This document shows positions 1-64,000 of a stretch of DNA of 64,000 nt, piece by piece; the stretch's first letter is position 1, and every line of letters starts with the position of its first letter. The position numbers were made by a program, and so were the translations under genes. Source of the stretch: Arenicellales bacterium (GTDB taxonomy: Bacteria; Pseudomonadota; Gammaproteobacteria; Arenicellales; UBA868); the NCBI GenBank assembly GCA_030747115.1, contig JASLLH010000001.1, positions 1,734-65,733 on the forward strand, written 5' to 3'. The notes beneath the pieces are model-generated. The model did no database searches, had not been told where the DNA came from, and saw nothing but the letters and a program-made list of their open reading frames with translations.

Positions 1-776
1 ATCTCGGTCATGAACAGCAGGCCGGAGGTGCCGGGATTAAGCTGCGGCAGACCCCAGGTAATGGCAAGATAAACCGGCAGTACAAGCAGAAGACTCAGGG
101 GTGCAAGCCACGGCAGTACTGAACTGAACGCAACAGGCGGCGGAATGCTTACAGTGCCCTGCAGGAAGAACATAACCAGGATTGCCAGTCCGCTGGCCCA
201 AACGAACCACGATGAAACAACATCTACAGCGGGTTGGTCCGGGTATCGGCGTGTCAAGGTCGCCGCGAGGGCCCAGATAATTCCTGAGCCGAGCGCCATC
301 CAGTCGCCAAGGTTTCTGGGCAGCGGCAGTCCCTGGTCTATGTTGAAAATGATCAGCATCCCGGCTATACCGAGCGCAATCCCGAAAACCCGGTCCAGGG
401 TGATTTTTTCGGCCAGCCAGAGTCTCGCGAAGAGCGTGCCCCAGACAGGAGTGAGGTAGTACAGCAGGATGGCGCGGACCACGTCGGTGTAGAGAAACGC
501 TGTGGAGTAAAGCAGGATCGCAAGCCCCATGGCCGCACCCGTCGCCTGCAGCCCAATCCCCCCTTGCCGAAGACTTTTATGCCTTATCAGCATCAACGGC
601 AGGAGCATCAGCGCCGGAATCACATGAATAACCCCAGCCGCGAGGACACCTGAAAACCCCGAAGCGTCAAGACCTCGGAGTGGAATCCAGTAGCCTCCCC
701 AAACGGCGCCCCCCACAAGGCACGCGGACCTCGCGAGGCCGAGGTGACCCTCCTTGAGCATTGTTGAGATCTGCAT
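1..776 (-). CDS. DMT/EamA-family membrane transporter (partial; C-terminus runs off the window start)
   Basis: My own minus-strand translation from ATG (776-774) stays open to position 1. It is absent from the ORF track because it is truncated. It reads MQISTMLKEGHLGLARSAC...LLYSTAFLYTDVVRAILLYYLTPVWGTLFARLWLAEKITLDRVFGIALGIAGMLIIF... This is multi-TM with an EamA-like repeat-end motif. Confidence 0.6.
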   Translation of the reverse strand, partial: MQISTMLKEGHLGLARSACLVGGAVWGGYWIPLRGLDASGFSGVLAAGVIHVIPALMLLPLMLIRHKSLRQGGIGLQATGAAMGLAILLYSTAFLYTDVVRAILLYYLTPVWGTLFARLWLAEKITLDRVFGIALGIAGMLIIFNIDQGLPLPRNLGDWMALGSGIIWALAATLTRRYPDQPAVDVVSSWFVWASGLAILVMFFLQGTVSIPPPVAFSSVLPWLAPLSLLLVLPVYLAITWGLPQLNPGTSGLLFMTE

Positions 777-1003
777 AGCCTTAAGTTGCTATCGGGTGTC
801 TGAATTCCGACCGGTTTCTGGAAGGTGCAGCCGCGTTGGGTGGGATATCGCAGTCCGGGGTGTGAACGCCTTGACCAGGGAGTGTGCAGGCGCTTGGTAA
901 AAGGGCGGTATCATAATGGTGTTCGCTCAGAATCGCCTAGTCCAGGATGACGTTTTAGCCGATTTTTGTGTTTACTTATTCAGCATAGGGAGAGCGTCGT
1001 TTA

Positions 1004-1912
1004 ATGATAGCGTCAACTGTCAATGTCGATGGAACCATTACCGAAGCTGCGAAGGCTTCCATACCGGTTCTGGACCGTGGCTTTCTTTACGGTGACTCGG
1101 TCTATGAAGTGTTTCGTACCTATCGCTCGGTACCGCTTTTTCTGGAAGAACATTTCGAGCGGCTGGAAAACTCTGCGCAGCTGATTCAGATGCGGATCAG
1201 CCAGACGCGCGGGCAGCTTCTGGAAGAGATTCGCCGAACGGCGATAGAGGCGGGCGTGTCCCGGGAGTCAGACGGCTATGTGCGTTATCAGATAACGCGC
1301 GGGGAAGGGGTCGTAGACCTGTATCCTGATCCCGGTCTGGAAACCCGATACGTCATCATCGTCAAAGCCTTGCCGTCCTGGGACCCGATTTTCTATGAGC
1401 GCGGCGTCAACATGGCGATTCCCAACGTTCGCCGCAACCCGGTTAACGCACTTGACCCGAATATCAAGGGTGGCAACTACCTGAACAACATTATGGGACT
1501 CACCGAAGCCAAAGAAGCGGGTGCAGATGATTGTGTCATGCTCAATCGTGACGGCTTTGTAACCGAGGCGGCCAACAGTAACGTCTGGTTTCTGATCCGG
1601 GGGAGGCTCGTCACCCCAGGTTCCGGAAACCTCAAAGGGCTGACCAAAAAACATGTCCATCGAGCGCTCAAGGCCGCCGGGATGCAAAGTTTCGAAGAAG
1701 ATGTTCATGTCAATGAACTGCTCGATGCGACCGAGTGCTTTATTACGAGCGCAACCCGCGAGGTCATGCCGTGTGTATCGCTGACGCTGCTTGACGGGGA
1801 ACGGCTTGAGTTTCCTGTCGGTGGCGGCGATGTCACCCGTGCAGCCGGGCAAGTTTTTTCCGGCTATGTCGAAGATTACATCTCACAACACGCTAACGAT
1901 GCGCTTGCCTGA
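1004..1912 (+). CDS. Fold-type IV PLP aminotransferase (branched-chain or D-amino-acid aminotransferase family)
   Basis: 302-aa ORF. The segments IPVLDRGFLYGDSVYEVFRTY and NIKGGNYLNNIMGLTEAKEAGADDCVMLNRDGFVTEAANSNVWF match the IlvE/Dat/PabC family pattern. Substrate class cannot be decided by eye. Confidence 0.8.
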   Translation: MIASTVNVDGTITEAAKASIPVLDRGFLYGDSVYEVFRTYRSVPLFLEEHFERLENSAQLIQMRISQTRGQLLEEIRRTAIEAGVSRESDGYVRYQITRGEGVVDLYPDPGLETRYVIIVKALPSWDPIFYERGVNMAIPNVRRNPVNALDPNIKGGNYLNNIMGLTEAKEAGADDCVMLNRDGFVTEAANSNVWFLIRGRLVTPGSGNLKGLTKKHVHRALKAAGMQSFEEDVHVNELLDATECFITSATREVMPCVSLTLLDGERLEFPVGGGDVTRAAGQVFSGYVEDYISQHANDALA

Positions 1913-1948
1913 ATCTGGCCTACACATGCGCGAAGCCATAGAACGCAA

Positions 1949-3037
1949 ATGAGCAAAACCCGAGTCCTGCTGGTATTCGGTGGACAGTCTGCCGAGCACG
2001 AGATTTCTGTCATCTCGGCGAGATCCGTTTACGCGGCGATTGACGCCTCCCGCTACGAGGTGGTCCTCGCGGGTATCTCACGGTCAGGACAGTGGGTTCT
2101 CGAGGACGGTGAGCGTCGGTTGCTGGAACAGGACGAAGTTATAGAGGGTAGCGGCGTGCCCGTGCAGTTGGGCGCCGGTCAGCGGGACCTGACAGCCCTG
2201 GATGGGACTCAAGCGGGAGAAGGCAGGTTTGATGTGGTATTCCCCCTTTTACATGGACCGCACGGTGAGGATGGCTGTGTACAGGGTTTGCTCGAGCTTG
2301 CGGATGCCGCCTATGTGGGGGCCGGCGTTGCGGCATCTGCAGTCGGTATGGATAAAGAGCTGGCGCGGGCTGTTTTTGCCAACGCCGGTTTGAAACAGGC
2401 AGAGTACCTTGTCGTTAGGCGCAGCGCCTGGAACGTCGACCGGACATTGATAATGAGCCGGATTGAAAGCGCGCTTTGTTATCCGATGTTCGTCAAGCCG
2501 GTCAATCTCGGCTCCAGTATCGGAATTTCCAAGGTCCATAATGCTGAGTCTCTGCAGACCGCCTTGGATATTGCGGCCGGTTACGACATCAAGATGATGA
2601 TCGAATCCTCAGTAGAGCAGGCTCGGGAACTTGAATGCGCGGTGCTCGGCAACGATGATCCGAAAGCCTCCGTGATTGGCGAGATCATCCCTGGGGCAGA
2701 GTTTTACGACTACACCACCAAGTACATCGATGACCACTCGCAGTTGATCGTGCCTGCGGATCTTTCGCAGTCACTAAAGGCCAGCATCCAGGAGATGTCT
2801 CTGGAAGCATTCCGTGCAATTGATGGTGCCGGACTCGCACGGGTCGATTTTCTGCTGCCCCCTTCCGGTGAGGTGTTCCTCAACGAGATAAACACGATGC
2901 CGGGCTTTACCCCCATCAGCATGTATCCAAGGCTCTGGCAGGCAAGCGGTATCGAATACCCCACGTTGATTGACCAGCTGATTCAACTCGCTTTGGATCG
3001 ATACCGTGAGAAGCAGCAGATAAGCCTCAGCCGCTGA
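1949..3037 (+). CDS. ddl: D-alanine--D-alanine ligase (long, DdlA-like form)
   Basis: 362-aa ORF. It has MSKTRVLLVFGGQSAEHEISVISARSVY at the N-terminus and the ATP-grasp C-terminal motif LNEINTMPGFTPISMYPRLW. It lies 37 nt downstream of the aminotransferase gene. Confidence 0.9.
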   Translation: MSKTRVLLVFGGQSAEHEISVISARSVYAAIDASRYEVVLAGISRSGQWVLEDGERRLLEQDEVIEGSGVPVQLGAGQRDLTALDGTQAGEGRFDVVFPLLHGPHGEDGCVQGLLELADAAYVGAGVAASAVGMDKELARAVFANAGLKQAEYLVVRRSAWNVDRTLIMSRIESALCYPMFVKPVNLGSSIGISKVHNAESLQTALDIAAGYDIKMMIESSVEQARELECAVLGNDDPKASVIGEIIPGAEFYDYTTKYIDDHSQLIVPADLSQSLKASIQEMSLEAFRAIDGAGLARVDFLLPPSGEVFLNEINTMPGFTPISMYPRLWQASGIEYPTLIDQLIQLALDRYREKQQISLSR

Positions 3038-3210
3038 TATCCGCGCGGCCAATTGCCGTCGGCTATTGCAGGGTACAGGGGCTGTTGTTCCTGGCAGTCA
3101 AAAGCACTAAGATGATGCGACGGTGTGTCATATTCGTGAAATATGATGATAATAATATGTGTCAGGGTGCAGAACCTGCAATATGTCAAGACCATCAATA
3201 GGAGGAACAG

Positions 3211-4242
3211 ATGAAAAAGATTTTGTTTAGGAGTCGTTGGGGTGTGGTGCCAGCGTTGGCGCTAGGGCTCAGCTATACCGCCTTTGCTGCAACCGACCTC
3301 ACCGTCTATACGGCGGTCGAGGCCGAAGATCTCAAGAAATACGCGGCACGATTTAACGAGGATCATCCCGATATCAAGATCAATTGGGTGCGTGATTCGA
3401 CCGGCATCGTGACAGCGAAGCTGCTTGCGGAAAAAGAGAATCCACGGGCAGATGTCATCTGGGGACTGGCGGCCACGAGCCTGTTATTGATGAAAGGCGA
3501 AGGCATGCTGCAGCCGTACACCCCCAAAGGTCTGGACGGTCTTGATTCGAAGTTCCGGGATAAGTCCGATCCACCGACGTGGACCGGTATGGATGCATGG
3601 GTTGCCGCAGTCTGTGTGAACACTGTGGAGTCGGAAAAACATAATCTGCCCATGCCGTCTTCCTGGAAGGATCTGACCAACCCGGCGTATAAAGGCCACG
3701 TCGCCATGCCGAACCCCAATTCGTCGGGGACCGGCTTTCTGGATGTATCCAGCTGGCTACAGATGTTCGGCGAAGAAGGTGGCTGGGCGTTTATGGACCA
3801 GCTCCACCAGAATATCGATCACTATACGCATTCGGGCTCCAAACCCTGCAAACAGGCTGCCCGGGGAGAGGTCGCGATCGGCGTATCTTTTGCCTTCCGG
3901 GGCGCAAAGTCCAAAGCGGCGGGTGCTCCGTTAGAGATCATTATTCCAAGCGAGGGTATTGGCTGGGATATGGAAGCGACCGCGATTGTCAACGGGACCA
4001 AGAAACTGGATGCTGCTAAAACGCTGGTGGATTGGTCTGTCACTGAGAAAGCCAACAAGATGTACAACGAGGGCTACGCAGTGATCGGCATTCAGCGGCT
4101 TGCAAAACCGGTCGAACATTTCCCGGACAATATTCCGCAGGCCATGATCGATAACAACTTCGAGTGGGCGGCACAGAACCGCAAACGTATCCTTGCCGAA
4201 TGGCAGAAGCGTTACGATTCAAAATCGGAACCGAAGAGCTGA
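3211..4242 (+). CDS. Periplasmic substrate-binding protein of an ABC importer (putative 2-aminoethylphosphonate PhnS2 / Fe3+-type family)
   Basis: 343 aa. The signal peptide is MKKILFRSRWGVVPALALGLSYTAFA/ATD. An RBS aggagg sits a few nt upstream of the ATG. WVRDSTGIVTAKLLAEKENPRADVIWGLAAT and SGTGFLDVSSWLQMFGEEGGW resemble the family annotated as putative 2-AEP ABC binding proteins, from memory and not searched. Confidence 0.75.
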   Translation: MKKILFRSRWGVVPALALGLSYTAFAATDLTVYTAVEAEDLKKYAARFNEDHPDIKINWVRDSTGIVTAKLLAEKENPRADVIWGLAATSLLLMKGEGMLQPYTPKGLDGLDSKFRDKSDPPTWTGMDAWVAAVCVNTVESEKHNLPMPSSWKDLTNPAYKGHVAMPNPNSSGTGFLDVSSWLQMFGEEGGWAFMDQLHQNIDHYTHSGSKPCKQAARGEVAIGVSFAFRGAKSKAAGAPLEIIIPSEGIGWDMEATAIVNGTKKLDAAKTLVDWSVTEKANKMYNEGYAVIGIQRLAKPVEHFPDNIPQAMIDNNFEWAAQNRKRILAEWQKRYDSKSEPKS

Positions 4243-4262
4243 GTCAGATTATCGACTGATCG

Positions 4263-4304
4263 ACGGCCGGTCGCTGTTCAGCCAGTGATCGGCCGTTTCT
4301 TTTT
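4263..4304 (+). terminator. Intrinsic (Rho-independent) terminator/attenuator between the binding-protein gene and the ATPase gene
   Basis: ACGGCCGGTCGCTG (4263-4276) pairs with CAGTGATCGGCCGT (4283-4296). That gives 14 bp (12 Watson-Crick plus 2 G-U) with a 6-nt loop TTCAGC, followed directly by TTCTTTTT. Confidence 0.7.
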
Positions 4305-4366
4305 GTGATTGCCCTGGCCCCGGTGGTCGGCGGGGCTTCGGTCAGTCCGTGCGGATTCCAACGACA

Positions 4367-5443
4367 ATGAGCGAAGCATTCCTGAAAATCGAGAACCTGA
4401 CCAAGAATTTCGGTCAGTTCACGGCACTGCGGGATATCTCTCTTGAGGTCTTCGAGGGTGAGTTTGTCTGTTTCCTGGGTCCCTCCGGCTGCGGGAAAAC
4501 GACCCTGTTAAGGGCTATCGCCGGGCTTGATATCCAGTCCCAGGGAAGCATTGCCCAGGCGGGCGCCGATATCTCCGTGCTGCCTCCATCGGAGCGTGAC
4601 TTTGGGATTGTGTTTCAGTCCTATGCGCTGTTTCCCAACCTCACGGTAGAAAAAAACGTGGCCTATGGTCTCGAGAGCCGGCGCTCCCGCCGCAATGAAG
4701 TCAGCAGGCGCGTCGAAGAACTGCTGATGCTGGTGGATTTATCTGATCAGACAAAGAAATATCCGGCCCAGTTGTCCGGCGGGCAGCAGCAGCGGGTTGC
4801 GTTGGCGCGGGCACTGGCGACCGCACCGGGGCTGCTGCTTCTGGACGAACCGTTGTCGGCTCTTGACGCCAAAGTGCGGGCGCACCTGAGGATGGAAATC
4901 AAAGGGCTGCAGAGACGCCTGGCTGTCACAACCATCATGGTCACCCACGATCAGGAAGAAGCGCTGACGATGGCCGATCGGATTGTGGTGATGAACCACG
5001 GGGTGATCGAACAGATCGGCACACCGGAGGAGATTTACGCGAGCCCCGCTTCTGAGTTTGTCGCGGAGTTTATCGGCACAATGAATTTCATCAGCGCCAG
5101 GACAGCGTCAGCCGGCCAATGTGCCTGTGAAGGTGTCCCGCTTGATGTCGATACAGAAAACATGAGCGAGGGGAGGCCGGTCCGGTTGGCTATCAGGCCT
5201 GAGGATGTCGAGTTGCACCTCGGTGATGAGTCGGGGAGTAATAACGAGACGCTCGGAGTGGTCGAATCGCTCGAATACCTCGGTGCTTTTGTCCGGGTTA
5301 CGCTGAATCTTGAGCTATGGAAGACCCGGCTTCAGGCCGATGTCTCAACAGGCGAAGCCCACCGACTTTCGCTGGAACCGGGCGCATCGGTCTCGGTGAC
5401 GCTTCCAGCCGAGAAGATCAGGCTCTATTCCCTGGACTCTTGA
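4367..5443 (+). CDS. ABC transporter ATP-binding protein (importer type, with C-terminal regulatory domain)
   Basis: Walker A is GPSGCGKTT, the signature is LSGGQQQRVALARAL, Walker B is LLLLDEPLSALD and the H-loop is VTHDQ. I prefer the ATG at 4367 (MSEAFLKIENL) over the GTG at 4349. Confidence 0.85.
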   Translation: MSEAFLKIENLTKNFGQFTALRDISLEVFEGEFVCFLGPSGCGKTTLLRAIAGLDIQSQGSIAQAGADISVLPPSERDFGIVFQSYALFPNLTVEKNVAYGLESRRSRRNEVSRRVEELLMLVDLSDQTKKYPAQLSGGQQQRVALARALATAPGLLLLDEPLSALDAKVRAHLRMEIKGLQRRLAVTTIMVTHDQEEALTMADRIVVMNHGVIEQIGTPEEIYASPASEFVAEFIGTMNFISARTASAGQCACEGVPLDVDTENMSEGRPVRLAIRPEDVELHLGDESGSNNETLGVVESLEYLGAFVRVTLNLELWKTRLQADVSTGEAHRLSLEPGASVSVTLPAEKIRLYSLDS

Positions 5444-7161
5444 TGACCGCCAAGGGCGTTGCGATCAGCACAACTGGGCCAATGTTGCGCAGGAAATCGA
5501 GTTCCGATGACCGCGCGATGCGGCTGTTTGTCCTGGTCATTGGTGTTTACCTCATTGTTGCATTGGCGTTTCCACTGTACGCAATGCTCTCCAAGAGCAC
5601 GTTGGACTCCAAGGGCGGGTTCGTCGGGCTTGAGAATTACCTAGCGTATTTCAATACACCATCTCTGGTGTATTCGATCCAGAACAGCCTTTTTATCGGG
5701 TTTGTTACCACCTCCATTACGGTCACGATCGCTTTCGTCCTTGCCTATGCGCTGACCCGTAGCAGGATGCCAGGCAAGGCGGTGTTCAAAACCGTTGCGA
5801 TGATCCCGATTCTGGTTCCCTCGCTCCTGCCGGGTATCGCGCTGATCTATCTTTTCGGCCGGCAGGGACTGATTAACGAACTGCTGTTCGGTCATGATAT
5901 TTACGGACCCATCGGTATCGTCATTGCAGAGGTCTTTTTTACGCTGCCGCATGCGCTGATTATCATCATCACTGCGCTGTCGATCGCCGATGCCAGACTC
6001 TATGAAGCGGCGACCGCACTTCGTGCGGGAAGTGCCCGGATATTTTTTACGGTGACGCTGCCTGGCGTGCGGTATGGACTGATCAGCGCTGCATTTGTGG
6101 TGTTCACCCTGTCCGTCACCGATTTTGGCGCGCCGAAGGTGATCGGTGGGGATTTCAATGTGCTCGCAACCGATATCTATAAACAGGTAATCGGTCAGCA
6201 GAACTTCGAGATGGGGGCAGTCGTTTCGGTGGTGCTTCTGATCCCCGCGGGCCTTGCCTTCGTGGTGGACCGTATCGTTCAGAAGAAGCAGATAGCACTG
6301 CTTTCAGCGCGCGCGGTTCCCCTGGAGCCTTCCCCCGACAAAAAGTTCGATAACCTCATGCTGGTGTATTCGATCGTCGTCAGCATTTTTATCGTCGGGA
6401 TTCTCGGCGTCTGCCAGTTTGCGGCACTGGTGAAATTCTACCCCTACAACCTGAGTCTGGGCTTGAGTAATTACCAGTTCGATCTCATGGACGGCGGGGG
6501 TTGGGCCAGTTACTTCAACTCTATCGAGATGGCTTCCTACACTGCGGTATTCGGCACCATTTTGGTGTTCTCGGGTGCTTATCTCGTTGAGAAAGGTCAG
6601 GGACTGGGCCCGATCCGTGGGACGTTCCAGCTCCTGGCGATGCTGCCCATGGCAATACCCGGACTGGTGCTGGGTCTTGCCTACATCTTTTTCTTCAACT
6701 CGCCGTCGAATCCGCTGAACTTCCTCTATCACACGATGGCGATACTGGTAATCAGCACCATTACCCACTTCTACACGGTGAGTCACCTCACAGCGACTAC
6801 CGCCCTCAAGCAGATGGATGCCCAGTTCGAGTCCGTTGCCGCTTCGCTGAAGCAGCCTTTTTACCGCACATTTCTCAGGGTCACAGTGCCCGTGTGTACC
6901 CCTGCAATTCTCGATATCAGCATCTATCTTTTCGTAAACGCGATGACCACGGTGTCGGCGGTGGTATTTTTATACTCTCCGCATACCACTCTGGCTTCTG
7001 TTGCGGTACTCAACATGGATGATGCGGGCGACATCGCCCCGGCGGCAGCGATGGGGATGATGATCTTTTACACTGCGGCGGGGGTGAAAATTCTGCACTA
7101 TCTTTTGAGCCGGGGTGTCGAGTCCCGTACCCAGGCATGGCGGGTATCTGTCGCGAAATAG
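5443..7161 (+). CDS. Fused double-domain ABC importer permease (FbpB/PhnU2-like)
   Basis: The ATG at 5443 overlaps the upstream TGA (TGATG). The product is 572 aa, highly hydrophobic, with two tandem permease halves. The ORF-track start at 5317 would overlap the ATPase gene by 127 nt, so I rejected it. Confidence 0.8.
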   Translation: MTAKGVAISTTGPMLRRKSSSDDRAMRLFVLVIGVYLIVALAFPLYAMLSKSTLDSKGGFVGLENYLAYFNTPSLVYSIQNSLFIGFVTTSITVTIAFVLAYALTRSRMPGKAVFKTVAMIPILVPSLLPGIALIYLFGRQGLINELLFGHDIYGPIGIVIAEVFFTLPHALIIIITALSIADARLYEAATALRAGSARIFFTVTLPGVRYGLISAAFVVFTLSVTDFGAPKVIGGDFNVLATDIYKQVIGQQNFEMGAVVSVVLLIPAGLAFVVDRIVQKKQIALLSARAVPLEPSPDKKFDNLMLVYSIVVSIFIVGILGVCQFAALVKFYPYNLSLGLSNYQFDLMDGGGWASYFNSIEMASYTAVFGTILVFSGAYLVEKGQGLGPIRGTFQLLAMLPMAIPGLVLGLAYIFFFNSPSNPLNFLYHTMAILVISTITHFYTVSHLTATTALKQMDAQFESVAASLKQPFYRTFLRVTVPVCTPAILDISIYLFVNAMTTVSAVVFLYSPHTTLASVAVLNMDDAGDIAPAAAMGMMIFYTAAGVKILHYLLSRGVESRTQAWRVSVAK

Positions 7162-7170
7162 ATCAACAAA

Positions 7171-7590
7171 ATGAAATATCTTCACACCATGGTGCGGGTC
7201 AGTGACCTCGAAGGATCGCTGGACTTTTATTGCACGAAACTGGGTCTGGTTGAACTGCGCCGGTATGATGAGCCGAAGGGTCGTTTTACCAATGTGTTTC
7301 TTGCAGCGCCGGGCGACGAGTCAGCCCAGGTCGAACTGACATACAACTGGGACCCGGAGGATTACCCCGGAGGGCGCAATTTCGGTCATCTCGCCTATCA
7401 GGTAGAAGATATCTATGGCCTTTGCCAGCGTCTGCTGGACCAGGGCGTCACGATCAACCGCCCACCCCGGGACGGACGGATGGCCTTCATCAGGTCACCC
7501 GATGGTATCTCCATCGAACTGTTGCAAAAGGGTGAGTCGCTGGCGCCCGCCGAACCCTGGCTGTCGATGCCGAACACGGGATCCTGGTAA
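7171..7590 (+). CDS. gloA: Lactoylglutathione lyase-like VOC family protein (glyoxalase I)
   Basis: 139 aa. It has [32 protein letters not shown] and [11 protein letters not shown], and ends [13 protein letters not shown]. This pattern is typical of GloA. Confidence 0.75.
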
Positions 7591-7602
7591 AAGGGATCGC
7601 CC

Positions 7603-8127
7603 GTGCAATCCCCCGGCGCCCCGCTTGAGATAAACACCGTCACGATCGGCGATAACGGGGGCGCCGTAGGTATGTGCTGCTGCCCAGGCCGGCTCGAGCA
7701 GTTCAGCGATGGTGCGCATCGTCAAAGGGATCTCGCTGAAGATCTTGCGATGGTCAGCGACTGGCAGCCGGATCTCATCGTTTCCCTCGTCGAGCTGCAT
7801 GAGTTCGAATTTCTGGGTGTTGGGCAATTACCGGAGGAGTTCAAGAAGCAGTTCCAATGGCAGCATCACCCCGTCAGGGATCTCGGTGCGCCGTCTGATG
7901 CAGTTCAAGAGAATTCGCCATTGGCGCAGTGGTTCTCATCTGTGTGCAGGGGTGAACGGATCCTGCTGCACTGCGCCGCGGGTTTAGGACGGACCGGGAC
8001 GGTGGCTGCGCGCTTGCTGATGATGTCCGGACAGGATGCCGATGCTGCAATTCAAAGTGTCCGTGCTGCGCGTTCGGGCACGATTGAGTCGGCCACTCAG
8101 GAGCATTTTTTGCGTCAGCCGGACTGA
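7603..8127 (+). CDS. Cys-based protein-tyrosine/dual-specificity phosphatase-like protein
   Basis: 174 aa with a CX5R P-loop, HCAAGLGRTG, and an upstream acidic loop (HPVRDLGAP). The start is a GTG at 7603. Confidence 0.65.
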   Translation: MQSPGAPLEINTVTIGDNGGAVGMCCCPGRLEQFSDGAHRQRDLAEDLAMVSDWQPDLIVSLVELHEFEFLGVGQLPEEFKKQFQWQHHPVRDLGAPSDAVQENSPLAQWFSSVCRGERILLHCAAGLGRTGTVAARLLMMSGQDADAAIQSVRAARSGTIESATQEHFLRQPD

Positions 8128-8138
8128 CGAGTTCCTCA

Positions 8139-8906
8139 TCACCCGCTGGGAACAGGGCGGATCTCACTGATATCGCCGATCAGGACGTCAGCATGCGCCT
8201 GCAACTCCGCGGGGCTTCCCGCACCGCCGGTTATACCGACGCAAAGACCGGCTCCGGCCTTGCGGGCCATCGTCAGGTCGCTGACGGTGTCGCCCACCAT
8301 GACAAGTTCGGAAACGTCAAGCTCTTGCGAGTGCGCAATCTGGGCCAGCACGGCGATATCGGGCTTTACCGGACCGTCATCGTCGCCGCACCTGACGTCA
8401 GCAAAGAAGGGTTCAAGCCCCAGTTCATGCAGCATGATCTCGGTAGCAAGGCGGTTATCGGTCGTTGCGATGACTGCCGGAATTTCAGCATCGACGAGAC
8501 GTTTCAGTGATTCCCCAATTGTCCCCCGGGGGATGATCTCCTGAGCCGTTGGTGTGGCCGTCATCGCTGATCCCATATGATCTTCACTCAATGCAAGAGC
8601 CCGGTCCCAGGTGAGTCCGTGCTGAAAAAGAACGCTGGCCACAATCACAGTGAATTGATGCAGCGGCGCAGTAGCAAGAGGCCCCTGGCCGAGGGTCCCG
8701 CCGGTGTCGGCGTTATAGCCCGACGCCCGGTAGAGATGGTTAACAAAGCCATCGCCAAGACCTGTCTTGGCTGCCAGTGTCTTGGCGCCCAGCACGAGCC
8801 TTGGCCCCCAGACCGCATGAAAATCAATCAGCGTCCCGTCCTTGTCGAACACAACACAACGTGCGGGTACCTCAGTATCCGCAACCTGAAGACGGGGTGG
8901 TTTCAT
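8139..8906 (-). CDS. HAD-superfamily hydrolase (phosphatase)
   Basis: 255 aa. HAD motif I is VVFDKDGTLID and motif IV is MVGDTVSDL. Confidence 0.75.
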   Translation of the reverse strand: MKPPRLQVADTEVPARCVVFDKDGTLIDFHAVWGPRLVLGAKTLAAKTGLGDGFVNHLYRASGYNADTGGTLGQGPLATAPLHQFTVIVASVLFQHGLTWDRALALSEDHMGSAMTATPTAQEIIPRGTIGESLKRLVDAEIPAVIATTDNRLATEIMLHELGLEPFFADVRCGDDDGPVKPDIAVLAQIAHSQELDVSELVMVGDTVSDLTMARKAGAGLCVGITGGAGSPAELQAHADVLIGDISEIRPVPSG

Positions 8907-9100
8907 AGCGCAGGCAATTTAGCGCAAAAAAGGATCGTGCGCAGGATTTTTCGATTGCACTCATGCGGGATATTCGGGGCTAAGCAGGGATTCATAAAAA
9001 CGTGAAATAATCGGAACCATAAAAGCGATCTGTTGAGCGCTGGACCCCAATGATTTGTGTCGGCAGGCCCTCGGCGGCACAGGATTGAAGAACGTTTTAT

Positions 9101-10810
9101 ATGCGTGATTGTGACTATCTGATCGTGGGCGCCGGTTCCGCCGGATGCGTGCTGGCGGCGCGTCTCAGTGAGGACCCGGATGCGAACGTCATCCTGCTTG
9201 AGGCGGGGGGTAGTGACCGCAGCATCATCGTCCAGATGCCATCGGCACTGTCCATGCCGATGAACACGCGCCGCTTCAACTGGGGATTTCAGAGCGAGGC
9301 GGAACCCGGTCTTGACGGCCGGGTGCTGGACTGCCCACGAGGGCTGGGCCTCGGCGGGTCATCGTCGATCAACGGCATGGTGTATGTCCGGGGGCATGCC
9401 GAAGACATCAATCAGTGGGAGTCGGACGGCGCGGCCGGCTGGAACTACGCCTCGTGCCTTCCTTATTACCAGCGTGCCGAGACCTGGTACCGCGGAGCGG
9501 ACCAGTATCGTGGCGCCAATGGACCGCTCAGCGTATGTGCCGGCAATGACATGAAGCTCAATCCCTTATACCGCGCCTTTATTGATGCCGGAATCGAGGC
9601 CGGCTACCCCGCTACCGAAGACTACAACGGTTATCAGCAGGAGGGCTTCGGCCAGATGCACATGACCGTTGATAACGGGCGCCGCGCGTCAACCAGTCAT
9701 GCCTACCTGAGACCGATCCGCCAACGAAAGAATCTCAGGGTGATCAGCGGCACGCTGGCAACAAAAGTGCTGCTCGAGGGGGACCGGGCGATTGGGATTG
9801 CCTACGAAAAAGACGGTAATGTTTTTGAGGTCTATGCCCGGGCTGAGGTGATTCTTTCAGCGGGGTCTATTGCTTCGCCCGCTTTGCTGCAACGATCGGG
9901 AATCGGTCCCGCAAGGGTGCTCGAAGCCGCCCGTATCCCGGTTGCGCATTCTCTTGAGGGTGTCGGGCAGAACCTGCAGGACCATCTTGAGGTCTATTTT
10001 CAGCACCGCTGTCTGGAGCCGATATCGCTCAACTCCCGGTTGGGCATGTTCAGCAAAGGCATGATTGGCCTTCAGTGGCTGTTGTTCAAATCCGGGCTGG
10101 GCGCGACCAATCACTTTGAGTCCTGTGGATTTATCCGGTCTTCAGCCGGGGTCAAGTCTCCAGACATCCAGTATCACTTTCTGCCCGGGGCCATGCGCTA
10201 CGATGGTCGCGCTGCTTTCGACGGGCACGGGTTCCAGGTGCATGTAGGCCCTAACAAGCCCGCGAGCCGGGGGTCGGTATCGGTGCGGTCTGACGATGCC
10301 TTTCGGCACCCCCGGGTGCTGTTTAACTATCTGACCGCTGAAAAAGACATTAGCGACTGGCGCGCCTGCATCCACCTTACCCGGGAGATTCTCGGACAGC
10401 CGGCGATGGACAGGTTCCGTGGTGAGGAGATCGCGCCCGGATCGGCGCTGCAAACGGACGACGAGATTGATGCGTGGGTCAGGCAGAACGTCGAGAGCGC
10501 CTACCATCCTTCATGCACCTGCAAAATGGGCGCCGATGATGACCCCGGTGCAGTACTTGATTCGAGTTGCCGGGTACGGGGCATCGCACAATTACGTGTG
10601 GTGGATTCCTCGATTTTCCCGACCATTACCAACGGCAACCTCAACGCGCCAACCATCATGGCCGCCGAGCGCGCTGCAGACTTGATTGCCGGAACACCGA
10701 CTTTGCCGCCCTCGGAAGCTCCAGTGTGGATCGACTCCGTCTGGCAGCAATCGCAGCGCGCAGGGCAACCCCGTCGCGAAATCTCGAGTGATTCGGACTC
10801 AGCGCCTTGA
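9101..10810 (+). CDS. betA: GMC-family FAD oxidoreductase, choline dehydrogenase-like
   Basis: 569 aa. The N-terminal FAD motif is [21 protein letters not shown], followed by [14 protein letters not shown], and the C-terminus has [10 protein letters not shown]. No betB or betI is adjacent, so the substrate assignment is tentative. Confidence 0.75.
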
Positions 10811-11328
10811 GCCGCCCTCCTGAAGATGCAGAAATCCTTTCGGTGGTGGATGCATCGGACGCGGTGATCGGAGAGCAAAGACGAGACGAAATTCATCTTA
10901 AGGGGCTGCGCCACCGTGCTGTGCATGTGCTGGTCTTCAATCCGCGGGGACAATTATTTCTTCAACAGCGGGGCCTGCATAAAAAGGAGCATCCCGGCAT
11001 GTGGGATTCTTCAGTTGCCGGGCACGTGGACGCCGGTGAAAGCTACGATGACTGCTGTGTCCGCGAAGTCGAAGAGGAAGTCGGCCTGTCACTCGACCGG
11101 GTACCGCAACGTCTGTTCAAACTCGAAGCATCGAATGTCACCGGTATGGAGTTCGCCTGGGTCTACCGGGTAGATACCGCCAAGACCTTAAGGCCCAATC
11201 TCGAGGAGATGTCCGGGGGTGACTGGTTCGACCCGGCCGATATCGATCAGTGGATCGATACAGGAGCGAAAGCGCTTTCCGCCGTCTTTCGTCTGATCTG
11301 GCAGACCTACCGGGGTCTGACGGAATGA
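10807..11328 (+). CDS. NUDIX hydrolase
   Basis: The Nudix box is [23 protein letters not shown]. The TTG start at 10807 overlaps the betA stop, so the exact start is uncertain. Confidence 0.75.
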
Positions 11329-11343
11329 AAAAATCTGAGAAAT

Positions 11344-12615
11344 TCAGGCGGACTTTGCCGCGCCTTCATGGTATGCACGCGCAACTTCCTCACCGATGAT
11401 CCCTATACCCGCCTGAACCGATTCGGCGTCCTGCGCGTAGGAAATCCGGATGCATTCATGACGGTGTGGCCAGGGTTCATCCAGTCCTGGAAAAAAGTGC
11501 TCTCCGGCAATGACCAGTACATCTCTTTGTTTAAGGCGCTGGTATAACGCCTCGCTGGTGATGGGTAACCCTGCAAACCATAACCAGAGGAAGATCGCGC
11601 CCTCGGGTGTGTGCACCCGGCAGGGGAGGTCTCCCATGGCCGATGTCACCCAGGAGACCGCCCGCTTTACCTTCTCCTGATAATAGGGCCGGATCACACG
11701 ATCCGACAGATCCAGGATGCTGCCGTTTTCCACCATGGCGCAGACAAGTCCTGGCCCGGCGCTGCCCGGTGCGAGCGACATGATTGCGTTGGCAGCGGTT
11801 ACCGCGCGGATGACTTTTTCGTCCGCCACGATGATCCCCGTGCGCAAACCCGGCAGCCCGAGCTTGGAAAGACTGAGGCACGCGATGGTGTTCTCATCCC
11901 AGAGGCTATCGACCGGGGGAAAGATGATATTGGGAAAGGGTCCGCCGTAGGCAGAGTCGAGGATAAATGGAATCCCGTGCCGGGCAGCCAGTTCCCGAAG
12001 GTGAGCGACTTCGGTTTCGGTCAATACATTACCGGTGGGGTTGGTCGGGCGGGAAACCGCAATGGCGCCGATCTCATCCGAAATATCCAGGTGGTCAAAG
12101 TCGACGTGGTACTTGAACTCGCGCTCACCGCGAAGTTCTATTGTTGGCCGGTAGGTATGGAACAGCTCTGCACCCATACCGACATCGGCATAACCAATGT
12201 ATTCCGGTGCGAGCGGCAGAAGAATTTTCCGCTTTTTTCCCTGGCTGAATTCGCCGGCAAAAAGATGAAACAGCACGTAAAATGAACTTTGACTGCCGTT
12301 GGTGACGGCGATGTTCTGAGGCCCCACAGGCCATCCGCACCGTGAACGCAGCAGCGCCGCAAGCGCATCAATGAACCGGGCATTACCTCTTGCGCCGTCG
12401 TAGTCCCCGCTCAGGCGCTCAAACCGTTCGCCATCGGCGAGCAGTTCCGTCATGGCGTCACGGAACGCGCTCTGCACTTGGGGTATCCGTGCAGGATTAC
12501 CGCCTCCCAGAAGCCGCATCTCTGCCGATCCCGTGAGGGCGCTGTCGATATCTTCCATGAGCGTCAGAATCCCCGAGCCGGAGGTCAGGAAATTTCCGAA
12601 TGCTGAGAAGTTCAT
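11344..12615 (-). CDS. avtA: Valine--pyruvate aminotransferase-like class I PLP aminotransferase
   Basis: 423 aa. The N-terminus MNFSAFGNFLTSGSGILTLMEDIDSAL...LGGGNPARIP matches my memory of AvtA, and SLSKLGLPGLRTG contains the PLP lysine. Confidence 0.75.
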   Translation of the reverse strand: MNFSAFGNFLTSGSGILTLMEDIDSALTGSAEMRLLGGGNPARIPQVQSAFRDAMTELLADGERFERLSGDYDGARGNARFIDALAALLRSRCGWPVGPQNIAVTNGSQSSFYVLFHLFAGEFSQGKKRKILLPLAPEYIGYADVGMGAELFHTYRPTIELRGEREFKYHVDFDHLDISDEIGAIAVSRPTNPTGNVLTETEVAHLRELAARHGIPFILDSAYGGPFPNIIFPPVDSLWDENTIACLSLSKLGLPGLRTGIIVADEKVIRAVTAANAIMSLAPGSAGPGLVCAMVENGSILDLSDRVIRPYYQEKVKRAVSWVTSAMGDLPCRVHTPEGAIFLWLWFAGLPITSEALYQRLKQRDVLVIAGEHFFPGLDEPWPHRHECIRISYAQDAESVQAGIGIIGEEVARAYHEGAAKSA

Positions 12616-12639
12616 CGTGCCTTACGCTTAAGGTTGCGC

Positions 12640-14844
12640 CTACTGGCCGGCGGAAGTGGTATCAGCATCTGCATCGCTAAGGGGAGAGACCTTCGGAGCC
12701 ACCCTTTGGACAACCAGGCGTCCACCGAATGCGCCAAAACTCATATCGGCGAGCACGCGCGCGGATTCGAGCAGAACAGCATCCCTGGGCAGTTCCTGAG
12801 ACGCATCCTCTGAGTCGCCATCGTATCCGTGCGCCTGCTTGAGCGTGTCTAAGATGCGCTGCTGTTCGTTTTCTCTCTGGTCGCGATCCTTCTGTCGCTG
12901 GCTTTCCATAAGAGAAATCTCTATGGCCTGTGCCAGGGGAATATCAATCTCCCGAAGCCCGGCGAGATAAGCGAAATCAGGGTCGCTACGGATGCGCTGG
13001 CTGTGCAGTTCCCGCAGTTGATCGAGGTCATATCCCGGGTTTTCAACCGAGTAACTCGAGAAGGCCGTGGAATCGATTTGCGCAAAGGGCAGAGCATTCT
13101 CCAGCGCCTTCTCTCCATAGGGTAGATCGGCGCCGCGACCCGGAAGCACAATGTCCGGGACGACGCCTCGATGTTGCGTGCTGGCCCCGCTGACGCGGAA
13201 GAACTGGGCAATGGTGAGTTTCAGTTGCCCGAGTGGCTGCTCCGGATCCTGGGAATATCGATCAAGATCAATCAGGTTCTGGACGGTTCCTTTGCCGTAA
13301 GTGGACTCTCCAATAATGAGCCCGCGCTGGTAGTCCTGAATCGCGCCGGAGAATATCTCTGAGGCCGAGGCGCTGTCGCGGTCGACAATGACCGCAAGCG
13401 GCCCGGAGTAGGCGATGTCGCCGCTCGGGTCACGGTTAACCCGGGTCCGCCCGCGCGCATCACGCACCTGAACGACCGGCCCCGAAGCAATAAACAGCCC
13501 GGTGAGGGCGGTCGCTTCCGCGAGGGCGCCGCCGCCATTACCCCGAAGGTCAATGATCAGCCCGTCCATGCCTTCGCTTTCAAGTTCGCCGATGAGCCGG
13601 CGCACATCGCGGGTGGTGCTGCGGTAGTCGCTGTCGCCGCGCGCCCGCGCATCAAAATCCACATAGAAGGTCGGAATATCGATCACGCCGATTCTTCGGA
13701 CATTCTCGGCGCCCCGAACTTCCAGCAGGCTGCTTTGCGCGGCCTGCTCTTCGAGTTTTATCTCGTCCCGGGTTAATGCCAGTATCCGCGACTCGGTATT
13801 GCCGGTCTTTGGGTCAGGCCGGATCTGCAGACGGACAACGGACCCCTTCGGACCGCGGATAAGGTCCACGACATCATCAAGGCGCCACCCGATCACATCG
13901 ACAACAGGATCGGTATCTCCCTGGCCAACACCCACAATCCGGTCGCCGGAACGAAGACTGCCCTCAAGTTCCGCGGGGCCGCCCGGAACCACACGCAGGA
14001 TCACGGTGAATTCGTTTTGTGTCTGCAGAACGGCGCCAATGCCCTCAAGCGACAGGCTCATCCGGATCTTGAAGTTTTCGGTCGCCCGGGGTGAGAAGTA
14101 ACCGGTATGCGGCTCGATTGCCGACATGTACGCATTCACCAGGGTCTGGAATACATCCTGACTGGATATTTGCAGGACGCGCCGCTTCTGCTGCTGGTAC
14201 CGTTGCCGGAGCGTCTTGATGATCTCCTGAGGCGCTTTGCCTTCAAGCTTGAGAACGAGGTAGTCATTCTTTACCCGGCGTCGCCACAGGTCGTTGATGT
14301 CAGCGCTATCGATGGCCCAGGGTGCCTCGGTGCGGTCGAACGGGTAAACCTCATCAACTGAAAAATCAAAAGGCTGGTCCAGAAGGCCCAGGGCATAGTC
14401 GATCCTGTCAAGCACGCGCGTGCGATAGCTGTTGAAGATCGTAAATAACGGGTCGGTGTCGTGGGCGCCCAGGTAGTCATCAAGTTCGTAGCGAAAGGGC
14501 TCGAAGGATTCAATGTCACTGGCGAGAAAGTAACTGCGATTGGCATCCAGGGTATCAAGGTAACGGTCCAGAATCTGCGACGACAGGGGATCATCAAGCC
14601 TGGTCTTGCGGTAGTGGTAGCGCTCAACGAAGTAGTTGACGAGCTTAAGCGTTTGGTCGTGGTGCGGCTCAGCAGCCAGGGCGGGCACATCCTGTGAGAC
14701 CGCGCTGACACCGGCGCCGGGCAGTGCAAGCAACAGCCCGGGCAGTGCAAGCAACAGCCCGAGCAGCGCTGCACCCGCGAGCCGCGGCAAGGCAGTACGC
14801 CGGGTCTGAAGGAAATGCTTCACGGAAAGCGGCAAATCAGACAA
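12640..14844 (-). CDS. prc: Tail-specific (C-terminal processing) protease, S41 family
   Basis: 734 aa with an N-terminal signal peptide and a PDZ-like segment (GIGAVLQ...VVPGGPAELEG). The S41 core shows DLRGNGGG and SASASEIFSGAIQDYQRGLIIGESTYGKGTVQ. Confidence 0.85.
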   Translation of the reverse strand: MSDLPLSVKHFLQTRRTALPRLAGAALLGLLLALPGLLLALPGAGVSAVSQDVPALAAEPHHDQTLKLVNYFVERYHYRKTRLDDPLSSQILDRYLDTLDANRSYFLASDIESFEPFRYELDDYLGAHDTDPLFTIFNSYRTRVLDRIDYALGLLDQPFDFSVDEVYPFDRTEAPWAIDSADINDLWRRRVKNDYLVLKLEGKAPQEIIKTLRQRYQQQKRRVLQISSQDVFQTLVNAYMSAIEPHTGYFSPRATENFKIRMSLSLEGIGAVLQTQNEFTVILRVVPGGPAELEGSLRSGDRIVGVGQGDTDPVVDVIGWRLDDVVDLIRGPKGSVVRLQIRPDPKTGNTESRILALTRDEIKLEEQAAQSSLLEVRGAENVRRIGVIDIPTFYVDFDARARGDSDYRSTTRDVRRLIGELESEGMDGLIIDLRGNGGGALAEATALTGLFIASGPVVQVRDARGRTRVNRDPSGDIAYSGPLAVIVDRDSASASEIFSGAIQDYQRGLIIGESTYGKGTVQNLIDLDRYSQDPEQPLGQLKLTIAQFFRVSGASTQHRGVVPDIVLPGRGADLPYGEKALENALPFAQIDSTAFSSYSVENPGYDLDQLRELHSQRIRSDPDFAYLAGLREIDIPLAQAIEISLMESQRQKDRDQRENEQQRILDTLKQAHGYDGDSEDASQELPRDAVLLESARVLADMSFGAFGGRLVVQRVAPKVSPLSDADADTTSAGQ
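14719..14760. repeat. Perfect 21-bp tandem duplication (2 copies) inside the prc signal-peptide coding region
   Basis: GGGCAGTGCAAGCAACAGCCC at 14719-14739 repeats exactly at 14740-14760. This encodes LLLALPG twice (LLGLLLALPGLLLALPGAG). Confidence 0.95.
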
Positions 14845-14871
14845 GTCGGTATCAAAAAGATCAGCCGGGGA

Positions 14872-15981
14872 TTATAACGGTTGACCTGCTGCTTCCTGTG
14901 GAAAGAGGGTGGTGAGATGTTCTTCAGAGGCCTTCGCAACGCCTCGTTCGGTAATGATGCCGTCGACAAACCTTCGTGGCGTCACGTCAAAAGCAGGGTT
15001 GGCAGCTGAGCTCCCGTCCGGAATCACGCGAACGCGGACAAGCGTGCCTGCTGCGTTATCGCGCCCGTTGATGTGACTGACTTCCTCCGCTGGCCGCTCC
15101 TCGATTGGGATGTCACGGATGCCATCCCGGATGGTCCAGTCGATGGTTGACGACGGCAGCGCGGCATAGAAGGGGATGCCGTTGTCATGGGCTGCAAGCG
15201 CTTTTAAATAGGTGCCGATCTTGTTGCAGACATCGCCGGTCCGGGTTGTCCGGTCGGAGCCGACAATGCAAAGGTCTACTTCTCCCTGCTGCATCAGGTG
15301 ACCCCCGGCGTTATCTGCAATTACCGTATGTGCGACCCCGTGCGCCCCCAGTTCCCAGGCGGTCAGAGAGGCGCCCTGGTTACGCGGACGGGTTTCGTCC
15401 ACCCAGACATGAACCGGGATTCCCGCATCGTGGGCCTTAAAGATCGGTGCGAGCGCGGTACCCCAGTCGACCGTCGCCAGCCAGCCGGCATTACAGTGGG
15501 TCAGGACATTGACGGCACGGCCCGGGGACGACTTTGCGGCTTTGGATATCAGTTCCAGTCCGTGGTCGCCGATCGCGCTGTTGGTGGCAACATCCTCATC
15601 GCAGATTCTCTGAGCGAGTTTCCGGGCGAGACTGCTGCGGGCCGCTTCAGGTTCGGCCAGAAGGAGCGGCAGCATCCGATCCAGCGCCCAGCGCAGATTC
15701 ACAGCCGTCGGCCGGGACGACAGCAGTTCCTGACAGGCCTTACGAAGGTTGGCCTCAAGGGCATCAGTTTCGGCTGCGAGATAAAGCCCGCAGGCGGCGG
15801 TGGCGCCAATGAGGGGCGCACCGCGCACAACCATGTTCCGGATAGCGAGCGCGGCCTCGCTGACAGTGCTCAGGGGCTGGATTTCAAAGGCGAACGGCAG
15901 CAGGGTCTGGTCGATAACGAGAACCCGGGGTTCATCGTCGGCCAGCCAGATCGACCGGAAGTGATTGCCGTTGACCTGCAC
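14872..15981 (-). CDS. mtnA: S-methyl-5-thioribose-1-phosphate isomerase
   Basis: 369 aa. SIWLADDEPRVLVIDQTLLPF and VVRGAPLIGATAA match the eIF-2B alpha/beta/delta-like MtnA pattern. Confidence 0.85.
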   Translation of the reverse strand: MQVNGNHFRSIWLADDEPRVLVIDQTLLPFAFEIQPLSTVSEAALAIRNMVVRGAPLIGATAACGLYLAAETDALEANLRKACQELLSSRPTAVNLRWALDRMLPLLLAEPEAARSSLARKLAQRICDEDVATNSAIGDHGLELISKAAKSSPGRAVNVLTHCNAGWLATVDWGTALAPIFKAHDAGIPVHVWVDETRPRNQGASLTAWELGAHGVAHTVIADNAGGHLMQQGEVDLCIVGSDRTTRTGDVCNKIGTYLKALAAHDNGIPFYAALPSSTIDWTIRDGIRDIPIEERPAEEVSHINGRDNAAGTLVRVRVIPDGSSAANPAFDVTPRRFVDGIITERGVAKASEEHLTTLFPQEAAGQPL

Positions 15982-15990
15982 GCCGATAAC

Positions 15991-16767
15991 CTAGCGGTTC
16001 TTGAATTCGGCAGGCCGCTTCTCGGCAAACGCGGCCATACCTTCTTTCTGGTCGTCAGTGGCGAACAGCGACTGGAACATGACCCGCTCTGCCGCAACGC
16101 CCTCGGCGAGGGTTGTTTCATAAGCTTTGTTGACCGCGGTTTTCGCCATGAATACCGATGGCCGCGACATGGCCGCAATTGCGGATGCAGTTTTCAATGC
16201 TTCATCCAGAAGTTCTGCGGTGGGAACCACTCGACTGACAAGCCCGCTGCGCTCAGCTTCGTCGGCGTCCATCATACGGCCGGTCAGACACATCTCCATG
16301 GCCTTGGATTTGCCCACGAACCGGGTCAGGCGCTGCGTCCCTCCGGCGCCGGGGATGATGCCGAGCTTGATTTCGGGCTGGCCGAACCGGGCGTTATCCG
16401 CAGCAAGAATGAAGTCGCACATCATGGCGAGCTCGCAGCCGCCGCCCAAAGCGTAACCGGCTACTGCCGCGATCACAGGCTTGCGGCACTGCGTGACCTG
16501 CTCCCAGTTACGGCCGATGAAGTTACCGAGATACACGTCGATGTAGGAGCGGTCCTTCATGCCTTTAATGTCGGCGCCTGCTGCAAAGGCCTTTTCACTA
16601 CCGGTGATGACTATCGCACCGATAGCATCATCCGCCTCAAATCCGCCAAGCGCCTGGCCCACTTCGTCCATAAGATCATCAGAGAGTGCGTTCAGGGCGT
16701 CAGGCCGGTTCAGTGTGATGAGCCCGACATTTTCGCGGGCTTCTGCAAGGATAAATTGGTAGTTCAT
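15991..16767 (-). CDS. Enoyl-CoA hydratase (crotonase family)
   Basis: It starts at [28 protein letters not shown] with an RBS aaggag upstream, and contains [15 protein letters not shown]. The 7-codon upstream extension in the ORF track is not needed. Confidence 0.85.
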
Positions 16768-16979
16768 GGATACTCCTTTGGGAAGCAATTACAAACCGTT
16801 ACAATTACGCTCGAGCCGGACTATACGCCGGCGCAAGTGTGACGGATAAAATCTGGTACAGCGTTGGCAGAAGGAGTGTATCAGAGAGGCTGTTGGCATT
16901 ACCCCTGGAGCCGGTCCGTCATGGTGGGCGCTTCGGATCTTGCAAACACGCGACCGGGAACAAGACTCTGGAAATCAAT

Positions 16980-18893
16980 ATGAGTACAAAATCGGGCACT
17001 TCCCATTCGACAGTCTTTGCGACGTCTCTCGCAGATGCCGAGCGTTTCTGGTCCGAGGCAGCTAGAGATATTCACTGGACCCGTCCGTGGGACCGGGTGC
17101 TGGACGACTCGGATGCCCCGTATTACCGATGGTTTACCGGCGGGGAGCTGAATACCTGTTACAACGCCCTTGACCTGCACGTCGATGAGGGCAATGGTGA
17201 CCGCACCGCGCTGATTTATGACTCAGCGGTAACCGAGTTCCGGCAGAGTTTCAGTTTCAGCGAACTGCGTGACGCGGTCGCACGTTTTGCCGGCGTGCTG
17301 GCCGCTCGCGGCATCAGCAAGGGGGACCGGGTCATTGTTTATATGCCGATGGTCCCCGAGGCAGTAATCGCAATGCTTGCCTGTGCCCGGCTGGGGGCGG
17401 TCCACTCGGTTGTCTTCGGCGGCTTTGCGGCGAACGAGCTTGCAGTGCGGCTCGATGATGCGACGCCCAAAGCGATTGTCAGCGCATCGTGCGGCATCGA
17501 GCCGGGCCGTGTTGTGGAATACAAGCCGCTGCTGGATGAGGCCATCTCGCTGGCTGGGCATAAGCCGGATTTCTGCATTGTCCTTCAGCGTCCCCAGGCG
17601 CAGGCGTCTATGACCTCAGGCAGGGATTTTGACTGGCATGATGAGACCGCCAAGGCCGTCCCGCACGAGTGTGTGCCGGTGCTGGCAACCGATCCGCTGT
17701 ATATCCTGTACACCTCCGGCACGACGGGACAGCCCAAAGGGGTTGTGCGTGATAACGGCGGCCATGCCGTTGCGCTCAAGTGGACGATGAAAAATATCTA
17801 CGGCGTCGACCCGGGGGAAACCTTCTGGGCGGCCTCTGATGTCGGATGGGTGGTAGGGCATTCCTACATTGTTTATGCCCCTCTTTTTGCAGGCAATGCG
17901 ACAGTGCTCTACGAGGGTAAGCCTGTCGGTACCCCGGACCCCGGTGCATTCTGGCGTGTGATCAGCGAAAACCAGGTAAGCGTGCTGTTTACCGCGCCCA
18001 CGGCTTTTCGCGCAATCAAAAAGGAAGATCCCTCGGCAGAACACATCGGCCGCTATGACATTTCGCCACTGCGTTACCTGTTTCTCGCCGGCGAACGGAC
18101 CGACCCGGACACCCTGCACTGGGCTGAAGACAAACTTAATGTCCCGGTGATTGATCACTGGTGGCAGACCGAGACAGGCTGGTCGATTGCGGCCAACTGC
18201 GTCGGCATCGAGTTACTGCCGGTCAAGGAGGGGTCACCCTCACTGCCGGTGCCGGGTTGGGACCTTAAGGTCCTGAACGAGGCCGGCAAACCCGCTCCGG
18301 CTGGAGAGATCGGAACCCTTGCCGTGAAACTCCCGCTGCCACCGGGGACATTTCCGACGCTCTGGAATGCACGGCAGCGCCACTTCGACTCCTACCTCAG
18401 CATATTTCCCGGGTATTACAACACGTCGGATGCCGGCATCATTGATGCCGACGGCTATGTCTACGTGATGTCGCGGACCGATGACATTATCAATGTTGCG
18501 GGACACCGTCTTTCTACCGGTGCGATGGAGGAAGTCCTGGCGGATCATCCCGATGTTGCCGAATGCGCGGTAACCGGTGTGGCGGATGATCTCAAGGGGC
18601 AGGTGCCGCTGGGTTTTCTGGTGCTGAGCGCGGGCTGTGATCGCCCGGCCGATGAGATCTGCGCAGAGGTCGTCACGATGGTCCGCGAACGGATCGGCCC
18701 CGTGGCGGCGTTTAAGCAGGCACTCATCGTCAAGCGTCTGCCGAAGACCCGCTCCGGCAAGATGCTTCGCGGAACGATGCGGGCGATCGCCGATGGTGAG
18801 GAATGGAAGATGCCCGCTACGATCGACGACCCCGCAATCCTGGATGAAATCACGGATGCACTCGCAGGGGTCGGGCTGCCGCGAAGCCGTTAA
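16980..18893 (+). CDS. prpE: Propionate--CoA ligase / acetyl-CoA-synthetase-family enzyme
   Basis: The AMP-binding motif is [11 protein letters not shown] and the C-terminus has [13 protein letters not shown] prefer the ATG at 16980 (MSTKSGTSH...[15 protein letters not shown]) over the GTG at 16839. Confidence 0.75.
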
Positions 18894-18903
18894 CCAGAAG
18901 TCG

Positions 18904-21057
18904 ATGAACGATTCAGTTGATCAGACTCTGAAATCCTGGCAGGACCTCGCGAGCCGCGAGTTGGCGGGGGACACACCGGACGGTCTTGAATGGGCAACGC
19001 CTGAAGGAATCCGGATCAAACCCCTGTACACCCGGGACGATCTCGAAGCCCTGGATCACCAGGACGGCCTGCCCGGACTGCCGCCCTATGTGCGGGGGCC
19101 GCGGGCAACCATGTATGCGGGACGGCCCTGGACCATTCGCCAGTACTCGGGTTTCTCAACAGCCGAGGAGTCAAACGCTTTCTACCGGCGCAACCTCGCC
19201 GCCGGGCAAAGCGGACTGTCCGTTGCCTTTGATCTCGCCACCCACCGCGGTTATGACTCGGACCATCCGCGGGTAACGGGAGACATCGGCATGGCCGGGG
19301 TCGCTATCGATTCTGTGGAGGATATGCGGATTCTTTTCGACGGCATTCCGCTGGATCAGATGTCGGTCTCGATGACCATGAACGGCGCGGTGATTCCGGT
19401 CCTCGCCATGTTCATCGTGGCGGGGGAGGAGCAGGGGGCGAGCAAGGCAAGTCTCTGTGGCACGCTGCAGAACGATATCCTGAAAGAGTTCATGGTCCGC
19501 AACACCTATATCTATCCCCCTAGCGAATCGATGCGGATTGTCTCTGACATCATTGCCTATACGGCAGAGCACCTGCCGCGCTTTAACCCGATCTCGATTT
19601 CCGGGTACCACATCCAGGAAGCGGGGGCGACTTCGGTTCAGGAACTCGCCTATACCCTGGCCGACGGCATCGAATATGTCCGCACCGCAGTCGCCAGCGG
19701 TCTTGAGATTGACCGGTTTGCGCCCCGTCTGTCATTTTTCTTTGGTATCGGAATGAACTTCTTCATGGAGGTTGCAAAGCTACGGGCAGCACGGCTTCTG
19801 TGGGCACAACTGATCAAAGAAAAGTTCAATCCATCAGATCCACGCTCGCTGATGCTGCGTACACATTGCCAGACCTCCGGTGTCAGCCTGACCAGTGAGG
19901 ATCCTTACAACAACATCATCCGAACCACCGTTGAGGCACTGGCGGCTGTGTTCGGCGGTACCCAGTCTCTTCACACCAACAGTTTTGACGAAGCGCTGGC
20001 ATTGCCGACCGATTTTTCGGCGCATATTGCGCGCAATACACAGTTGATCCTGCGCGAGGAGGCCGGCATTAACCGCGTGGTCGATCCACTGGGAGGCTCT
20101 TATTATGTGGAGAGCCTTACCGCCAGTCTCGCGGCGCACGCGCGATCCCTCATTGATGAAGTGGAAGACATGGGCGGCATGACGCAGGCGGTCATCAGCG
20201 GGATTCCCAAACTGCGTATCGAAGAAGCCGCTGCCCGTCGTCAGGCACGCATTGACCGCGGCGAGGAAGTCGTTGTGGGTGTTAACCGCTATGAAACACC
20301 TGACGAAACCGAAGTGGACATCCTCAGCATCGATAATTCCCAGGTGCTGAAGACACAGCTCGGTCGACTGGAAGCGGTACGCGCGAGCCGCAATGACCGG
20401 CAGTGTCAGCAGGCTTTGGACTCGCTCAAAGACGCCGCCGGGCGTTCAGGGGCCAACCTGCTAGAGTATGCAATAGAAGCAGCACGGGCGCGGGCAACGG
20501 TTGGCGAGATCTCGCTTGCGCTGGAAGCGGTATTCGGCCGCTATCAGGCCGAGGTCAGGACGATTTCAGGCGTGTATGGCGAAGCTTATCAGCAGGACGA
20601 GGTTTTTCAGGCGCTGCGCAAAGATGTCGCGGTATTTGCGGATCAGTTCGGGCGGCGGCCGCGTATTCTGGTTGCCAAACTGGGACAGGATGGCCATGAC
20701 CGCGGAGCCCGGATTATTGCAACGGGCTTTGCCGATGTGGGATTTGATGTTGATATCGGGCCGTTGTTCCAGACGCCTCAGGAAGTGGTTCAGCAGGCCC
20801 TGGACAACGATGTGCACGTGATCGGCATCTCCTCCCAGGCGGCTGGGCACACCACGCTGGTGCCGAAGGTCCTCGAAATACTCGCCGAAGACGGCGACAG
20901 CAATATCAAGGTGGTGCTTGGGGGCGTGGTTCCCAAGGCCGATCGCGAGAGCCTTTCGGCTCTGGGTGTCGCCGCCTTTTTCGGCCCGGGCACACCGATC
21001 CTCCAGGCCGCCCGGGAGGTTTTTGGCCTGATACCGAGACCACAGGACAGCAGCTGA
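18904..21057 (+). CDS. Methylmalonyl-CoA mutase, catalytic subunit with C-terminal B12-binding domain
   Basis: It starts at the ATG at 18904 ([13 protein letters not shown]...). It contains [35 protein letters not shown] and the B12 motif [16 protein letters not shown]. The ORF-track start at 18637 overlaps prpE. Confidence 0.9.
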
Positions 21058-22589
21058 TGCGTGAGATTCTCGAGGAACTGGAGCGGCGCCGCGAAGCCGC
21101 ACGGCAGGGCGGAGGCCAGGACCGGGTTGCGGCGCAGCACGCCAAGGGCAAACTCACCGCCCGCGAGCGGATTGGGGTACTGCTGGACGAAAGCAGTTTC
21201 GAAGAATGGGACGTCTTCGTCGAGCATAGATGCGCCGACTTCGACATGGCTGAAAAAGCGGTCCCCGGTGATGGTGTGGTGACCGGACACGGCACGGTCA
21301 ACGGCCGTACCGTGTTCGTCTTCAGTCAGGATTTCACCGTTTTCGGTGGATCGCTGTCGGAGGCACACGCGGGGAAGATCTGCAAGGTCATGGATCACGC
21401 CATGCGGGTGGGGGCGCCGGTGATCGGCCTGAACGACTCCGGAGGTGCGCGGATTCAGGAGGGAATTGACTCGCTCGCAGGCTATGCCGAGGTATTCCAG
21501 CGCAATGTGCTGGCGTCCGGGGTGATACCGCAGATCTCGATGATCATGGGGCCTTGTGCCGGCGGTGCCGTGTATTCGCCGGCAATTACCGACTTTGTCT
21601 TTATGGTTCGGGATACTTCCTATATGTACGTGACCGGGCCGGAGGTGGTGAAGACCGTCACGCATGAAACGGTCACCCATGAAGAGCTCGGCGGCGCGAC
21701 CACCCATTCAAGCCGCTCCGGGGTTGCCGACGGCGCATTCGACAACGATATCGATGCGCTGTTGGGTTTGCGCCGCTTGGTCGACTTTCTGCCGGCGAGC
21801 AATGTCGACGACGTGCCCCAGCGTGAGCCGGTTGATCCGGTGGACCGGTCAGAGCCCTCGCTGGACACGCTGGTGCCGGATAATCCGAACAAGCCTTACG
21901 ACATGCATGAACTGATCACCAAGGTGGTCGATGACGGCGATTTTTTCGAACTCAAACCCGACTTTGCCGGCAATATCCTGATCGGCTTCGGCCGGATGGG
22001 CGGGTCAACCGTTGGCGTGGTTGCGAATCAGCCGATGGTGCTTGCCGGATGCCTGGATATCCAGTCGTCGGTCAAGGCGGCGCGCTTTGTCAGGTTCTGC
22101 GATGCCTTTGGGATCCCGATCGTGACATTTGTCGATGTACCCGGCTTTCTGCCCGGCACGGCGCAGGAATACGGCGGAATCATCCGGCACGGTGCCAAAC
22201 TGCTCTATGCCTATGCCGAGTGTACGGTGCCCAAGGTGACCGTGATTACCCGGAAAGCCTATGGGGGTGCCTATGACGTGATGGCATCCAAGCATCTGCG
22301 CGGTGATGTCAACCTGGCTTGGCCGAGCGCCGAAATCGCGGTCATGGGACCCAAAGGGGCGGTTGAAATCATCTTCCGCGAGGACATTGGCGATGAGGAC
22401 AAAATCGCCCAGCGAACGGAAGAATACCGCCAGAAGTTCGCCAATCCTTTTGTCGCCGGGCATCGGGGGTTCATTGACGACGTCATTCTGCCGAGTGAAA
22501 CCCGTGTCCGCATCTGTCGATCGCTTTTGATGCTGCGCAACAAGCATCTTGAAAATCCCTGGCGCAAACACGGCAACATCCCGCTGTAG
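21057..22589 (+). CDS. Acyl-CoA carboxylase carboxyltransferase (beta) subunit, propionyl-CoA carboxylase/methylmalonyl-CoA carboxyltransferase type
   Basis: 510 aa. It has [29 protein letters not shown] and [13 protein letters not shown]. Its ATG overlaps the mutase stop (TGATG). Confidence 0.85.
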
Positions 22590-22592
22590 GCG

Positions 22593-23057
22593 GTGACCGG
22601 TATGCGGTCCCCGGCTGAGGTCGTGCTTGTGTGCCTTTCGGCGGCTGAGGGTGGAGCCATTCGCGAGGTTCCCGAAGCAGTGGCTACGGCGGGGGCCGGG
22701 CTCGAAGGCGACCGTTACTGCACTTTCGGTGTATCGCCCGAAACCCAGTTGACGCTTATCGAATCCGAAGCCATCGATGAATTCAATCAGGTGTTTTCCA
22801 CCGACCTGCCGGTGACGGCCTTTCGCCGGAATGTGATCACCAGGGGAATTCGCCTCAATTCCCTCAAAGGCCGGATATTCACGGTCGGCGAGGTTCAGTT
22901 ACGGGGCGTAAAACTCTGCGAGCCGTGTGCCTACCTGCAGAAGCGCCTCGGGATTCCAGGACTCGTTAAACAGTTGACCCATAAAGGGGGACTGCGCTGC
23001 GAGATTCTGGCGGGCGGAGCGATCCGGCCGGGCGATGCCGTAAGCCCGGGCGGGTGA
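22593..23057 (+). CDS. MOSC domain-containing protein
   Basis: 154 aa. It has GLEGDRY, QLTLIESE and VKLCEPCAYLQK...GGLRCEILAGGAIRPGD, the conserved-Cys MOSC pattern. It starts 3 nt after the carboxyltransferase stop. Confidence 0.7.
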   Translation: MTGMRSPAEVVLVCLSAAEGGAIREVPEAVATAGAGLEGDRYCTFGVSPETQLTLIESEAIDEFNQVFSTDLPVTAFRRNVITRGIRLNSLKGRIFTVGEVQLRGVKLCEPCAYLQKRLGIPGLVKQLTHKGGLRCEILAGGAIRPGDAVSPGG

Positions 23058-23094
23058 TCGGGGTTTGGGGGAAACCTTCGCGCTACCAGGCGGC

Positions 23095-24714
23095 TTAGAG
23101 ATTCTGCGCCTTTTCCCGTAGAACGAACTTCTGAATTTTTCCCGTTGAGGTTTTCGGCAGTTCGCCGAAGACCACCGTGCGCGGCGCCTTGTAGTGCGCC
23201 ATGTTGTCACGGCAGAAATCCATGAGCTCCTGGGGTTCCACCTGTTCTCCTTCGTGCAGGGTCACGAACGCACAGGGACTTTCACCCCAGGTCTCATCCG
23301 GTCTTGCGACGACCGCGGCTTCCAGCACTTTGGGGTGGCGGTACAGCGTCTCTTCAACCTCGAGGCTCGAGATGTTTTCTCCGCCGGAGATAATGATGTC
23401 TTTGGACCGGTCCTTGATCTCGATATAACCGTCCGGGTGGCGCACCGCGATATCGCCGCTGTGAAACCAGCCGCCGGCAAAGGCCGCCTGTGTTGCATCC
23501 GCGTTCTTAAGGTAGCCCTTCATGACGGTGTTGCCGCGGATCATCACTTCGCCGAAGGTGTCCCCATCCCACGGGACATCTTCCATGGTATCGGGATTCT
23601 TCACGCTGGCGTTTTCCAGCGTGCCGTAGTGCACACCCTGGCGGGCCATCCGGGACGAGCGCTCCTGCGGCGCCAGTGCCGGCCAGTCTTCCTGCGGAAT
23701 ACAAACCGTTGCCGGGCCATAGGTTTCGGTAAGGCCGTATAGATGGGTGACATGGAACCCATCAGCCTCCATGGCCTCGATCACGGCAGAAGGCGGAGCG
23801 GCGCCGCCCGTGGCGATCTCCACCGTCTGGGGAAAAGGGGTTTTGACCTCGCGCGGGGCATTCGCCAGCATATTCATGACAATCGGGGCACCGCACATAT
23901 GGCTAACGCCGTTCTCTGCAATAGACGAAAACACTGCGGCGGGTTCCACCGCGCGCAGGCAGACATGGGTGGCCAAGGCCGCCGTCACCGCCCAGGTGAA
24001 TGTCCATCCGTCACAGTGAAACATCGGCAGGGTCCACAGGTATACCGATTCACGGTTAAGTTCCATGGTCGACATGTTGCCGAGTGCGTTGAGATACGCG
24101 CCGCGGTGGTGGTAGACACAGCCCTTGGGATTGCCGGTGGTGCCAGAGGTATACAGCAGCGACAGCGCCTGCCATTCATCCCCGGGCTGGCCTGCGGGGA
24201 ATGCGCCAGCACCCGCCGCAATAAAGGTCTCGTAGTCCGTCTCGCCGAGGAGCTCACCGCCCTGGCTTTCGGAGTCATCAATATCAATGACGAGCGGTTC
24301 GCGTTCGATGAGCGCAAGTGCCTCCTGAATGACCCCGGAGAACGCCCGGTCGGTCAGGAGTGCTTTTGCCTCACCGTGCTCCAGAATAAAGGCGATGGTT
24401 CTGGCATCGAGCCGGATGTTGAGCGAGTTCAGTACCGCGCCCAGCATCGGCACGCCGTTATGCGCCTCCAGCATCTCCGGGGTATTGGCTCCCATGATGG
24501 CGACACAGTCCCCGGGACCGATCCCCCGGGCTGCCAGCGCATTGGCGAGCCGCGACGAGCGTTCCAGAAATTGTGCGTAAGAGTAGCGGCGCTGGCCGTG
24601 GATGATGGCCGTATGAGACGGGACCACCTGCGCAGCCCGCCGCAGAAAACTGACCGGTGTCAGCGGTTCAAAGTTGGCGCGGTCTTTTTCGAGCTGCGCT
24701 TCGAATATGGGCAC
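23095..24714 (-). CDS. AMP-dependent acyl-CoA synthetase (medium/short-chain type)
   Basis: 539 aa, with [20 protein letters not shown] and a C-terminal GELPKTSTGKIQKFVLREKAQNL. Confidence 0.85.
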   Translation of the reverse strand: MPIFEAQLEKDRANFEPLTPVSFLRRAAQVVPSHTAIIHGQRRYSYAQFLERSSRLANALAARGIGPGDCVAIMGANTPEMLEAHNGVPMLGAVLNSLNIRLDARTIAFILEHGEAKALLTDRAFSGVIQEALALIEREPLVIDIDDSESQGGELLGETDYETFIAAGAGAFPAGQPGDEWQALSLLYTSGTTGNPKGCVYHHRGAYLNALGNMSTMELNRESVYLWTLPMFHCDGWTFTWAVTAALATHVCLRAVEPAAVFSSIAENGVSHMCGAPIVMNMLANAPREVKTPFPQTVEIATGGAAPPSAVIEAMEADGFHVTHLYGLTETYGPATVCIPQEDWPALAPQERSSRMARQGVHYGTLENASVKNPDTMEDVPWDGDTFGEVMIRGNTVMKGYLKNADATQAAFAGGWFHSGDIAVRHPDGYIEIKDRSKDIIISGGENISSLEVEETLYRHPKVLEAAVVARPDETWGESPCAFVTLHEGEQVEPQELMDFCRDNMAHYKAPRTVVFGELPKTSTGKIQKFVLREKAQNL

Positions 24715-24868
24715 AGCGACACCTCCCGATCAGTGAGACGGCAATCCTAACGGCTTTATCGGTTTCTGTCAGGTGAGGTTCAAATCCTGCCAGAGTGCTT
24801 CTGGCTCATATGGGCGATCTCCCAAGTGGAGACTGAGTTCACGCTCGGCCGGGGTCAAAGGTTCGTTA

Positions 24869-25192
24869 TCAGTGAACGGTAGTGCGAGCACGGCACCGTC
24901 CGCATCGGATGCGTCTCGCGTTCTGCGCTGGCGCTTGCGTTCGAGGCCGGAGTGGGCCCGGACCGCAGCCGAGGCGCTGGTTGAGACGGGCTTGTTCATC
25001 GCAGAAGTATTTTCTTTTGCCCAGGGTCGAGAAATCGACGAAGCTGAAGTTGACCGCCTTCTTGATTTTGTAGGCAAATCTTCCTGTCAGAATCACCCGC
25101 GCGATATGGGTTTCGATCACCTGCACCCGGCTGACGGGGTGGGGATAGGCGTCTTTCAGACGCATGCCCGCAATTGGAAATCCACTTTCCAT
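24869..25192 (-). pseudogene. Probable 5-prime remnant of a bifunctional aminoglycoside-phosphotransferase/ATP-binding-protein-family gene
   Basis: The first 70 or so codons (PHPVSRVQVIETHIARVILTGRFAYKIKKAVNFSFVDFSTLGKRKYFCDEQARLNQRL) match my memory of the N-terminus of this roughly 500-aa family. The reading frame then turns into an R/P/G-rich tail and stops. No remainder is visible. Confidence 0.4.
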
Positions 25193-25340
25193 GGGACGCT
25201 ACAGTATCAAAACCCCGGACGCCGGAACTGATCTCGGTAAACTTCCGGTGGAGTCACCGTGGGCGGGGAACCGCGGTAGCGGGGCGCTCCCGATACCCGG
25301 CTTATAATCCGGTTCGACGGATACCGTTGGGGAGAGTGGT

Positions 25341-25808
25341 GTGCGGATTCCACAGGGCAGGGCCTACGATGAAGTCAGCGTGGGCGATGAGTTTGACTAT
25401 GTACTCACCATTACCGAGACCCATCTGGTCACGGCGGCGGGCCTGTTTGGTGATTTCAACCCGCTGCACGTCGATGAAACTTTCGCCAGCCAGTCGCGTT
25501 TCGGCGGGCGCATCCTGCACGGCCCGTTTACCAGCGCGTTTGTTGCAGCACCTGTGGGCATCTACTTTTCAGGAACCGCCATTGCCTATCTTGAGCACAG
25601 CTGCCGCTTTCTCGCACCGGTAAAGCCAGGGGACACGCTGCGTGCCCTGTGGACAGTGACCGACATGGCCGATAAAGCCAGGTTTCAGGGCGGGGTGATA
25701 GGGCTCTCCTGCAGCTGCAGCAACCAGCAGGATGTCGAGGTGGCAAGCGCGGCAGGCAAGATCATGGTGGCAACGAGAGCATCAACCGGGGATGAATCCG
25801 ATGAATGA
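25341..25808 (+). CDS. MaoC-like (R)-specific enoyl-CoA hydratase/dehydratase
   Basis: 155 aa with the hot-dog fold motif GDFNPLHVDETFASQSRFGGRILHG. The start is a GTG. Confidence 0.8.
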   Translation: MRIPQGRAYDEVSVGDEFDYVLTITETHLVTAAGLFGDFNPLHVDETFASQSRFGGRILHGPFTSAFVAAPVGIYFSGTAIAYLEHSCRFLAPVKPGDTLRALWTVTDMADKARFQGGVIGLSCSCSNQQDVEVASAAGKIMVATRASTGDESDE

Positions 25809-27006
25809 TGCTCTGAACGGTAAACGTGTCCTGATTTACAGCCACGATTCTTTCGGGCTCGGACACCTGCGCCGCTGCCGGACAATTGCCCATGCCCTGG
25901 TCGATCACTTCGCGGGCCTGAAAGTACTCATCGTTTCGGGGTCACCCATCATCGGCAGTTTCGACTTCAAGAGCCGCGTCGATTTCGTGCGGATCCCGGG
26001 CGTGGTGAAACTGCGGGGCGGCGACTACACCTCGCTGTCAGACCATATTGACCTGTCGCAGACCCTGCAGCTGCGAGGCTCGATCATCCGGCAGACTGCC
26101 AATACATTTGCTCCAGATTTGTTTATGGTGGATAAAGAGCCCCTGGGGCTTCGAGGGGAAGTAACGGAAACACTCAACACGCTTCGCGCAAAAGGCGTGC
26201 CGACGGTGTTGGGGCTTCGCGATATTCTCGATGATCCGGTGCTCCTCAAGAAAGAGTGGGATCACCGGGGTACGCCCAGAAATCTCGAGGCATGGTATGA
26301 CGAGATCTGGGTATTCGGCTCGAGATTCATGGGTAATCCACTGGCGGAACTCGGGGTCAGTGATGCAGGCCTTAAGAGAATGGTCTATACCGGTTATCTG
26401 GAGCGTGCGGTCCCATCGATTGCCAAAGCCCCGGTGAATCTTCCGCATGAGCCATTTATTCTGGTGACACCCGGCGGCGGCGGGGACGGCGAGACCCTGG
26501 TCGACTGGGTGCTGAGTGCGCTCGAGCAAAAGCCCAGGCCTGCAAAGCCCGTGGTGATTGTGCTGGGCCCTTTCATGTCGCAGGCGCTGAGGCAGCAGTT
26601 CCAACTTCGATCCGCCGCACTCGAGGGCGTTCAGACCATCATCTTCAATGCCAATATGGAACTCCTGATGAACCGCGCGGCCGGGGTCGTGGCGATGGGC
26701 GGCTATAACACCTTCTGTGAAATCCTCTCGCTGGATAAGCCGGCTCTGCTGATTCCCCGCTCCACTCCCCGTATGGAGCAGACGCTGCGCGCCCACCGCG
26801 CAGCCTCGCTGGGATATGCCTCGATGCTGGATGGCGATGGTGATCGTTCTGCTGATGCGATGGCGCAGGCCCTGCGCAGGCTGGAGCATCAGCCCCTGCC
26901 TTCTGCAGCCGGGGCAGACAAAGTCCTGTCGGGCCTTGGGATCATCTGCGAGCGCACAAGCGTGCTTCTTTCAGAGCAAAAGATCAGGCGCCAGGATATC
27001 GCCTGA
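25792..27006 (+). CDS. GT-B glycosyltransferase, GT28/MurG-like (COG4671-type predicted glycosyltransferase)
   Basis: The N-terminus is RVLIYSHDSFGLGHLRRCRTIAHAL and the C-terminus has GGYNTFCEILSLDKPALLIPR. The start ATG at 25792 or 25801 overlaps the end of the MaoC gene. Confidence 0.65.
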   Translation: MNPMNDALNGKRVLIYSHDSFGLGHLRRCRTIAHALVDHFAGLKVLIVSGSPIIGSFDFKSRVDFVRIPGVVKLRGGDYTSLSDHIDLSQTLQLRGSIIRQTANTFAPDLFMVDKEPLGLRGEVTETLNTLRAKGVPTVLGLRDILDDPVLLKKEWDHRGTPRNLEAWYDEIWVFGSRFMGNPLAELGVSDAGLKRMVYTGYLERAVPSIAKAPVNLPHEPFILVTPGGGGDGETLVDWVLSALEQKPRPAKPVVIVLGPFMSQALRQQFQLRSAALEGVQTIIFNANMELLMNRAAGVVAMGGYNTFCEILSLDKPALLIPRSTPRMEQTLRAHRAASLGYASMLDGDGDRSADAMAQALRRLEHQPLPSAAGADKVLSGLGIICERTSVLLSEQKIRRQDIA

Positions 27007-27029
27007 CGGCGCGTGGCCGGGCCGGCGCT

Positions 27030-28163
27030 TTGATTCTGTTCTACGTTCAGCACCTGCTTGGCATCGGCCATCTTCGCCGGACGGCGGCAATCGCGCAGGC
27101 ATGCCTGGATCAGGGTTTGCACGCCGAGGTCGTCAGCGGCGGACTGCCCGTTGACCTGGATTCTGACGATGCGCTCAGGATTCATCAGCTGGAACCGCTC
27201 AAAAGTGCGGATCTTTCATTCTCGCAGGTGGTAGACCGCAACGGCGGACCACTCAACGAAAAGATACAAAAAGTTCGGGCCGATAAACTTCTTGAGATCT
27301 TTCATGAAGTTCGGCCCCAGGCACTGGTTACAGAACTCTTTCCTTTTGGCCGGCGCCGGTTTCGCTTTGAACTGCTTCCGTTGCTTGAGGCGGCCGGCAC
27401 CGCCAGGACCCCGGTCATCTGCTCGGTGCGTGACAGCGTTCAGCGGCGCTCCCGGGAGCGCGAGGCGGAAACGATTGCATGGTTACGGCAGTACTATGAA
27501 AAGGTGCTGATCCATGGTGAGGAGCGTTTTATACCGTTTGGTGATTCGTTCAGCCAAGCGGGCGAGATCGCAGATTTGCTCAGTTACACGGGTTTCGTGG
27601 ATAGCGCAACGAAGACGCCGGGTCAGGCGCCGCTGCACTCGGAACCCGAGGTGCTGGTCTCTGCCGGCGGCGGCAGCGCGGGAGAGTCTCTCTATCTTGC
27701 GGCGGCCGAAGCGGGTTCGCTTTCAAGACACCAGGAGGTACCCTGGCGGATCCTGGCCGGGGCCCGGCCCGAGCCGGCTTTTGTCGCCCGGCTCCGACAA
27801 ATCGGCGGTGATCAGCTGACCGTAGAGGCGAATCGCCCGGATTTTCGTGGTCTGCTGGGCAATTGCCGGTTATCGGTGTCACAGGCCGGGTACAACAGCG
27901 TTGTTGACCTTTTAGCGAGCGGGGCTCCTGCGCTTTTGTCCCCCTTTACCGGCGAAGGGGGTGAGACCGAACAACCCGTCCGTGCCGGGCGGCTGTCGGG
28001 TATCGGCAGGGCGCAGGTGATGGATGAACGTGATCTTGATGGTGGTGCGCTTGCAGCCAGGATCGACGCTCTGCTCGACTCCGGGCCACAACGCTTCGCA
28101 TCCAAGCGATGCGATGGTGCAGCGCAGACAGCGAAAGCGCTCAAGGAGTATCTCCTGGTATGA
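27030..28163 (+). CDS. Second GT28/MurG-like (COG4671-type) glycosyltransferase, paralogue of the preceding gene
   Basis: ILFYVQHLLGIGHLRRTAAIAQACL parallels the upstream gene N-terminus, and the C-terminus has SQAGYNSVVDLLASGAPALLSP. The TTG start is uncertain. Confidence 0.6.
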   Translation: MILFYVQHLLGIGHLRRTAAIAQACLDQGLHAEVVSGGLPVDLDSDDALRIHQLEPLKSADLSFSQVVDRNGGPLNEKIQKVRADKLLEIFHEVRPQALVTELFPFGRRRFRFELLPLLEAAGTARTPVICSVRDSVQRRSREREAETIAWLRQYYEKVLIHGEERFIPFGDSFSQAGEIADLLSYTGFVDSATKTPGQAPLHSEPEVLVSAGGGSAGESLYLAAAEAGSLSRHQEVPWRILAGARPEPAFVARLRQIGGDQLTVEANRPDFRGLLGNCRLSVSQAGYNSVVDLLASGAPALLSPFTGEGGETEQPVRAGRLSGIGRAQVMDERDLDGGALAARIDALLDSGPQRFASKRCDGAAQTAKALKEYLLV

Positions 28164-28606
28164 ACCCATCGCCTGAGCCACGGGTCGAATTCAGGGCGTA
28201 CCTGCCTTCGGATCACGAGTCTCTGGTGCAGCTTTGGCACGATTGTGATCTGCTCCGACCCTGGAACGACCCTGGCGATGACATCCGTCAATGTCTTGAG
28301 AACCCGTCATCACAACTGCGGGTCGCAGTCTGTCGCCAGGTACTTTGCGGCAGCGTGATGATGGGGTGTGATGGACACCGCGGCTGGGTCTATTACCTCG
28401 CGGTGGATTCGCGGTATCGCCACCGGGGTATCGGACGGGCGCTCATGGAGCAGGCCGAGGTGTGGATGCGGGCGCGGGACGTACCCAAGATTCAGGCGTT
28501 GATCCGGCACGACAACCTCGCCGTGCGCGGGTTTTACGGCCGGCTCAACTACCGCGACGGCGATGTGCAACTGGTGCAGAAGTGGCTTGCTGAGGAGACA
28601 CCGTGA
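28160..28606 (+). CDS. GNAT-family N-acetyltransferase
   Basis: The ATG at 28160 overlaps the upstream stop (ATGA). LAVDSRYRHRGIGRALM is the acetyl-CoA binding motif. The product is 148 aa. Confidence 0.75.
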   Translation: MNPSPEPRVEFRAYLPSDHESLVQLWHDCDLLRPWNDPGDDIRQCLENPSSQLRVAVCRQVLCGSVMMGCDGHRGWVYYLAVDSRYRHRGIGRALMEQAEVWMRARDVPKIQALIRHDNLAVRGFYGRLNYRDGDVQLVQKWLAEETP

Positions 28607-28714
28607 GCCGGCCGTACCGGTCCATACTCTCCATCAGCGCAGCGGCATCGATTGCCGTGTACCGGGCAGGTCAAGGCCGAGGTCCGGTGCGCGCTTTGAA
28701 GTCATCTGCAGGCC

Positions 28715-29302
28715 TCAGGAAGATTTAAGGGCGATGTTCAGCTGCTTGACGGCGAGCTTACCGTCGCTGATCCGGTAAAGGTGGGCGCAGGACTCACGGA
28801 GTTTTTCCGGCGGATCATCGATCATGTCCCAGTCGGCGGCGAGGCTGAGCGCGGCCCGCAATAACCCTTTGTGACAGACGGCAACGGCGGGAAGATAATT
28901 GCCTGAGAGCGTCGCGATCCAGTGCTCCAGGCGTGTTCTCACATCGCGCGGACTCTCGCCACCGGGCGGGCGAAAATCAAGGCCACGGTCTTCATTGCGG
29001 ATGAAGGCCCCGGGGTCGATCTCGCGCAGTGTTTTCAAAGTGTGACCTTCCCATTCGCCCCACTGCATCTCCTGCAGGGAGTCGATGATTTCGGGTGCAT
29101 TTAAACCCAGCAGATCCGCGGTATCGCGGGCGCGGGCCAGGGGGCTGCAAAAGCAGCGCCACTGCTTATAAGGTGCCGGCAGCGCCCACGATGCAACCTC
29201 AGCACGGCCCGCTTCACTCAAAGGCACATCGGTTCTTCCCTGGATTCTGCCCGCTTCGTTCCACTCGGTAGGACCATGCCGGATGAAAAGAATCTCGCTC
29301 AT
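28715..29302 (-). CDS. Histidine phosphatase family protein
   Basis: 195 aa with the RHG motif in MSEILFIRHGPTEWNEAGRIQGRTDVPLSEAGR, and a later CHKG. Confidence 0.8.
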   Translation of the reverse strand: MSEILFIRHGPTEWNEAGRIQGRTDVPLSEAGRAEVASWALPAPYKQWRCFCSPLARARDTADLLGLNAPEIIDSLQEMQWGEWEGHTLKTLREIDPGAFIRNEDRGLDFRPPGGESPRDVRTRLEHWIATLSGNYLPAVAVCHKGLLRAALSLAADWDMIDDPPEKLRESCAHLYRISDGKLAVKQLNIALKSS

Positions 29303-29304
29303 CG

Positions 29305-30435
29305 TTATGTCAGCGAGCGCAAAAACACATCGAGGGTCCGCGATCCATGCGCCAGCGTGTGGTTTGCAAGAAACTTTTCCTGCGCATTTTTTCCCAGCAT
29401 GTCGCGCAGACCGCGGTCCTCGATCAAACGCCGCACTGCCTTTGCAAACGCGGAGACATTTTCCGGCTCTGTCAGAAATCCGGTCGTCTGGTCTTCGACG
29501 ATGGTTGCGGTCCCTTCGGTGTATCCCGCGACCACCGGCAGTCCGTGACGGTGCGCCTCAAGCATGGCCATCCCGAAAGCTTCGTTGATTGCAGGCCACG
29601 CAAACAGTTCAGAGGCATCGAGATATTGTTCAGTTACTGCGGGTTCCAGCACCCCAACGGGATAGACCCGGTCCTCGCCAAGCGGCGCAAACGCGTTTTT
29701 GACCGAGTCGCCTGCATCGCCATCGCCGATCACGATAAGACGCCAGTGAAGATCTGTAAGCTTCGCGAGCGCGGCTGCCAGCAGCTGGTAGGAGCGTTCT
29801 TTGTCGCCTTTACGCATCATGGCAATGGAAATGAGCCAGGGGACTTGCGCATCGGTGCCGAGACTTTGCGATAACTGTTGTTTTGACTCGTTGCGGGTCT
29901 GACCTGAGGGTGAGCGCCGCCGGGTGAAGGGCAGTATGGAGGCCTGCCTGGCGTTGGCATCCAGAAAAGGCTGAATACAGTCAAGATCACGCGGGTTCAG
30001 CGAGATAACGCCCGCCGCGCTTTTAAGCGCAGTCTCTACCTGGACAAGGCCGGCCCGCCAGGGGCCGCGCTTTTGCCTCGGCGCATACGAGGCTTCTGCA
30101 ACCACGTAGGGGATGCCCAGTGTCTTCGAAATTTCGGGCCCTAACCAATCCGGCGCCTTGTGAAAAAGGTGGTAGGTAAACCAAAGGTCAATTCCTTCGG
30201 TCGCGCTGCTCTTGAGGCCTTTAAGTATGCGCTCGGCTTCTTTCCCGCCCTGGGCCTTCAGGTTTTCCTGAAGATCGAACTCGCCTTCGATGTCGAGTGA
30301 GCGAAAATTGCTCATGACCCGGACCTCATGGCCGGCGAGCGTCATCGCCTCCATCAACAGTCGCGCCAGCGTTCTGTCCCCCGAAGGAGAAGGGTGATCG
30401 GGCGGCTTCATTGGGGCGTAAAACCCAATGCGCAT
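29305..30435 (-). CDS. Glycosyltransferase family 4 (group 1)
   Basis: 376 aa. The N-terminus is MRIGFYAPMKPPDHPSPSGDR. The C-terminal EX7E region is NEAFGMAMLEAHRHGLPVV. Confidence 0.8.
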   Translation of the reverse strand: MRIGFYAPMKPPDHPSPSGDRTLARLLMEAMTLAGHEVRVMSNFRSLDIEGEFDLQENLKAQGGKEAERILKGLKSSATEGIDLWFTYHLFHKAPDWLGPEISKTLGIPYVVAEASYAPRQKRGPWRAGLVQVETALKSAAGVISLNPRDLDCIQPFLDANARQASILPFTRRRSPSGQTRNESKQQLSQSLGTDAQVPWLISIAMMRKGDKERSYQLLAAALAKLTDLHWRLIVIGDGDAGDSVKNAFAPLGEDRVYPVGVLEPAVTEQYLDASELFAWPAINEAFGMAMLEAHRHGLPVVAGYTEGTATIVEDQTTGFLTEPENVSAFAKAVRRLIEDRGLRDMLGKNAQEKFLANHTLAHGSRTLDVFLRSLT

Positions 30436-31667
30436 CAGTTCGCCCCCTGATTCCGGCCGAGAAGTGAGATCAGCGGCTGGATGTTATTGGTGTGATCGAA
30501 TTCCTGGGTCACCCGCTGCCGCGCGGCATTGCTCCACGCTTCCCTTAGGGCAGGATTGATCCCCGCCCGATAGATTGCGTCAGAGAGTGCCTTGGGATCA
30601 GCGGGGGGAACCAGAAGGCCGTGGACCTCTGCAGTGATGAACTCGGCAATGCCCGGCAGGTCCGTCGTCACTATTGCAAGGCGCTGGCTTGCGGCTTCCA
30701 TCAGTACATTAGGCAGGCCGTCGCGGTCACCACCCGGTGCGATACGGCTGGGCAATACAAAAAGATCGCTCTCACGGTAAAGAGACAATACCGCCTCCTG
30801 GGGAAGCGGGCCAAGCCATGAGATCCTCTCATCCAGGCCCAGGCCGGTAGCCGCTTTTTTAAGCGGGGAAAGCGCGTTTCCACCACCCACGTGCTGCCAT
30901 TGCCAGTGAAACTCACCGGGCAGTGCTGCAAGTGCTTGAAGCAGAACGTCAAAGCCTTTTTTCGGCACGGCCCGGCCCACACTCAGGATGTTGAGGCACT
31001 GCCGGGCAGTGCTGCCGTCAGAGACGCTCCCTTGGGCGCCCGGATCTGTAAAACGTGCAGTATCAAGGCCGTGATACAGACGTGTGAGACTTGCCCCGGG
31101 CGGAGCAAGTTCGCCAAGGTGGGTAAAGCCCGCGTCGGTGCAGGTGACCGCCCACGCACAGTCCGCGAGTTTCTCGCGTTTCTCCCAGGCCGGGGTGGTC
31201 CAGATATCTTTTGCATGCGCAGAAAAAGACCAGGGCACCCCGTTCAGCAGGGCCGCATAGCGGGCGACCGAGGCCGGCGTGTGCATGAAGTGCGCGTATA
31301 ACAGCGACGTGGCTGCGGGCATTTCGGCCGCGAGCACCAGTGCCTGGCCGAAGCGCCTTATCCGATTGGCCGAGCGATCCCGTTGCAGGTCCTTGAACCA
31401 CATGGAGCGGGCTTTTTTGTAGCCCGGGCGTTTCCTGCTCGTGAGCCAGCCCTTTAGCACCCGCAGAGGCTCGCGGTAAAGGTATTCCGGCAGGTAGAGG
31501 ACCGGCGCCTTGATCTCCCCGTGGATGGGATGCGTCGCCGGATCGGTTGGGTGGCGCAGGGAAACCAGTTGAAGATCCACACCGGCGCGCTCGAGACTGC
31601 GTATCTCCTGCGCAATAAAGGTCTCCGACAGTCGTGGATAGCCTTTGAGTACAACTGCAACAGGCAT
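30435..31667 (-). CDS. Glycosyltransferase family 4 (WcaL-like)
   Basis: 410 aa, with MPVAVVLKGYPRLSETFIAQEI and GLPNVLMEAASQRLAIVTT. Its stop overlaps the downstream gene start (TGATG on the minus strand). Confidence 0.8.
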   Translation of the reverse strand: MPVAVVLKGYPRLSETFIAQEIRSLERAGVDLQLVSLRHPTDPATHPIHGEIKAPVLYLPEYLYREPLRVLKGWLTSRKRPGYKKARSMWFKDLQRDRSANRIRRFGQALVLAAEMPAATSLLYAHFMHTPASVARYAALLNGVPWSFSAHAKDIWTTPAWEKREKLADCAWAVTCTDAGFTHLGELAPPGASLTRLYHGLDTARFTDPGAQGSVSDGSTARQCLNILSVGRAVPKKGFDVLLQALAALPGEFHWQWQHVGGGNALSPLKKAATGLGLDERISWLGPLPQEAVLSLYRESDLFVLPSRIAPGGDRDGLPNVLMEAASQRLAIVTTDLPGIAEFITAEVHGLLVPPADPKALSDAIYRAGINPALREAWSNAARQRVTQEFDHTNNIQPLISLLGRNQGAN

Positions 31668-31760
31668 AGTTTAGAGTCCGGGTGATTCCGAACCGGCGAG
31701 CAGGTTCGATAAGAAGCAAGGGTATGCTATAAGAGGCGGATTGTCAGCGCAAACCAGACT

Positions 31761-34448
31761 ATGACCGATCCCAAAAAAGAGAAATCATCGGCGGGAAGTG
31801 ATGATGGTGATTCAGATTATCCCCAGATAGACAAGTCGATCTATCGTTATGTGCTTCGGCACACCTTGCGCGGTCAGTTGTTCCTCCTTTTATTGACGGC
31901 GGTGACGATGCCGCTCGTTTATATCTCGCTGGATATTCCCAAAAGAATCATCAACCAGGCGATTGACGGCAAAGACCTGCCGGAAGTGTTGCTGGGTTTT
32001 GAGGTAACCCAGATCAGTTTCCTGATGCTTCTGTCGGTGGCATTCCTCGTGGCCGTGGTCGCCACCGGGGGGCTCAAGTACTACCTCAATGTCTACAAAG
32101 GTGTGCTCGGTGAGCGGATGCTGCGCCGGTTCCGCTTTGACCTGTATGCCCGTATCCTGCGTTTTCCGTCCTCCAAGATCCGCAGAACCCCGCCGGCCGA
32201 GATCATCCCCATGATCACAGCCGAAACCGAACCGCTTGGCGGCCTGATTGGTGACGCGATCGCGGCCCCTGCTTTTCAGGGCGCGTTACTGCTGACCTAC
32301 CTGTCGTTTATTTTTCAGCAGGATGTCTGGTTGGGCCTGGCTTCAATAGCGCTTTACCCGCCACAGATGTACCTGATCCCGAAACTGCAGGCGAAGGTGA
32401 ATGCCCTTTCCAAACAGCGGGTCAAGACCGTGAGGGTCCTGGCGACGCACATCGGTGAAACCGTGCAGGGTGCACCCGATATTCACGCCAATGACAGTGG
32501 ACGCTTCGAACGGGCAAGAACCTCGGGACACCTGGGGCGGATTTTTGATATCCGCGAGGAGATTTACCGCAGGAAGTTTTTCATCAAGTTTTTGAACAAC
32601 TTCCTGGCGCAGGTAACACCGTTCTTTTTCTTCTCGATTGGTGGCTACCTGGTGATCAAGGGAGAGATTTCTCTGGGCGCCCTGGTTGCGGTGCTGGCGG
32701 CATACAAGGACATCGGCCCTCCCTGGAAGGAGCTGTTGAAGTTTTACCAGGTGTTCGAGGATACCCGGGTCAAATATCTTCAGGTTGCCGAACAGTTCGA
32801 GCCCGAGAATATGATCAGGAAGTCTCTGCTGGAAGCGCCGGACAAAGTCGAACCACTGTCAGGCGAGCTGAAAGCACAGAACCTGAGTTACGGAGAAGAA
32901 GGGGGCGCCAATACCGTCAGCAGTGTCGGCTTCTCGATTCCGCTCGATTCCCATGTAGCCGTTGTCGGGGCTGCCGGATCAGGCAAGAGCGATGTTTCTG
33001 CGCTTGCGGCCCGGCTGATCTGGCCGACCGCGGGCAATATCCAGATGGGGAGTCTCAACTGGGCGGATGCTGCGGAGGCGGTCACCGGAAGACGCGTCGG
33101 CTGGGTCGGTTCCACCCCTTACATATTCAGCGGAACGATCGCCTACAACCTGTATTACGGCCTGTTCAATGCCCCGAAGGACGCCCATGCCGAGGGCGAT
33201 ACCGTGGCTGGGCGGCGGGTCAGGGAAGCCACGGCCTCGGGAAACAGCCCGGATGATTCCGGGGCAGACTGGCTGGATCTCACAGCAGGGGGTTTTCGTG
33301 ATGGTGAGGACCTTCGCCAGCGAGCGAGACAGGTTCTTCAGGTCGCAAACCTTGAAGACGATGTTTACCGGATGGGTCTTGCTACCCGGATTGCCGATAC
33401 CGAGGTCGATGCCGATACCGAGAGGAAGATCCTCGAGGCGCGCCGGCAGTTTCAGGAAAAGGGTCTTGACGTAACCACTTTCGATCCTGACAAGTACAAC
33501 GTCAATATCTCGGTTGCCCAGAACATTCTGTTCGGCTATCCGCTGGATCCCGGTTTTGCACCCGAGCAACTGCCTTCGCATGCACTGGTGACGGATCTTC
33601 TGCGCCAGGCCGGGTTGTTTGATGATTTTCTGGCGCTTGGCGTTAGAGTGGCACAGGCGATGACAGAGGTTTTCGAAGGGATCAGCCCCGACAGTGACCT
33701 GTTCGAGCGTTTCAGCCTGATCAGTGGAGATGATCTGCCGGTGCTTGAGGAAATCCTCCGACGCCTGTCGGCGATTGATGACCAATCGCCGAAACAGTTG
33801 CCCGAGGCCGACCAGGAAGCACTGCGTTCTTTCGTATACCGCCTGGTGCCGGCGCAGCATCGTCTGGGCATTGTTGATGAACCCCTCCAGGCGCAATTGC
33901 TCGAGGTGCGTAAACTGCTGCGCGAGACATTGGGACAGGAAAACACGTCGGTCGACTTCCTGAATCCTGTGGCGTTGAACCCCGGGCTCGACATCGAGTC
34001 CAACGTGCTGTTCGGCTCGCTGCCTTTCGGAAAACCGGCACTGCGCAGCAAGATCCGGAACAGCATTGATGAGGTCATCGCCGCGGTCGGGTTACGCTCC
34101 CTGGTCGTCGAACTGGGCCTGAATGCAGATGTCGGTACATCCGGCGGGAAACTCAGCAGCATGCAGCGCCAGAAATTGGGATTTGCCAGGGCCTTGATGA
34201 AAAACCCGGATCTTCTGGTGGTCGACGAAGCGCTTGCGCCTTTCGACTTCAACGTACGCGGCGACCTGATTAAGAGTATTCGAGAACATATGCACGGCCG
34301 GGGAATTTTCTGGGCACTGGAAAGCGCCGGTTCGGTGGAACACTTTGAAGATGTGATCGTGATGGAGTCGGGCAAGATTCTTGAGCAGGGCAAGACCGAC
34401 GAAATGGCGGCCCGGAACGGACCACTTAAGACGCTGCTGGCGACCTGA
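31761..34448 (+). CDS. Atypical ABC exporter (N-terminal type-1 TMD fused to an expanded, partly degenerate NBD)
   Basis: 895 aa with six predicted TM helices in the first 330 or so aa. Walker A is GAAGSGKSD (about 32967-32993) and the signature-like segment is SGGKLSSMQRQKLGFARAL (about 34135-34190). Walker B is LLVVDEALAPFD. About 390 aa lie between Walker A and the signature, against roughly 100 in canonical NBDs. Confidence 0.75.
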   Translation: MTDPKKEKSSAGSDDGDSDYPQIDKSIYRYVLRHTLRGQLFLLLLTAVTMPLVYISLDIPKRIINQAIDGKDLPEVLLGFEVTQISFLMLLSVAFLVAVVATGGLKYYLNVYKGVLGERMLRRFRFDLYARILRFPSSKIRRTPPAEIIPMITAETEPLGGLIGDAIAAPAFQGALLLTYLSFIFQQDVWLGLASIALYPPQMYLIPKLQAKVNALSKQRVKTVRVLATHIGETVQGAPDIHANDSGRFERARTSGHLGRIFDIREEIYRRKFFIKFLNNFLAQVTPFFFFSIGGYLVIKGEISLGALVAVLAAYKDIGPPWKELLKFYQVFEDTRVKYLQVAEQFEPENMIRKSLLEAPDKVEPLSGELKAQNLSYGEEGGANTVSSVGFSIPLDSHVAVVGAAGSGKSDVSALAARLIWPTAGNIQMGSLNWADAAEAVTGRRVGWVGSTPYIFSGTIAYNLYYGLFNAPKDAHAEGDTVAGRRVREATASGNSPDDSGADWLDLTAGGFRDGEDLRQRARQVLQVANLEDDVYRMGLATRIADTEVDADTERKILEARRQFQEKGLDVTTFDPDKYNVNISVAQNILFGYPLDPGFAPEQLPSHALVTDLLRQAGLFDDFLALGVRVAQAMTEVFEGISPDSDLFERFSLISGDDLPVLEEILRRLSAIDDQSPKQLPEADQEALRSFVYRLVPAQHRLGIVDEPLQAQLLEVRKLLRETLGQENTSVDFLNPVALNPGLDIESNVLFGSLPFGKPALRSKIRNSIDEVIAAVGLRSLVVELGLNADVGTSGGKLSSMQRQKLGFARALMKNPDLLVVDEALAPFDFNVRGDLIKSIREHMHGRGIFWALESAGSVEHFEDVIVMESGKILEQGKTDEMAARNGPLKTLLAT

Positions 34449-34487
34449 TTCCAAGGGGTGGAGCCCTGCCGGCAGCGGATAACAAAG

Positions 34488-35366
34488 ATGGAAAGACCTT
34501 CGATTTATGTTTTTGAGCCATCCGGCCCGCCGGAAGACAATGTTCTCAACCTGAATCTCGAGGCACTTCGCGATGCAGGGTTTGAGGTCGACCACACGCC
34601 TTTGCATGAAGATACGCTCGCACGGCTGGCGCTCGATGGTGCTGATCTGCGTATCAGGCAGATTCAGTCAGCGCTCGGCAGCGCTCACCGCTATCTCCTG
34701 AGCGCCCGCGGCGGTTACGGCGCAAGCGAACTTCTGAGCCGGCTCGACTGGAAGGCGCTTGCGCAAAGTCCGCCGAAAATGCTGATCGGTTTTTCCGACC
34801 TAAGCGCTTTGCAAAGCGCATTTTTCACCCGCCTGGGGTGGCCGGCGCTGCATGCCCCGATGCCCGGGTCACCGCTGTGGCAGGGGGGCCCGGATATTGA
34901 CGAGTTGACCCGCCTGCTGAAGTCGGATGAGCCCTGGGAGGGTGAAATCGGGGTCGAGCCCGTCGGAAAAACAGCTGACATTGAGTGCCGGGGGGTCCTG
35001 TTCGGGGGATGCCTGAGTGTGCTGAGCAATCTGGTGGGCACGCCTAACCTCCCCTCGGATTTATCCGCGCATGTACTCTTCTTCGAAGATACCGGCGAGA
35101 GTGCACCCCGTCTTCTGCGCTGCTGGCGCCAGTGGCTGGACAGCGGCCTGCTGGCGGGCGTCAGCGCGGTCGTTTTCGGCCGCTTCACAGACATGGGATC
35201 ACCAGCGGATTCAGAGGCCTGGACCTTAAGTGAGCTGGCGGCCCGGACGCCATGCCCGGTGTTTTCATCCCGGGACTTCGGGCATGTGGCGCCCAACCTG
35301 CCTCTTGCAGTCGGTGCCAGGGCCGAGATCAAAGGCAATCGGCTGCGCTGGCGCCTTTCGGGCTGA
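34488..35366 (+). CDS. ldcA: LD-carboxypeptidase (muramoyltetrapeptide carboxypeptidase, peptidase S66)
   Basis: IGFSDLSALQ holds the nucleophile Ser context, followed by FEDTGE and FGH. I prefer the ATG at 34488 (MERPSIYVFEPSG). Confidence 0.8.
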   Translation: MERPSIYVFEPSGPPEDNVLNLNLEALRDAGFEVDHTPLHEDTLARLALDGADLRIRQIQSALGSAHRYLLSARGGYGASELLSRLDWKALAQSPPKMLIGFSDLSALQSAFFTRLGWPALHAPMPGSPLWQGGPDIDELTRLLKSDEPWEGEIGVEPVGKTADIECRGVLFGGCLSVLSNLVGTPNLPSDLSAHVLFFEDTGESAPRLLRCWRQWLDSGLLAGVSAVVFGRFTDMGSPADSEAWTLSELAARTPCPVFSSRDFGHVAPNLPLAVGARAEIKGNRLRWRLSG

Positions 35367-35500
35367 GGCCCCGACCCCCGGTAGACCCCCGAGCAGCGGC
35401 GCCGTGCCTTGTGCTGTGGATGAGCGCAAAGTACCATCCGGATGTATTCCGTAACGTCGACACTCTGACGTCCTGAGGGTCCAAAACCAGGAGTTTCCAG

Positions 35501-36376
35501 ATGTTCACAGGCAGTATGGTGGCCATGGTCACCCCAATGCACGATGATGGCAGCGTCGACTGGGCCGCACTTGAGCGGCTGGTAGAACACCATATTGCAG
35601 AAGGTACCGATGCCATTGTTTCGGTGGGCACCACCGGCGAGTCGGCGACGCTCGACCACGATGAGCATGGAGAGGTTATCGCACGCACGGTAAAGGCGGC
35701 GGCGGGGCGGATTCCGGTTATCGGCGGTACCGGAGCCAATTCGACCTCGGAGGCGATTTCGCTGACGCGAAATGCGGCCGCTGCCGGTGTCGATGCCTGT
35801 CTTCTGGTGGTGCCGTACTACAACAAGCCACCGCAGGAGGGGCTGTATCAGCATTTCAAGGCAATTGCCGAGGCGGCTGCTGTGCCGCAGATTCTCTATA
35901 ACGTACCCGGCCGGACCGGGGTCGATATGCAGAACGATACAACGCTGCGCCTTGCCGAGATTGAAAACATCGTTGCCATCAAGGATGCGACCAACGACCT
36001 CGACCGGGGACAAGACCTGATTGACCGGGTGCCGGAGGGTTTTCTGATCTACTCCGGAGAAGATGGCACGGCCTGTGAGCTGATGCTGGCAGGCGGCAAG
36101 GGAACAATCTCCGTGACCGCCAACGCCGCACCGAACCTGATGCATCGCATGTGCCAGGCTGCCATCTCGGGCGACCCCGACACGGCACGGCAACTGAACG
36201 GCCAGCTCGCGGACCTGCACAAAGCCATGTTTGTCGAATCCAATCCGATCCCCGCGAAATGGGCGGTGGGTCAGCAGGGTCTGATCGGCGCGGGAATCCG
36301 TCTGCCGCTGGTGCCGTTGTCGGCCCAGCATCACGACGAGGTCCGCTCTGCCATGAACAATGCCGGAGTGCTGTAA
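35501..36376 (+). CDS. dapA: 4-hydroxy-tetrahydrodipicolinate synthase
   Basis: 291 aa, with MFTGSMVAMVTPM, GTTGESATL, VVPYYNKP and IVAIKDAT, which holds the Schiff-base Lys context. Confidence 0.92.
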   Translation: MFTGSMVAMVTPMHDDGSVDWAALERLVEHHIAEGTDAIVSVGTTGESATLDHDEHGEVIARTVKAAAGRIPVIGGTGANSTSEAISLTRNAAAAGVDACLLVVPYYNKPPQEGLYQHFKAIAEAAAVPQILYNVPGRTGVDMQNDTTLRLAEIENIVAIKDATNDLDRGQDLIDRVPEGFLIYSGEDGTACELMLAGGKGTISVTANAAPNLMHRMCQAAISGDPDTARQLNGQLADLHKAMFVESNPIPAKWAVGQQGLIGAGIRLPLVPLSAQHHDEVRSAMNNAGVL

Positions 36377-36407
36377 GAGTTTTATTTTCAAACGGGATCG
36401 ATGAGAT

Positions 36408-37136
36408 ATGAAAAAGGGTGCAGAGCTCTATTCGGGCAAAGCCAAATCTGTTTTTCTGACCGATGAAGACGCAAGGCTCATCATGGAGTTTCGTGACGAT
36501 ACCTCGGCCTTTGATGGCGAGAAGGTCGATCAGCTGGACCGCAAGGGTATGGTCAACAACCGCTTTAATGCCTTCATCATGGAGTATCTCGAGGCGCAGG
36601 GTGTTGCCACCCACTTTGATGCGCTGCTGAGCGACAACGAATCCCAGGTAAAGCAGCTCGATATGATTCCGGTCGAGTGCGTGGTGCGTAACATTGCAAC
36701 CGGCTCGCTGTGCCGCCGTCTGGGAGTAGAAGACGGGCTGGATCTCGTGCCGCCGACCTTCGAGTTTTTCTTAAAGAACGACGAACTGCATGATCCGATG
36801 ATCAACGACTACCATATTGCCTCTTTCGGCTGGGCCGGCCCCGAAGAAGTGGAGTCGATGAAAGTGCAGACCTTCCGGGTTAACGAAATCCTCAGCAAAC
36901 TCTTTGCCGATGGCGGCATGATTCTTGTCGACTTCAAACTCGAATTCGGCCGCTTTGGAGACCAGCTGCTGCTGGGTGATGAATTTACCCCGGACGGCTG
37001 CCGCCTCTGGGATACCAATACCCGCAAGAAACTCGACAAGGATCGATTCCGCCAGGGTCTCGGCGGGGTGGTAGAGGCCTACGAGGAGGTTGCCCTGCGG
37101 CTCGGCGTCGACCTTGAGGCGCCGATTGCGGCCTGA
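36408..37136 (+). CDS. purC: Phosphoribosylaminoimidazole-succinocarboxamide synthase
   Basis: 242 aa, with [26 protein letters not shown] and DGCRLWD. Confidence 0.92.
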
Positions 37137-37157
37137 TCAACCGCTCGGGATCGCGCC

Positions 37158-40100
37158 GTGCTGATGCTGGGCGGCGGGCCCGCCCTCACACCCTTTAACG
37201 TCGAAAAACTCTCGGCCCGCGCAAAGGGGCGCGGTCTTGCGCTGGGTGCGTGTTCTGCACACTACTTTTTTCTGGTCGGCAGTTCGCTGCGGTTAAGTGC
37301 TGCCGAGCAGGATGTTCTCGAGAACCTCCTGGACGCCTCTTCGGAAAGCGCCCGGGCACTGATTCTTGAGGGCAGCCCGATACGGGTGATTCCCCGCTTC
37401 GGAACCCGGTCCCCCTGGTCAACCAAAGCGACCGATATCGCCCGCCACTGCGGCCTTGAGTCCATCGAAAGAATCGAGCGCGGCATCGCCTGGCATATCG
37501 ACGGTCCGGCAAACGCAGCGGCAACCCGCGAAGACCTCGCGGCATTGCTTCATGATCCGATGACCGAGTCAGTGGTTGACGATCCACAGTTGCTCGAGCA
37601 GGTATTTACATCCGCACCGCCCGCACCGCTCGAGTACGTCGACGTGATCCACGGCGGCCTTGGCGCACTCGAAGCCGCTAATGAAAAGGAAGGATTTGCG
37701 TTAAGTCAGCAGGAGTGCGAGTACCTCGCGGATGCATTCCTCAAGATGGGCCGCAACCCCACGGATGCGGAGCTGATGATGTTTGCGCAGGTTAATTCAG
37801 AGCACTGCCGGCACAAGATTTTCAACGCGCAGTGGACCCTTGATGATGTGACCCAGGATGCCTCGCTTTTCCAGATGGTGCGCACGACGCACCAGCGGCA
37901 CGGCGAGAAGACATTGAGTGCATACAGCGACAACGCCGCGGTGCTGCGCGGGTACCCGGCTTCGTGGTTTTTACCGGTTTCGATCGCCGGCGAATACGGC
38001 CAGATCGCAGAACCGCTGCATCTGGTGGCCAAGGTCGAGACCCATAACCACCCGACGGCAATCTCGCCGTTTCCAGGTGCGGCAACCGGTTCGGGAGGCG
38101 AGATCCGGGACGAGGGGGCTACCGGCCGGGGCGGTAAACCCAAAGTGGGTGTCACCGGCTTTTCGGTATCGGATTTGCGACTGCCGGACGCTCCCATGCC
38201 CTGGGAGCTGCCGCTTCAGAGCCCGTCACGGATCGCCTCGCCGCTGCAGATCATGCTCGAGGGGCCTATCGGGGCCGCCTCATTCAATAACGAGTTCGGC
38301 AGGCCGAATGTTTCCGGATATTTCCGCACCCTTGAGGTCGCTGCAGACGGGGGTGACGTTACCCGGCGCTACGGATACCACAAGCCCATCATGATTGCCG
38401 GTGGCCTTGGCAATATCCGCGAGTGTCACGTCCAAAAAGAAACGATTCCGCCCGGCGCACAGCTTGTTGCCCTGGGTGGCCCGGCGATGCTGATTGGGCT
38501 CGGGGGCGGGGCAGCCTCCAGTGTTGGCTCGGGCAAAAGCGACGAGGCGCTGGATTTTGCCTCGGTGCAGCGGGGCAATGCGGAAATGCAGCGGCGCTGC
38601 CAGGAGGTGATCGACCGCTGTATCGCCCTGGGCCCGCAAAACCCGATCATCTCCATCCATGATGTCGGGGCGGGTGGTCTCTCCAACGCGCTGCCGGAAC
38701 TCGTTCACGATGCCGGGCTCGGCGCCTGTTTTGACACCAGTGCAATCCCGTCGGATGAGCCTGGGCTGTCGCCGATGCAGTTGTGGTGCAATGAAGCGCA
38801 GGAGCGCTATGTTCTGGCCGTCGCGCCCGGGAAACTCGAATCATTCAAAGCGCTTTGTGAGCGCGAGCGCTGTCTTTTCAGCATCGTGGGTGAAGCAGAT
38901 GCTGAAGAGGTGCTGCGCCTCACGAGTCCCGAAATCTCCGAAGCGCAAAGTGGTGCGGTATTAGCGGCTGAATCCCCGGTGGACCTGCCCATGGCACTGC
39001 TCTTTGGCAATACCCCGAGGATGCACCGCAAGGCCGTCAGCAGGACCTGCATCTATCCCGATCTCGATCTTGATGGCGTCGCGATCAGCGATGCCCTGGA
39101 GCGCGTGCTACGGCTGCCGGCAGTGGCTGACAAAACCTTCCTCGTCACCATCGGCGACCGGAGCGTTGGAGGCCAGGTCGTTCGGGACCAGATGGTCGGC
39201 CCCTGGCAGGTGCCGGTAGCAGATGCCGGTATCACCACCGCGGGTTTTGACAGCCAGACGGGCGAGGCGATCTCGATAGGTGAGCGTACTCCGCTGGCGC
39301 TGGTCAACGCGCCGGCCAGCGGGCGGATGGCCGTGGCTGAGGCCATCACCAACATTGCCTGCGCCGGCATCAGCGAACTTTCAGATGTGCACCTTTGTGC
39401 CAACTGGATGGCAGCCGCGGGAGAGGCAGGGCAGGACGCCGAGCTCTTCCACACCGTAGAGGCCGTCACGCTGGAGCTGTGCCCGGCACTCGGCATCTCG
39501 ATTCCGGTGGGTAAAGATTCCATGTCTATGTCCAGCCGCTGGACCCAAAGCGCGGGCAACTTCAGTGTTTCGTCCCCGGTATCGCTGATCGTCACCGCGT
39601 TTGCACCGGTAGCGGACGTGTGCCGTTCAGTAACGCCGGTGCTTGATACCTCAGAAGATTCGGTGCTTTTGCTGATTGACCTTGCGCGCGGCAAAAACCG
39701 CCTTGGCGGTTCGGCATTGGCCCAGGTATTCGGGCAGGTCGGTAACGAAGTCCCTGATCTCGATCACCCGGAGGATCTTTGTGCGTTTTTCGCCGCGACC
39801 CGGGAACTGCTGGCGCATGATCTCGCACTCGCCTATCACGACCGGTCAGACGGCGGGCTTGTCGTCACCCTTGCGGAGATGGCTTTTGCCAGCCGCTGTT
39901 CACTCGAAATCGATATCGGCGGTATCGATGATCCCCTGGCGTTTCTTTTCTCCGAAGAACCCGGGGCAGTGATTCAGGTGAGCAAAAGCGAGATGGGCCG
40001 GGTTCAAACCATATTCGACAAGGCGCGTATCGGCGCCTCGGTCCGTCCGATTGGATCGGTCGTGAACGGCGGAGATTCCATTGGTATTGCCGGCAACGAC

Positions 40101-41075
40101 AGCGTTCTGCTCCAGACCAGCCGGACCGGTCTTCACGAGATCTGGTCGGAACTGACGTCGCGGATGCAGGGGCTTCGTGACAACCCTGAATGTGCAGCCG
40201 AGGAGTACGACCGCCTTAAGGACCTTTCAGATCCGGGCCTCAGTGCGACTCTGACATTTGATCCTGCGAACAATCCTGCAACCCGGGCCATCCTCGGCGG
40301 AAGCCGGCCACGGGTCGCCATCCTGCGCGAGCAGGGCGTCAACGGCCATATGGAGATGGCGGCGGCTTTCGACCGGGCGGGATTTGCTGCGGTGGATGTC
40401 ACGATGTCTGATCTTAAAGAAGGGCGCCATCACCTAAAGGGTTTTCAGGGTCTTGCAGCCTGTGGCGGTTTTTCCTTTGGCGATGTGCTGGGCGCAGGGC
40501 AGGGTTGGGCCAAGTCGATTCTCTTTGAGCCCCAAATGCGTGAGCGGTTTGAACAGTTCTTCGCCCGTGAGGAGATTTTTGCGCTGGGAGTCTGCAACGG
40601 CTGTCAGATGATGGCGGCGCTCAAGGAATTGATCCCCGGTGCGCAGCACTGGCCGCAGTTTGTGGCCAATGAGTCGGGCCAGTTTGAGTCAAGGGTCATC
40701 ATGGTCGAGGTACTGCCAAGCGATTCGGTGCTCTTTGCAGATATGACCGGCACCCGGATTCCGGTCGTGGTGGCACACGGCGAGGGCCGCGCGCAGTTCG
40801 CCCAAGATGCCCTGACGACGCTTCGCGCCAGGAATCAGTTAAGCCTCCGGTTTGTCGATAACCACGGCAGGACTACCGAGCGCTATCCGTTTAATCCCAA
40901 TGGATCAGCAGACGCCGTGACGGGACTCTCGGCAGCCGATGGCCGGGTGACCATCATGATGCCGCACCCCGAGCGCAATTTCCGTACGGTCACCAACTCC
41001 TGGCACCCGGGGGACTGGGGTGAGCACGGACCCTGGCTCAGGATATTTCAGAACGCAAGGGCGTTTGTCGGCTGA
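37158..41075 (+). CDS. purL: Phosphoribosylformylglycinamidine synthase (large single-chain form)
   Basis: 1305 aa, with [12 protein letters not shown] and [26 protein letters not shown]. The C-terminal glutaminase domain shows GVCNGCQMM and HPER. Confidence 0.92.
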
Positions 41076-41102
41076 TACCCTTTACGTATTCGGGATCCAA
41101 AA

Positions 41103-42776
41103 TCACATGGCGCTGTAAGAGGGCCCGCCGCCGCCCTCGGGTGTGACCCAGGTAATGTTCTGGCTCGGGTCCTTGATATCACAGGTCTTGCAGTGAATGC
41201 AGTTTTGCGCATTGATCTGGAAGCGCTGCTCTGAGCCTTCTTCGACGATTTCGTAGACGCCGGCCGGGCAGTAGCGTTGTGCCGGTTCCGCCCACTTGGG
41301 CAGATTCGTTCTGATCGGAATTTCACTATCCGTGAGGCAAAGATGTACCGGCTGGTCTTCCTCGTGATTGGTGTTGCTTAGAAACACCGAGCTGTTTTTG
41401 TCGAAGGTCAGCACGCCGTCGGGTTTGGGATATTCAATCGGCGTGACCTTGCCGCTTTCCTTGAGTGACGCATGATCCCAGGAGCGGTCCTTGAGGGTGA
41501 ACGGCATCTTGCCGCGCAGCCAGTTCTGGTCGACATAATTGAAGGCGCCCCCAAGATACGGCCCGAACTTGTGCAATGCCGGGCCGAAGTTGCGCGCGGC
41601 TTTGAGTTCGGGATAGAGCCACGAGCAGCGCATGTGCGAATCGTAATGGGTGTGGTCCTTGCCGCCGGGGTCTCCGTCCAGCAGCACCTGGATGATGGTA
41701 TCCGCCGCCAGCATGCCGGATTTCATCGCGGTGTGGGTCCCTTTGATCTTGGCGAAGTTCATTGTGCCGGCATCACATCCAACGAGGAAGGCCCCGGGCA
41801 GGGACATCTTCGGCAGCGAATTAAAGCCGCCCTTGGTAATGGCGCGCGCGCCATAGGAGAGCCGTTCGCCGCCTGCCAGGGTCGGCGCAATGATCGAATG
41901 GGTTTTGAAGCGCTGCAACTCATCGAAAGGACTGAGGTAAGGGTTGGCGTAGTTGAGATCCACAATCAGCCCAAGCGCGACCTGGCAGTCCTCGAGGTGG
42001 TAGAGGAATACACCGCCCGAGGCCTGGTTTTCTGATAAAGGCCACCCGGCTCCGTGTATGACGAGCCCTGGCTGATGCAGCGAAGGGTCGACCCGCCACA
42101 ACTCCTTCAAGCCAATGCCGTAGTGCTGAGGAGAGCGGTCGTGATCAAGTGCATACTGCTCGATGAGCTGCTTGCCAAGATGCCCCCGGCAGCCTTCGGC
42201 AAACACCGTGTACTTGGCGTGCAGTTCCATACCGGGTTCATAAGCGGCTTTGGGCTCGCCGTCTTTGCCCCGACCCATCTCCCCGGTGGCAACGCCTTTG
42301 ACCCCACCTGTGTCATCAAACAGCACCTCACTGGCAGGAAAGCCGGGGTAAATCTCGACCCCGAGCGCCTCGGCCTGCTCACCCAGCCAGCGCACCACCT
42401 GGCCGAGGCTGACGATGTAATTGCCGTGGTTGTGCATGGTGCGCGGTGCCAGAGCATGCGCAATCTTGACGGCTTTTTGCGGTCCCGTGAAAAAGTAGAT
42501 CTCATCGCGGGTCACCGGGGTATTCAGCGGTGCGCCCCGTTCCGCCCAGTCCGGGAAGAGTTCATTCAGCGCGGTGGGTTCGATCACGGCACCTGAGAGA
42601 ATGTGATCCCCGACCGCAGCGGCTTTTTCAAGCACCACGACACTGAGTTCGTGCTCATTTTCCGCCGCAAGCTGCATCAGCCGGCAGGCGGTCGCCAGTC
42701 CGGCGGGGCCTGCGCCTACGACGACGACATCCACTTCCATGGATTCGCGTTCAATCATATTTTGCGTTTCGCTCAT
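41103..42776 (-). CDS. Electron-transfer flavoprotein:ubiquinone oxidoreductase
   Basis: 557 aa. The FAD motif is DVVVVGAGPAGLATA, and the C-terminal 4Fe-4S cluster motif is CPAGVYE...NCIHCKTCDIKDP. Confidence 0.9.
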   Translation of the reverse strand: MSETQNMIERESMEVDVVVVGAGPAGLATACRLMQLAAENEHELSVVVLEKAAAVGDHILSGAVIEPTALNELFPDWAERGAPLNTPVTRDEIYFFTGPQKAVKIAHALAPRTMHNHGNYIVSLGQVVRWLGEQAEALGVEIYPGFPASEVLFDDTGGVKGVATGEMGRGKDGEPKAAYEPGMELHAKYTVFAEGCRGHLGKQLIEQYALDHDRSPQHYGIGLKELWRVDPSLHQPGLVIHGAGWPLSENQASGGVFLYHLEDCQVALGLIVDLNYANPYLSPFDELQRFKTHSIIAPTLAGGERLSYGARAITKGGFNSLPKMSLPGAFLVGCDAGTMNFAKIKGTHTAMKSGMLAADTIIQVLLDGDPGGKDHTHYDSHMRCSWLYPELKAARNFGPALHKFGPYLGGAFNYVDQNWLRGKMPFTLKDRSWDHASLKESGKVTPIEYPKPDGVLTFDKNSSVFLSNTNHEEDQPVHLCLTDSEIPIRTNLPKWAEPAQRYCPAGVYEIVEEGSEQRFQINAQNCIHCKTCDIKDPSQNITWVTPEGGGGPSYSAM

Positions 42777-43001
42777 AACTGCCTCAGGAAGGGTTCTACC
42801 AAGGATAACGCGGTCCGGACGGGAACGACGTTCCTATCACGACGCCAGTGGGTCCGGAGCCTGTGCAAAAATACACGCGAAGGATAACATCAGCCGTGTA
42901 ACGCTTGCGGACCCGCTGCACCGGGTCCGGCGACGATGGCCGCAAGGCATGGTCTAATCCGGTATGGTTAAGCGAGCAATAGCAATAAAGGATGCAAGCC
43001 G

Positions 43002-43766
43002 ATGAATCTTGAAAATCTTCCTGCACTTGTTACCGGCGGCGGATCCGGGATGGGTGCCGTGACCGCCCGAATGCTTTGTGAGCGCGGTGCCCGGGTCGCG
43101 GTGCTGGACCGTGATATGGACGGCGCCCGGAAAACGGCTCATGAGATAGGCGGATGGGCGCTCGAAGCGGATGTCTCAAGCGCAGAGTCGGTGGAAGCAG
43201 CCCTACAGCAGATTGCGGACCAGTGGGGCGCACCGCGGATTGCGGTCAGTTGCGCCGGGATTGCCCCGGCATCGAGGATCGTCGGCCGCGAGGGCCCGCA
43301 TGACCTGGATCTTTTTCAGCGGGTCATCAAGGTGAACTTGGTGGGTACTTTCAATGTGCTGCGCCTGTGTGCCGCCCGGATGACGGAATTGGAACCCCTT
43401 TCTGAAAGCGGCAGCCGCGGGGTCATCATCAACACCGCCTCGGTTGCGGCCTATGAAGGACAGATCGGCCAGGCCGCCTATAGTTCTTCCAAGGGCGGCG
43501 TGGTGGCGCTCACCTTACCTGCCGCCCGTGAGCTTTCGCGTTTCGGCATTCGCGTCATGACCATTGCCCCGGGACTCATCGGCACGCCGATGCTGCTGAA
43601 CATGCCCGATCAGGTCCAGGAGAGTCTGGCGGGCCAGGTGCCGTTTCCATCGCGCTTTGGCAAGCCCGAGGAGTTTGCCGATCTCGTTTCACACATTATC
43701 GATAACGAGATGCTGAACGGCGAAGTGATCCGGCTCGACGGCGCCATCCGGCTGGCGCCGAAATAG
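43002..43766 (+). CDS. SDR-family 3-hydroxyacyl-CoA dehydrogenase (type-2 / HSD17B10-like)
   Basis: 254 aa, with TGGGSGMG, NTASVAAYEGQIGQAAYSSSKGG (YxxxK) and PGLIGTPM. Confidence 0.85.
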   Translation: MNLENLPALVTGGGSGMGAVTARMLCERGARVAVLDRDMDGARKTAHEIGGWALEADVSSAESVEAALQQIADQWGAPRIAVSCAGIAPASRIVGREGPHDLDLFQRVIKVNLVGTFNVLRLCAARMTELEPLSESGSRGVIINTASVAAYEGQIGQAAYSSSKGGVVALTLPAARELSRFGIRVMTIAPGLIGTPMLLNMPDQVQESLAGQVPFPSRFGKPEEFADLVSHIIDNEMLNGEVIRLDGAIRLAPK

Positions 43767-43794
43767 GAAATTTGAGACCCGGGCGCTGCCTGCC

Positions 43795-45582
43795 ATGCCC
43801 CTCGCTACCGAGCATCTCACTCTCTTCGGCCTGCTGCTCGCCGTTTTTGGATTTCTCCTGTGGGGGCGTGTGCGCTACGACCTGGTGGCCTTTACAGCGC
43901 TGGTTCTGGCGCTCATTGTGGGGGTGGTTCCGGTGGAGGCGGCTTTTTCCGGCTTTGGCCATCCGGCGACCGTCATTATTGCCCTGGTGCTGATTGTCAG
44001 CCGGGGTCTTTTCAACTCCGGTGTTGTCGAGGCCATTGCCCAGGTCTGCGTGGCCGGGGTCAAGGGGGTCGGCGCCCATATCGGACTGATGTCAGGGGTC
44101 GGGGGCCTGCTGTCGGCGGTGATGAACAATGTCGCCGCGCTGTCACTGCTGATGCCGGTCGATATCGAGGCTGCCCGCAAGGCCGAGCGCAGCCCGGGGC
44201 TCACCCTGATGCCGCTCTCTTTTGCGACCATCCTTGGGGGGATGGTTACCTTAATCGGCACGCCGCCTAATATTGTGGTTGCCACGGTACGCGAGGAGGC
44301 GCTCGGCGATCCGTTCCGGATGTTTGACTTTGCACCGGTGGGGTTCGTGGTGGCGGTTGCCGGGGTGCTTTTTGTTGCGCTGGCGGGCTGGCGCTTGCTG
44401 CCGTCGGGCCGGCGCAAGGAGAACCCTGCCGTCGCGCTTGCCGACCTGGCCGGCTATGTCTTTGAGACGTCGGTTACCGAGAACAGCAAACTGATTGGTG
44501 CGCCCCTGCGCGAGGCTTTCCCCCTCGCTGAAGAGCACGACGTCGTCATCACGGGGCTCATCCGCAATCATGTGCGGCTCGCCGGTTCCGCCCGCCGGGA
44601 AATCGTCAAGGAAGGCGATATCCTGGTCCTTGAAGGTGCAGCCGAGTCGATCGAGCAGTTTGTGGGGGCTGCCCGGCTGGGCAGCGGTGATCCGGACAAG
44701 AAGGTAGAACTGCTGGGTGAGTCGATGGCGCTTGCAGAGGCGGTGGTACCGGTCGGGGCAAGAATCGCAGGCCGCTCGGCGACGGATCTTCGGCTGGCGT
44801 ACCGCCACGGGGTCATGCTGCTGGGGGTCTCGCGCCGCGGCCGTTCCTTTCGTGAGCGGGTGCGCAAACTGCGGATACTCCCCGGGGATATCTTGCTGCT
44901 CTACGGCGTGGAAGACCGGCTTGATCACGCGGTCCAGTGGCTGGGCTGCCTTGCCCTTGCAGACCGCGGCCTGACCGTGCTGCAGCGCCAGAAAGCGGGT
45001 CTTGCTATTGGTACGTTTGCTCTTGCGATCCTGGCCGCGAGCGTCGGCTGGCTTTATCTTTCGGTCGCGCTTGGGGCCGTGGTGGTAGTGTATGTGGTCT
45101 TCGGGCTGGTGAAACCGACGGAAGTCTATGAGTCGGTTGAGTGGCCGGTGATCGTTCTGCTGGGATCGCTGATACCCATCGGCAGTGCACTGGAAAGCAG
45201 CGGGGGAACTGCACTCATTGCGCAATGGATTCTGTCCGTCACGCAAGGTCTTGCGCCGGTGATGGTGCTGGCAATCCTGATGATTGTCACCATGAGTCTT
45301 TCGGATGTGCTGAACAATGTCGCCACTGCGCTGATCGCAGCACCCATCGGGCTTGAGATTGCCGGGCGGCTTGAACTCAACCCCGATCCTTTCCTGATGG
45401 CGGTTGCGGTGGCCGCCTCCTGCGCTTTTCTTACCCCGATTGGCCACAAGAACAACACCATTGTCATGGGCCCCGGGGGCTACCGCTTTGGTGACTACTG
45501 GCGCATGGGTCTGCCCCTTGAGATCCTTGTTGTGGCAGTAAGTCTCCCCGCTATTTTGTTTTTCTGGCCGCTTGCCGGCTGA
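43795..45582 (+). CDS. SLC13/DASS-family permease with central tandem TrkA-C (RCK_C) domains
   Basis: 595 aa. Hydrophobic N- and C-terminal halves flank two soluble segments of about 80 aa each (ETSVTENSKLIGAPLRE...ILVLEG and AEAVVPVGARIAGRSATDL...ILLLYG). Confidence 0.8.
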   Translation: MPLATEHLTLFGLLLAVFGFLLWGRVRYDLVAFTALVLALIVGVVPVEAAFSGFGHPATVIIALVLIVSRGLFNSGVVEAIAQVCVAGVKGVGAHIGLMSGVGGLLSAVMNNVAALSLLMPVDIEAARKAERSPGLTLMPLSFATILGGMVTLIGTPPNIVVATVREEALGDPFRMFDFAPVGFVVAVAGVLFVALAGWRLLPSGRRKENPAVALADLAGYVFETSVTENSKLIGAPLREAFPLAEEHDVVITGLIRNHVRLAGSARREIVKEGDILVLEGAAESIEQFVGAARLGSGDPDKKVELLGESMALAEAVVPVGARIAGRSATDLRLAYRHGVMLLGVSRRGRSFRERVRKLRILPGDILLLYGVEDRLDHAVQWLGCLALADRGLTVLQRQKAGLAIGTFALAILAASVGWLYLSVALGAVVVVYVVFGLVKPTEVYESVEWPVIVLLGSLIPIGSALESSGGTALIAQWILSVTQGLAPVMVLAILMIVTMSLSDVLNNVATALIAAPIGLEIAGRLELNPDPFLMAVAVAASCAFLTPIGHKNNTIVMGPGGYRFGDYWRMGLPLEILVVAVSLPAILFFWPLAG

Positions 45583-45625
45583 GATATCAAGAGGGCTTCT
45601 ACGGTAGCTCATAAGATTTCTGACC

Positions 45626-48600
45626 GTGAACACCGCTTCAGACAAGGCCCGGCAGCAGATTCATCTGATCCGGCGCGAGGGAGAGCCGGCCCGCATCCAT
45701 GCGCTGCTCGGGAACTGGCAGCCCGGCGCTGATTTTCAGGACCAGATACAAGGCCGCGCACTTGGTCTCGTTGAAAAGGTCCGCGCACAGAAGTCGCCCA
45801 ATCTGCTGGAGGCCTTTCTCGCGGAATACGGGCTTTCCACCGATGAGGGAGTCGGCATGATGTGCCTCGCCGAGGCATTGCTGCGGGTCCCCGACAGCAT
45901 CACCATCGACGCGCTGATCGAAGACAAGATCGTGCCCGGGCGCTGGAGCCGGCATCTGAATCACTCCAGTTCGTCGCTGGTGAACGCCTCAACGTGGGCC
46001 CTGCTGCTGACCGGAAAACTGTTGAACCCTGATCTCGCGAGCGGGATCGTCGACACCCTGCGAGCCACCGTGAAGCGGATCGGTGAGCCGGCGGTGCGCG
46101 TGATCATTGGTGAGGCGATGAAAGAGTTGGGCCGGCAGTTTGTGCTCGGCCGGGATATCGGCGAAGCGCTTGCACATTCCGGCGCACTTAAAGAGAAAGG
46201 GTACGCCTTTTCTTATGACATGCTCGGCGAGGCTGCCCGCTCAGACGCCGATGCCAGGCGCTATCACCTGTCGTACTCCGAGGCAATCTCTGCGCTTGCG
46301 CCGGGCTGCTCGCCGACAGCCGTCCGTCAGAACCCCGGAATCTCGGTCAAGCTGTCGGCACTGCACCCGCGCTTTGAGCATGGGAAACGCGGGCGGGTCA
46401 TGACGGAACTCCTGGGCCGGGTTAGCGCACTTGCGCAACTCGCGCGAAGTGCCTCGATGGGCTTTAACATCGATGCCGAGGAGAGTGAGCGGCTCGACCT
46501 GACCCTGGACATTATCGAGGCGCTCTTGGATGAGCCGGCACTCGCCGACTGGGAGGGCTTTGGCGTGGTGGTGCAGGCGTATCACCTGGATGCCGCAGCG
46601 GTCATTGACTGGCTCTATACCCTCGCAAAACGCCGACAACGGCGCATCATGGTCCGTCTGGTCAAAGGCGCCTACTGGGATACCCAGATCAAGCGGGCCC
46701 AGGTCATGGGGCTTGAGACCTACCCCGTTTTCACCCGCAAAGCTGGCACAGACCTTTCCTACCTGGCCTGCGCAAAGCAACTGCTTGCAGGGCGTGAGCA
46801 TTTTTATCCGCAGTTTGCCACCCACAACGCCCATACAATGGCGACGGTCATGGCGCTCGCGGGGGGTCCGGACGAGTCCTTTGAGTTTCAGCGTCTGCAC
46901 GGCATGGGCGAATCGCTGCATCGGCTGGTCCGGGAAGAACAGGGTTATCCCTGCCGGATTTACGCCCCGGTCGGCGCCCATCGTGATCTTCTGGCCTATC
47001 TCGTCAGGCGGCTTCTGGAAAACGGCGCCAACAGTTCCTTCGTCAATCAACTGCTCGATCACGACATCCCCGCCGCCGACGTCGTCAGTGACCCTCTGGA
47101 CCAGATCCGCCATGTGGCGAATGCGCCGTCACACCCGAAGATCCCCCGGCCGGCCGATCTTTACCAGCCGGCACGGCGCAACAGCGCCGGGCGGGATCTT
47201 GAAGACCGGCACTCCGTCGAGACCCTGCAACAGGAGATGGCGCCGTTTGCAGGTTCGGTCTGGCAGCCGCTGCAGGATGCCACGCCACCCCTTCGCGGCA
47301 CGGCGCTTCAAGTGCGCAATCCTGCACAGCCCAAGGAGCAGGTGGGCGTTATCCATGAGGCTTCAGCCGGGGATGTCGACCCGGCCATTGAGCGGGCCAA
47401 GAGTGCACTGGGTTCCTGGCGGCAGCTTTCGGCGAGTATGCGTGGTGCGCGGCTCAACCGGGCTGCAGATCTTTATGAGACCCATTTTGCCGAACTGATG
47501 GCGCTTGCCAGCCGTGAGGCCGGGAAAACTTTGCTCGATGGGGTTGCCGAGATCCGCGAAGCGGTCGATTTTCTCCGTTACTACGCAAGCCGGGCAGAAA
47601 ATCTTTCGCGGTCTATCACCCCAAGGGGGGTCTTTGCCTGCGTCTCGCCCTGGAATTTTCCGCTGGCCATCTTTACCGGCCAGATCAGCGCGGCGCTTGC
47701 TGCGGGGAACTGCGTTATTGCCAAACCGGCAGAGCAGACGCCGCTGATGGCCTTGCGGGCAGCGGAACTGATGCACCAGGCGGGTGTACCCAAGGATGTA
47801 CTGCAGTGCCTTCCTGGCCCGGGAGAAACTGTAGGAGCTGCGCTCGCAGCCGACCCCCGGATCGGCGGCGTGTGCTTTACCGGTTCGATCGAAACTGCCC
47901 GGCATATTCACCGCAGCATGGCCCTCGCCGGTAACCCGGCAGCACCGCTGATCGCCGAGACCGGCGGAATCAATGCGATGCTGGTTGATTCAACTGCGCT
48001 GCCCGAGCAGGTGGTACGGGATGTGCTGGTATCGGCTTTTCAAAGTGCCGGCCAGCGCTGTTCGGCGCTGCGCATTCTTTATCTGCAGGAAGACGTCAAG
48101 GACCGGGTGCTTGACTTGCTTTTCGGCGCGATGGATGAGCTGCAGCTGGGCGACCCGCTTGATCTTGCAACCGATGTCGGCCCATTGATCGACGCATCAG
48201 CACTTGAAGGGATCCGGAGTTACTGCGAGCGCCAGAAGACTGCGGACCGGGTACTCAAGCAGTTGGATGCGCCCGCCGATGGTTATTTTATGGGGCCGAC
48301 GGTTATTGAAGTATCCGGTATTGGCGCTATCGCGCGTGAAGTCTTCGGGCCGGTGCTGCATGTCGCAAGCTTTGCAGCCGGGGAGATAGAACAACTGCTG
48401 TCCGCCATCAACGGGCACGGCTATGGCCTCACCCTCGGTCTTCATACGCGGGTGGATGTACGGGTTCAGCAGGTGGTCGACCGGGCGCAGGTTGGCAATA
48501 TCTACGTCAACCGCAACCAGATTGGCGCTGTCGTGGGAACCCAGCCTTTCGGCGGTGAGGGCTTATCAGGCACCGGCCCCAAGGCCGGCGGCCCGCTTTA

Positions 48601-49261
48601 TCTCAAGCGTTTCTGTAACAGCATGCCGGCGGCTTTGCTGGCCGCGAAGGATCAAGGCCCTGGGGCGGGCATCGATGCGGAGCAATTGCAGAACTGGGCT
48701 CTCGCCGAAACCGCGCCTTCAGAGCCGCTTGATCCCGGGAAGATCGACGCCTTTCTTGAACGGGTTTCGTCGTTGCTGCCTGCTCCGATCGCGGATGCCA
48801 TCCGGAATATCATCAGGCTTCCTGCGCAGATGCCCGGGCCCACCGGTGAAAGCAACCACTGGACGCTTTATCCCCGGGGCAATGTTCTGTGTCTTGGACC
48901 GGGAGTTGAGAATCTCGGGATACAGGTCTGCCAGGCGCTCGCCCTGGGGAACCGTGTGCTCGCCGTTGGTGTAGAGATTCCGGAACTTTCCGAGACACTT
49001 GCAGACTGGCCTCTGGAGACCTGCTCCGGGACGGTTGCTGCCGAGGTTTTGAAAAGCGTTCAGGGTATCAACGCGGTCTGCCTCTGGAGGGCGGGTTCAG
49101 ACCTTCGGCCCTGGCGCACAGCGCTTGCAGAACGCGAGGGGGTGATCGTGCCGCTGCTGAGCGATCCCGGTGACGGGGACCAACTTGTGCTCGAGCGCCA
49201 TGTCTGTGTCGATACCACCGCCTCCGGGGGCAATACAACGCTCCTGGTGCAGACAGCCTAA
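45626..49261 (+). CDS. putA: Bifunctional proline dehydrogenase / L-glutamate-gamma-semialdehyde dehydrogenase
   Basis: 1211 aa. The PRODH region shows FSYDMLGEAA and LVKGAYWD. The ALDH region shows FTGSIETA, with the catalytic Cys in GQRCSALR. Confidence 0.92.
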   Translation: MNTASDKARQQIHLIRREGEPARIHALLGNWQPGADFQDQIQGRALGLVEKVRAQKSPNLLEAFLAEYGLSTDEGVGMMCLAEALLRVPDSITIDALIEDKIVPGRWSRHLNHSSSSLVNASTWALLLTGKLLNPDLASGIVDTLRATVKRIGEPAVRVIIGEAMKELGRQFVLGRDIGEALAHSGALKEKGYAFSYDMLGEAARSDADARRYHLSYSEAISALAPGCSPTAVRQNPGISVKLSALHPRFEHGKRGRVMTELLGRVSALAQLARSASMGFNIDAEESERLDLTLDIIEALLDEPALADWEGFGVVVQAYHLDAAAVIDWLYTLAKRRQRRIMVRLVKGAYWDTQIKRAQVMGLETYPVFTRKAGTDLSYLACAKQLLAGREHFYPQFATHNAHTMATVMALAGGPDESFEFQRLHGMGESLHRLVREEQGYPCRIYAPVGAHRDLLAYLVRRLLENGANSSFVNQLLDHDIPAADVVSDPLDQIRHVANAPSHPKIPRPADLYQPARRNSAGRDLEDRHSVETLQQEMAPFAGSVWQPLQDATPPLRGTALQVRNPAQPKEQVGVIHEASAGDVDPAIERAKSALGSWRQLSASMRGARLNRAADLYETHFAELMALASREAGKTLLDGVAEIREAVDFLRYYASRAENLSRSITPRGVFACVSPWNFPLAIFTGQISAALAAGNCVIAKPAEQTPLMALRAAELMHQAGVPKDVLQCLPGPGETVGAALAADPRIGGVCFTGSIETARHIHRSMALAGNPAAPLIAETGGINAMLVDSTALPEQVVRDVLVSAFQSAGQRCSALRILYLQEDVKDRVLDLLFGAMDELQLGDPLDLATDVGPLIDASALEGIRSYCERQKTADRVLKQLDAPADGYFMGPTVIEVSGIGAIAREVFGPVLHVASFAAGEIEQLLSAINGHGYGLTLGLHTRVDVRVQQVVDRAQVGNIYVNRNQIGAVVGTQPFGGEGLSGTGPKAGGPLYLKRFCNSMPAALLAAKDQGPGAGIDAEQLQNWALAETAPSEPLDPGKIDAFLERVSSLLPAPIADAIRNIIRLPAQMPGPTGESNHWTLYPRGNVLCLGPGVENLGIQVCQALALGNRVLAVGVEIPELSETLADWPLETCSGTVAAEVLKSVQGINAVCLWRAGSDLRPWRTALAEREGVIVPLLSDPGDGDQLVLERHVCVDTTASGGNTTLLVQTA

Positions 49262-49328
49262 GCATTCGGTATGGTTGCGCCTTGATCAATCAGTGCAGAT
49301 CGTCAGACCCCTGTAAAGGAGGGCAACC

Positions 49329-50534
49329 ATGACCTCGGGTGTGGGAGGCTCGACAGCCGATCAGGAACTGGGCGCGTTGTCCCGGCAGACGGGGTCCGTT
49401 CCGATTTCATCGGATGAGCGCCAGGGACGTATTGCCAAGGCGCAGCGACTGATGGTGGAGCAGGGCATCGACGCGCTGTACCTTGATGCTTCGACCAGCC
49501 TTTTTTACTTTACGGGCCTGCGCCTGTGGGCAACGGAGCGGCTGCATGGAGCCGTAATCCCCGCTCGGGGAGACCTTGTCTACATCACCCCCGGGTTTGA
49601 AGAAGAAAAGACCCGCGCCATGCTGCTCTTCGGTGATGACATCCGCACCTGGGAAGAGCACGAAGATCCCACGGTACTGGTCTCGCAATGTATCGCCGAA
49701 ACGGGCGGCGCATTGCCGCGGGTGGCGGTTGACCCGGCCACGCCGTTTTTTGTCTTTGCTGGGCTGCGCCGGGCCCTGCCGCAGGCCGAGTTTCTTAACG
49801 GTACATGCATCACTGCCGGATGCCGGATGCAAAAGTCCGCCAGCGAAATTGCGCTGATCCAGTTTGTGATGAACCTCACCCTCAAGGCGCAGCAAAGCGC
49901 TGCCCGGATTCTTGCGGCGGGGATGAGCACGGTGGATGTACAGGCGTTCTTGACTGCGGCACATCTTAAGCTCGGTACCGATGGCCCGCCGGCTTTTCGT
50001 ATCGTGCTGTTTGGCGAACCCACCGCCTATCCGCACGGGGTGCCTTATCCGCAGGAACTAAAAGAAGGGGACATGGTGCTGATTGATACCGGAGCGACGG
50101 TCGATGGGTATTTTTCCGACATTACCCGCAGTTATGTCTTCGGTGAACCCAGCCAACGACAGCGCGAGGTCTGGAACCTTGAAAAGGCGGCCCAGGCGGC
50201 GGCGTTTGCCGCAGCGAAGGTCGGCGCTCCTGCGGAAACCGTTGACCGTGCTGCGCGCGATGTTATCGAGGCCGCAGGCTTTGGGCCGGGATACAAAGTA
50301 CCGGGCCTTGCCCACCGTACCGGACATGGCATTGGCCTCGATATCCACGAGGAAACCTACATCGTGCCCGGCAATACCACCGCGCTTTTGCCGGGGATGT
50401 GTTTTTCCAACGAGCCGATGATCTGTATTTACGGCGAGTTCGGCGTGCGCCTTGAGGATCATGTGTACATCACCGATGACGGACCGCGCTGGTTTACAGA
50501 ACCTTCTCCCTCTATCGACCAGCCGTTTGCCTGA
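49329..50534 (+). CDS. M24-family metallopeptidase (Xaa-Pro dipeptidase/creatinase-like)
   Basis: 401 aa with a creatinase_N-like N-terminal domain. Pita-bread metal ligands lie in DTGATVDGYFSDITR, HRTGHGIGLDIHE and FSNEP...GVRLED. Confidence 0.8.
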   Translation: MTSGVGGSTADQELGALSRQTGSVPISSDERQGRIAKAQRLMVEQGIDALYLDASTSLFYFTGLRLWATERLHGAVIPARGDLVYITPGFEEEKTRAMLLFGDDIRTWEEHEDPTVLVSQCIAETGGALPRVAVDPATPFFVFAGLRRALPQAEFLNGTCITAGCRMQKSASEIALIQFVMNLTLKAQQSAARILAAGMSTVDVQAFLTAAHLKLGTDGPPAFRIVLFGEPTAYPHGVPYPQELKEGDMVLIDTGATVDGYFSDITRSYVFGEPSQRQREVWNLEKAAQAAAFAAAKVGAPAETVDRAARDVIEAAGFGPGYKVPGLAHRTGHGIGLDIHEETYIVPGNTTALLPGMCFSNEPMICIYGEFGVRLEDHVYITDDGPRWFTEPSPSIDQPFA

Positions 50535-50582
50535 AGGGTCGACGGAGTCCCTGAAGGATCCTCCCAAAGCTCATGGTGAGCG

Positions 50583-51029
50583 TCAGGCCGGTTTTTCGAT
50601 CAGTTCAAAAGTGATGCCGTCGGTATCGCGCAGATAAACCACCTGCGCTCCTGCATTGGGGCCCTGATCCACGGTGATGATTTCACCCTCGACGGTAACG
50701 CCGTGGCTGGCCGCGGCCTCTATCAGTTCATCGAGGCCGGTCACATCATAGGCAATGTGACAAAAGCCCGTGTCGCAGGCCCGGGGCCGTACCCTGGCGC
50801 GGTCATCCGGCCCGCTGTACTCGATGAGTTCGATACTGTGACCCGGCCCGCGGACATACGCGATCACGGCCCGGGCACCATCAATTCCTGTGACGCGCTC
50901 TATGACCTCGGGTGCCCGGGGCGCTTTCGAGGTGACTTCAAAGCCCAGCACATCCCGGAAAAAGGCAATGCTGCGGTCCAGGTCTGAGACGGTAAAGCTC
51001 GTATGGTTGGTGGCGAGAATCTGAGGCAT
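50583..51029 (-). CDS. VOC-family (glyoxalase/bleomycin-resistance/dioxygenase) protein
   Basis: It starts at MPQILATNHTSFTVSDLDRSIAFFRDVLGFEV (ATG at 51029-51027). The 95-codon upstream extension in the ORF track has no support. Confidence 0.75.
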   Translation of the reverse strand: MPQILATNHTSFTVSDLDRSIAFFRDVLGFEVTSKAPRAPEVIERVTGIDGARAVIAYVRGPGHSIELIEYSGPDDRARVRPRACDTGFCHIAYDVTGLDELIEAAASHGVTVEGEIITVDQGPNAGAQVVYLRDTDGITFELIEKPA

Positions 51030-51082
51030 AGTGTTTGATATTGAGGAGGTCTTTCGAGTGTACCCGCCCAGATGAAGTGTTG

Positions 51083-51160
51083 TTAAGAGGCGTTTGCCTG
51101 TTCCCGTAGCTTGAATTTCTGGATCTTGCCGGTCGAGGTCTTGGGCAGTTCGCGTGTGTG
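51083..51160 (-). pseudogene. 3-prime remnant of an acyl-CoA synthetase gene (last 25 or so codons only)
   Basis: My minus-strand translation reads ...HTRELPKTSTGKIQKFKLREQANAS-stop (stop at 51085-51083). It closely parallels the C-terminus of the intact ligase at 23095 (GELPKTSTGKIQKFVLREKAQNL). No AMP-binding body is visible upstream. Confidence 0.6.
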
Positions 51161-51898
51161 GCTCAAAACACGTTCGCCGAAATGCCCAAATGCGCAGCCG
51201 ATGCCCCCGGAAGTTCTGCCATAACCCCAAACCACCGGTGAATCTCATGGCAGCGGAGGGGGAACGAAAAACGGATACCCAAGTACAACGGACGGTCTTG
51301 CAGAAACAAAACATTGATCCAAGTCATGAAATGTTGTCTTAGATTGTATTGCCAGAACTAAGGTGATAGCCCGCTTCCGGCCAAAATGATGTAATCATGT
51401 CTCGGTCTAAACCACCTTTGGATAGGGGTAGCGCAAGAAAGGTTCGAGAGCACTGATGATCACCACCCGCCTCGGTCACCAGGTGCCCCGTTGGCACCTT
51501 GCCTGCCTCGGATTCTCCCAGGTGCTCTCAGGCTGGAGTCATATCCATAACTGGGCGGTCTCTTCCCACAGTTCACTGTTAAGCGGTTCGGCAAGGATCA
51601 CAGTCTCTGATGTCATCTCCGGCTGGGGGATGTCAGATACCCTGCATGATGTTCTGAACCGCAAGAGAAGAACCGATCACCGCTACCGTTCAGGACAGGA
51701 TGTTCCTGCTTTAGGAGCATCAAAGGCATCCCGCTTTCTCTCTCCCTCCGGGGTCTGTCAGAGCTGCAGCAAAGACAGGCAGATCCCAAGATTCTCTCGA
51801 TGTATTTCTGAGTTGTTTTTGAAGTTCAACTACCTCGTCACGGGCTCGCGCAGATTCAGGCGTTTATCGATCCGCGCTCTTTCTACAAGGCGCTCTGC

Positions 51899-51927
51899 TT
51901 GCGGGGGGGGTAACGAAATGCTATCAG
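51899..51927 (+). promoter_or_regulatory. Candidate sigma70-type promoter for the island operon (TTGCGG-17 nt-TATCAG)
   Basis: The -35-like TTGCGG is at 51899-51904, followed by a 17-nt spacer containing a G8 run. The -10-like TATCAG is at 51922-51927, 31 nt before the ATG at 51959. Both hexamers match the consensus only weakly. Confidence 0.25.
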
Positions 51928-51958
51928 TTCCTGACTTCCTGGCCGGAGGACATATGAG

Positions 51959-52498
51959 ATGGATATGTTAACAATCCCGGGTATCACGCCAGACCAACAA
52001 CTCACATTGATGGCCTGGGGGATAGGAGGATCCTTTATTGCATTGCTTTTGGCGGGAATGACGAATCGCGTAGTCATTTTTGCCAATGGTGGGGATCTCA
52101 TGTGGACGCTATCGATATTCCTTGCACCAATTGCGTCATTTGTGATCGCGGCGACTCTGGTTCCAGAGGGAAAGGAGTTTGAGGACGAGACTGTCGCGAT
52201 GGTTGTAATGGGTGTGGGGGGTGTGATTGCTGTCGTTGGGTGCTTAAAGACGATTTTCTCATCGATCAAGCACAACGGGTTAGTTCTCGGAATCATCGTC
52301 GCGATTTTCAAAATTCTGGCAGCAGTATTGGCTGCTGTTTGTGCAATAGGATTTCTTGGAAAAATCTTTGAGGACAACGCATCGTTTTCATCCAGAATGA
52401 TTGGATTGGTCTTTTTCGGCCTCCTGTTATGGGTGATGAGGAAATTGATCAATGGTGATGAAGTGCGGGCACGCCGCACAGAACTTAAGTCGGCATGA
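51959..52498 (+). CDS. Small polytopic inner-membrane protein, unknown family (island gene A)
   Basis: 179 aa with about 5 hydrophobic helices (LTLMAWGIGGSFIALLLAGM, LMWTLSIFLAPIASFVIAATLV, VAMVVMGVGGVIAVVGCL, LVLGIIVAIFKILAAVLAAVCAIGFLG, MIGLVFFGLLLWVM). An RBS GGAGGA lies 8 nt upstream. Confidence 0.6.
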   Translation: MDMLTIPGITPDQQLTLMAWGIGGSFIALLLAGMTNRVVIFANGGDLMWTLSIFLAPIASFVIAATLVPEGKEFEDETVAMVVMGVGGVIAVVGCLKTIFSSIKHNGLVLGIIVAIFKILAAVLAAVCAIGFLGKIFEDNASFSSRMIGLVFFGLLLWVMRKLINGDEVRARRTELKSA

Positions 52499-53169
52499 GG
52501 GGATATATTAGAGGGGGTGAAGGTCATATGAGATTAATTTATACGGTAATTGTTCGAGGCTTGTTGGTTGTGGTTTCGGCTGTTTTCCTGGTGCTGTCGG
52601 CCAACGCTGAGCAGTTCTACGTAGGCAACACGGTCTACAACGTCTGTATGAAGTTGCCTTTGCTTGAGACACCGGATAGAGATGCGGCGGTGATTGGTGT
52701 TATGGGCTACGGTGATTCTGCGCACGTCGCCTCAGTGCACGGCAGATATGAGCTTCCTGCATCCGATCCTTCGTCGGAAGCTTCCCAACGGGCAAGGCTG
52801 CCGGATCGGAACGAGGATGACCTGCTGCTCGAAACCCTGTTCCGGAGAGTGCGCTGGGCCGGTCTAACGGGAAAGGGTTATGCGAGCGCTAGTTGCCTTG
52901 TAAAGCAAGAACTATTCCCGAAACAGCAACCGGGACTGGCCCAGGAAAAAGTCGCAAAACTTAGCTCAAAAGTTGGCAAGCGTGGGTTTTCTGAAGAAGA
53001 GGAGGGCGATCTCGTAGCAATGCGCGGGGCGGCTGGAAAGGCCAAAAAGAAACCGGTAGCACAAAACCAGATCTCGAATGCTGGTTATCTTGAGGCATTT
53101 TTTATTGCATATAAATCTCAGGACAACACGGAGTTCAGACGTCAGGGCGGGCTTGGGGAGTTCAAGTAG
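52495..53169 (+). CDS. Secreted protein, possible SH3b-like N-terminal module, unknown function (island gene B)
   Basis: The ATG at 52495 overlaps the gene A stop (ATGA). An alternative ATG at 52528 gives a classical signal peptide, MRLIYTVIVRGLLVVVSAVFLVLSANA/EQ. The C-terminal part carries GAAGKAKKK. Confidence 0.6.
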   Translation: MRGYIRGGEGHMRLIYTVIVRGLLVVVSAVFLVLSANAEQFYVGNTVYNVCMKLPLLETPDRDAAVIGVMGYGDSAHVASVHGRYELPASDPSSEASQRARLPDRNEDDLLLETLFRRVRWAGLTGKGYASASCLVKQELFPKQQPGLAQEKVAKLSSKVGKRGFSEEEEGDLVAMRGAAGKAKKKPVAQNQISNAGYLEAFFIAYKSQDNTEFRRQGGLGEFK

Positions 53170-53252
53170 TGAAACTTCGCTTTAGACCGGCTTTTCGGTG
53201 CGGCCATTGGCGATGAGATCTAAAGGTTCGGATAAATGGGAGGATACAGAAC

Positions 53253-54911
53253 ATGAAGGTGTTTGATAAGCCTTGTGTATGGATAACGTTGATTGCTAAG
53301 TCAACTTTTACGGTATTGGTCTCCGGGATAACGGTTTCATCATTCGCGGGACCCGCTGATGATGAACAACTGCTGGGTTTATGGCAGAGTGACCATGGAT
53401 GTGTCGTGCATATCTTTGAAGATGAATCGGGCAGCCTTGCCGGTGCCGCCTGGGGCAAGGGCAAAGAAAGCGCAGAATTAATCATTGAGTTCTCTGGCGA
53501 TCGGCGGTTTGCATGGAAGCGCAAGACCAAGAAGTCGGGCTTTGGCGATGACGGCGAAGTGGATCCTAAGCGATCGGGCCGTTTCATCGTAGATCTTCAT
53601 GATCGGCAGGTTCTTCATAGCGATAATTGGCCCTGCTACCACCAACGCACTGGGCCTGCGGCAAAGTTCTCTCGGCTTTCACCTGCGAAAGCCTCAGGAC
53701 TTTCAGTGCCAGACTGGTACTCCGATACGCTTTCTCAGGTCATTGAAGGGGGTTCCGGTGTTGGCACTGCCAAGGCGAAATCGCAGCCGCAGGAAACGCA
53801 AGTTGCAGAGACTTCCCAACCCACTTCAGTAGCGCAATCCCTGCAGGGAGTCGCTCAAAACAATCAGGCAGAACAGACCTCCCAGAGCGGCGGCCTCGGT
53901 GGCTTATTTAACGCTTTGAACACCTTCAATCAGCAGATGCAGGAGCAGGTGGCGGGCCAGTTCCCGAATGCCGCGTCGAATCAGGGTCAGTCGTCTGCGT
54001 TGCCGAGCAATAGCACGGAGTCGGGTGGGCTCGCGGGTCTGTTTGGCGCTGCCGGCAAGAAAAAGAACAGGACGACAAGTCCATCCTCTGGCCAGGGGCA
54101 GTCATCTACCACTGGGCTGGGAGGATTGTTGTCGGGGTTGGCGACGGCGGATCAGCCATCATCGGGTTCAGATAGTGGGCCGCGCAATCTTGAGGAGTTC
54201 AGGGAACTGGTGACTATGGGGCCCGTTGATGCCCACTTTTTGGGCAAGACACTAGCTGAAGGAGAAATGTTAGGAAGTGCACCTGCTTTTCCGGTTACAG
54301 ATAGCAGAGTTCGCTATGTCCAGGCGATTTTGGACACTCTTGTTCGCTACAGCCGTACCCCATTCGTTTACCGGGAATATGTCGCGATGGTCTTGGACGA
54401 TGATGAAGAGATAAACGCCTTTGCCGCTCCCGGGGGATTCATGGCTGTCTACACCGGAATGCTGAACCTTTGTGAAAACGAGGATGAACTGGCGCTTGTT
54501 CTTGCGCATGAACTCGCTCACTCGGAGTTAGATCATGGGATTAGTGCAATCGTGCAGCAACAGAGTTCCAAATTCTTCGGAACATTTGCAGGAGGTATGA
54601 CAGGCAATGATCTGGTCGGGAACTTTGCAAATTCGCTCTATGATATCGGCGTAAAGGGCTACAATGTAGAGATTGAGGCTGAAGCGGATGAAAGAGCTCT
54701 GCTGATAGCAGAGCGGGCTGGTTATGATCCTAAATGGTACATGGGTGTGATGGAGAAGCTGCACACTTTCAAGGGTCATTATGGGGGTGAAGGATATCCG
54801 CCCAATCGTGCAGAGTTAATCCGACACCACTTGGGCAAAGTCTCGTATCTGGGGAGTACCGAGGCTTTTGCCGCACGAAGCGCGCGGTTTCATACTGTTT
54901 TCGGTCATTGA
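53253..54911 (+). CDS. Secreted M48-family zinc metalloprotease with N-terminal beta-rich module and long Q/S/G low-complexity linker (island gene C)
   Basis: 552 aa, with an RBS gggagga. The signal-like N-terminus is VWITLIAKSTFTVLVSGITVSSFA/GP. The M48 pattern is INAFAAPGGFMAVYTGML...DELALVLAHELAHSELDH (HELAH at 54507-54521), followed by EIEAEADERALLIAERAGYDP. Confidence 0.75.
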   Translation: MKVFDKPCVWITLIAKSTFTVLVSGITVSSFAGPADDEQLLGLWQSDHGCVVHIFEDESGSLAGAAWGKGKESAELIIEFSGDRRFAWKRKTKKSGFGDDGEVDPKRSGRFIVDLHDRQVLHSDNWPCYHQRTGPAAKFSRLSPAKASGLSVPDWYSDTLSQVIEGGSGVGTAKAKSQPQETQVAETSQPTSVAQSLQGVAQNNQAEQTSQSGGLGGLFNALNTFNQQMQEQVAGQFPNAASNQGQSSALPSNSTESGGLAGLFGAAGKKKNRTTSPSSGQGQSSTTGLGGLLSGLATADQPSSGSDSGPRNLEEFRELVTMGPVDAHFLGKTLAEGEMLGSAPAFPVTDSRVRYVQAILDTLVRYSRTPFVYREYVAMVLDDDEEINAFAAPGGFMAVYTGMLNLCENEDELALVLAHELAHSELDHGISAIVQQQSSKFFGTFAGGMTGNDLVGNFANSLYDIGVKGYNVEIEAEADERALLIAERAGYDPKWYMGVMEKLHTFKGHYGGEGYPPNRAELIRHHLGKVSYLGSTEAFAARSARFHTVFGH

Positions 54912-54936
54912 GATATCGAATTAGAAAACGTGACGA

Positions 54937-56778
54937 GTGATTGTCTTGGCCACTTCCCCCACAAACTCCTCCTCTAAAGAGCTCGAACAAACAGAACTTC
55001 TACAGCGTCAAGCGAAAGCCGTCGAACGGATTGCGCAACACCTGGCGCCCGAAGCCGAGGAAAAGAGAAGCGCTCGGCTCCGCCGGGTACTTACATGGGT
55101 AGCTACCCGGACCTTGCTTCTAGGCGGCTTACTTGTGGGAACCTGGGAATCTGCCCAATGGCTTTACCAAACGTGGGAGACTCGAAGCGCGGCACAGGAT
55201 TATGCGATCGTCGCTAGTGACCTCTTCTATAAAGAAAATAACCCAGAGGTTGCCCAAAAACTCTTAGAAGAGGCAATTGAACTCGACTCAGACAATTTCG
55301 ACTTCCGGTTTCTGCAGGCCTATATCGTAGGAATGGCGAGTGTCAGGACGTTGTTAAACCTGGATCGCCCCTATACAAAAGAAGAATTGGATCTCGCGCA
55401 TGAAGCTTTAGCAAAGGCATTATTTCTGGAGCGGCAGTCGCCAGGTAAACCCGAGTCCGAGATCTTAAGAGGGCAAATCTATGCGGCATTGTCGGACTAC
55501 CAACGGGCTCGGGAATCAATCCTGAGGGGAATTCAAAAAATCCCTGAATCCAACCTCCACGAAACTGAAGAGACTGGACCGTTGCGCGAGAAATTTAACG
55601 CGTCAGTGCTCTTTATTCTCGACCTAGTTGGCGGCGCAAAGTTAAAAGCCTTTACAGTCGATCTCTTCAAGATACCTCAAGAAGATAGCCCGCAAAACGC
55701 AAATTTTGCGTTCGCATATATCCGTCTAGCGCTAATTGAAAATCAGTTAACTGGTGTGGACTCTGCATACAGATATCTCGACAAAGCACTGACCTATGAG
55801 CCGAATTCAAAATGGGCTTTTCTGTGGAGGGGTGTATTCCAAGGCCAAGAAAAAAAGTGGACCGCGGCAAGAGAGCAATACGATCGTGCAATTGCCGTCG
55901 ATCCCAGATTTGACCTCGCTTATTACAACAAGGGATGGACATATCTCAAAGACACTGAGAAGAACTACGGCGCGGCGAGAGATATGTTTCAAAAAGCGTT
56001 GTCCATCAATCCCAACTACAAGGAGGCGTACTATGGTCTCGGCATGGTCTATGGATACCAGAACAAATATCAAGTTTCAAAGCGCTATCTGACTCGGGCC
56101 ATAAGTATCGATGATAAGTTTTTAAGCGGCTGGAAGTGGCGTGGGATCGTCAACGATGAACTCGGATTACTTGACGATGCATTGACAGATTTTTCTACGG
56201 CCATCTCACTGGATCCAGCCAACGAAGACCTCTATGTCCGGCGCGCACGAGTACTCAAGAAAAGGAAGCAGTATCAGGAATCTCTTGAGGACCTTCTGCT
56301 CGCAAAAGATTTTAATGCTAGCAACTATCGTATTCCCTTCTACACCGGCCAGGTGTTTGCTGAGTTAGGTCAGACGGCAAACGCTATTGAGGAGTTTGGC
56401 AATGCTCTCGAGTTGCGTCCCAACTATGGCGAGGCGTTAATTGGGCGCGCTGCGGTTTACGAGGCAATGCAGAACACCGAGCTCGCAATGCTCGACTACA
56501 ACGAGGCAGTCAGGCATGTGACGTATCGGCGAGAGCGTGTTCTGCACAAACGAGGAGAATTCTTGGCGCGGCAAAGCGATTACAACTCTGCATTAGCAGA
56601 TTTCCGTCTCGCTCGTGAGTTGAATCCGCGTTATGCCAGGTCATGGCTTGCTGAAGCTCAGACGTTGAATAAGTTGGGGGATTCCGAAGGAGCATATAGT
56701 GCAATAAACGAGTATTTGAAGCTTAGACCACAATCGGAAGAGGCTCAGGCGCTGAAGGAGAGCCTGCCCAAGCAATGA
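54937..56778 (+). CDS. Membrane-anchored tetratricopeptide-repeat protein (island gene D)
   Basis: 613 aa. A charged N-terminus of about 55 aa is followed by one TM (VLTWVATRTLLLGGLLVGTW) and then many TPR-like units (for example AIAVDPRFDLAYYNKGWTY, ALSINPNYKEAYYGLGMVY, ALELRPNYGEALIGRAAVY). There is no in-frame ATG near the 5-prime end, so a GTG at 54937 is assumed. Confidence 0.8.
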   Translation: MIVLATSPTNSSSKELEQTELLQRQAKAVERIAQHLAPEAEEKRSARLRRVLTWVATRTLLLGGLLVGTWESAQWLYQTWETRSAAQDYAIVASDLFYKENNPEVAQKLLEEAIELDSDNFDFRFLQAYIVGMASVRTLLNLDRPYTKEELDLAHEALAKALFLERQSPGKPESEILRGQIYAALSDYQRARESILRGIQKIPESNLHETEETGPLREKFNASVLFILDLVGGAKLKAFTVDLFKIPQEDSPQNANFAFAYIRLALIENQLTGVDSAYRYLDKALTYEPNSKWAFLWRGVFQGQEKKWTAAREQYDRAIAVDPRFDLAYYNKGWTYLKDTEKNYGAARDMFQKALSINPNYKEAYYGLGMVYGYQNKYQVSKRYLTRAISIDDKFLSGWKWRGIVNDELGLLDDALTDFSTAISLDPANEDLYVRRARVLKKRKQYQESLEDLLLAKDFNASNYRIPFYTGQVFAELGQTANAIEEFGNALELRPNYGEALIGRAAVYEAMQNTELAMLDYNEAVRHVTYRRERVLHKRGEFLARQSDYNSALADFRLARELNPRYARSWLAEAQTLNKLGDSEGAYSAINEYLKLRPQSEEAQALKESLPKQ

Positions 56779-58976
56779 GAAACTACCTGTATGTAAGTAG
56801 ATCGACATATATCACGGTCGTCCTTGCTTTCTTATTGTTGTGCCGACCGGGATTGGCGGATACGAAAAATCTTATCTCCATCATTGGAATTTACGAGGGT
56901 GAAATTGAATCCATCAATATGGTTCCGGTATCGACGGAGTTTTATCTGGATGACTCCACCCGCCTGATCGGCCGGTACAGGTATCAAGACCAGGGGGCTT
57001 GGGATTACGGCGAAATATTTAATATCCGAGCGACGTCGAATTGTTCAAACCTCTTGGGAACCCGCGGCGGGAGTACCAGTCAGGACAGCACGACAACTGG
57101 ACAAAATTCAATAGGTGTGTTTGGTGCTGCGGGTAAGAAGAAAAAAAAGAATAAGTCCCAAGGCGCTGCGAGTGACACAAGGGGAGAACTCTGTATCACA
57201 GGCATTTGGAGCGACAATTACGGGCAAGGGCAAGTAAGCCTCGTGTTCAGCCCGACCCGAGACTCTTTTAGCGGTTACTACAGAGCGAGTGCCGAAGATG
57301 AATGGGCTATCTGGCGGGGGGCAAGTATCTCAAGGAGTAACAGCCAAGCAAACACAAGGGTTACTATAGATACGGAGGTCAACATTCCTTCATCGGGAAA
57401 GACTGATGAATCATCGTCCGGCGAACAAACAATATATGAGCAATTCGAAATACGTGACGTCTATGGTGAAAGCGAGAGAGATGCGATCAGGACGGCCCTT
57501 GCATTCGCTGTAGAGCGCAAAGTCAATCAATTACAGGCATCTCGTTTCATTCTGGATTGGTTTAGTGCCAAGGCACTATATCTTGAGGACTTTAAAAAGG
57601 ATTACTTTACGCCTGATACGTTTACTTCATGTGTTCCAGCTACCGAAGGCCAGTACAAATGTTCGGTCAAAGGCAGCCTTAAGGTATTGGCGATTAGAGG
57701 TGATATTGAGCAGGCCGGCTCCAGTCAGTCTTTGCAGGAGCAATGGCGTGGTGAAATCGCCGAGTCCGTGGCTAGCTTGGTGAGGTCAACTTCAGATAGC
57801 CAAACGGTATTTCTCTCGGATGTAACAGATCAGTCTACAAGTAACTTGTTTTACCCGTTCTCGCGGAAGATAAGGGACGAGATCGGGGAGTCTATCCTGG
57901 AGAGAAATCATAAGCTAAGCCTCAATCCACTTGAGGCAGAACTGTTCTTGTTCGCGGGTTATGAAAAACGCGAATCGGGACTCGCGTTATCGCTTTCCCT
58001 TACCGCTTCTGCGACCAACCAAGAAGTTGCCAAGGAGTTGGTCACGATACCTTTTCCAAAATTACCAGAAGGGTGGGACCAGCGATCGATGAAGGATGTT
58101 GCCTATGAAATCGGGATGAAACTGCAGAAGGCCGTGTATCCCCAGAGAGTGAATTTCAGACGGCAGGGGATCGTAATTTCAGATCTCAAAGGTTCGATTA
58201 GTGAGTTTTCTTCAGCGTTGGAGGGATACCTTGCCCAAGAACTCGAAAGGCGAGATGCATTTATCCGTGTTCCAGAGGGGTCTGATGCGCCGGGATTCTT
58301 CAACGTTCAGGGTAGTTTCGAGAGACTTGGCGAGGAAGTGGCTTTGAACATTTCTTTTGTCCATCCGGAGTCCAAAGAGATTATAGGAAGTGCCCATAGT
58401 GTTATTCAGTTGAAAGATATCCCTTCGAACCTTCGCTTGACTCCTCATAACGAGGCTATTGCCGCGGAGGTAGTCGAATCTGCCGAGAGCAAAATCCCTG
58501 AAGGCCTGCAGGAGTCAATCCGACTATGGGTTAACCATTCTTCCAATCTCTATCGCGCCGACGATCGTCTGGTTGTGAGCGTTGAGGCGAGGAGGAACCT
58601 CTACCTAAGACTCTTCTATATCCAATCTGACGGCCTTATCTGTCAAATCTACCCCGCTGGGAATAACGGGGCTGGCTTTCTGCGGGCCGACCAGGTCTAT
58701 GAAGTTGGGGGAAAAAACGATGTGGTTGAGTTGGTGATCTCAGACGAGACGAAAGGGGAGGAAACGATAAAAGCGTTCGCGTCCCTGGGTCCTATTGAAG
58801 ATGCTTCCCTGCCAAAGGTATTCAACCATGAGGCAAATATGTCGTGTATGACTCAAGGGTACCGTCAACTGCAAAATGATTTGACTCGAGCATTAAAGCT
58901 CAAATTCAAGGTCCGCCCTGTGGCGGAACTGAAAATTCTAATTACGGAAAAAGATTTAACCGAGACCCGGTCTTAA
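56775..58976 (+). CDS. Secreted or lipoprotein-like multidomain protein with C-terminal DUF4384-like domain (island gene E)
   Basis: 733 aa. The ATG overlaps the gene D stop (ATGA). The signal peptide is ITVVLAFLLLCRPGLA/DT. The C-terminal LWVNHSSNLYRADDRLVVSVEARRNLYLRLFYIQSDGLICQIYPAGNNGAGFLRADQVYEV...ETIKAFAS fits my memory of the DUF4384 pattern. Confidence 0.65.
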   Translation: MRNYLYVSRSTYITVVLAFLLLCRPGLADTKNLISIIGIYEGEIESINMVPVSTEFYLDDSTRLIGRYRYQDQGAWDYGEIFNIRATSNCSNLLGTRGGSTSQDSTTTGQNSIGVFGAAGKKKKKNKSQGAASDTRGELCITGIWSDNYGQGQVSLVFSPTRDSFSGYYRASAEDEWAIWRGASISRSNSQANTRVTIDTEVNIPSSGKTDESSSGEQTIYEQFEIRDVYGESERDAIRTALAFAVERKVNQLQASRFILDWFSAKALYLEDFKKDYFTPDTFTSCVPATEGQYKCSVKGSLKVLAIRGDIEQAGSSQSLQEQWRGEIAESVASLVRSTSDSQTVFLSDVTDQSTSNLFYPFSRKIRDEIGESILERNHKLSLNPLEAELFLFAGYEKRESGLALSLSLTASATNQEVAKELVTIPFPKLPEGWDQRSMKDVAYEIGMKLQKAVYPQRVNFRRQGIVISDLKGSISEFSSALEGYLAQELERRDAFIRVPEGSDAPGFFNVQGSFERLGEEVALNISFVHPESKEIIGSAHSVIQLKDIPSNLRLTPHNEAIAAEVVESAESKIPEGLQESIRLWVNHSSNLYRADDRLVVSVEARRNLYLRLFYIQSDGLICQIYPAGNNGAGFLRADQVYEVGGKNDVVELVISDETKGEETIKAFASLGPIEDASLPKVFNHEANMSCMTQGYRQLQNDLTRALKLKFKVRPVAELKILITEKDLTETRS

Positions 58977-58986
58977 GGAAGCCATT

Positions 58987-61278
58987 ATGAATAGGGAAAT
59001 CAAGGCGAGAATGATAGCAATATCGACAGCGTGGGTATTTGGATTCGGGCCGTTAGGTGCGTCAATTGCCGAGGCTGAAGACTACACCTTTGTAAATGAC
59101 AAGGAAGCTATCGCAGATCTTGTCGAGGTCAAAGCGCTTGAAGACGCGAAGAATCTGACTAAGTCCGAGGTCGAGGAACAAAACCTCGCGTTAGAGGACG
59201 ACCAATTTATTGTGGTTACCTACAAGAATCTCGCGGCATGGATCACGTCGTCATCGGATTTTTCTCCCAAGATCGACGGTAAAAACAAAGCACAGAAGAA
59301 AGGATTAGAGCAGCTTTCCACTCTTGCGACAAAGGCAGGATTGGTCTTAGCAATAAAGAAAGTCAATGATGAAGAAGGAAAGCCATTTACAGAAAAGGAA
59401 ATAGCGACGTTGTCGGAAGAGGCGTTGGATCGGCTTGAGGAGGTGCTCGCATCCTCAGATGGACTACGGCGAATCAATGAGCGCGTGGATCGTGATGGTA
59501 TTTTTTCCAACAACCAGTTCGTTGTTGCTGATTACTATTTGCGCATCAGCAAGGAGGCAATCCTTGAAGAGATCCAGCCATCTCCAATTGTTCTGACTTT
59601 CGAAGTGCCCGAGATAGATGTGTCGCAATTCTCGAGCGATACGCATTACGTTGCTCGCTTCGTGGATGTAGAAGTCCCGATCATGAAAACCAAAGGAGAA
59701 GGCGAAGCTCAGTGGGCGAAGGGTTTCGAAGAGGCCATTTTTGCGATCTCAAAAGAGGCTTTTGCGAAAGCGGTGGTTGCTGTCAATAAAGGACTTCGGT
59801 ACCCGCAACAAAAAGCTGCGATTGATCAACTAATCGCAGACTACACGGCTTCAGGGCAGGACAAATACCGACTGATTGCCAAAGACTACGAGGTCAAGAA
59901 AAAGGAGGTTTGGCCAAAAGGTAGCCTCCGTCCTAGAAACAGTCAGGATGTCCTTAAGGTATCTGCCTTTTTCTATTTCGATCGGGAAAAGATTAAGAGT
60001 CTTGTAATCCCGCCCAAGAGAGCTATCGCCCTCGATGCTGGTAGTGATCGTGTCGTTGAGGCAGCTCCACTTGCGAGTGAGGGGCTCTTTGTAGGTGTTT
60101 ACAAGGATTACACCATTGAGGTACCGGATGATCTGGAAACTAAAGCAAAGGCACGTCAGAGCGCTCTCGATGACGCGGTGTCGGCGTTTAAACGTACAGC
60201 CCTAAAAGAAGCGGCAAACGAAATCGCGCGGCGTCTTTCCCAACCCACCAATGAGGGGGAGATTGCAAAGGTTCTTGGGAACGCGTTCAAGCAGGATAAA
60301 CGTTTCATACTAGAGTTCGGCTGGGTGACTCAGCCATCAGTTTTAACCCGGGGCAACTACAGTACCGCTCCGGAGACGCTCAAACTCTCCGCGTATGTCA
60401 CGGTTGACCAGTCGGCGCTCCAGGATCTACTTATTGCTGAGAAGATTATTACGATCGTGGGTAAGTACCGCACCTACGTCGAGCTCTTCTGGAATGTCCC
60501 GGACAAGGATATCAATCCGGAGGTCGTGCAAACGCTGCTCGCTACAGTGGAAGATGGGCTGCGCTATGAAGGCTATGAAGTGGTTGAGTTTGAACGCATC
60601 AAAGGTGACCTTGTTACTCTCTTGAAGAATGACGACTCAGCCCAGGATCTGTACTCATCAGATGAACGGATTCGTTTTAAAGCAAATCTCGCACTGCGAA
60701 ATATCGATTCGCGTTTCGAGAATGGCAAGAGAATCCTTGCGGACTATGCGGACCTGGTCTTTGGCGTCACCATTAACTCACTCGAGGTCGTGGGTAACCG
60801 GGTCAATGTCAGAGTCACTTTAGACGCTACATTCTTCTCGCAGGGAGAGTGGATGAAGCTCGCGAGCTTCGACAGCGCCCTTCAGGTTCCGTATGTAGAA
60901 GGCAGTAAAGACCACCTCATCGGTGTCGTGAAAAAAGCCGGGATCAATGCGCTTGCGGGGATCAAAACCAAAGTCCAGTCGCAGCTGGCACTTCGCAAGG
61001 ATCGTGAAGAGTTAAACCTGACACAAGACCGGGAGTTCACGCTGGTTTTCGCTGGCATGGATAAGCAACAGTTCGGCAAAGTCAAGAAACGCCTCAGCAA
61101 AGGAAGCAAGTGGGCGTACAAGCGGGCCGACTTTAAATCGCGGTCAATTTACGTTGCCTATGTTGGAAATATCGACTCGCTTGCCGACATGGTGCAGATG
61201 TATCTTGAGGGAGCTGATCTTGATCCGGGAATGGGAGAGTACGCGAGTGGTGTTAACCGTATTCTCTTCGGTGAGTAA
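58987..61278 (+). CDS. Secreted 763-aa protein with three LPP20-like modules, unknown function (island gene F)
   Basis: RBS aaggaag. The signal peptide is MIAISTAWVFGFGPLGASIAEA/EDY. Internal three-fold repeat architecture is described in the findings. Confidence 0.65.
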   Translation: MNREIKARMIAISTAWVFGFGPLGASIAEAEDYTFVNDKEAIADLVEVKALEDAKNLTKSEVEEQNLALEDDQFIVVTYKNLAAWITSSSDFSPKIDGKNKAQKKGLEQLSTLATKAGLVLAIKKVNDEEGKPFTEKEIATLSEEALDRLEEVLASSDGLRRINERVDRDGIFSNNQFVVADYYLRISKEAILEEIQPSPIVLTFEVPEIDVSQFSSDTHYVARFVDVEVPIMKTKGEGEAQWAKGFEEAIFAISKEAFAKAVVAVNKGLRYPQQKAAIDQLIADYTASGQDKYRLIAKDYEVKKKEVWPKGSLRPRNSQDVLKVSAFFYFDREKIKSLVIPPKRAIALDAGSDRVVEAAPLASEGLFVGVYKDYTIEVPDDLETKAKARQSALDDAVSAFKRTALKEAANEIARRLSQPTNEGEIAKVLGNAFKQDKRFILEFGWVTQPSVLTRGNYSTAPETLKLSAYVTVDQSALQDLLIAEKIITIVGKYRTYVELFWNVPDKDINPEVVQTLLATVEDGLRYEGYEVVEFERIKGDLVTLLKNDDSAQDLYSSDERIRFKANLALRNIDSRFENGKRILADYADLVFGVTINSLEVVGNRVNVRVTLDATFFSQGEWMKLASFDSALQVPYVEGSKDHLIGVVKKAGINALAGIKTKVQSQLALRKDREELNLTQDREFTLVFAGMDKQQFGKVKKRLSKGSKWAYKRADFKSRSIYVAYVGNIDSLADMVQMYLEGADLDPGMGEYASGVNRILFGE

Positions 61279-61284
61279 CCAGCC

Positions 61285-63390
61285 ATGAAAACCATATTGA
61301 AAGCCATTTACTCGGCATGCCTACTGCTGTTGCTCGGCATTGGTGCCGCCAATGCCTCGTCGATACTGGTGATTGGTGCCGACGCCAAGATCACAACTCA
61401 GCTTAATCGACTGGTGCCGACAGCGCTAGAGCCCCTGACAACGAAAATCCGAGTAGATAACGGGAAGGGGCTCGTTACCACGGACGAGGGCACTGAGATA
61501 AGAAGTGAATCGTTGTTCACTTCTGATATCGCCAGAAGTCAGGCGGCGCTTGAGGACTTAAGCACTGAGTATGCGCCGAAGTTCCTGCTGGTGGGATGGG
61601 TTGCGGATGAGAAAACTCAGGAGTATGCAAGCTATGGCCTGGAACTCATTGAAGTCACCCTTGAGGTTCGTCTTATTGATGTCATTCGCGGAAAGTCCGT
61701 TTACGAAACGACGGTTCGGCATGGGACCGAATTTTCAACCAAAGAGATAGATGAAGCGTTTCGACAAAAAGTGATCGCGGCTGCGCTTGGCAAACTGGAT
61801 AACGAAGTGCTTTCCTCTGCATTGGAAAGCTACATTGCCAGTGAGCAGGGCATTCAGAATCGTCTCAGGGTCGTGATTGCTGGCCTAGATCAGGAGAACT
61901 ACTTCGACCTTCGGGATCTCATTCTTGATGCAGTCACCCGTGTCGGTGTGCTTGAGGAGGCGAGAGTCAGTTACTCGCAGACGTCTGGCGAGGCAACGGT
62001 AAGGATAGTGACAGCAAAAGGGGTCGCGGAGTTTTACCGTGGGCTTTACGCCTCTTTTAATGCGGTGCAAGAGATTGGTGGATTTGAAACCTTTCGAGAG
62101 GGTTCAAGTATCAACCTTACTCTGCAGCCGCTTGCGCGTCGAATCATCTCGATCAAGACCCTTTCCCCGAAAGATTATGGATCGCTGGGTCGGTATCTTG
62201 TATCGATTGTGAGTGACGCGCCCGGCGTTAGCGATGTAGCCCAATCGTATTCAGAAAAAGACCAGACCCTGGTGATTGAGTTTGTGCTCAAGGGTAAATC
62301 ACTCTACGCGGTTGATGGCGTTGTCTGGAGTGCAATTGTTGAAGATGTTCGCTTTAAAGATTTTGCCATGGGCAAGATCGACCAGAGGGAGATTGAGTAT
62401 TTCTTCAGTGGCAGGGAAGGGGCTGCGAACAGTGATGTCATCGTCACTCTCGCGGATGTCAGTAGCGAAGAGTACAAGAAGGTCGCAACGGCATTTTCCG
62501 ATCTCATCAGCCAGATTGAAGGCGTTCGGGACCTTCGGTACCGGTATGACTATGAGAAGAAGGCGGTCGTGTATCGGTTTAAGTACGAGGGCGAAGGCAT
62601 CCATAGTCTTGACGATGCGATCGTGCGAGGGATGCTTCCCGTTGAGATCTTTCAGCACACCGGCAAGGGACCTGAGCGGATCGGTCATCTGACCTATGTG
62701 TTTAGCAGTTCTGTCGAAGAAGCGGAAGTGCGAGCGAGTCAGAAACAGAATCAAGTGATTGCAGGAAGCGTTGCTGGGGCCCCAGATCTCGCAGCTCTTG
62801 ATCACTCGGTGATCTATATCTATAGCGAAGGCGAGGTAGGGGCGTCAGAAGGGACCGGATTCTTCGTGAGCGAATCGGGATACTTTCTGACCAATGCGCA
62901 CATTATCAAGGGCCCTAACAACTATGTAGCAACTTTCAGTGGCAATGAATATCGGGCAAACCTGATCCAGGTTGATACCAACCTTGACCTGGCGCTGCTA
63001 CGAATTGTGACCAATGTCGATGTCTTCTCCCCCGTGAAAATCGGTGATAGCAACGCGGTCCAAAGAGGTGACGCAATAGTGGTTATCGGCAACCCGGACG
63101 GGGGTCGATTTGCGCATAGCGTGCTCTCAGGGATAGTCAGTGGCGCCAACCGTGAATTGGGCCTGCTTCAGTTGTCCGTGACGACTTACGGAGGCATTAG
63201 TGGTGCTCCAGTATTTAACAACATTGGCGAGGTAATCGGAGTGATGGTGTCCGTTCCTCAAACAAAGATCGATACCAAGATGACCGTAGGCAACGAAACA
63301 ATAAACGTCCCGATGGTGAGCCAGATGAATGAATTTGGTTTTGCGATCCCGATCAATCACGCCAAAGGACTGCTACAACTCACACACTGA
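61285..63390 (+). CDS. Secreted protein: about 500-aa repeat-containing N-terminal region fused to a trypsin-like (S1/S1C) serine protease domain (island gene G)
   Basis: 701 aa. The signal peptide is ACLLLLLGIGAANA/SS. The protease core runs GTGFFVSESGYFLTNAHII (His539, codon 62899-62901), LDLALLRI (Asp568) and GGISGAPVF (Ser639). No PDZ domain follows. Confidence 0.75.
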   Translation: MKTILKAIYSACLLLLLGIGAANASSILVIGADAKITTQLNRLVPTALEPLTTKIRVDNGKGLVTTDEGTEIRSESLFTSDIARSQAALEDLSTEYAPKFLLVGWVADEKTQEYASYGLELIEVTLEVRLIDVIRGKSVYETTVRHGTEFSTKEIDEAFRQKVIAAALGKLDNEVLSSALESYIASEQGIQNRLRVVIAGLDQENYFDLRDLILDAVTRVGVLEEARVSYSQTSGEATVRIVTAKGVAEFYRGLYASFNAVQEIGGFETFREGSSINLTLQPLARRIISIKTLSPKDYGSLGRYLVSIVSDAPGVSDVAQSYSEKDQTLVIEFVLKGKSLYAVDGVVWSAIVEDVRFKDFAMGKIDQREIEYFFSGREGAANSDVIVTLADVSSEEYKKVATAFSDLISQIEGVRDLRYRYDYEKKAVVYRFKYEGEGIHSLDDAIVRGMLPVEIFQHTGKGPERIGHLTYVFSSSVEEAEVRASQKQNQVIAGSVAGAPDLAALDHSVIYIYSEGEVGASEGTGFFVSESGYFLTNAHIIKGPNNYVATFSGNEYRANLIQVDTNLDLALLRIVTNVDVFSPVKIGDSNAVQRGDAIVVIGNPDGGRFAHSVLSGIVSGANRELGLLQLSVTTYGGISGAPVFNNIGEVIGVMVSVPQTKIDTKMTVGNETINVPMVSQMNEFGFAIPINHAKGLLQLTH

Positions 63391-63413
63391 TGTAAGGGAC
63401 CCGGGCCACGGTT

Positions 63414-63542
63414 ATGGACGGACAGGAACTCTTCACTGCCCTAAGCAGGGAGGTGCAACTCAATGCTGATCAGATTCCTGAATACGGTGATATCCGTAAA
63501 GCCGGCCATGACGGCGGGGATTTTCTGTTTGTAAGACAATGA
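63414..63542 (+). CDS. Candidate 42-aa small ORF translationally coupled to the next gene
   Basis: My translation is MDGQELFTALSREVQLNADQIPEYGDIRKAGHDGGDFLFVRQ-stop. Its TGA overlaps the ATG of the downstream gene (ATGA at 63539-63542). It is below the ORF-track length cutoff and has a weak RBS. Confidence 0.25.
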   Translation: MDGQELFTALSREVQLNADQIPEYGDIRKAGHDGGDFLFVRQ

Positions 63543-64000
63543 AAGTTTTAGGAAAACGAGTCAGGTCGGTTCGAGCCCTCTGCGTAGTTACCGCATTGGG
63601 AATCTCTAGCGCTTTTCCAAGCCTCTTATTCGCTGACGAGCTGATTGAGTACCGGCCTCTATTTAAAAGAGGTACTTCGGCTGACAAGGGCTACTGCTAC
63701 GGGGCATTGAAAGACCCATCCCGATGGCATGATGGGGATCCCCAGAAACAGATTGGTCTAGAGCACTGTTGGGATTTCATGAGTGTTGATGGTAAGTATT
63801 GGACGGGACGCCCTCTTTCTTCCGATAAGAAGGAACATCAGCTTGGCCATTACTGGGTCTACTCCTTACAGGCTTATCTTGGTGACTACAACGCGACGTA
63901 CTACATCGCGCGGGAGGCGCGCGTCGGGCGCCTGAGTGATGGGGACCTAGACAAAGCGGTCGAGTTAACAAAAAAATTAGCCAAAAGAGGTCATACAAAA
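63539..64000 (+). CDS. Secreted protein, partial (runs off the window end), possibly entering Sel1/TPR-like helical repeats (island gene H)
   Basis: My translation stays open from the ATG at 63539 to the window end (154 codons): MKVLGKRVRSVRALCVVTALGISSAFPSLLFA/DELIEY...HYWVYSLQAYLGDYNATYYIAREARVGRLSDGDLDKAVELTKKLAKRGHTK. It has a clear signal peptide. Confidence 0.55.
   Translation, partial: MKVLGKRVRSVRALCVVTALGISSAFPSLLFADELIEYRPLFKRGTSADKGYCYGALKDPSRWHDGDPQKQIGLEHCWDFMSVDGKYWTGRPLSSDKKEHQLGHYWVYSLQAYLGDYNATYYIAREARVGRLSDGDLDKAVELTKKLAKRGHTK

Follow-up and report, generated by a model that had tools for sequence, protein, structure and literature searches.

A putatively mobile island of an uncultured marine gammaproteobacterium carries a conserved, undescribed set of exported proteins resembling an envelope protease system

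An insert of about 16.2 kb in the genome of an uncultured marine gammaproteobacterium has the features of a mobile, hypervariable island, and its operon codes for exported proteins that form a conserved, hitherto undescribed set and, judged by sequence, look like a new envelope protease machine. We tentatively read the locus, with a little less than an even chance of being right, as a mobile island for an outer-membrane-tethered, scaffolded periplasmic protease system of two linked modules. The island begins within the 64,000-nt stretch of DNA that was analysed (the window) and runs on for about 3.4 kb past its end, as seen in identical metagenome contigs; its gene order was found again in at least 23 identical contigs. 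The gene set matched no known system, defence model or published paper, and PADLOC returned only generic protease-domain matches on the locus. Alignment of the insert ends reveals a 43-nt perfect direct repeat on both sides, copying the 3' end of an acyl-CoA synthetase gene:

51083..51156, minus strand: left island edge, an acyl-CoA synthetase relic made of the last 22 codons and the stop, RELPKTSTGKIQKFKLREQANAS
51111-51153 (perfect, 43 nt) and 51094-51153 (imperfect, about 58 nt): left copy of the direct repeat
L001 16012-16054: right copy of the direct repeat, exact 43 nt, within the intact acyl-CoA synthetase gene at the island right end
51157..51958, plus strand: island leader, carrying the ORF U171
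51456-51971, plus strand: U171, 171 aa

The lower GC of this region, noted in the first-pass annotation, is real: GC falls from about 0.60 (0.59-0.62 upstream) to about 0.50 (0.48-0.52 within the island), and GC3 is 0.66-0.69 in flanking genes against 0.45-0.57 in island genes. Within the leader, 51449-51701 is conserved in two other island variants (78.6% nucleotide identity in L028, about 70% in L025), and the alignment indels of 6 and 108 nt are each a multiple of 3. The ATG of the U171 region opens caspase ORFs of 1349 and 1401 aa in L025 and L028, and U171 is probably what remains of the 5' part of a large ancestral gene for a membrane-anchored caspase. An Rfam search of the leader gave no match. 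L025 is a syntenic relative whose flank is 87.6% identical at the nucleotide level, yet its F protein is only about 37% identical. Relic gene fragments are present in the island. Low GC and GC3, the direct repeat, the L025 variant, the relic fragments, the toxin-antitoxin or transposase neighbours of related loci and the rarity of F together give the locus its island-type, conflict-like character.

Nine tightly packed ORFs, all on the plus strand, fill 51959-64000 as first described; the widest intergenic gap, between B and C, is 83 nt, below the roughly 150 nt originally allowed. Two of the three ATGA overlaps proposed at first pass (D/E and small ORF/H) are real and the third, A/B, hinges on the start chosen for B, for which gene callers mostly pick M12 at 52528. 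The operon and its continuation contain the following features:

51959..52498, plus strand: A, 179-aa polytopic membrane protein with 5 predicted TM segments
52495..53169, plus strand: B, predicted secreted protein of 213-224 aa, signal peptide ending in SANA before EQ, GAAGKAKKK linker motif; module 1
53253..54911, plus strand: C, predicted secreted M48 zinc metalloprotease, HELAH; Pfam M48 5e-21; module 1
54937..56778, plus strand: D, 613 aa, GTG start; Pfam TPR_1/2/8 and others, 1e-37; module 1
56775..58976, plus strand: E, 733-aa predicted secreted fusion protein
56775-57716, plus strand: E-N, residues 1-314 of E; module 1
57732-58949, plus strand: E-C, residues about 320-725 of E; core-triad DUF4384 protein
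58551-58784, plus strand: DUF4384 domain of E, residues 593-670; Pfam 1e-12
58987..61278, plus strand: F, 763-aa predicted secreted scaffold protein; core triad
61285..63390, plus strand: G, 701-aa predicted secreted protease; core triad
63414..63542, plus strand: 42-aa ORF, relic of a caspase gene C-terminal tail, ...GHDGGDFLFVRQ
63539..64000, plus strand, cut at the window end: H, whole protein 563 aa (L001 12166-13857)
Off-window, L001 13854-15953: I, 699 aa; signal peptide, MORN, Peptidase_C14

Export signals were called with a hydrophobicity and signal-peptide heuristic (19-aa windows, Kyte-Doolittle threshold 1.6). It agrees with the earlier assertion of a signal peptide or TM segment in every product longer than 100 aa, giving five TM segments in A, a signal-like N-terminus in each of B, C, E, G, H and I, and weaker signals in F and D. 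The TM candidate of D has a mean Kyte-Doolittle value of 1.46 by hand calculation, with no 19-aa window at or above 1.6. In about 30 loci, every homologue of E, F, G or a caspase begins with a signal peptide. About 10 F homologues carry a lipobox, and F is predicted to be an outer-membrane lipoprotein in many lineages; the F of the window itself has a signal peptidase I-type signal without a lipobox.

The core triad consists of E-C, F and G. F, like A and B, has no Pfam match, and was first annotated with three LPP20-like modules. Self-hhalign (E 9e-30) and structural matches uphold these as tandem FlgT/LPP20/CsgG-fold modules (about 74-196, 220-340 and 367-484), followed by the most conserved domain of the protein (495-680) and a ferredoxin-like domain (682-761). 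The AF2 model of F (pLDDT 80.7) matches, by Foldseek against PDB, the LPHT ring and FlgT (3e-6 and 1e-5), GNA1162 (7e-5), CsgG (3e-4) and PelC (1e-3). G begins with an LPP20/FlgT-fold domain (about 25-190; AF2 and Foldseek matches to GNA1162 at 4.5e-6, CT253 at 6.5e-6 and FlgT at 9e-6). The alpha/beta repeats noted in G are recovered as ferredoxin-like repeats (192-280, 285-374 and 384-472; self-hhalign E 4e-22) with weak Foldseek matches to the secretin N-domain; 3-5 such repeats occur in the family. Its HtrA-type trypsin domain (523-653; Pfam Trypsin_2 1e-29) has the H539, D568, S639 triad intact, also as first reported, and has no PDZ domain. Foldseek TM-scores are modest throughout, about 0.26-0.6 on target, and sequence profiles do not join F, G or E-C to the LPP20, CsgG or FlgT Pfam families. 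In E, the DUF4384 end assigned earlier stands, and the FlgO-like modules remain sub-threshold (matched in 3 of the 18 proteins of the family, at E 0.004 or worse).

B, C, D and E-N form a second module, separable from the core triad. Pfam agrees with the original calls of C as an M48 protease with HELAH and D as a TPR protein. C has an N-terminal domain (about 38-157) followed by a Q/S/G-rich linker with GAAGKKK, and in L043 such an N-terminal domain is fused to a caspase. In D, the TPR repeats come after a single segment of moderate hydrophobicity, which about 50 N-terminal residues precede. Side by side, C and D are reminiscent of a BepA divided over two genes. The linkers of B, C and E-N share a GAAGK(K/A)KKK motif (GAAGKKKKK in E-N) that is found in every module-1 locus. 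B homologues occur in L011, L012, L023 and L024, and D is conserved in L011 and L012; A is lineage-specific, with no homologue in the other loci mapped. L023 and L024 encode E-N and E-C as two genes, which marks E as a fusion, and about 25 loci have E-C by itself. Because E fuses genes that are separate in L023/L024 and module 1 is found alone in L011/L012, beside CsgG/FlgT-like proteins and an Asp-protease-CsgG fusion (L011), we consider the two modules to be linked.

H was initially described as a plain secreted protein; its signal peptide holds, and the complete sequence obtained past 64 kb shows Sel1 repeats and Peptidase_C14. The same continuation adds I, downstream of which lies the convergent acyl-CoA synthetase gene, so that the operon holds four proteases (C, G, H and I) and not the two first counted. 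The C14 matches of H and I (2e-22 and 2e-25) have an intact His/Cys dyad in YYAGHG and DSCFSG motifs, and the relic 42-aa ORF matches both proteins by phmmer (5e-15 and 1e-13, respectively). Caspase paralogues share a conserved C-terminal tail, DGGDFLFVRQ, behind variable N-terminal domains (Sel1, MORN, pentapeptide repeats, PEGA/FGE-sulfatase, TonB_2). They adjoin the triad at no fewer than 14 loci; L020 has 7 paralogues and L047 has 3. According to one report, orthocaspases cleave after basic residues (PMC6426788). The caspases, the two-module structure and the E fusion are additions to the first-pass annotation.

Genome and metagenome scans placed the DUF4384 protein, F and G in this fixed order in about 30 loci, mostly with caspases and without M48 or TPR genes. 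The co-occurrence reaches across phyla to one Bacteroidota MAG, with a C14+PEGA+FGE-sulfatase neighbour, and full-length G homologues are found in Bacteroidota and other MAGs. The smallest form is an F-G pair flanked by RecQ and SerRS; elsewhere the triad neighbours toxin-antitoxin pairs or a transposase. F itself is exceedingly rare, with only 31 representatives in a set of 1.84 billion.

FlgT/FlgP, CsgG and PelC oligomerise as rings beneath the outer membrane. By analogy, E-C, F and the G N-terminus may assemble into an outer-membrane-tethered ring or disc that would position and gate the G protease, with caspases docking on this scaffold, perhaps via their common C-terminal tail. D could bind the GAAGK(K/A)KKK motif, and/or Lys/Arg-specific caspase-like or trypsin-like enzymes could cut it, in which case the E fusion would be a cleavable tether from an inner-membrane TPR receptor to the outer-membrane scaffold. 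HtrA-type proteases usually cleave after aliphatic residues, so G itself may not cut the poly-Lys motif. G homologues in L023 and L024 have no protease domain, which suggests that G proteolysis is not essential in every variant. Our favoured guess, held with low confidence, is a regulated proteolytic cascade in biological conflict or envelope surveillance: a periplasmic cascade would sense envelope breach by phage, toxin or predator and trigger proteolysis. The scaffold-plus-protease reading proposed at first largely holds, with the working 'machine' as what we infer from it. Several observations weigh against our reading: the features pointing to conflict or defence are all circumstantial and island-type, the rings derive entirely from fold analogy at modest TM-scores, the D segment is only moderately hydrophobic, no known defence system matches, and the island has no integrase.

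Four other readings were weighed. The CsgG/secretin-N-like modules could be an export route or surface anchor for G, H, I and C, with a marine heterotroph digesting external protein by a protease battery. CsgG and PelC do belong to outer-membrane export systems, the weak secretin resemblance of the G repeats, the signal peptide on each protease and the Asp-protease-CsgG fusion fit, and a MacAB-like exporter adjoins the triad in L046; however, none of the island proteins showed a beta-barrel, secretin or transmembrane hairpin, C14 proteases process substrates with narrow specificity and do not digest in bulk, and the variable sensor-like caspase domains, paralogue expansions, rarity of F and protease-less G homologues fit poorly, making this reading unlikely. 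We give somewhat less credence still to a split BepA-like quality-control or assembly system, in which C and D, with G, would mature or degrade outer-membrane proteins or the lipoprotein-like scaffold proteins that the island itself encodes, and the caspases would be mere passengers. BepA joins an M48 protease to a TPR domain, it is the top NCBIfam match of C, the M48 and TPR genes are adjacent here, and the G protease domain resembles DegP, DegQ and DegS. Yet scores lie far under the equivalog cut-offs (47 against 570 bits for BepA; 87 against 416 bits), what is conserved across loci is DUF4384, F and G together with caspases, in most cases lacking M48 and TPR genes, and rare, low-GC, hypervariable islands do not carry housekeeping quality-control genes.

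Nor do we think it at all probable that the proteins form a structural ring or disc for a flagellum, pilus or secretion system encoded elsewhere, as FlgT/FlgO/FlgP do in the Vibrio motor. Structurally, F and G match FlgT and the LPHT ring best, and Campylobacter flagellar discs are built by TPR and LPP20-like proteins; but no flagellar or pilus gene occurs in the island, about 6 kb of left flank, one gene on the right or about 30 related loci, the triad is also present in a Bacteroidota MAG, and the proteases would be left unexplained. Least credible by far, at the edge of being negligible, is the matrix or amyloid-like (curli/Fap-like) fibre pathway suggested earlier from Q/N/S/G-rich segments, which gained no support: S/G/Q-rich linkers in C and E and CsgG-fold modules in F and G recall it, but Pfam and NCBIfam searches found no CsgA/B/E/F or Fap homologues, and the low-complexity stretches are short linkers around the conserved basic motif, confined to module 1, and not amyloid repeats.

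Profile and structure searches leave the genes outside characterised systems, with no flagellar, curli or Pel partner genes, and the closest known systems each share part of the set. Vibrio FlgT/FlgO/FlgP (LPHT ring, PDB 8z5n, 3w1e) have the alpha/beta fold of F and the G N-terminus (3e-6 to 1e-5) and are also periplasmic; as the Campylobacter basal disc combines FlgP with the TPR proteins PflA and PflB, the island pairs F, a predicted lipoprotein in many lineages, with a TPR protein. In contrast, the island modules lack FlgT/FlgO/LPP20 Pfam membership and flagellar genes, are arrayed in tandem within a single polypeptide, are joined to proteases by fusion or coupling, and lie on a rare mobile island, Bacteroidota included. 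CsgG (curli T8SS channel), PelC (Pel exporter ring), GNA1162, Cj1090c and the LptE family share the fold class of F and G, their outer-membrane lipoprotein character matches F homologues, and L011 and L012 hold genuine Pfam CsgG-domain proteins, whereas the island proteins fall below the Pfam CsgG threshold, without a membrane-spanning hairpin, CsgA/B/E/F or PelA-G. HtrA/DegP/DegQ/DegS (S1C) share the protease domain of G, which matches Trypsin_2 and Do-family models; G differs in its missing PDZ domain, its roughly 500 N-terminal residues of LPP20-fold domain and ferredoxin-like repeats, and scores well short of equivalog level. BepA resembles C and the TPR gene directly downstream, both predicted extracytoplasmic, but here the two are separate genes, the TPR protein is much larger and putatively membrane-anchored, and C has an extra N-terminal domain and the basic linker motif. 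Most orthocaspases described so far are multidomain proteins of the cytoplasm that stand alone. With bacterial orthocaspases and metacaspase-like proteins, H, I and their paralogues share the p20 domain, the His/Cys dyad and variable interaction domains (Sel1), and DUF4384 is known to accompany protease domains; unlike the described orthocaspases, the island caspases all have signal peptides, and are therefore predicted to be periplasmic, share a conserved C-terminal tail and usually lie beside the DUF4384-F-G triad.

The first-pass annotation had placed nine tightly packed, co-directional ORFs with ATGA overlaps at the end of the window, and their positions were reproduced in full. Intergenic gaps do not exceed 83 nt, within the limit of about 150 nt claimed before, and the overlaps at D/E and at the small ORF/H are present; the one at A/B hinges on the start of B, which most gene callers put at 52528. 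The lower base composition relative to the flank was likewise borne out (GC from 0.59-0.62 to 0.48-0.52; GC3 from 0.66-0.69 in flanking genes to 0.45-0.57 in island genes). Pfam matched the motif-based assignments of C, D, E and G, and left A, B and F without a family.

Genes and gene relics of the island (window coordinates)
51083-51156, - strand: relic of acs, an acyl-CoA synthetase gene (last 22 codons and stop, RELPKTSTGKIQKFKLREQANAS*), at the left island edge
51456-51971, + strand: U171, a 171-aa gene-caller ORF upstream of A; conserved part 51449-51701
51959-52498, + strand: A, ORF for a polytopic membrane protein
52495-53169, + strand: B, ORF for a secreted protein
53253-54911, + strand: C, M48 protease (Pfam PF01435, 5e-21; HELAH readable in the sequence)
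54937-56778, + strand: D, TPR protein (Pfam TPR)
56775-58976, + strand: E, DUF4384 protein (Pfam, 1e-12)
58987-61278, + strand: F, ORF with no Pfam family
61285-63390, + strand: G, trypsin-type protease (Pfam Trypsin_2, 1.4e-29)
63414-63542, + strand: 42-aa ORF, predicted caspase C-terminus relic
from 63539, cut by the window end, + strand: H, Sel1 and Peptidase_C14

A signal peptide or transmembrane segment had been claimed for every product longer than 100 aa. By a hydrophobicity and signal heuristic this holds for A (five transmembrane segments), B, C, E, G, H and the next gene product, I; the signals of F and D are weaker. Signal peptides open all homologues from about 30 loci, and a lipobox is present in about ten F homologues; the heuristic finds none in the window's own F. 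In silico, all products of the gene set are extracytoplasmic and four protease active sites are intact. A gasdermin-like identity for A or B was considered and dropped, neither PADLOC nor Pfam giving a match; they are membrane or secreted proteins.

A search for exact matches to G recovered the same gene order in at least 23 marine metagenome contigs, from Tara Oceans and others. On L001, a metagenome contig identical to the island that runs past the right end of the window, H is 563 aa long and consists of a signal peptide, Sel1 repeats and Peptidase_C14 (PF00656, 2e-22), a caspase-like domain. It overlaps by 4 nt the downstream I, of 699 aa, with a signal peptide, MORN and Peptidase_C14 (PF00656, 2e-25). 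Together they span L001 12166-15953, and a convergent acs begins 9 nt past I. H had been taken for a plain secreted protein and the operon credited with two proteases; since both H and I are C14 enzymes, it holds four (G, C, H and I).

The left flank encodes core metabolism (PutA, M24 peptidase, glyoxalase). A 43-nt perfect direct repeat joins 51111-51153 to L001 16012-16054, the latter inside the intact acs at the right end; it extends to about 58 nt when mismatches are allowed, brackets the island and duplicates the acs 3' end. The presence of the acs end on both sides thus delimits an insert of about 16.2 kb, from 51154 to window-equivalent ~67385, within the acs 3' end. Its flanking, target-duplicating repeats and deviant composition (GC 0.50 vs 0.59) are those of an integrative genomic island. 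No integrase or recombinase was found among the island genes, and no tRNA or tmRNA in the window.

Further variants of the island occur. L028, a contig with a second island variant, holds a longer relic of acs at its left edge. L025 is syntenic, its flank being 87.6% identical in nucleotides to window 49033-51031, and its island reads 1349-aa caspase, DUF4384 protein, 1068-aa F and G, with an F only about 37% identical to that of the window. So different a variant beside the same flank is how a replacement-type hypervariable island behaves. Eight of ten independent island contigs (L001-L010) start within window 51375-51580, immediately inside the left boundary, which suggests strain-level variation that breaks assemblies at this edge. 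The 243-aa glyoxalase ORF beside this edge (50583-51314, - strand) carries its Pfam domain in residues 102-237 only; L025 synteny ends at 51031 and the L025 counterpart is 148 aa. The called 5' end probably lies too far upstream, the true start more likely being near 51029.

Two small ORFs appear to be remnants of caspase genes. The first 85 codons of U171 are conserved with the 5' ends of the caspase ORFs of L025 (1349 aa) and L028 (1401 aa), which encode a W/H-rich N-terminal tail followed by a hydrophobic segment; indels are in frame, and in both contigs the caspase ORF starts at the same ATG. U171 is therefore probably a truncated 5' relic of a caspase gene. A structured RNA at 51449-51701 was rejected: Rfam gave no match at gathering, nor at E<=1, hairpins inspected by eye lack compensatory changes, and indels are multiples of three. 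Together with the common ATG, this led us to read the stretch as a coding relic plus regulatory region. Its conservation (70-79%) is below that of the syntenic core flank (87.6%) and is thus not exceptional. The 42-aa ORF (...GHDGGDFLFVRQ) matches caspase C-termini (E 5e-15 vs H, 1e-13 vs I) and, judged by this similarity, is a leftover C-terminal tail and no independent small protein.

Relatives of F are rare: a word-indexed search returned 8 clusters among 5.8e9 proteins, such a search with the F-family profile gave nothing beyond close relatives, and a full HMMER scan returned 31 representatives among 1.84e9. A pattern scan gave 2 loci in GTDB species genomes (one Bacteroidota MAG and one unclassified MAG) and 28 in metagenomes; plasmids, phages and IMG/VR yielded no F relatives. 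Across the mapped loci the core begins with a DUF4384 protein (about 430-470 aa), corresponding to E residues about 320-725 (E-C), and continues with F and G, an order kept on a single strand in nearly every locus. We conclude with high confidence that the gene set is a conserved unit. The Bacteroidota locus has an additional C14+PEGA+FGE-sulfatase protein, and the smallest form is F and G only, between RecQ and SerRS. In two loci (L023 4320-5786 and L024 6060-7526) the G homologue is a 488-aa scaffold part without the trypsin domain, and the core lies between module-1 genes and a set of CsgG-like and DUF6844 genes. Elsewhere the core adjoins PIN/DUF6364 and ParE/Phd toxin-antitoxin pairs or an IS200-type (Y1_Tnp) transposase (L044 3735-5229, L045 1-1193, L046 13602-14084); along with the transposase, a MacAB-like exporter lies beside the core.

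B, C, D and the N-terminal part of E (E-N, residues 1-314) form a second module, here called module 1. Loci L011 and L012 have this module without the core, and downstream of it come genes for CsgG+FlgT_C proteins, an Asp-protease-CsgG/FlgT_M/LpoB fusion and a DUF6844 protein. In L023 and L024 module 1 lies beside the core in divergent orientation and E-N and E-C are separate genes, so E of the window is a fusion joining both modules; homologues at 76-81% identity are fused in the same way. Sequence comparison further revealed a GAAGK(K/A)K(K/R)K motif within an S/G/Q-rich low-complexity linker in each of three module-1 proteins.

Copies of the linker motif (window coordinates)
~53026-53052, + strand: in B
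~54045-54068, + strand: in C
~57123-57152, + strand: in E (E-N)

The motif is kept in every module-1 locus (including L011, L012, L023 and L024), sometimes duplicated, and is missing from module 2, that is, the core and its caspases. We regard it as a candidate site for TPR binding or protease cleavage; orthocaspases are reported to cut after basic residues (PMC6426788).

Repeated LPP20-like modules had been proposed for F, and a self-comparison of its family profile supports the repeats (E 9e-30). The AF2 model (18-sequence alignment, mean pLDDT 80.7) contains three tandem alpha/beta modules (residues 74-196, 220-340 and 367-484), the domain most conserved in the family (495-680) and a ferredoxin-like end (682-761). 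Foldseek matched it in the PDB to the Vibrio LPHT ring (8z5n, 3.4e-6) and FlgT (3w1e, 1.1e-5) at modest TM-scores, and further to GNA1162 (7e-5), CsgG (3e-4), Cj1090c, CT253, PelC (1e-3), LptE and the TolB N-terminal domain. The N-terminal domain of G has the same fold as the F modules (GNA1162 4.5e-6, CT253 6.5e-6, FlgT 3w1e 9e-6, 8z5n 1.4e-5, PelC, CsgG), with TM-scores again modest; the G model has a pLDDT of 66.6, with residues 25-475 at about 75-85 and the protease part modelled poorly. The three alpha/beta repeats reported for G were recovered as beta-alpha-beta-beta-alpha-beta units (self-hhalign E 4e-22), which resemble multi-RRM proteins, AcrB porter subdomains and, weakly, secretin N-domains. 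Its trypsin-like catalytic triad is intact as described (H539, D568, S639) and conserved across homologues; the protease is HtrA-type, and the protein stops about 45 residues past it.

The fold common to F and G is visible only in the structure models. At sequence level neither family attains the LPP20, CsgG or FlgT models (LPP20 appears in 1 of 18 F-family members, E 0.075), and profile-profile comparison found no similarity among the E-C, F and G families. As for the FlgO-like modules suggested in E, the E-C family matches FlgO sub-threshold only (3 of 18 members, best E 0.004); the E-C family profile has nothing significant among PDB sequences.

Secreted C14 genes adjoin the core in at least 14 loci, and most remaining loci have contig ends near it. 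On one 36-kb contig (L020, 48-21869) four secreted caspase paralogues precede the core and three follow it, seven in all, with differing N-terminal domains (MORN-like, pentapeptide repeats and others); L047 has three. Across loci these domains range over Sel1, MORN, pentapeptide repeats, Glucodextran_B, TonB_2 and PEGA/FGE-sulfatase. Nearly all paralogues keep the p20 His/Cys dyad motifs YYAGHG and DSCFSG, and whatever the N-terminal domain all end in G[HD]DGGDFLFVR[QR] (L001, L017, L019, L020, L025, L028, L030, L035), a tail that may be a docking or sorting signal. A 793-aa caspase (L043 5034-7415) includes a homologue of the domain at the N-terminus of C (residues 38-157, E 1e-17), indicating that accessory domains are shuffled between protease classes in these loci.

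FlgT/FlgP, CsgG and PelC oligomerise under the outer membrane, and ordinary HtrA proteins carry PDZ domains. By analogy, F, E-C and the N-terminal part of G would oligomerise beneath the outer membrane and position the G protease, the scaffold domains standing in for PDZ domains, and the caspases would dock on this scaffold. D, a TPR protein predicted to be anchored in the inner membrane, would bind the basic linker motif, and/or Lys/Arg-specific C14 enzymes would cut it, making E a cleavable tether spanning the periplasm. We hold this mode of action with moderate-to-low confidence overall.

The rare, patchy, cross-phylum distribution, the low GC, fixed-site replacement and gene relics, the expansion of paralogues whose binding domains vary, and the toxin-antitoxin neighbours all point to a predicted role in conflict or envelope surveillance. 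Four rival explanations each account for some parts. The gene set could serve protease export or nutrition, act as a support ring for another machine, or assemble an amyloid or matrix; or it could be a split BepA-like quality control system, since the best NCBIfam match of C is BepA, although C scores 47 bits against a cut-off of 570 (NF052400). None of the four explains the core-plus-caspase arrangement or the island behaviour. A more far-reaching version of the conflict or surveillance role is speculative, and we consider it rather improbable: a periplasmic counterpart of cytoplasmic death/immunity platforms, in which an NTPase-free, outer-membrane-tethered ring of FlgT/LPP20 fold would hold an HtrA-type protease and diversifying secreted caspase-like sensor-proteases. 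Envelope invasion would set off a cascade cutting the poly-Lys tethers from scaffold to inner-membrane TPR receptor. Such a machine would be a new class of extracytoplasmic conflict/surveillance system, swapped as a replacement island among marine bacteria.

If the proposed mode of action is right, a dedicated machinery outside the cytoplasm would exist for bacterial caspase-like proteases, in a compartment and a partnership (FlgT/LPP20-fold scaffold, PDZ-less HtrA) undescribed for them, and the ring-forming lipoprotein fold of flagellar discs, curli and Pel export would be newly used as a protease scaffold. The core plus one caspase, with the common cleavable or bindable GAAGKKKK motif, would be a tractable set for the gating of periplasmic proteolysis. 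That the island is hypervariable and behaves as a replacement island in abundant mesopelagic Arenicellales suggests diversifying selection as strong as that acting on defence or surface loci, and bears on marine phage-host ecology. Even with a mundane function, annotation by fold or context is gained for three families that are orphans in Pfam: F, the N-terminal part of G, and E-N/B.

Compared with known systems, the likeness to CsgG/PelC lipoproteins and flagellar basal-disc proteins is at fold level. The flagellar H/T ring (FlgT/FlgO/FlgP) shares its FlgT/LPP20-type alpha/beta fold with the F and G models, but the F and E-C families do not reach Pfam FlgT_N/M/C, FlgO or LPP20, and no flagellar genes occur within the island, across window 45.6-64 kb or at about 30 related loci. 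Curli (T8SS) is likewise similar in fold only, CsgG, CsgA, CsgB, CsgE and CsgF all being unmatched in the window proteins. G has the trypsin-fold domain and His-Asp-Ser triad of the HtrA/Do family but lacks its one or two C-terminal PDZ domains (TIGR02037, 86.7 bits vs a 416-bit cut-off). C shares the HExxH M48 domain of BepA, whose TPR is fused whereas here it is the separate gene D. H and I have the p20 domain and His-Cys dyad of Peptidase C14 (orthocaspase/metacaspase-like). PADLOC-DB 2.0 matched no defence-system model, giving generic trypsin- and caspase-domain matches only and none for A-F. The first-pass annotation had named no described system with this gene set, and none is described in the literature searched, where the sole relevant remark concerns the frequent fusion of DUF4384 to proteases. 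As the genes fall outside the flagellar ring, curli, HtrA and BepA and the literature searched describes no such set, we regard them as a system of a new kind, assembled from known folds.
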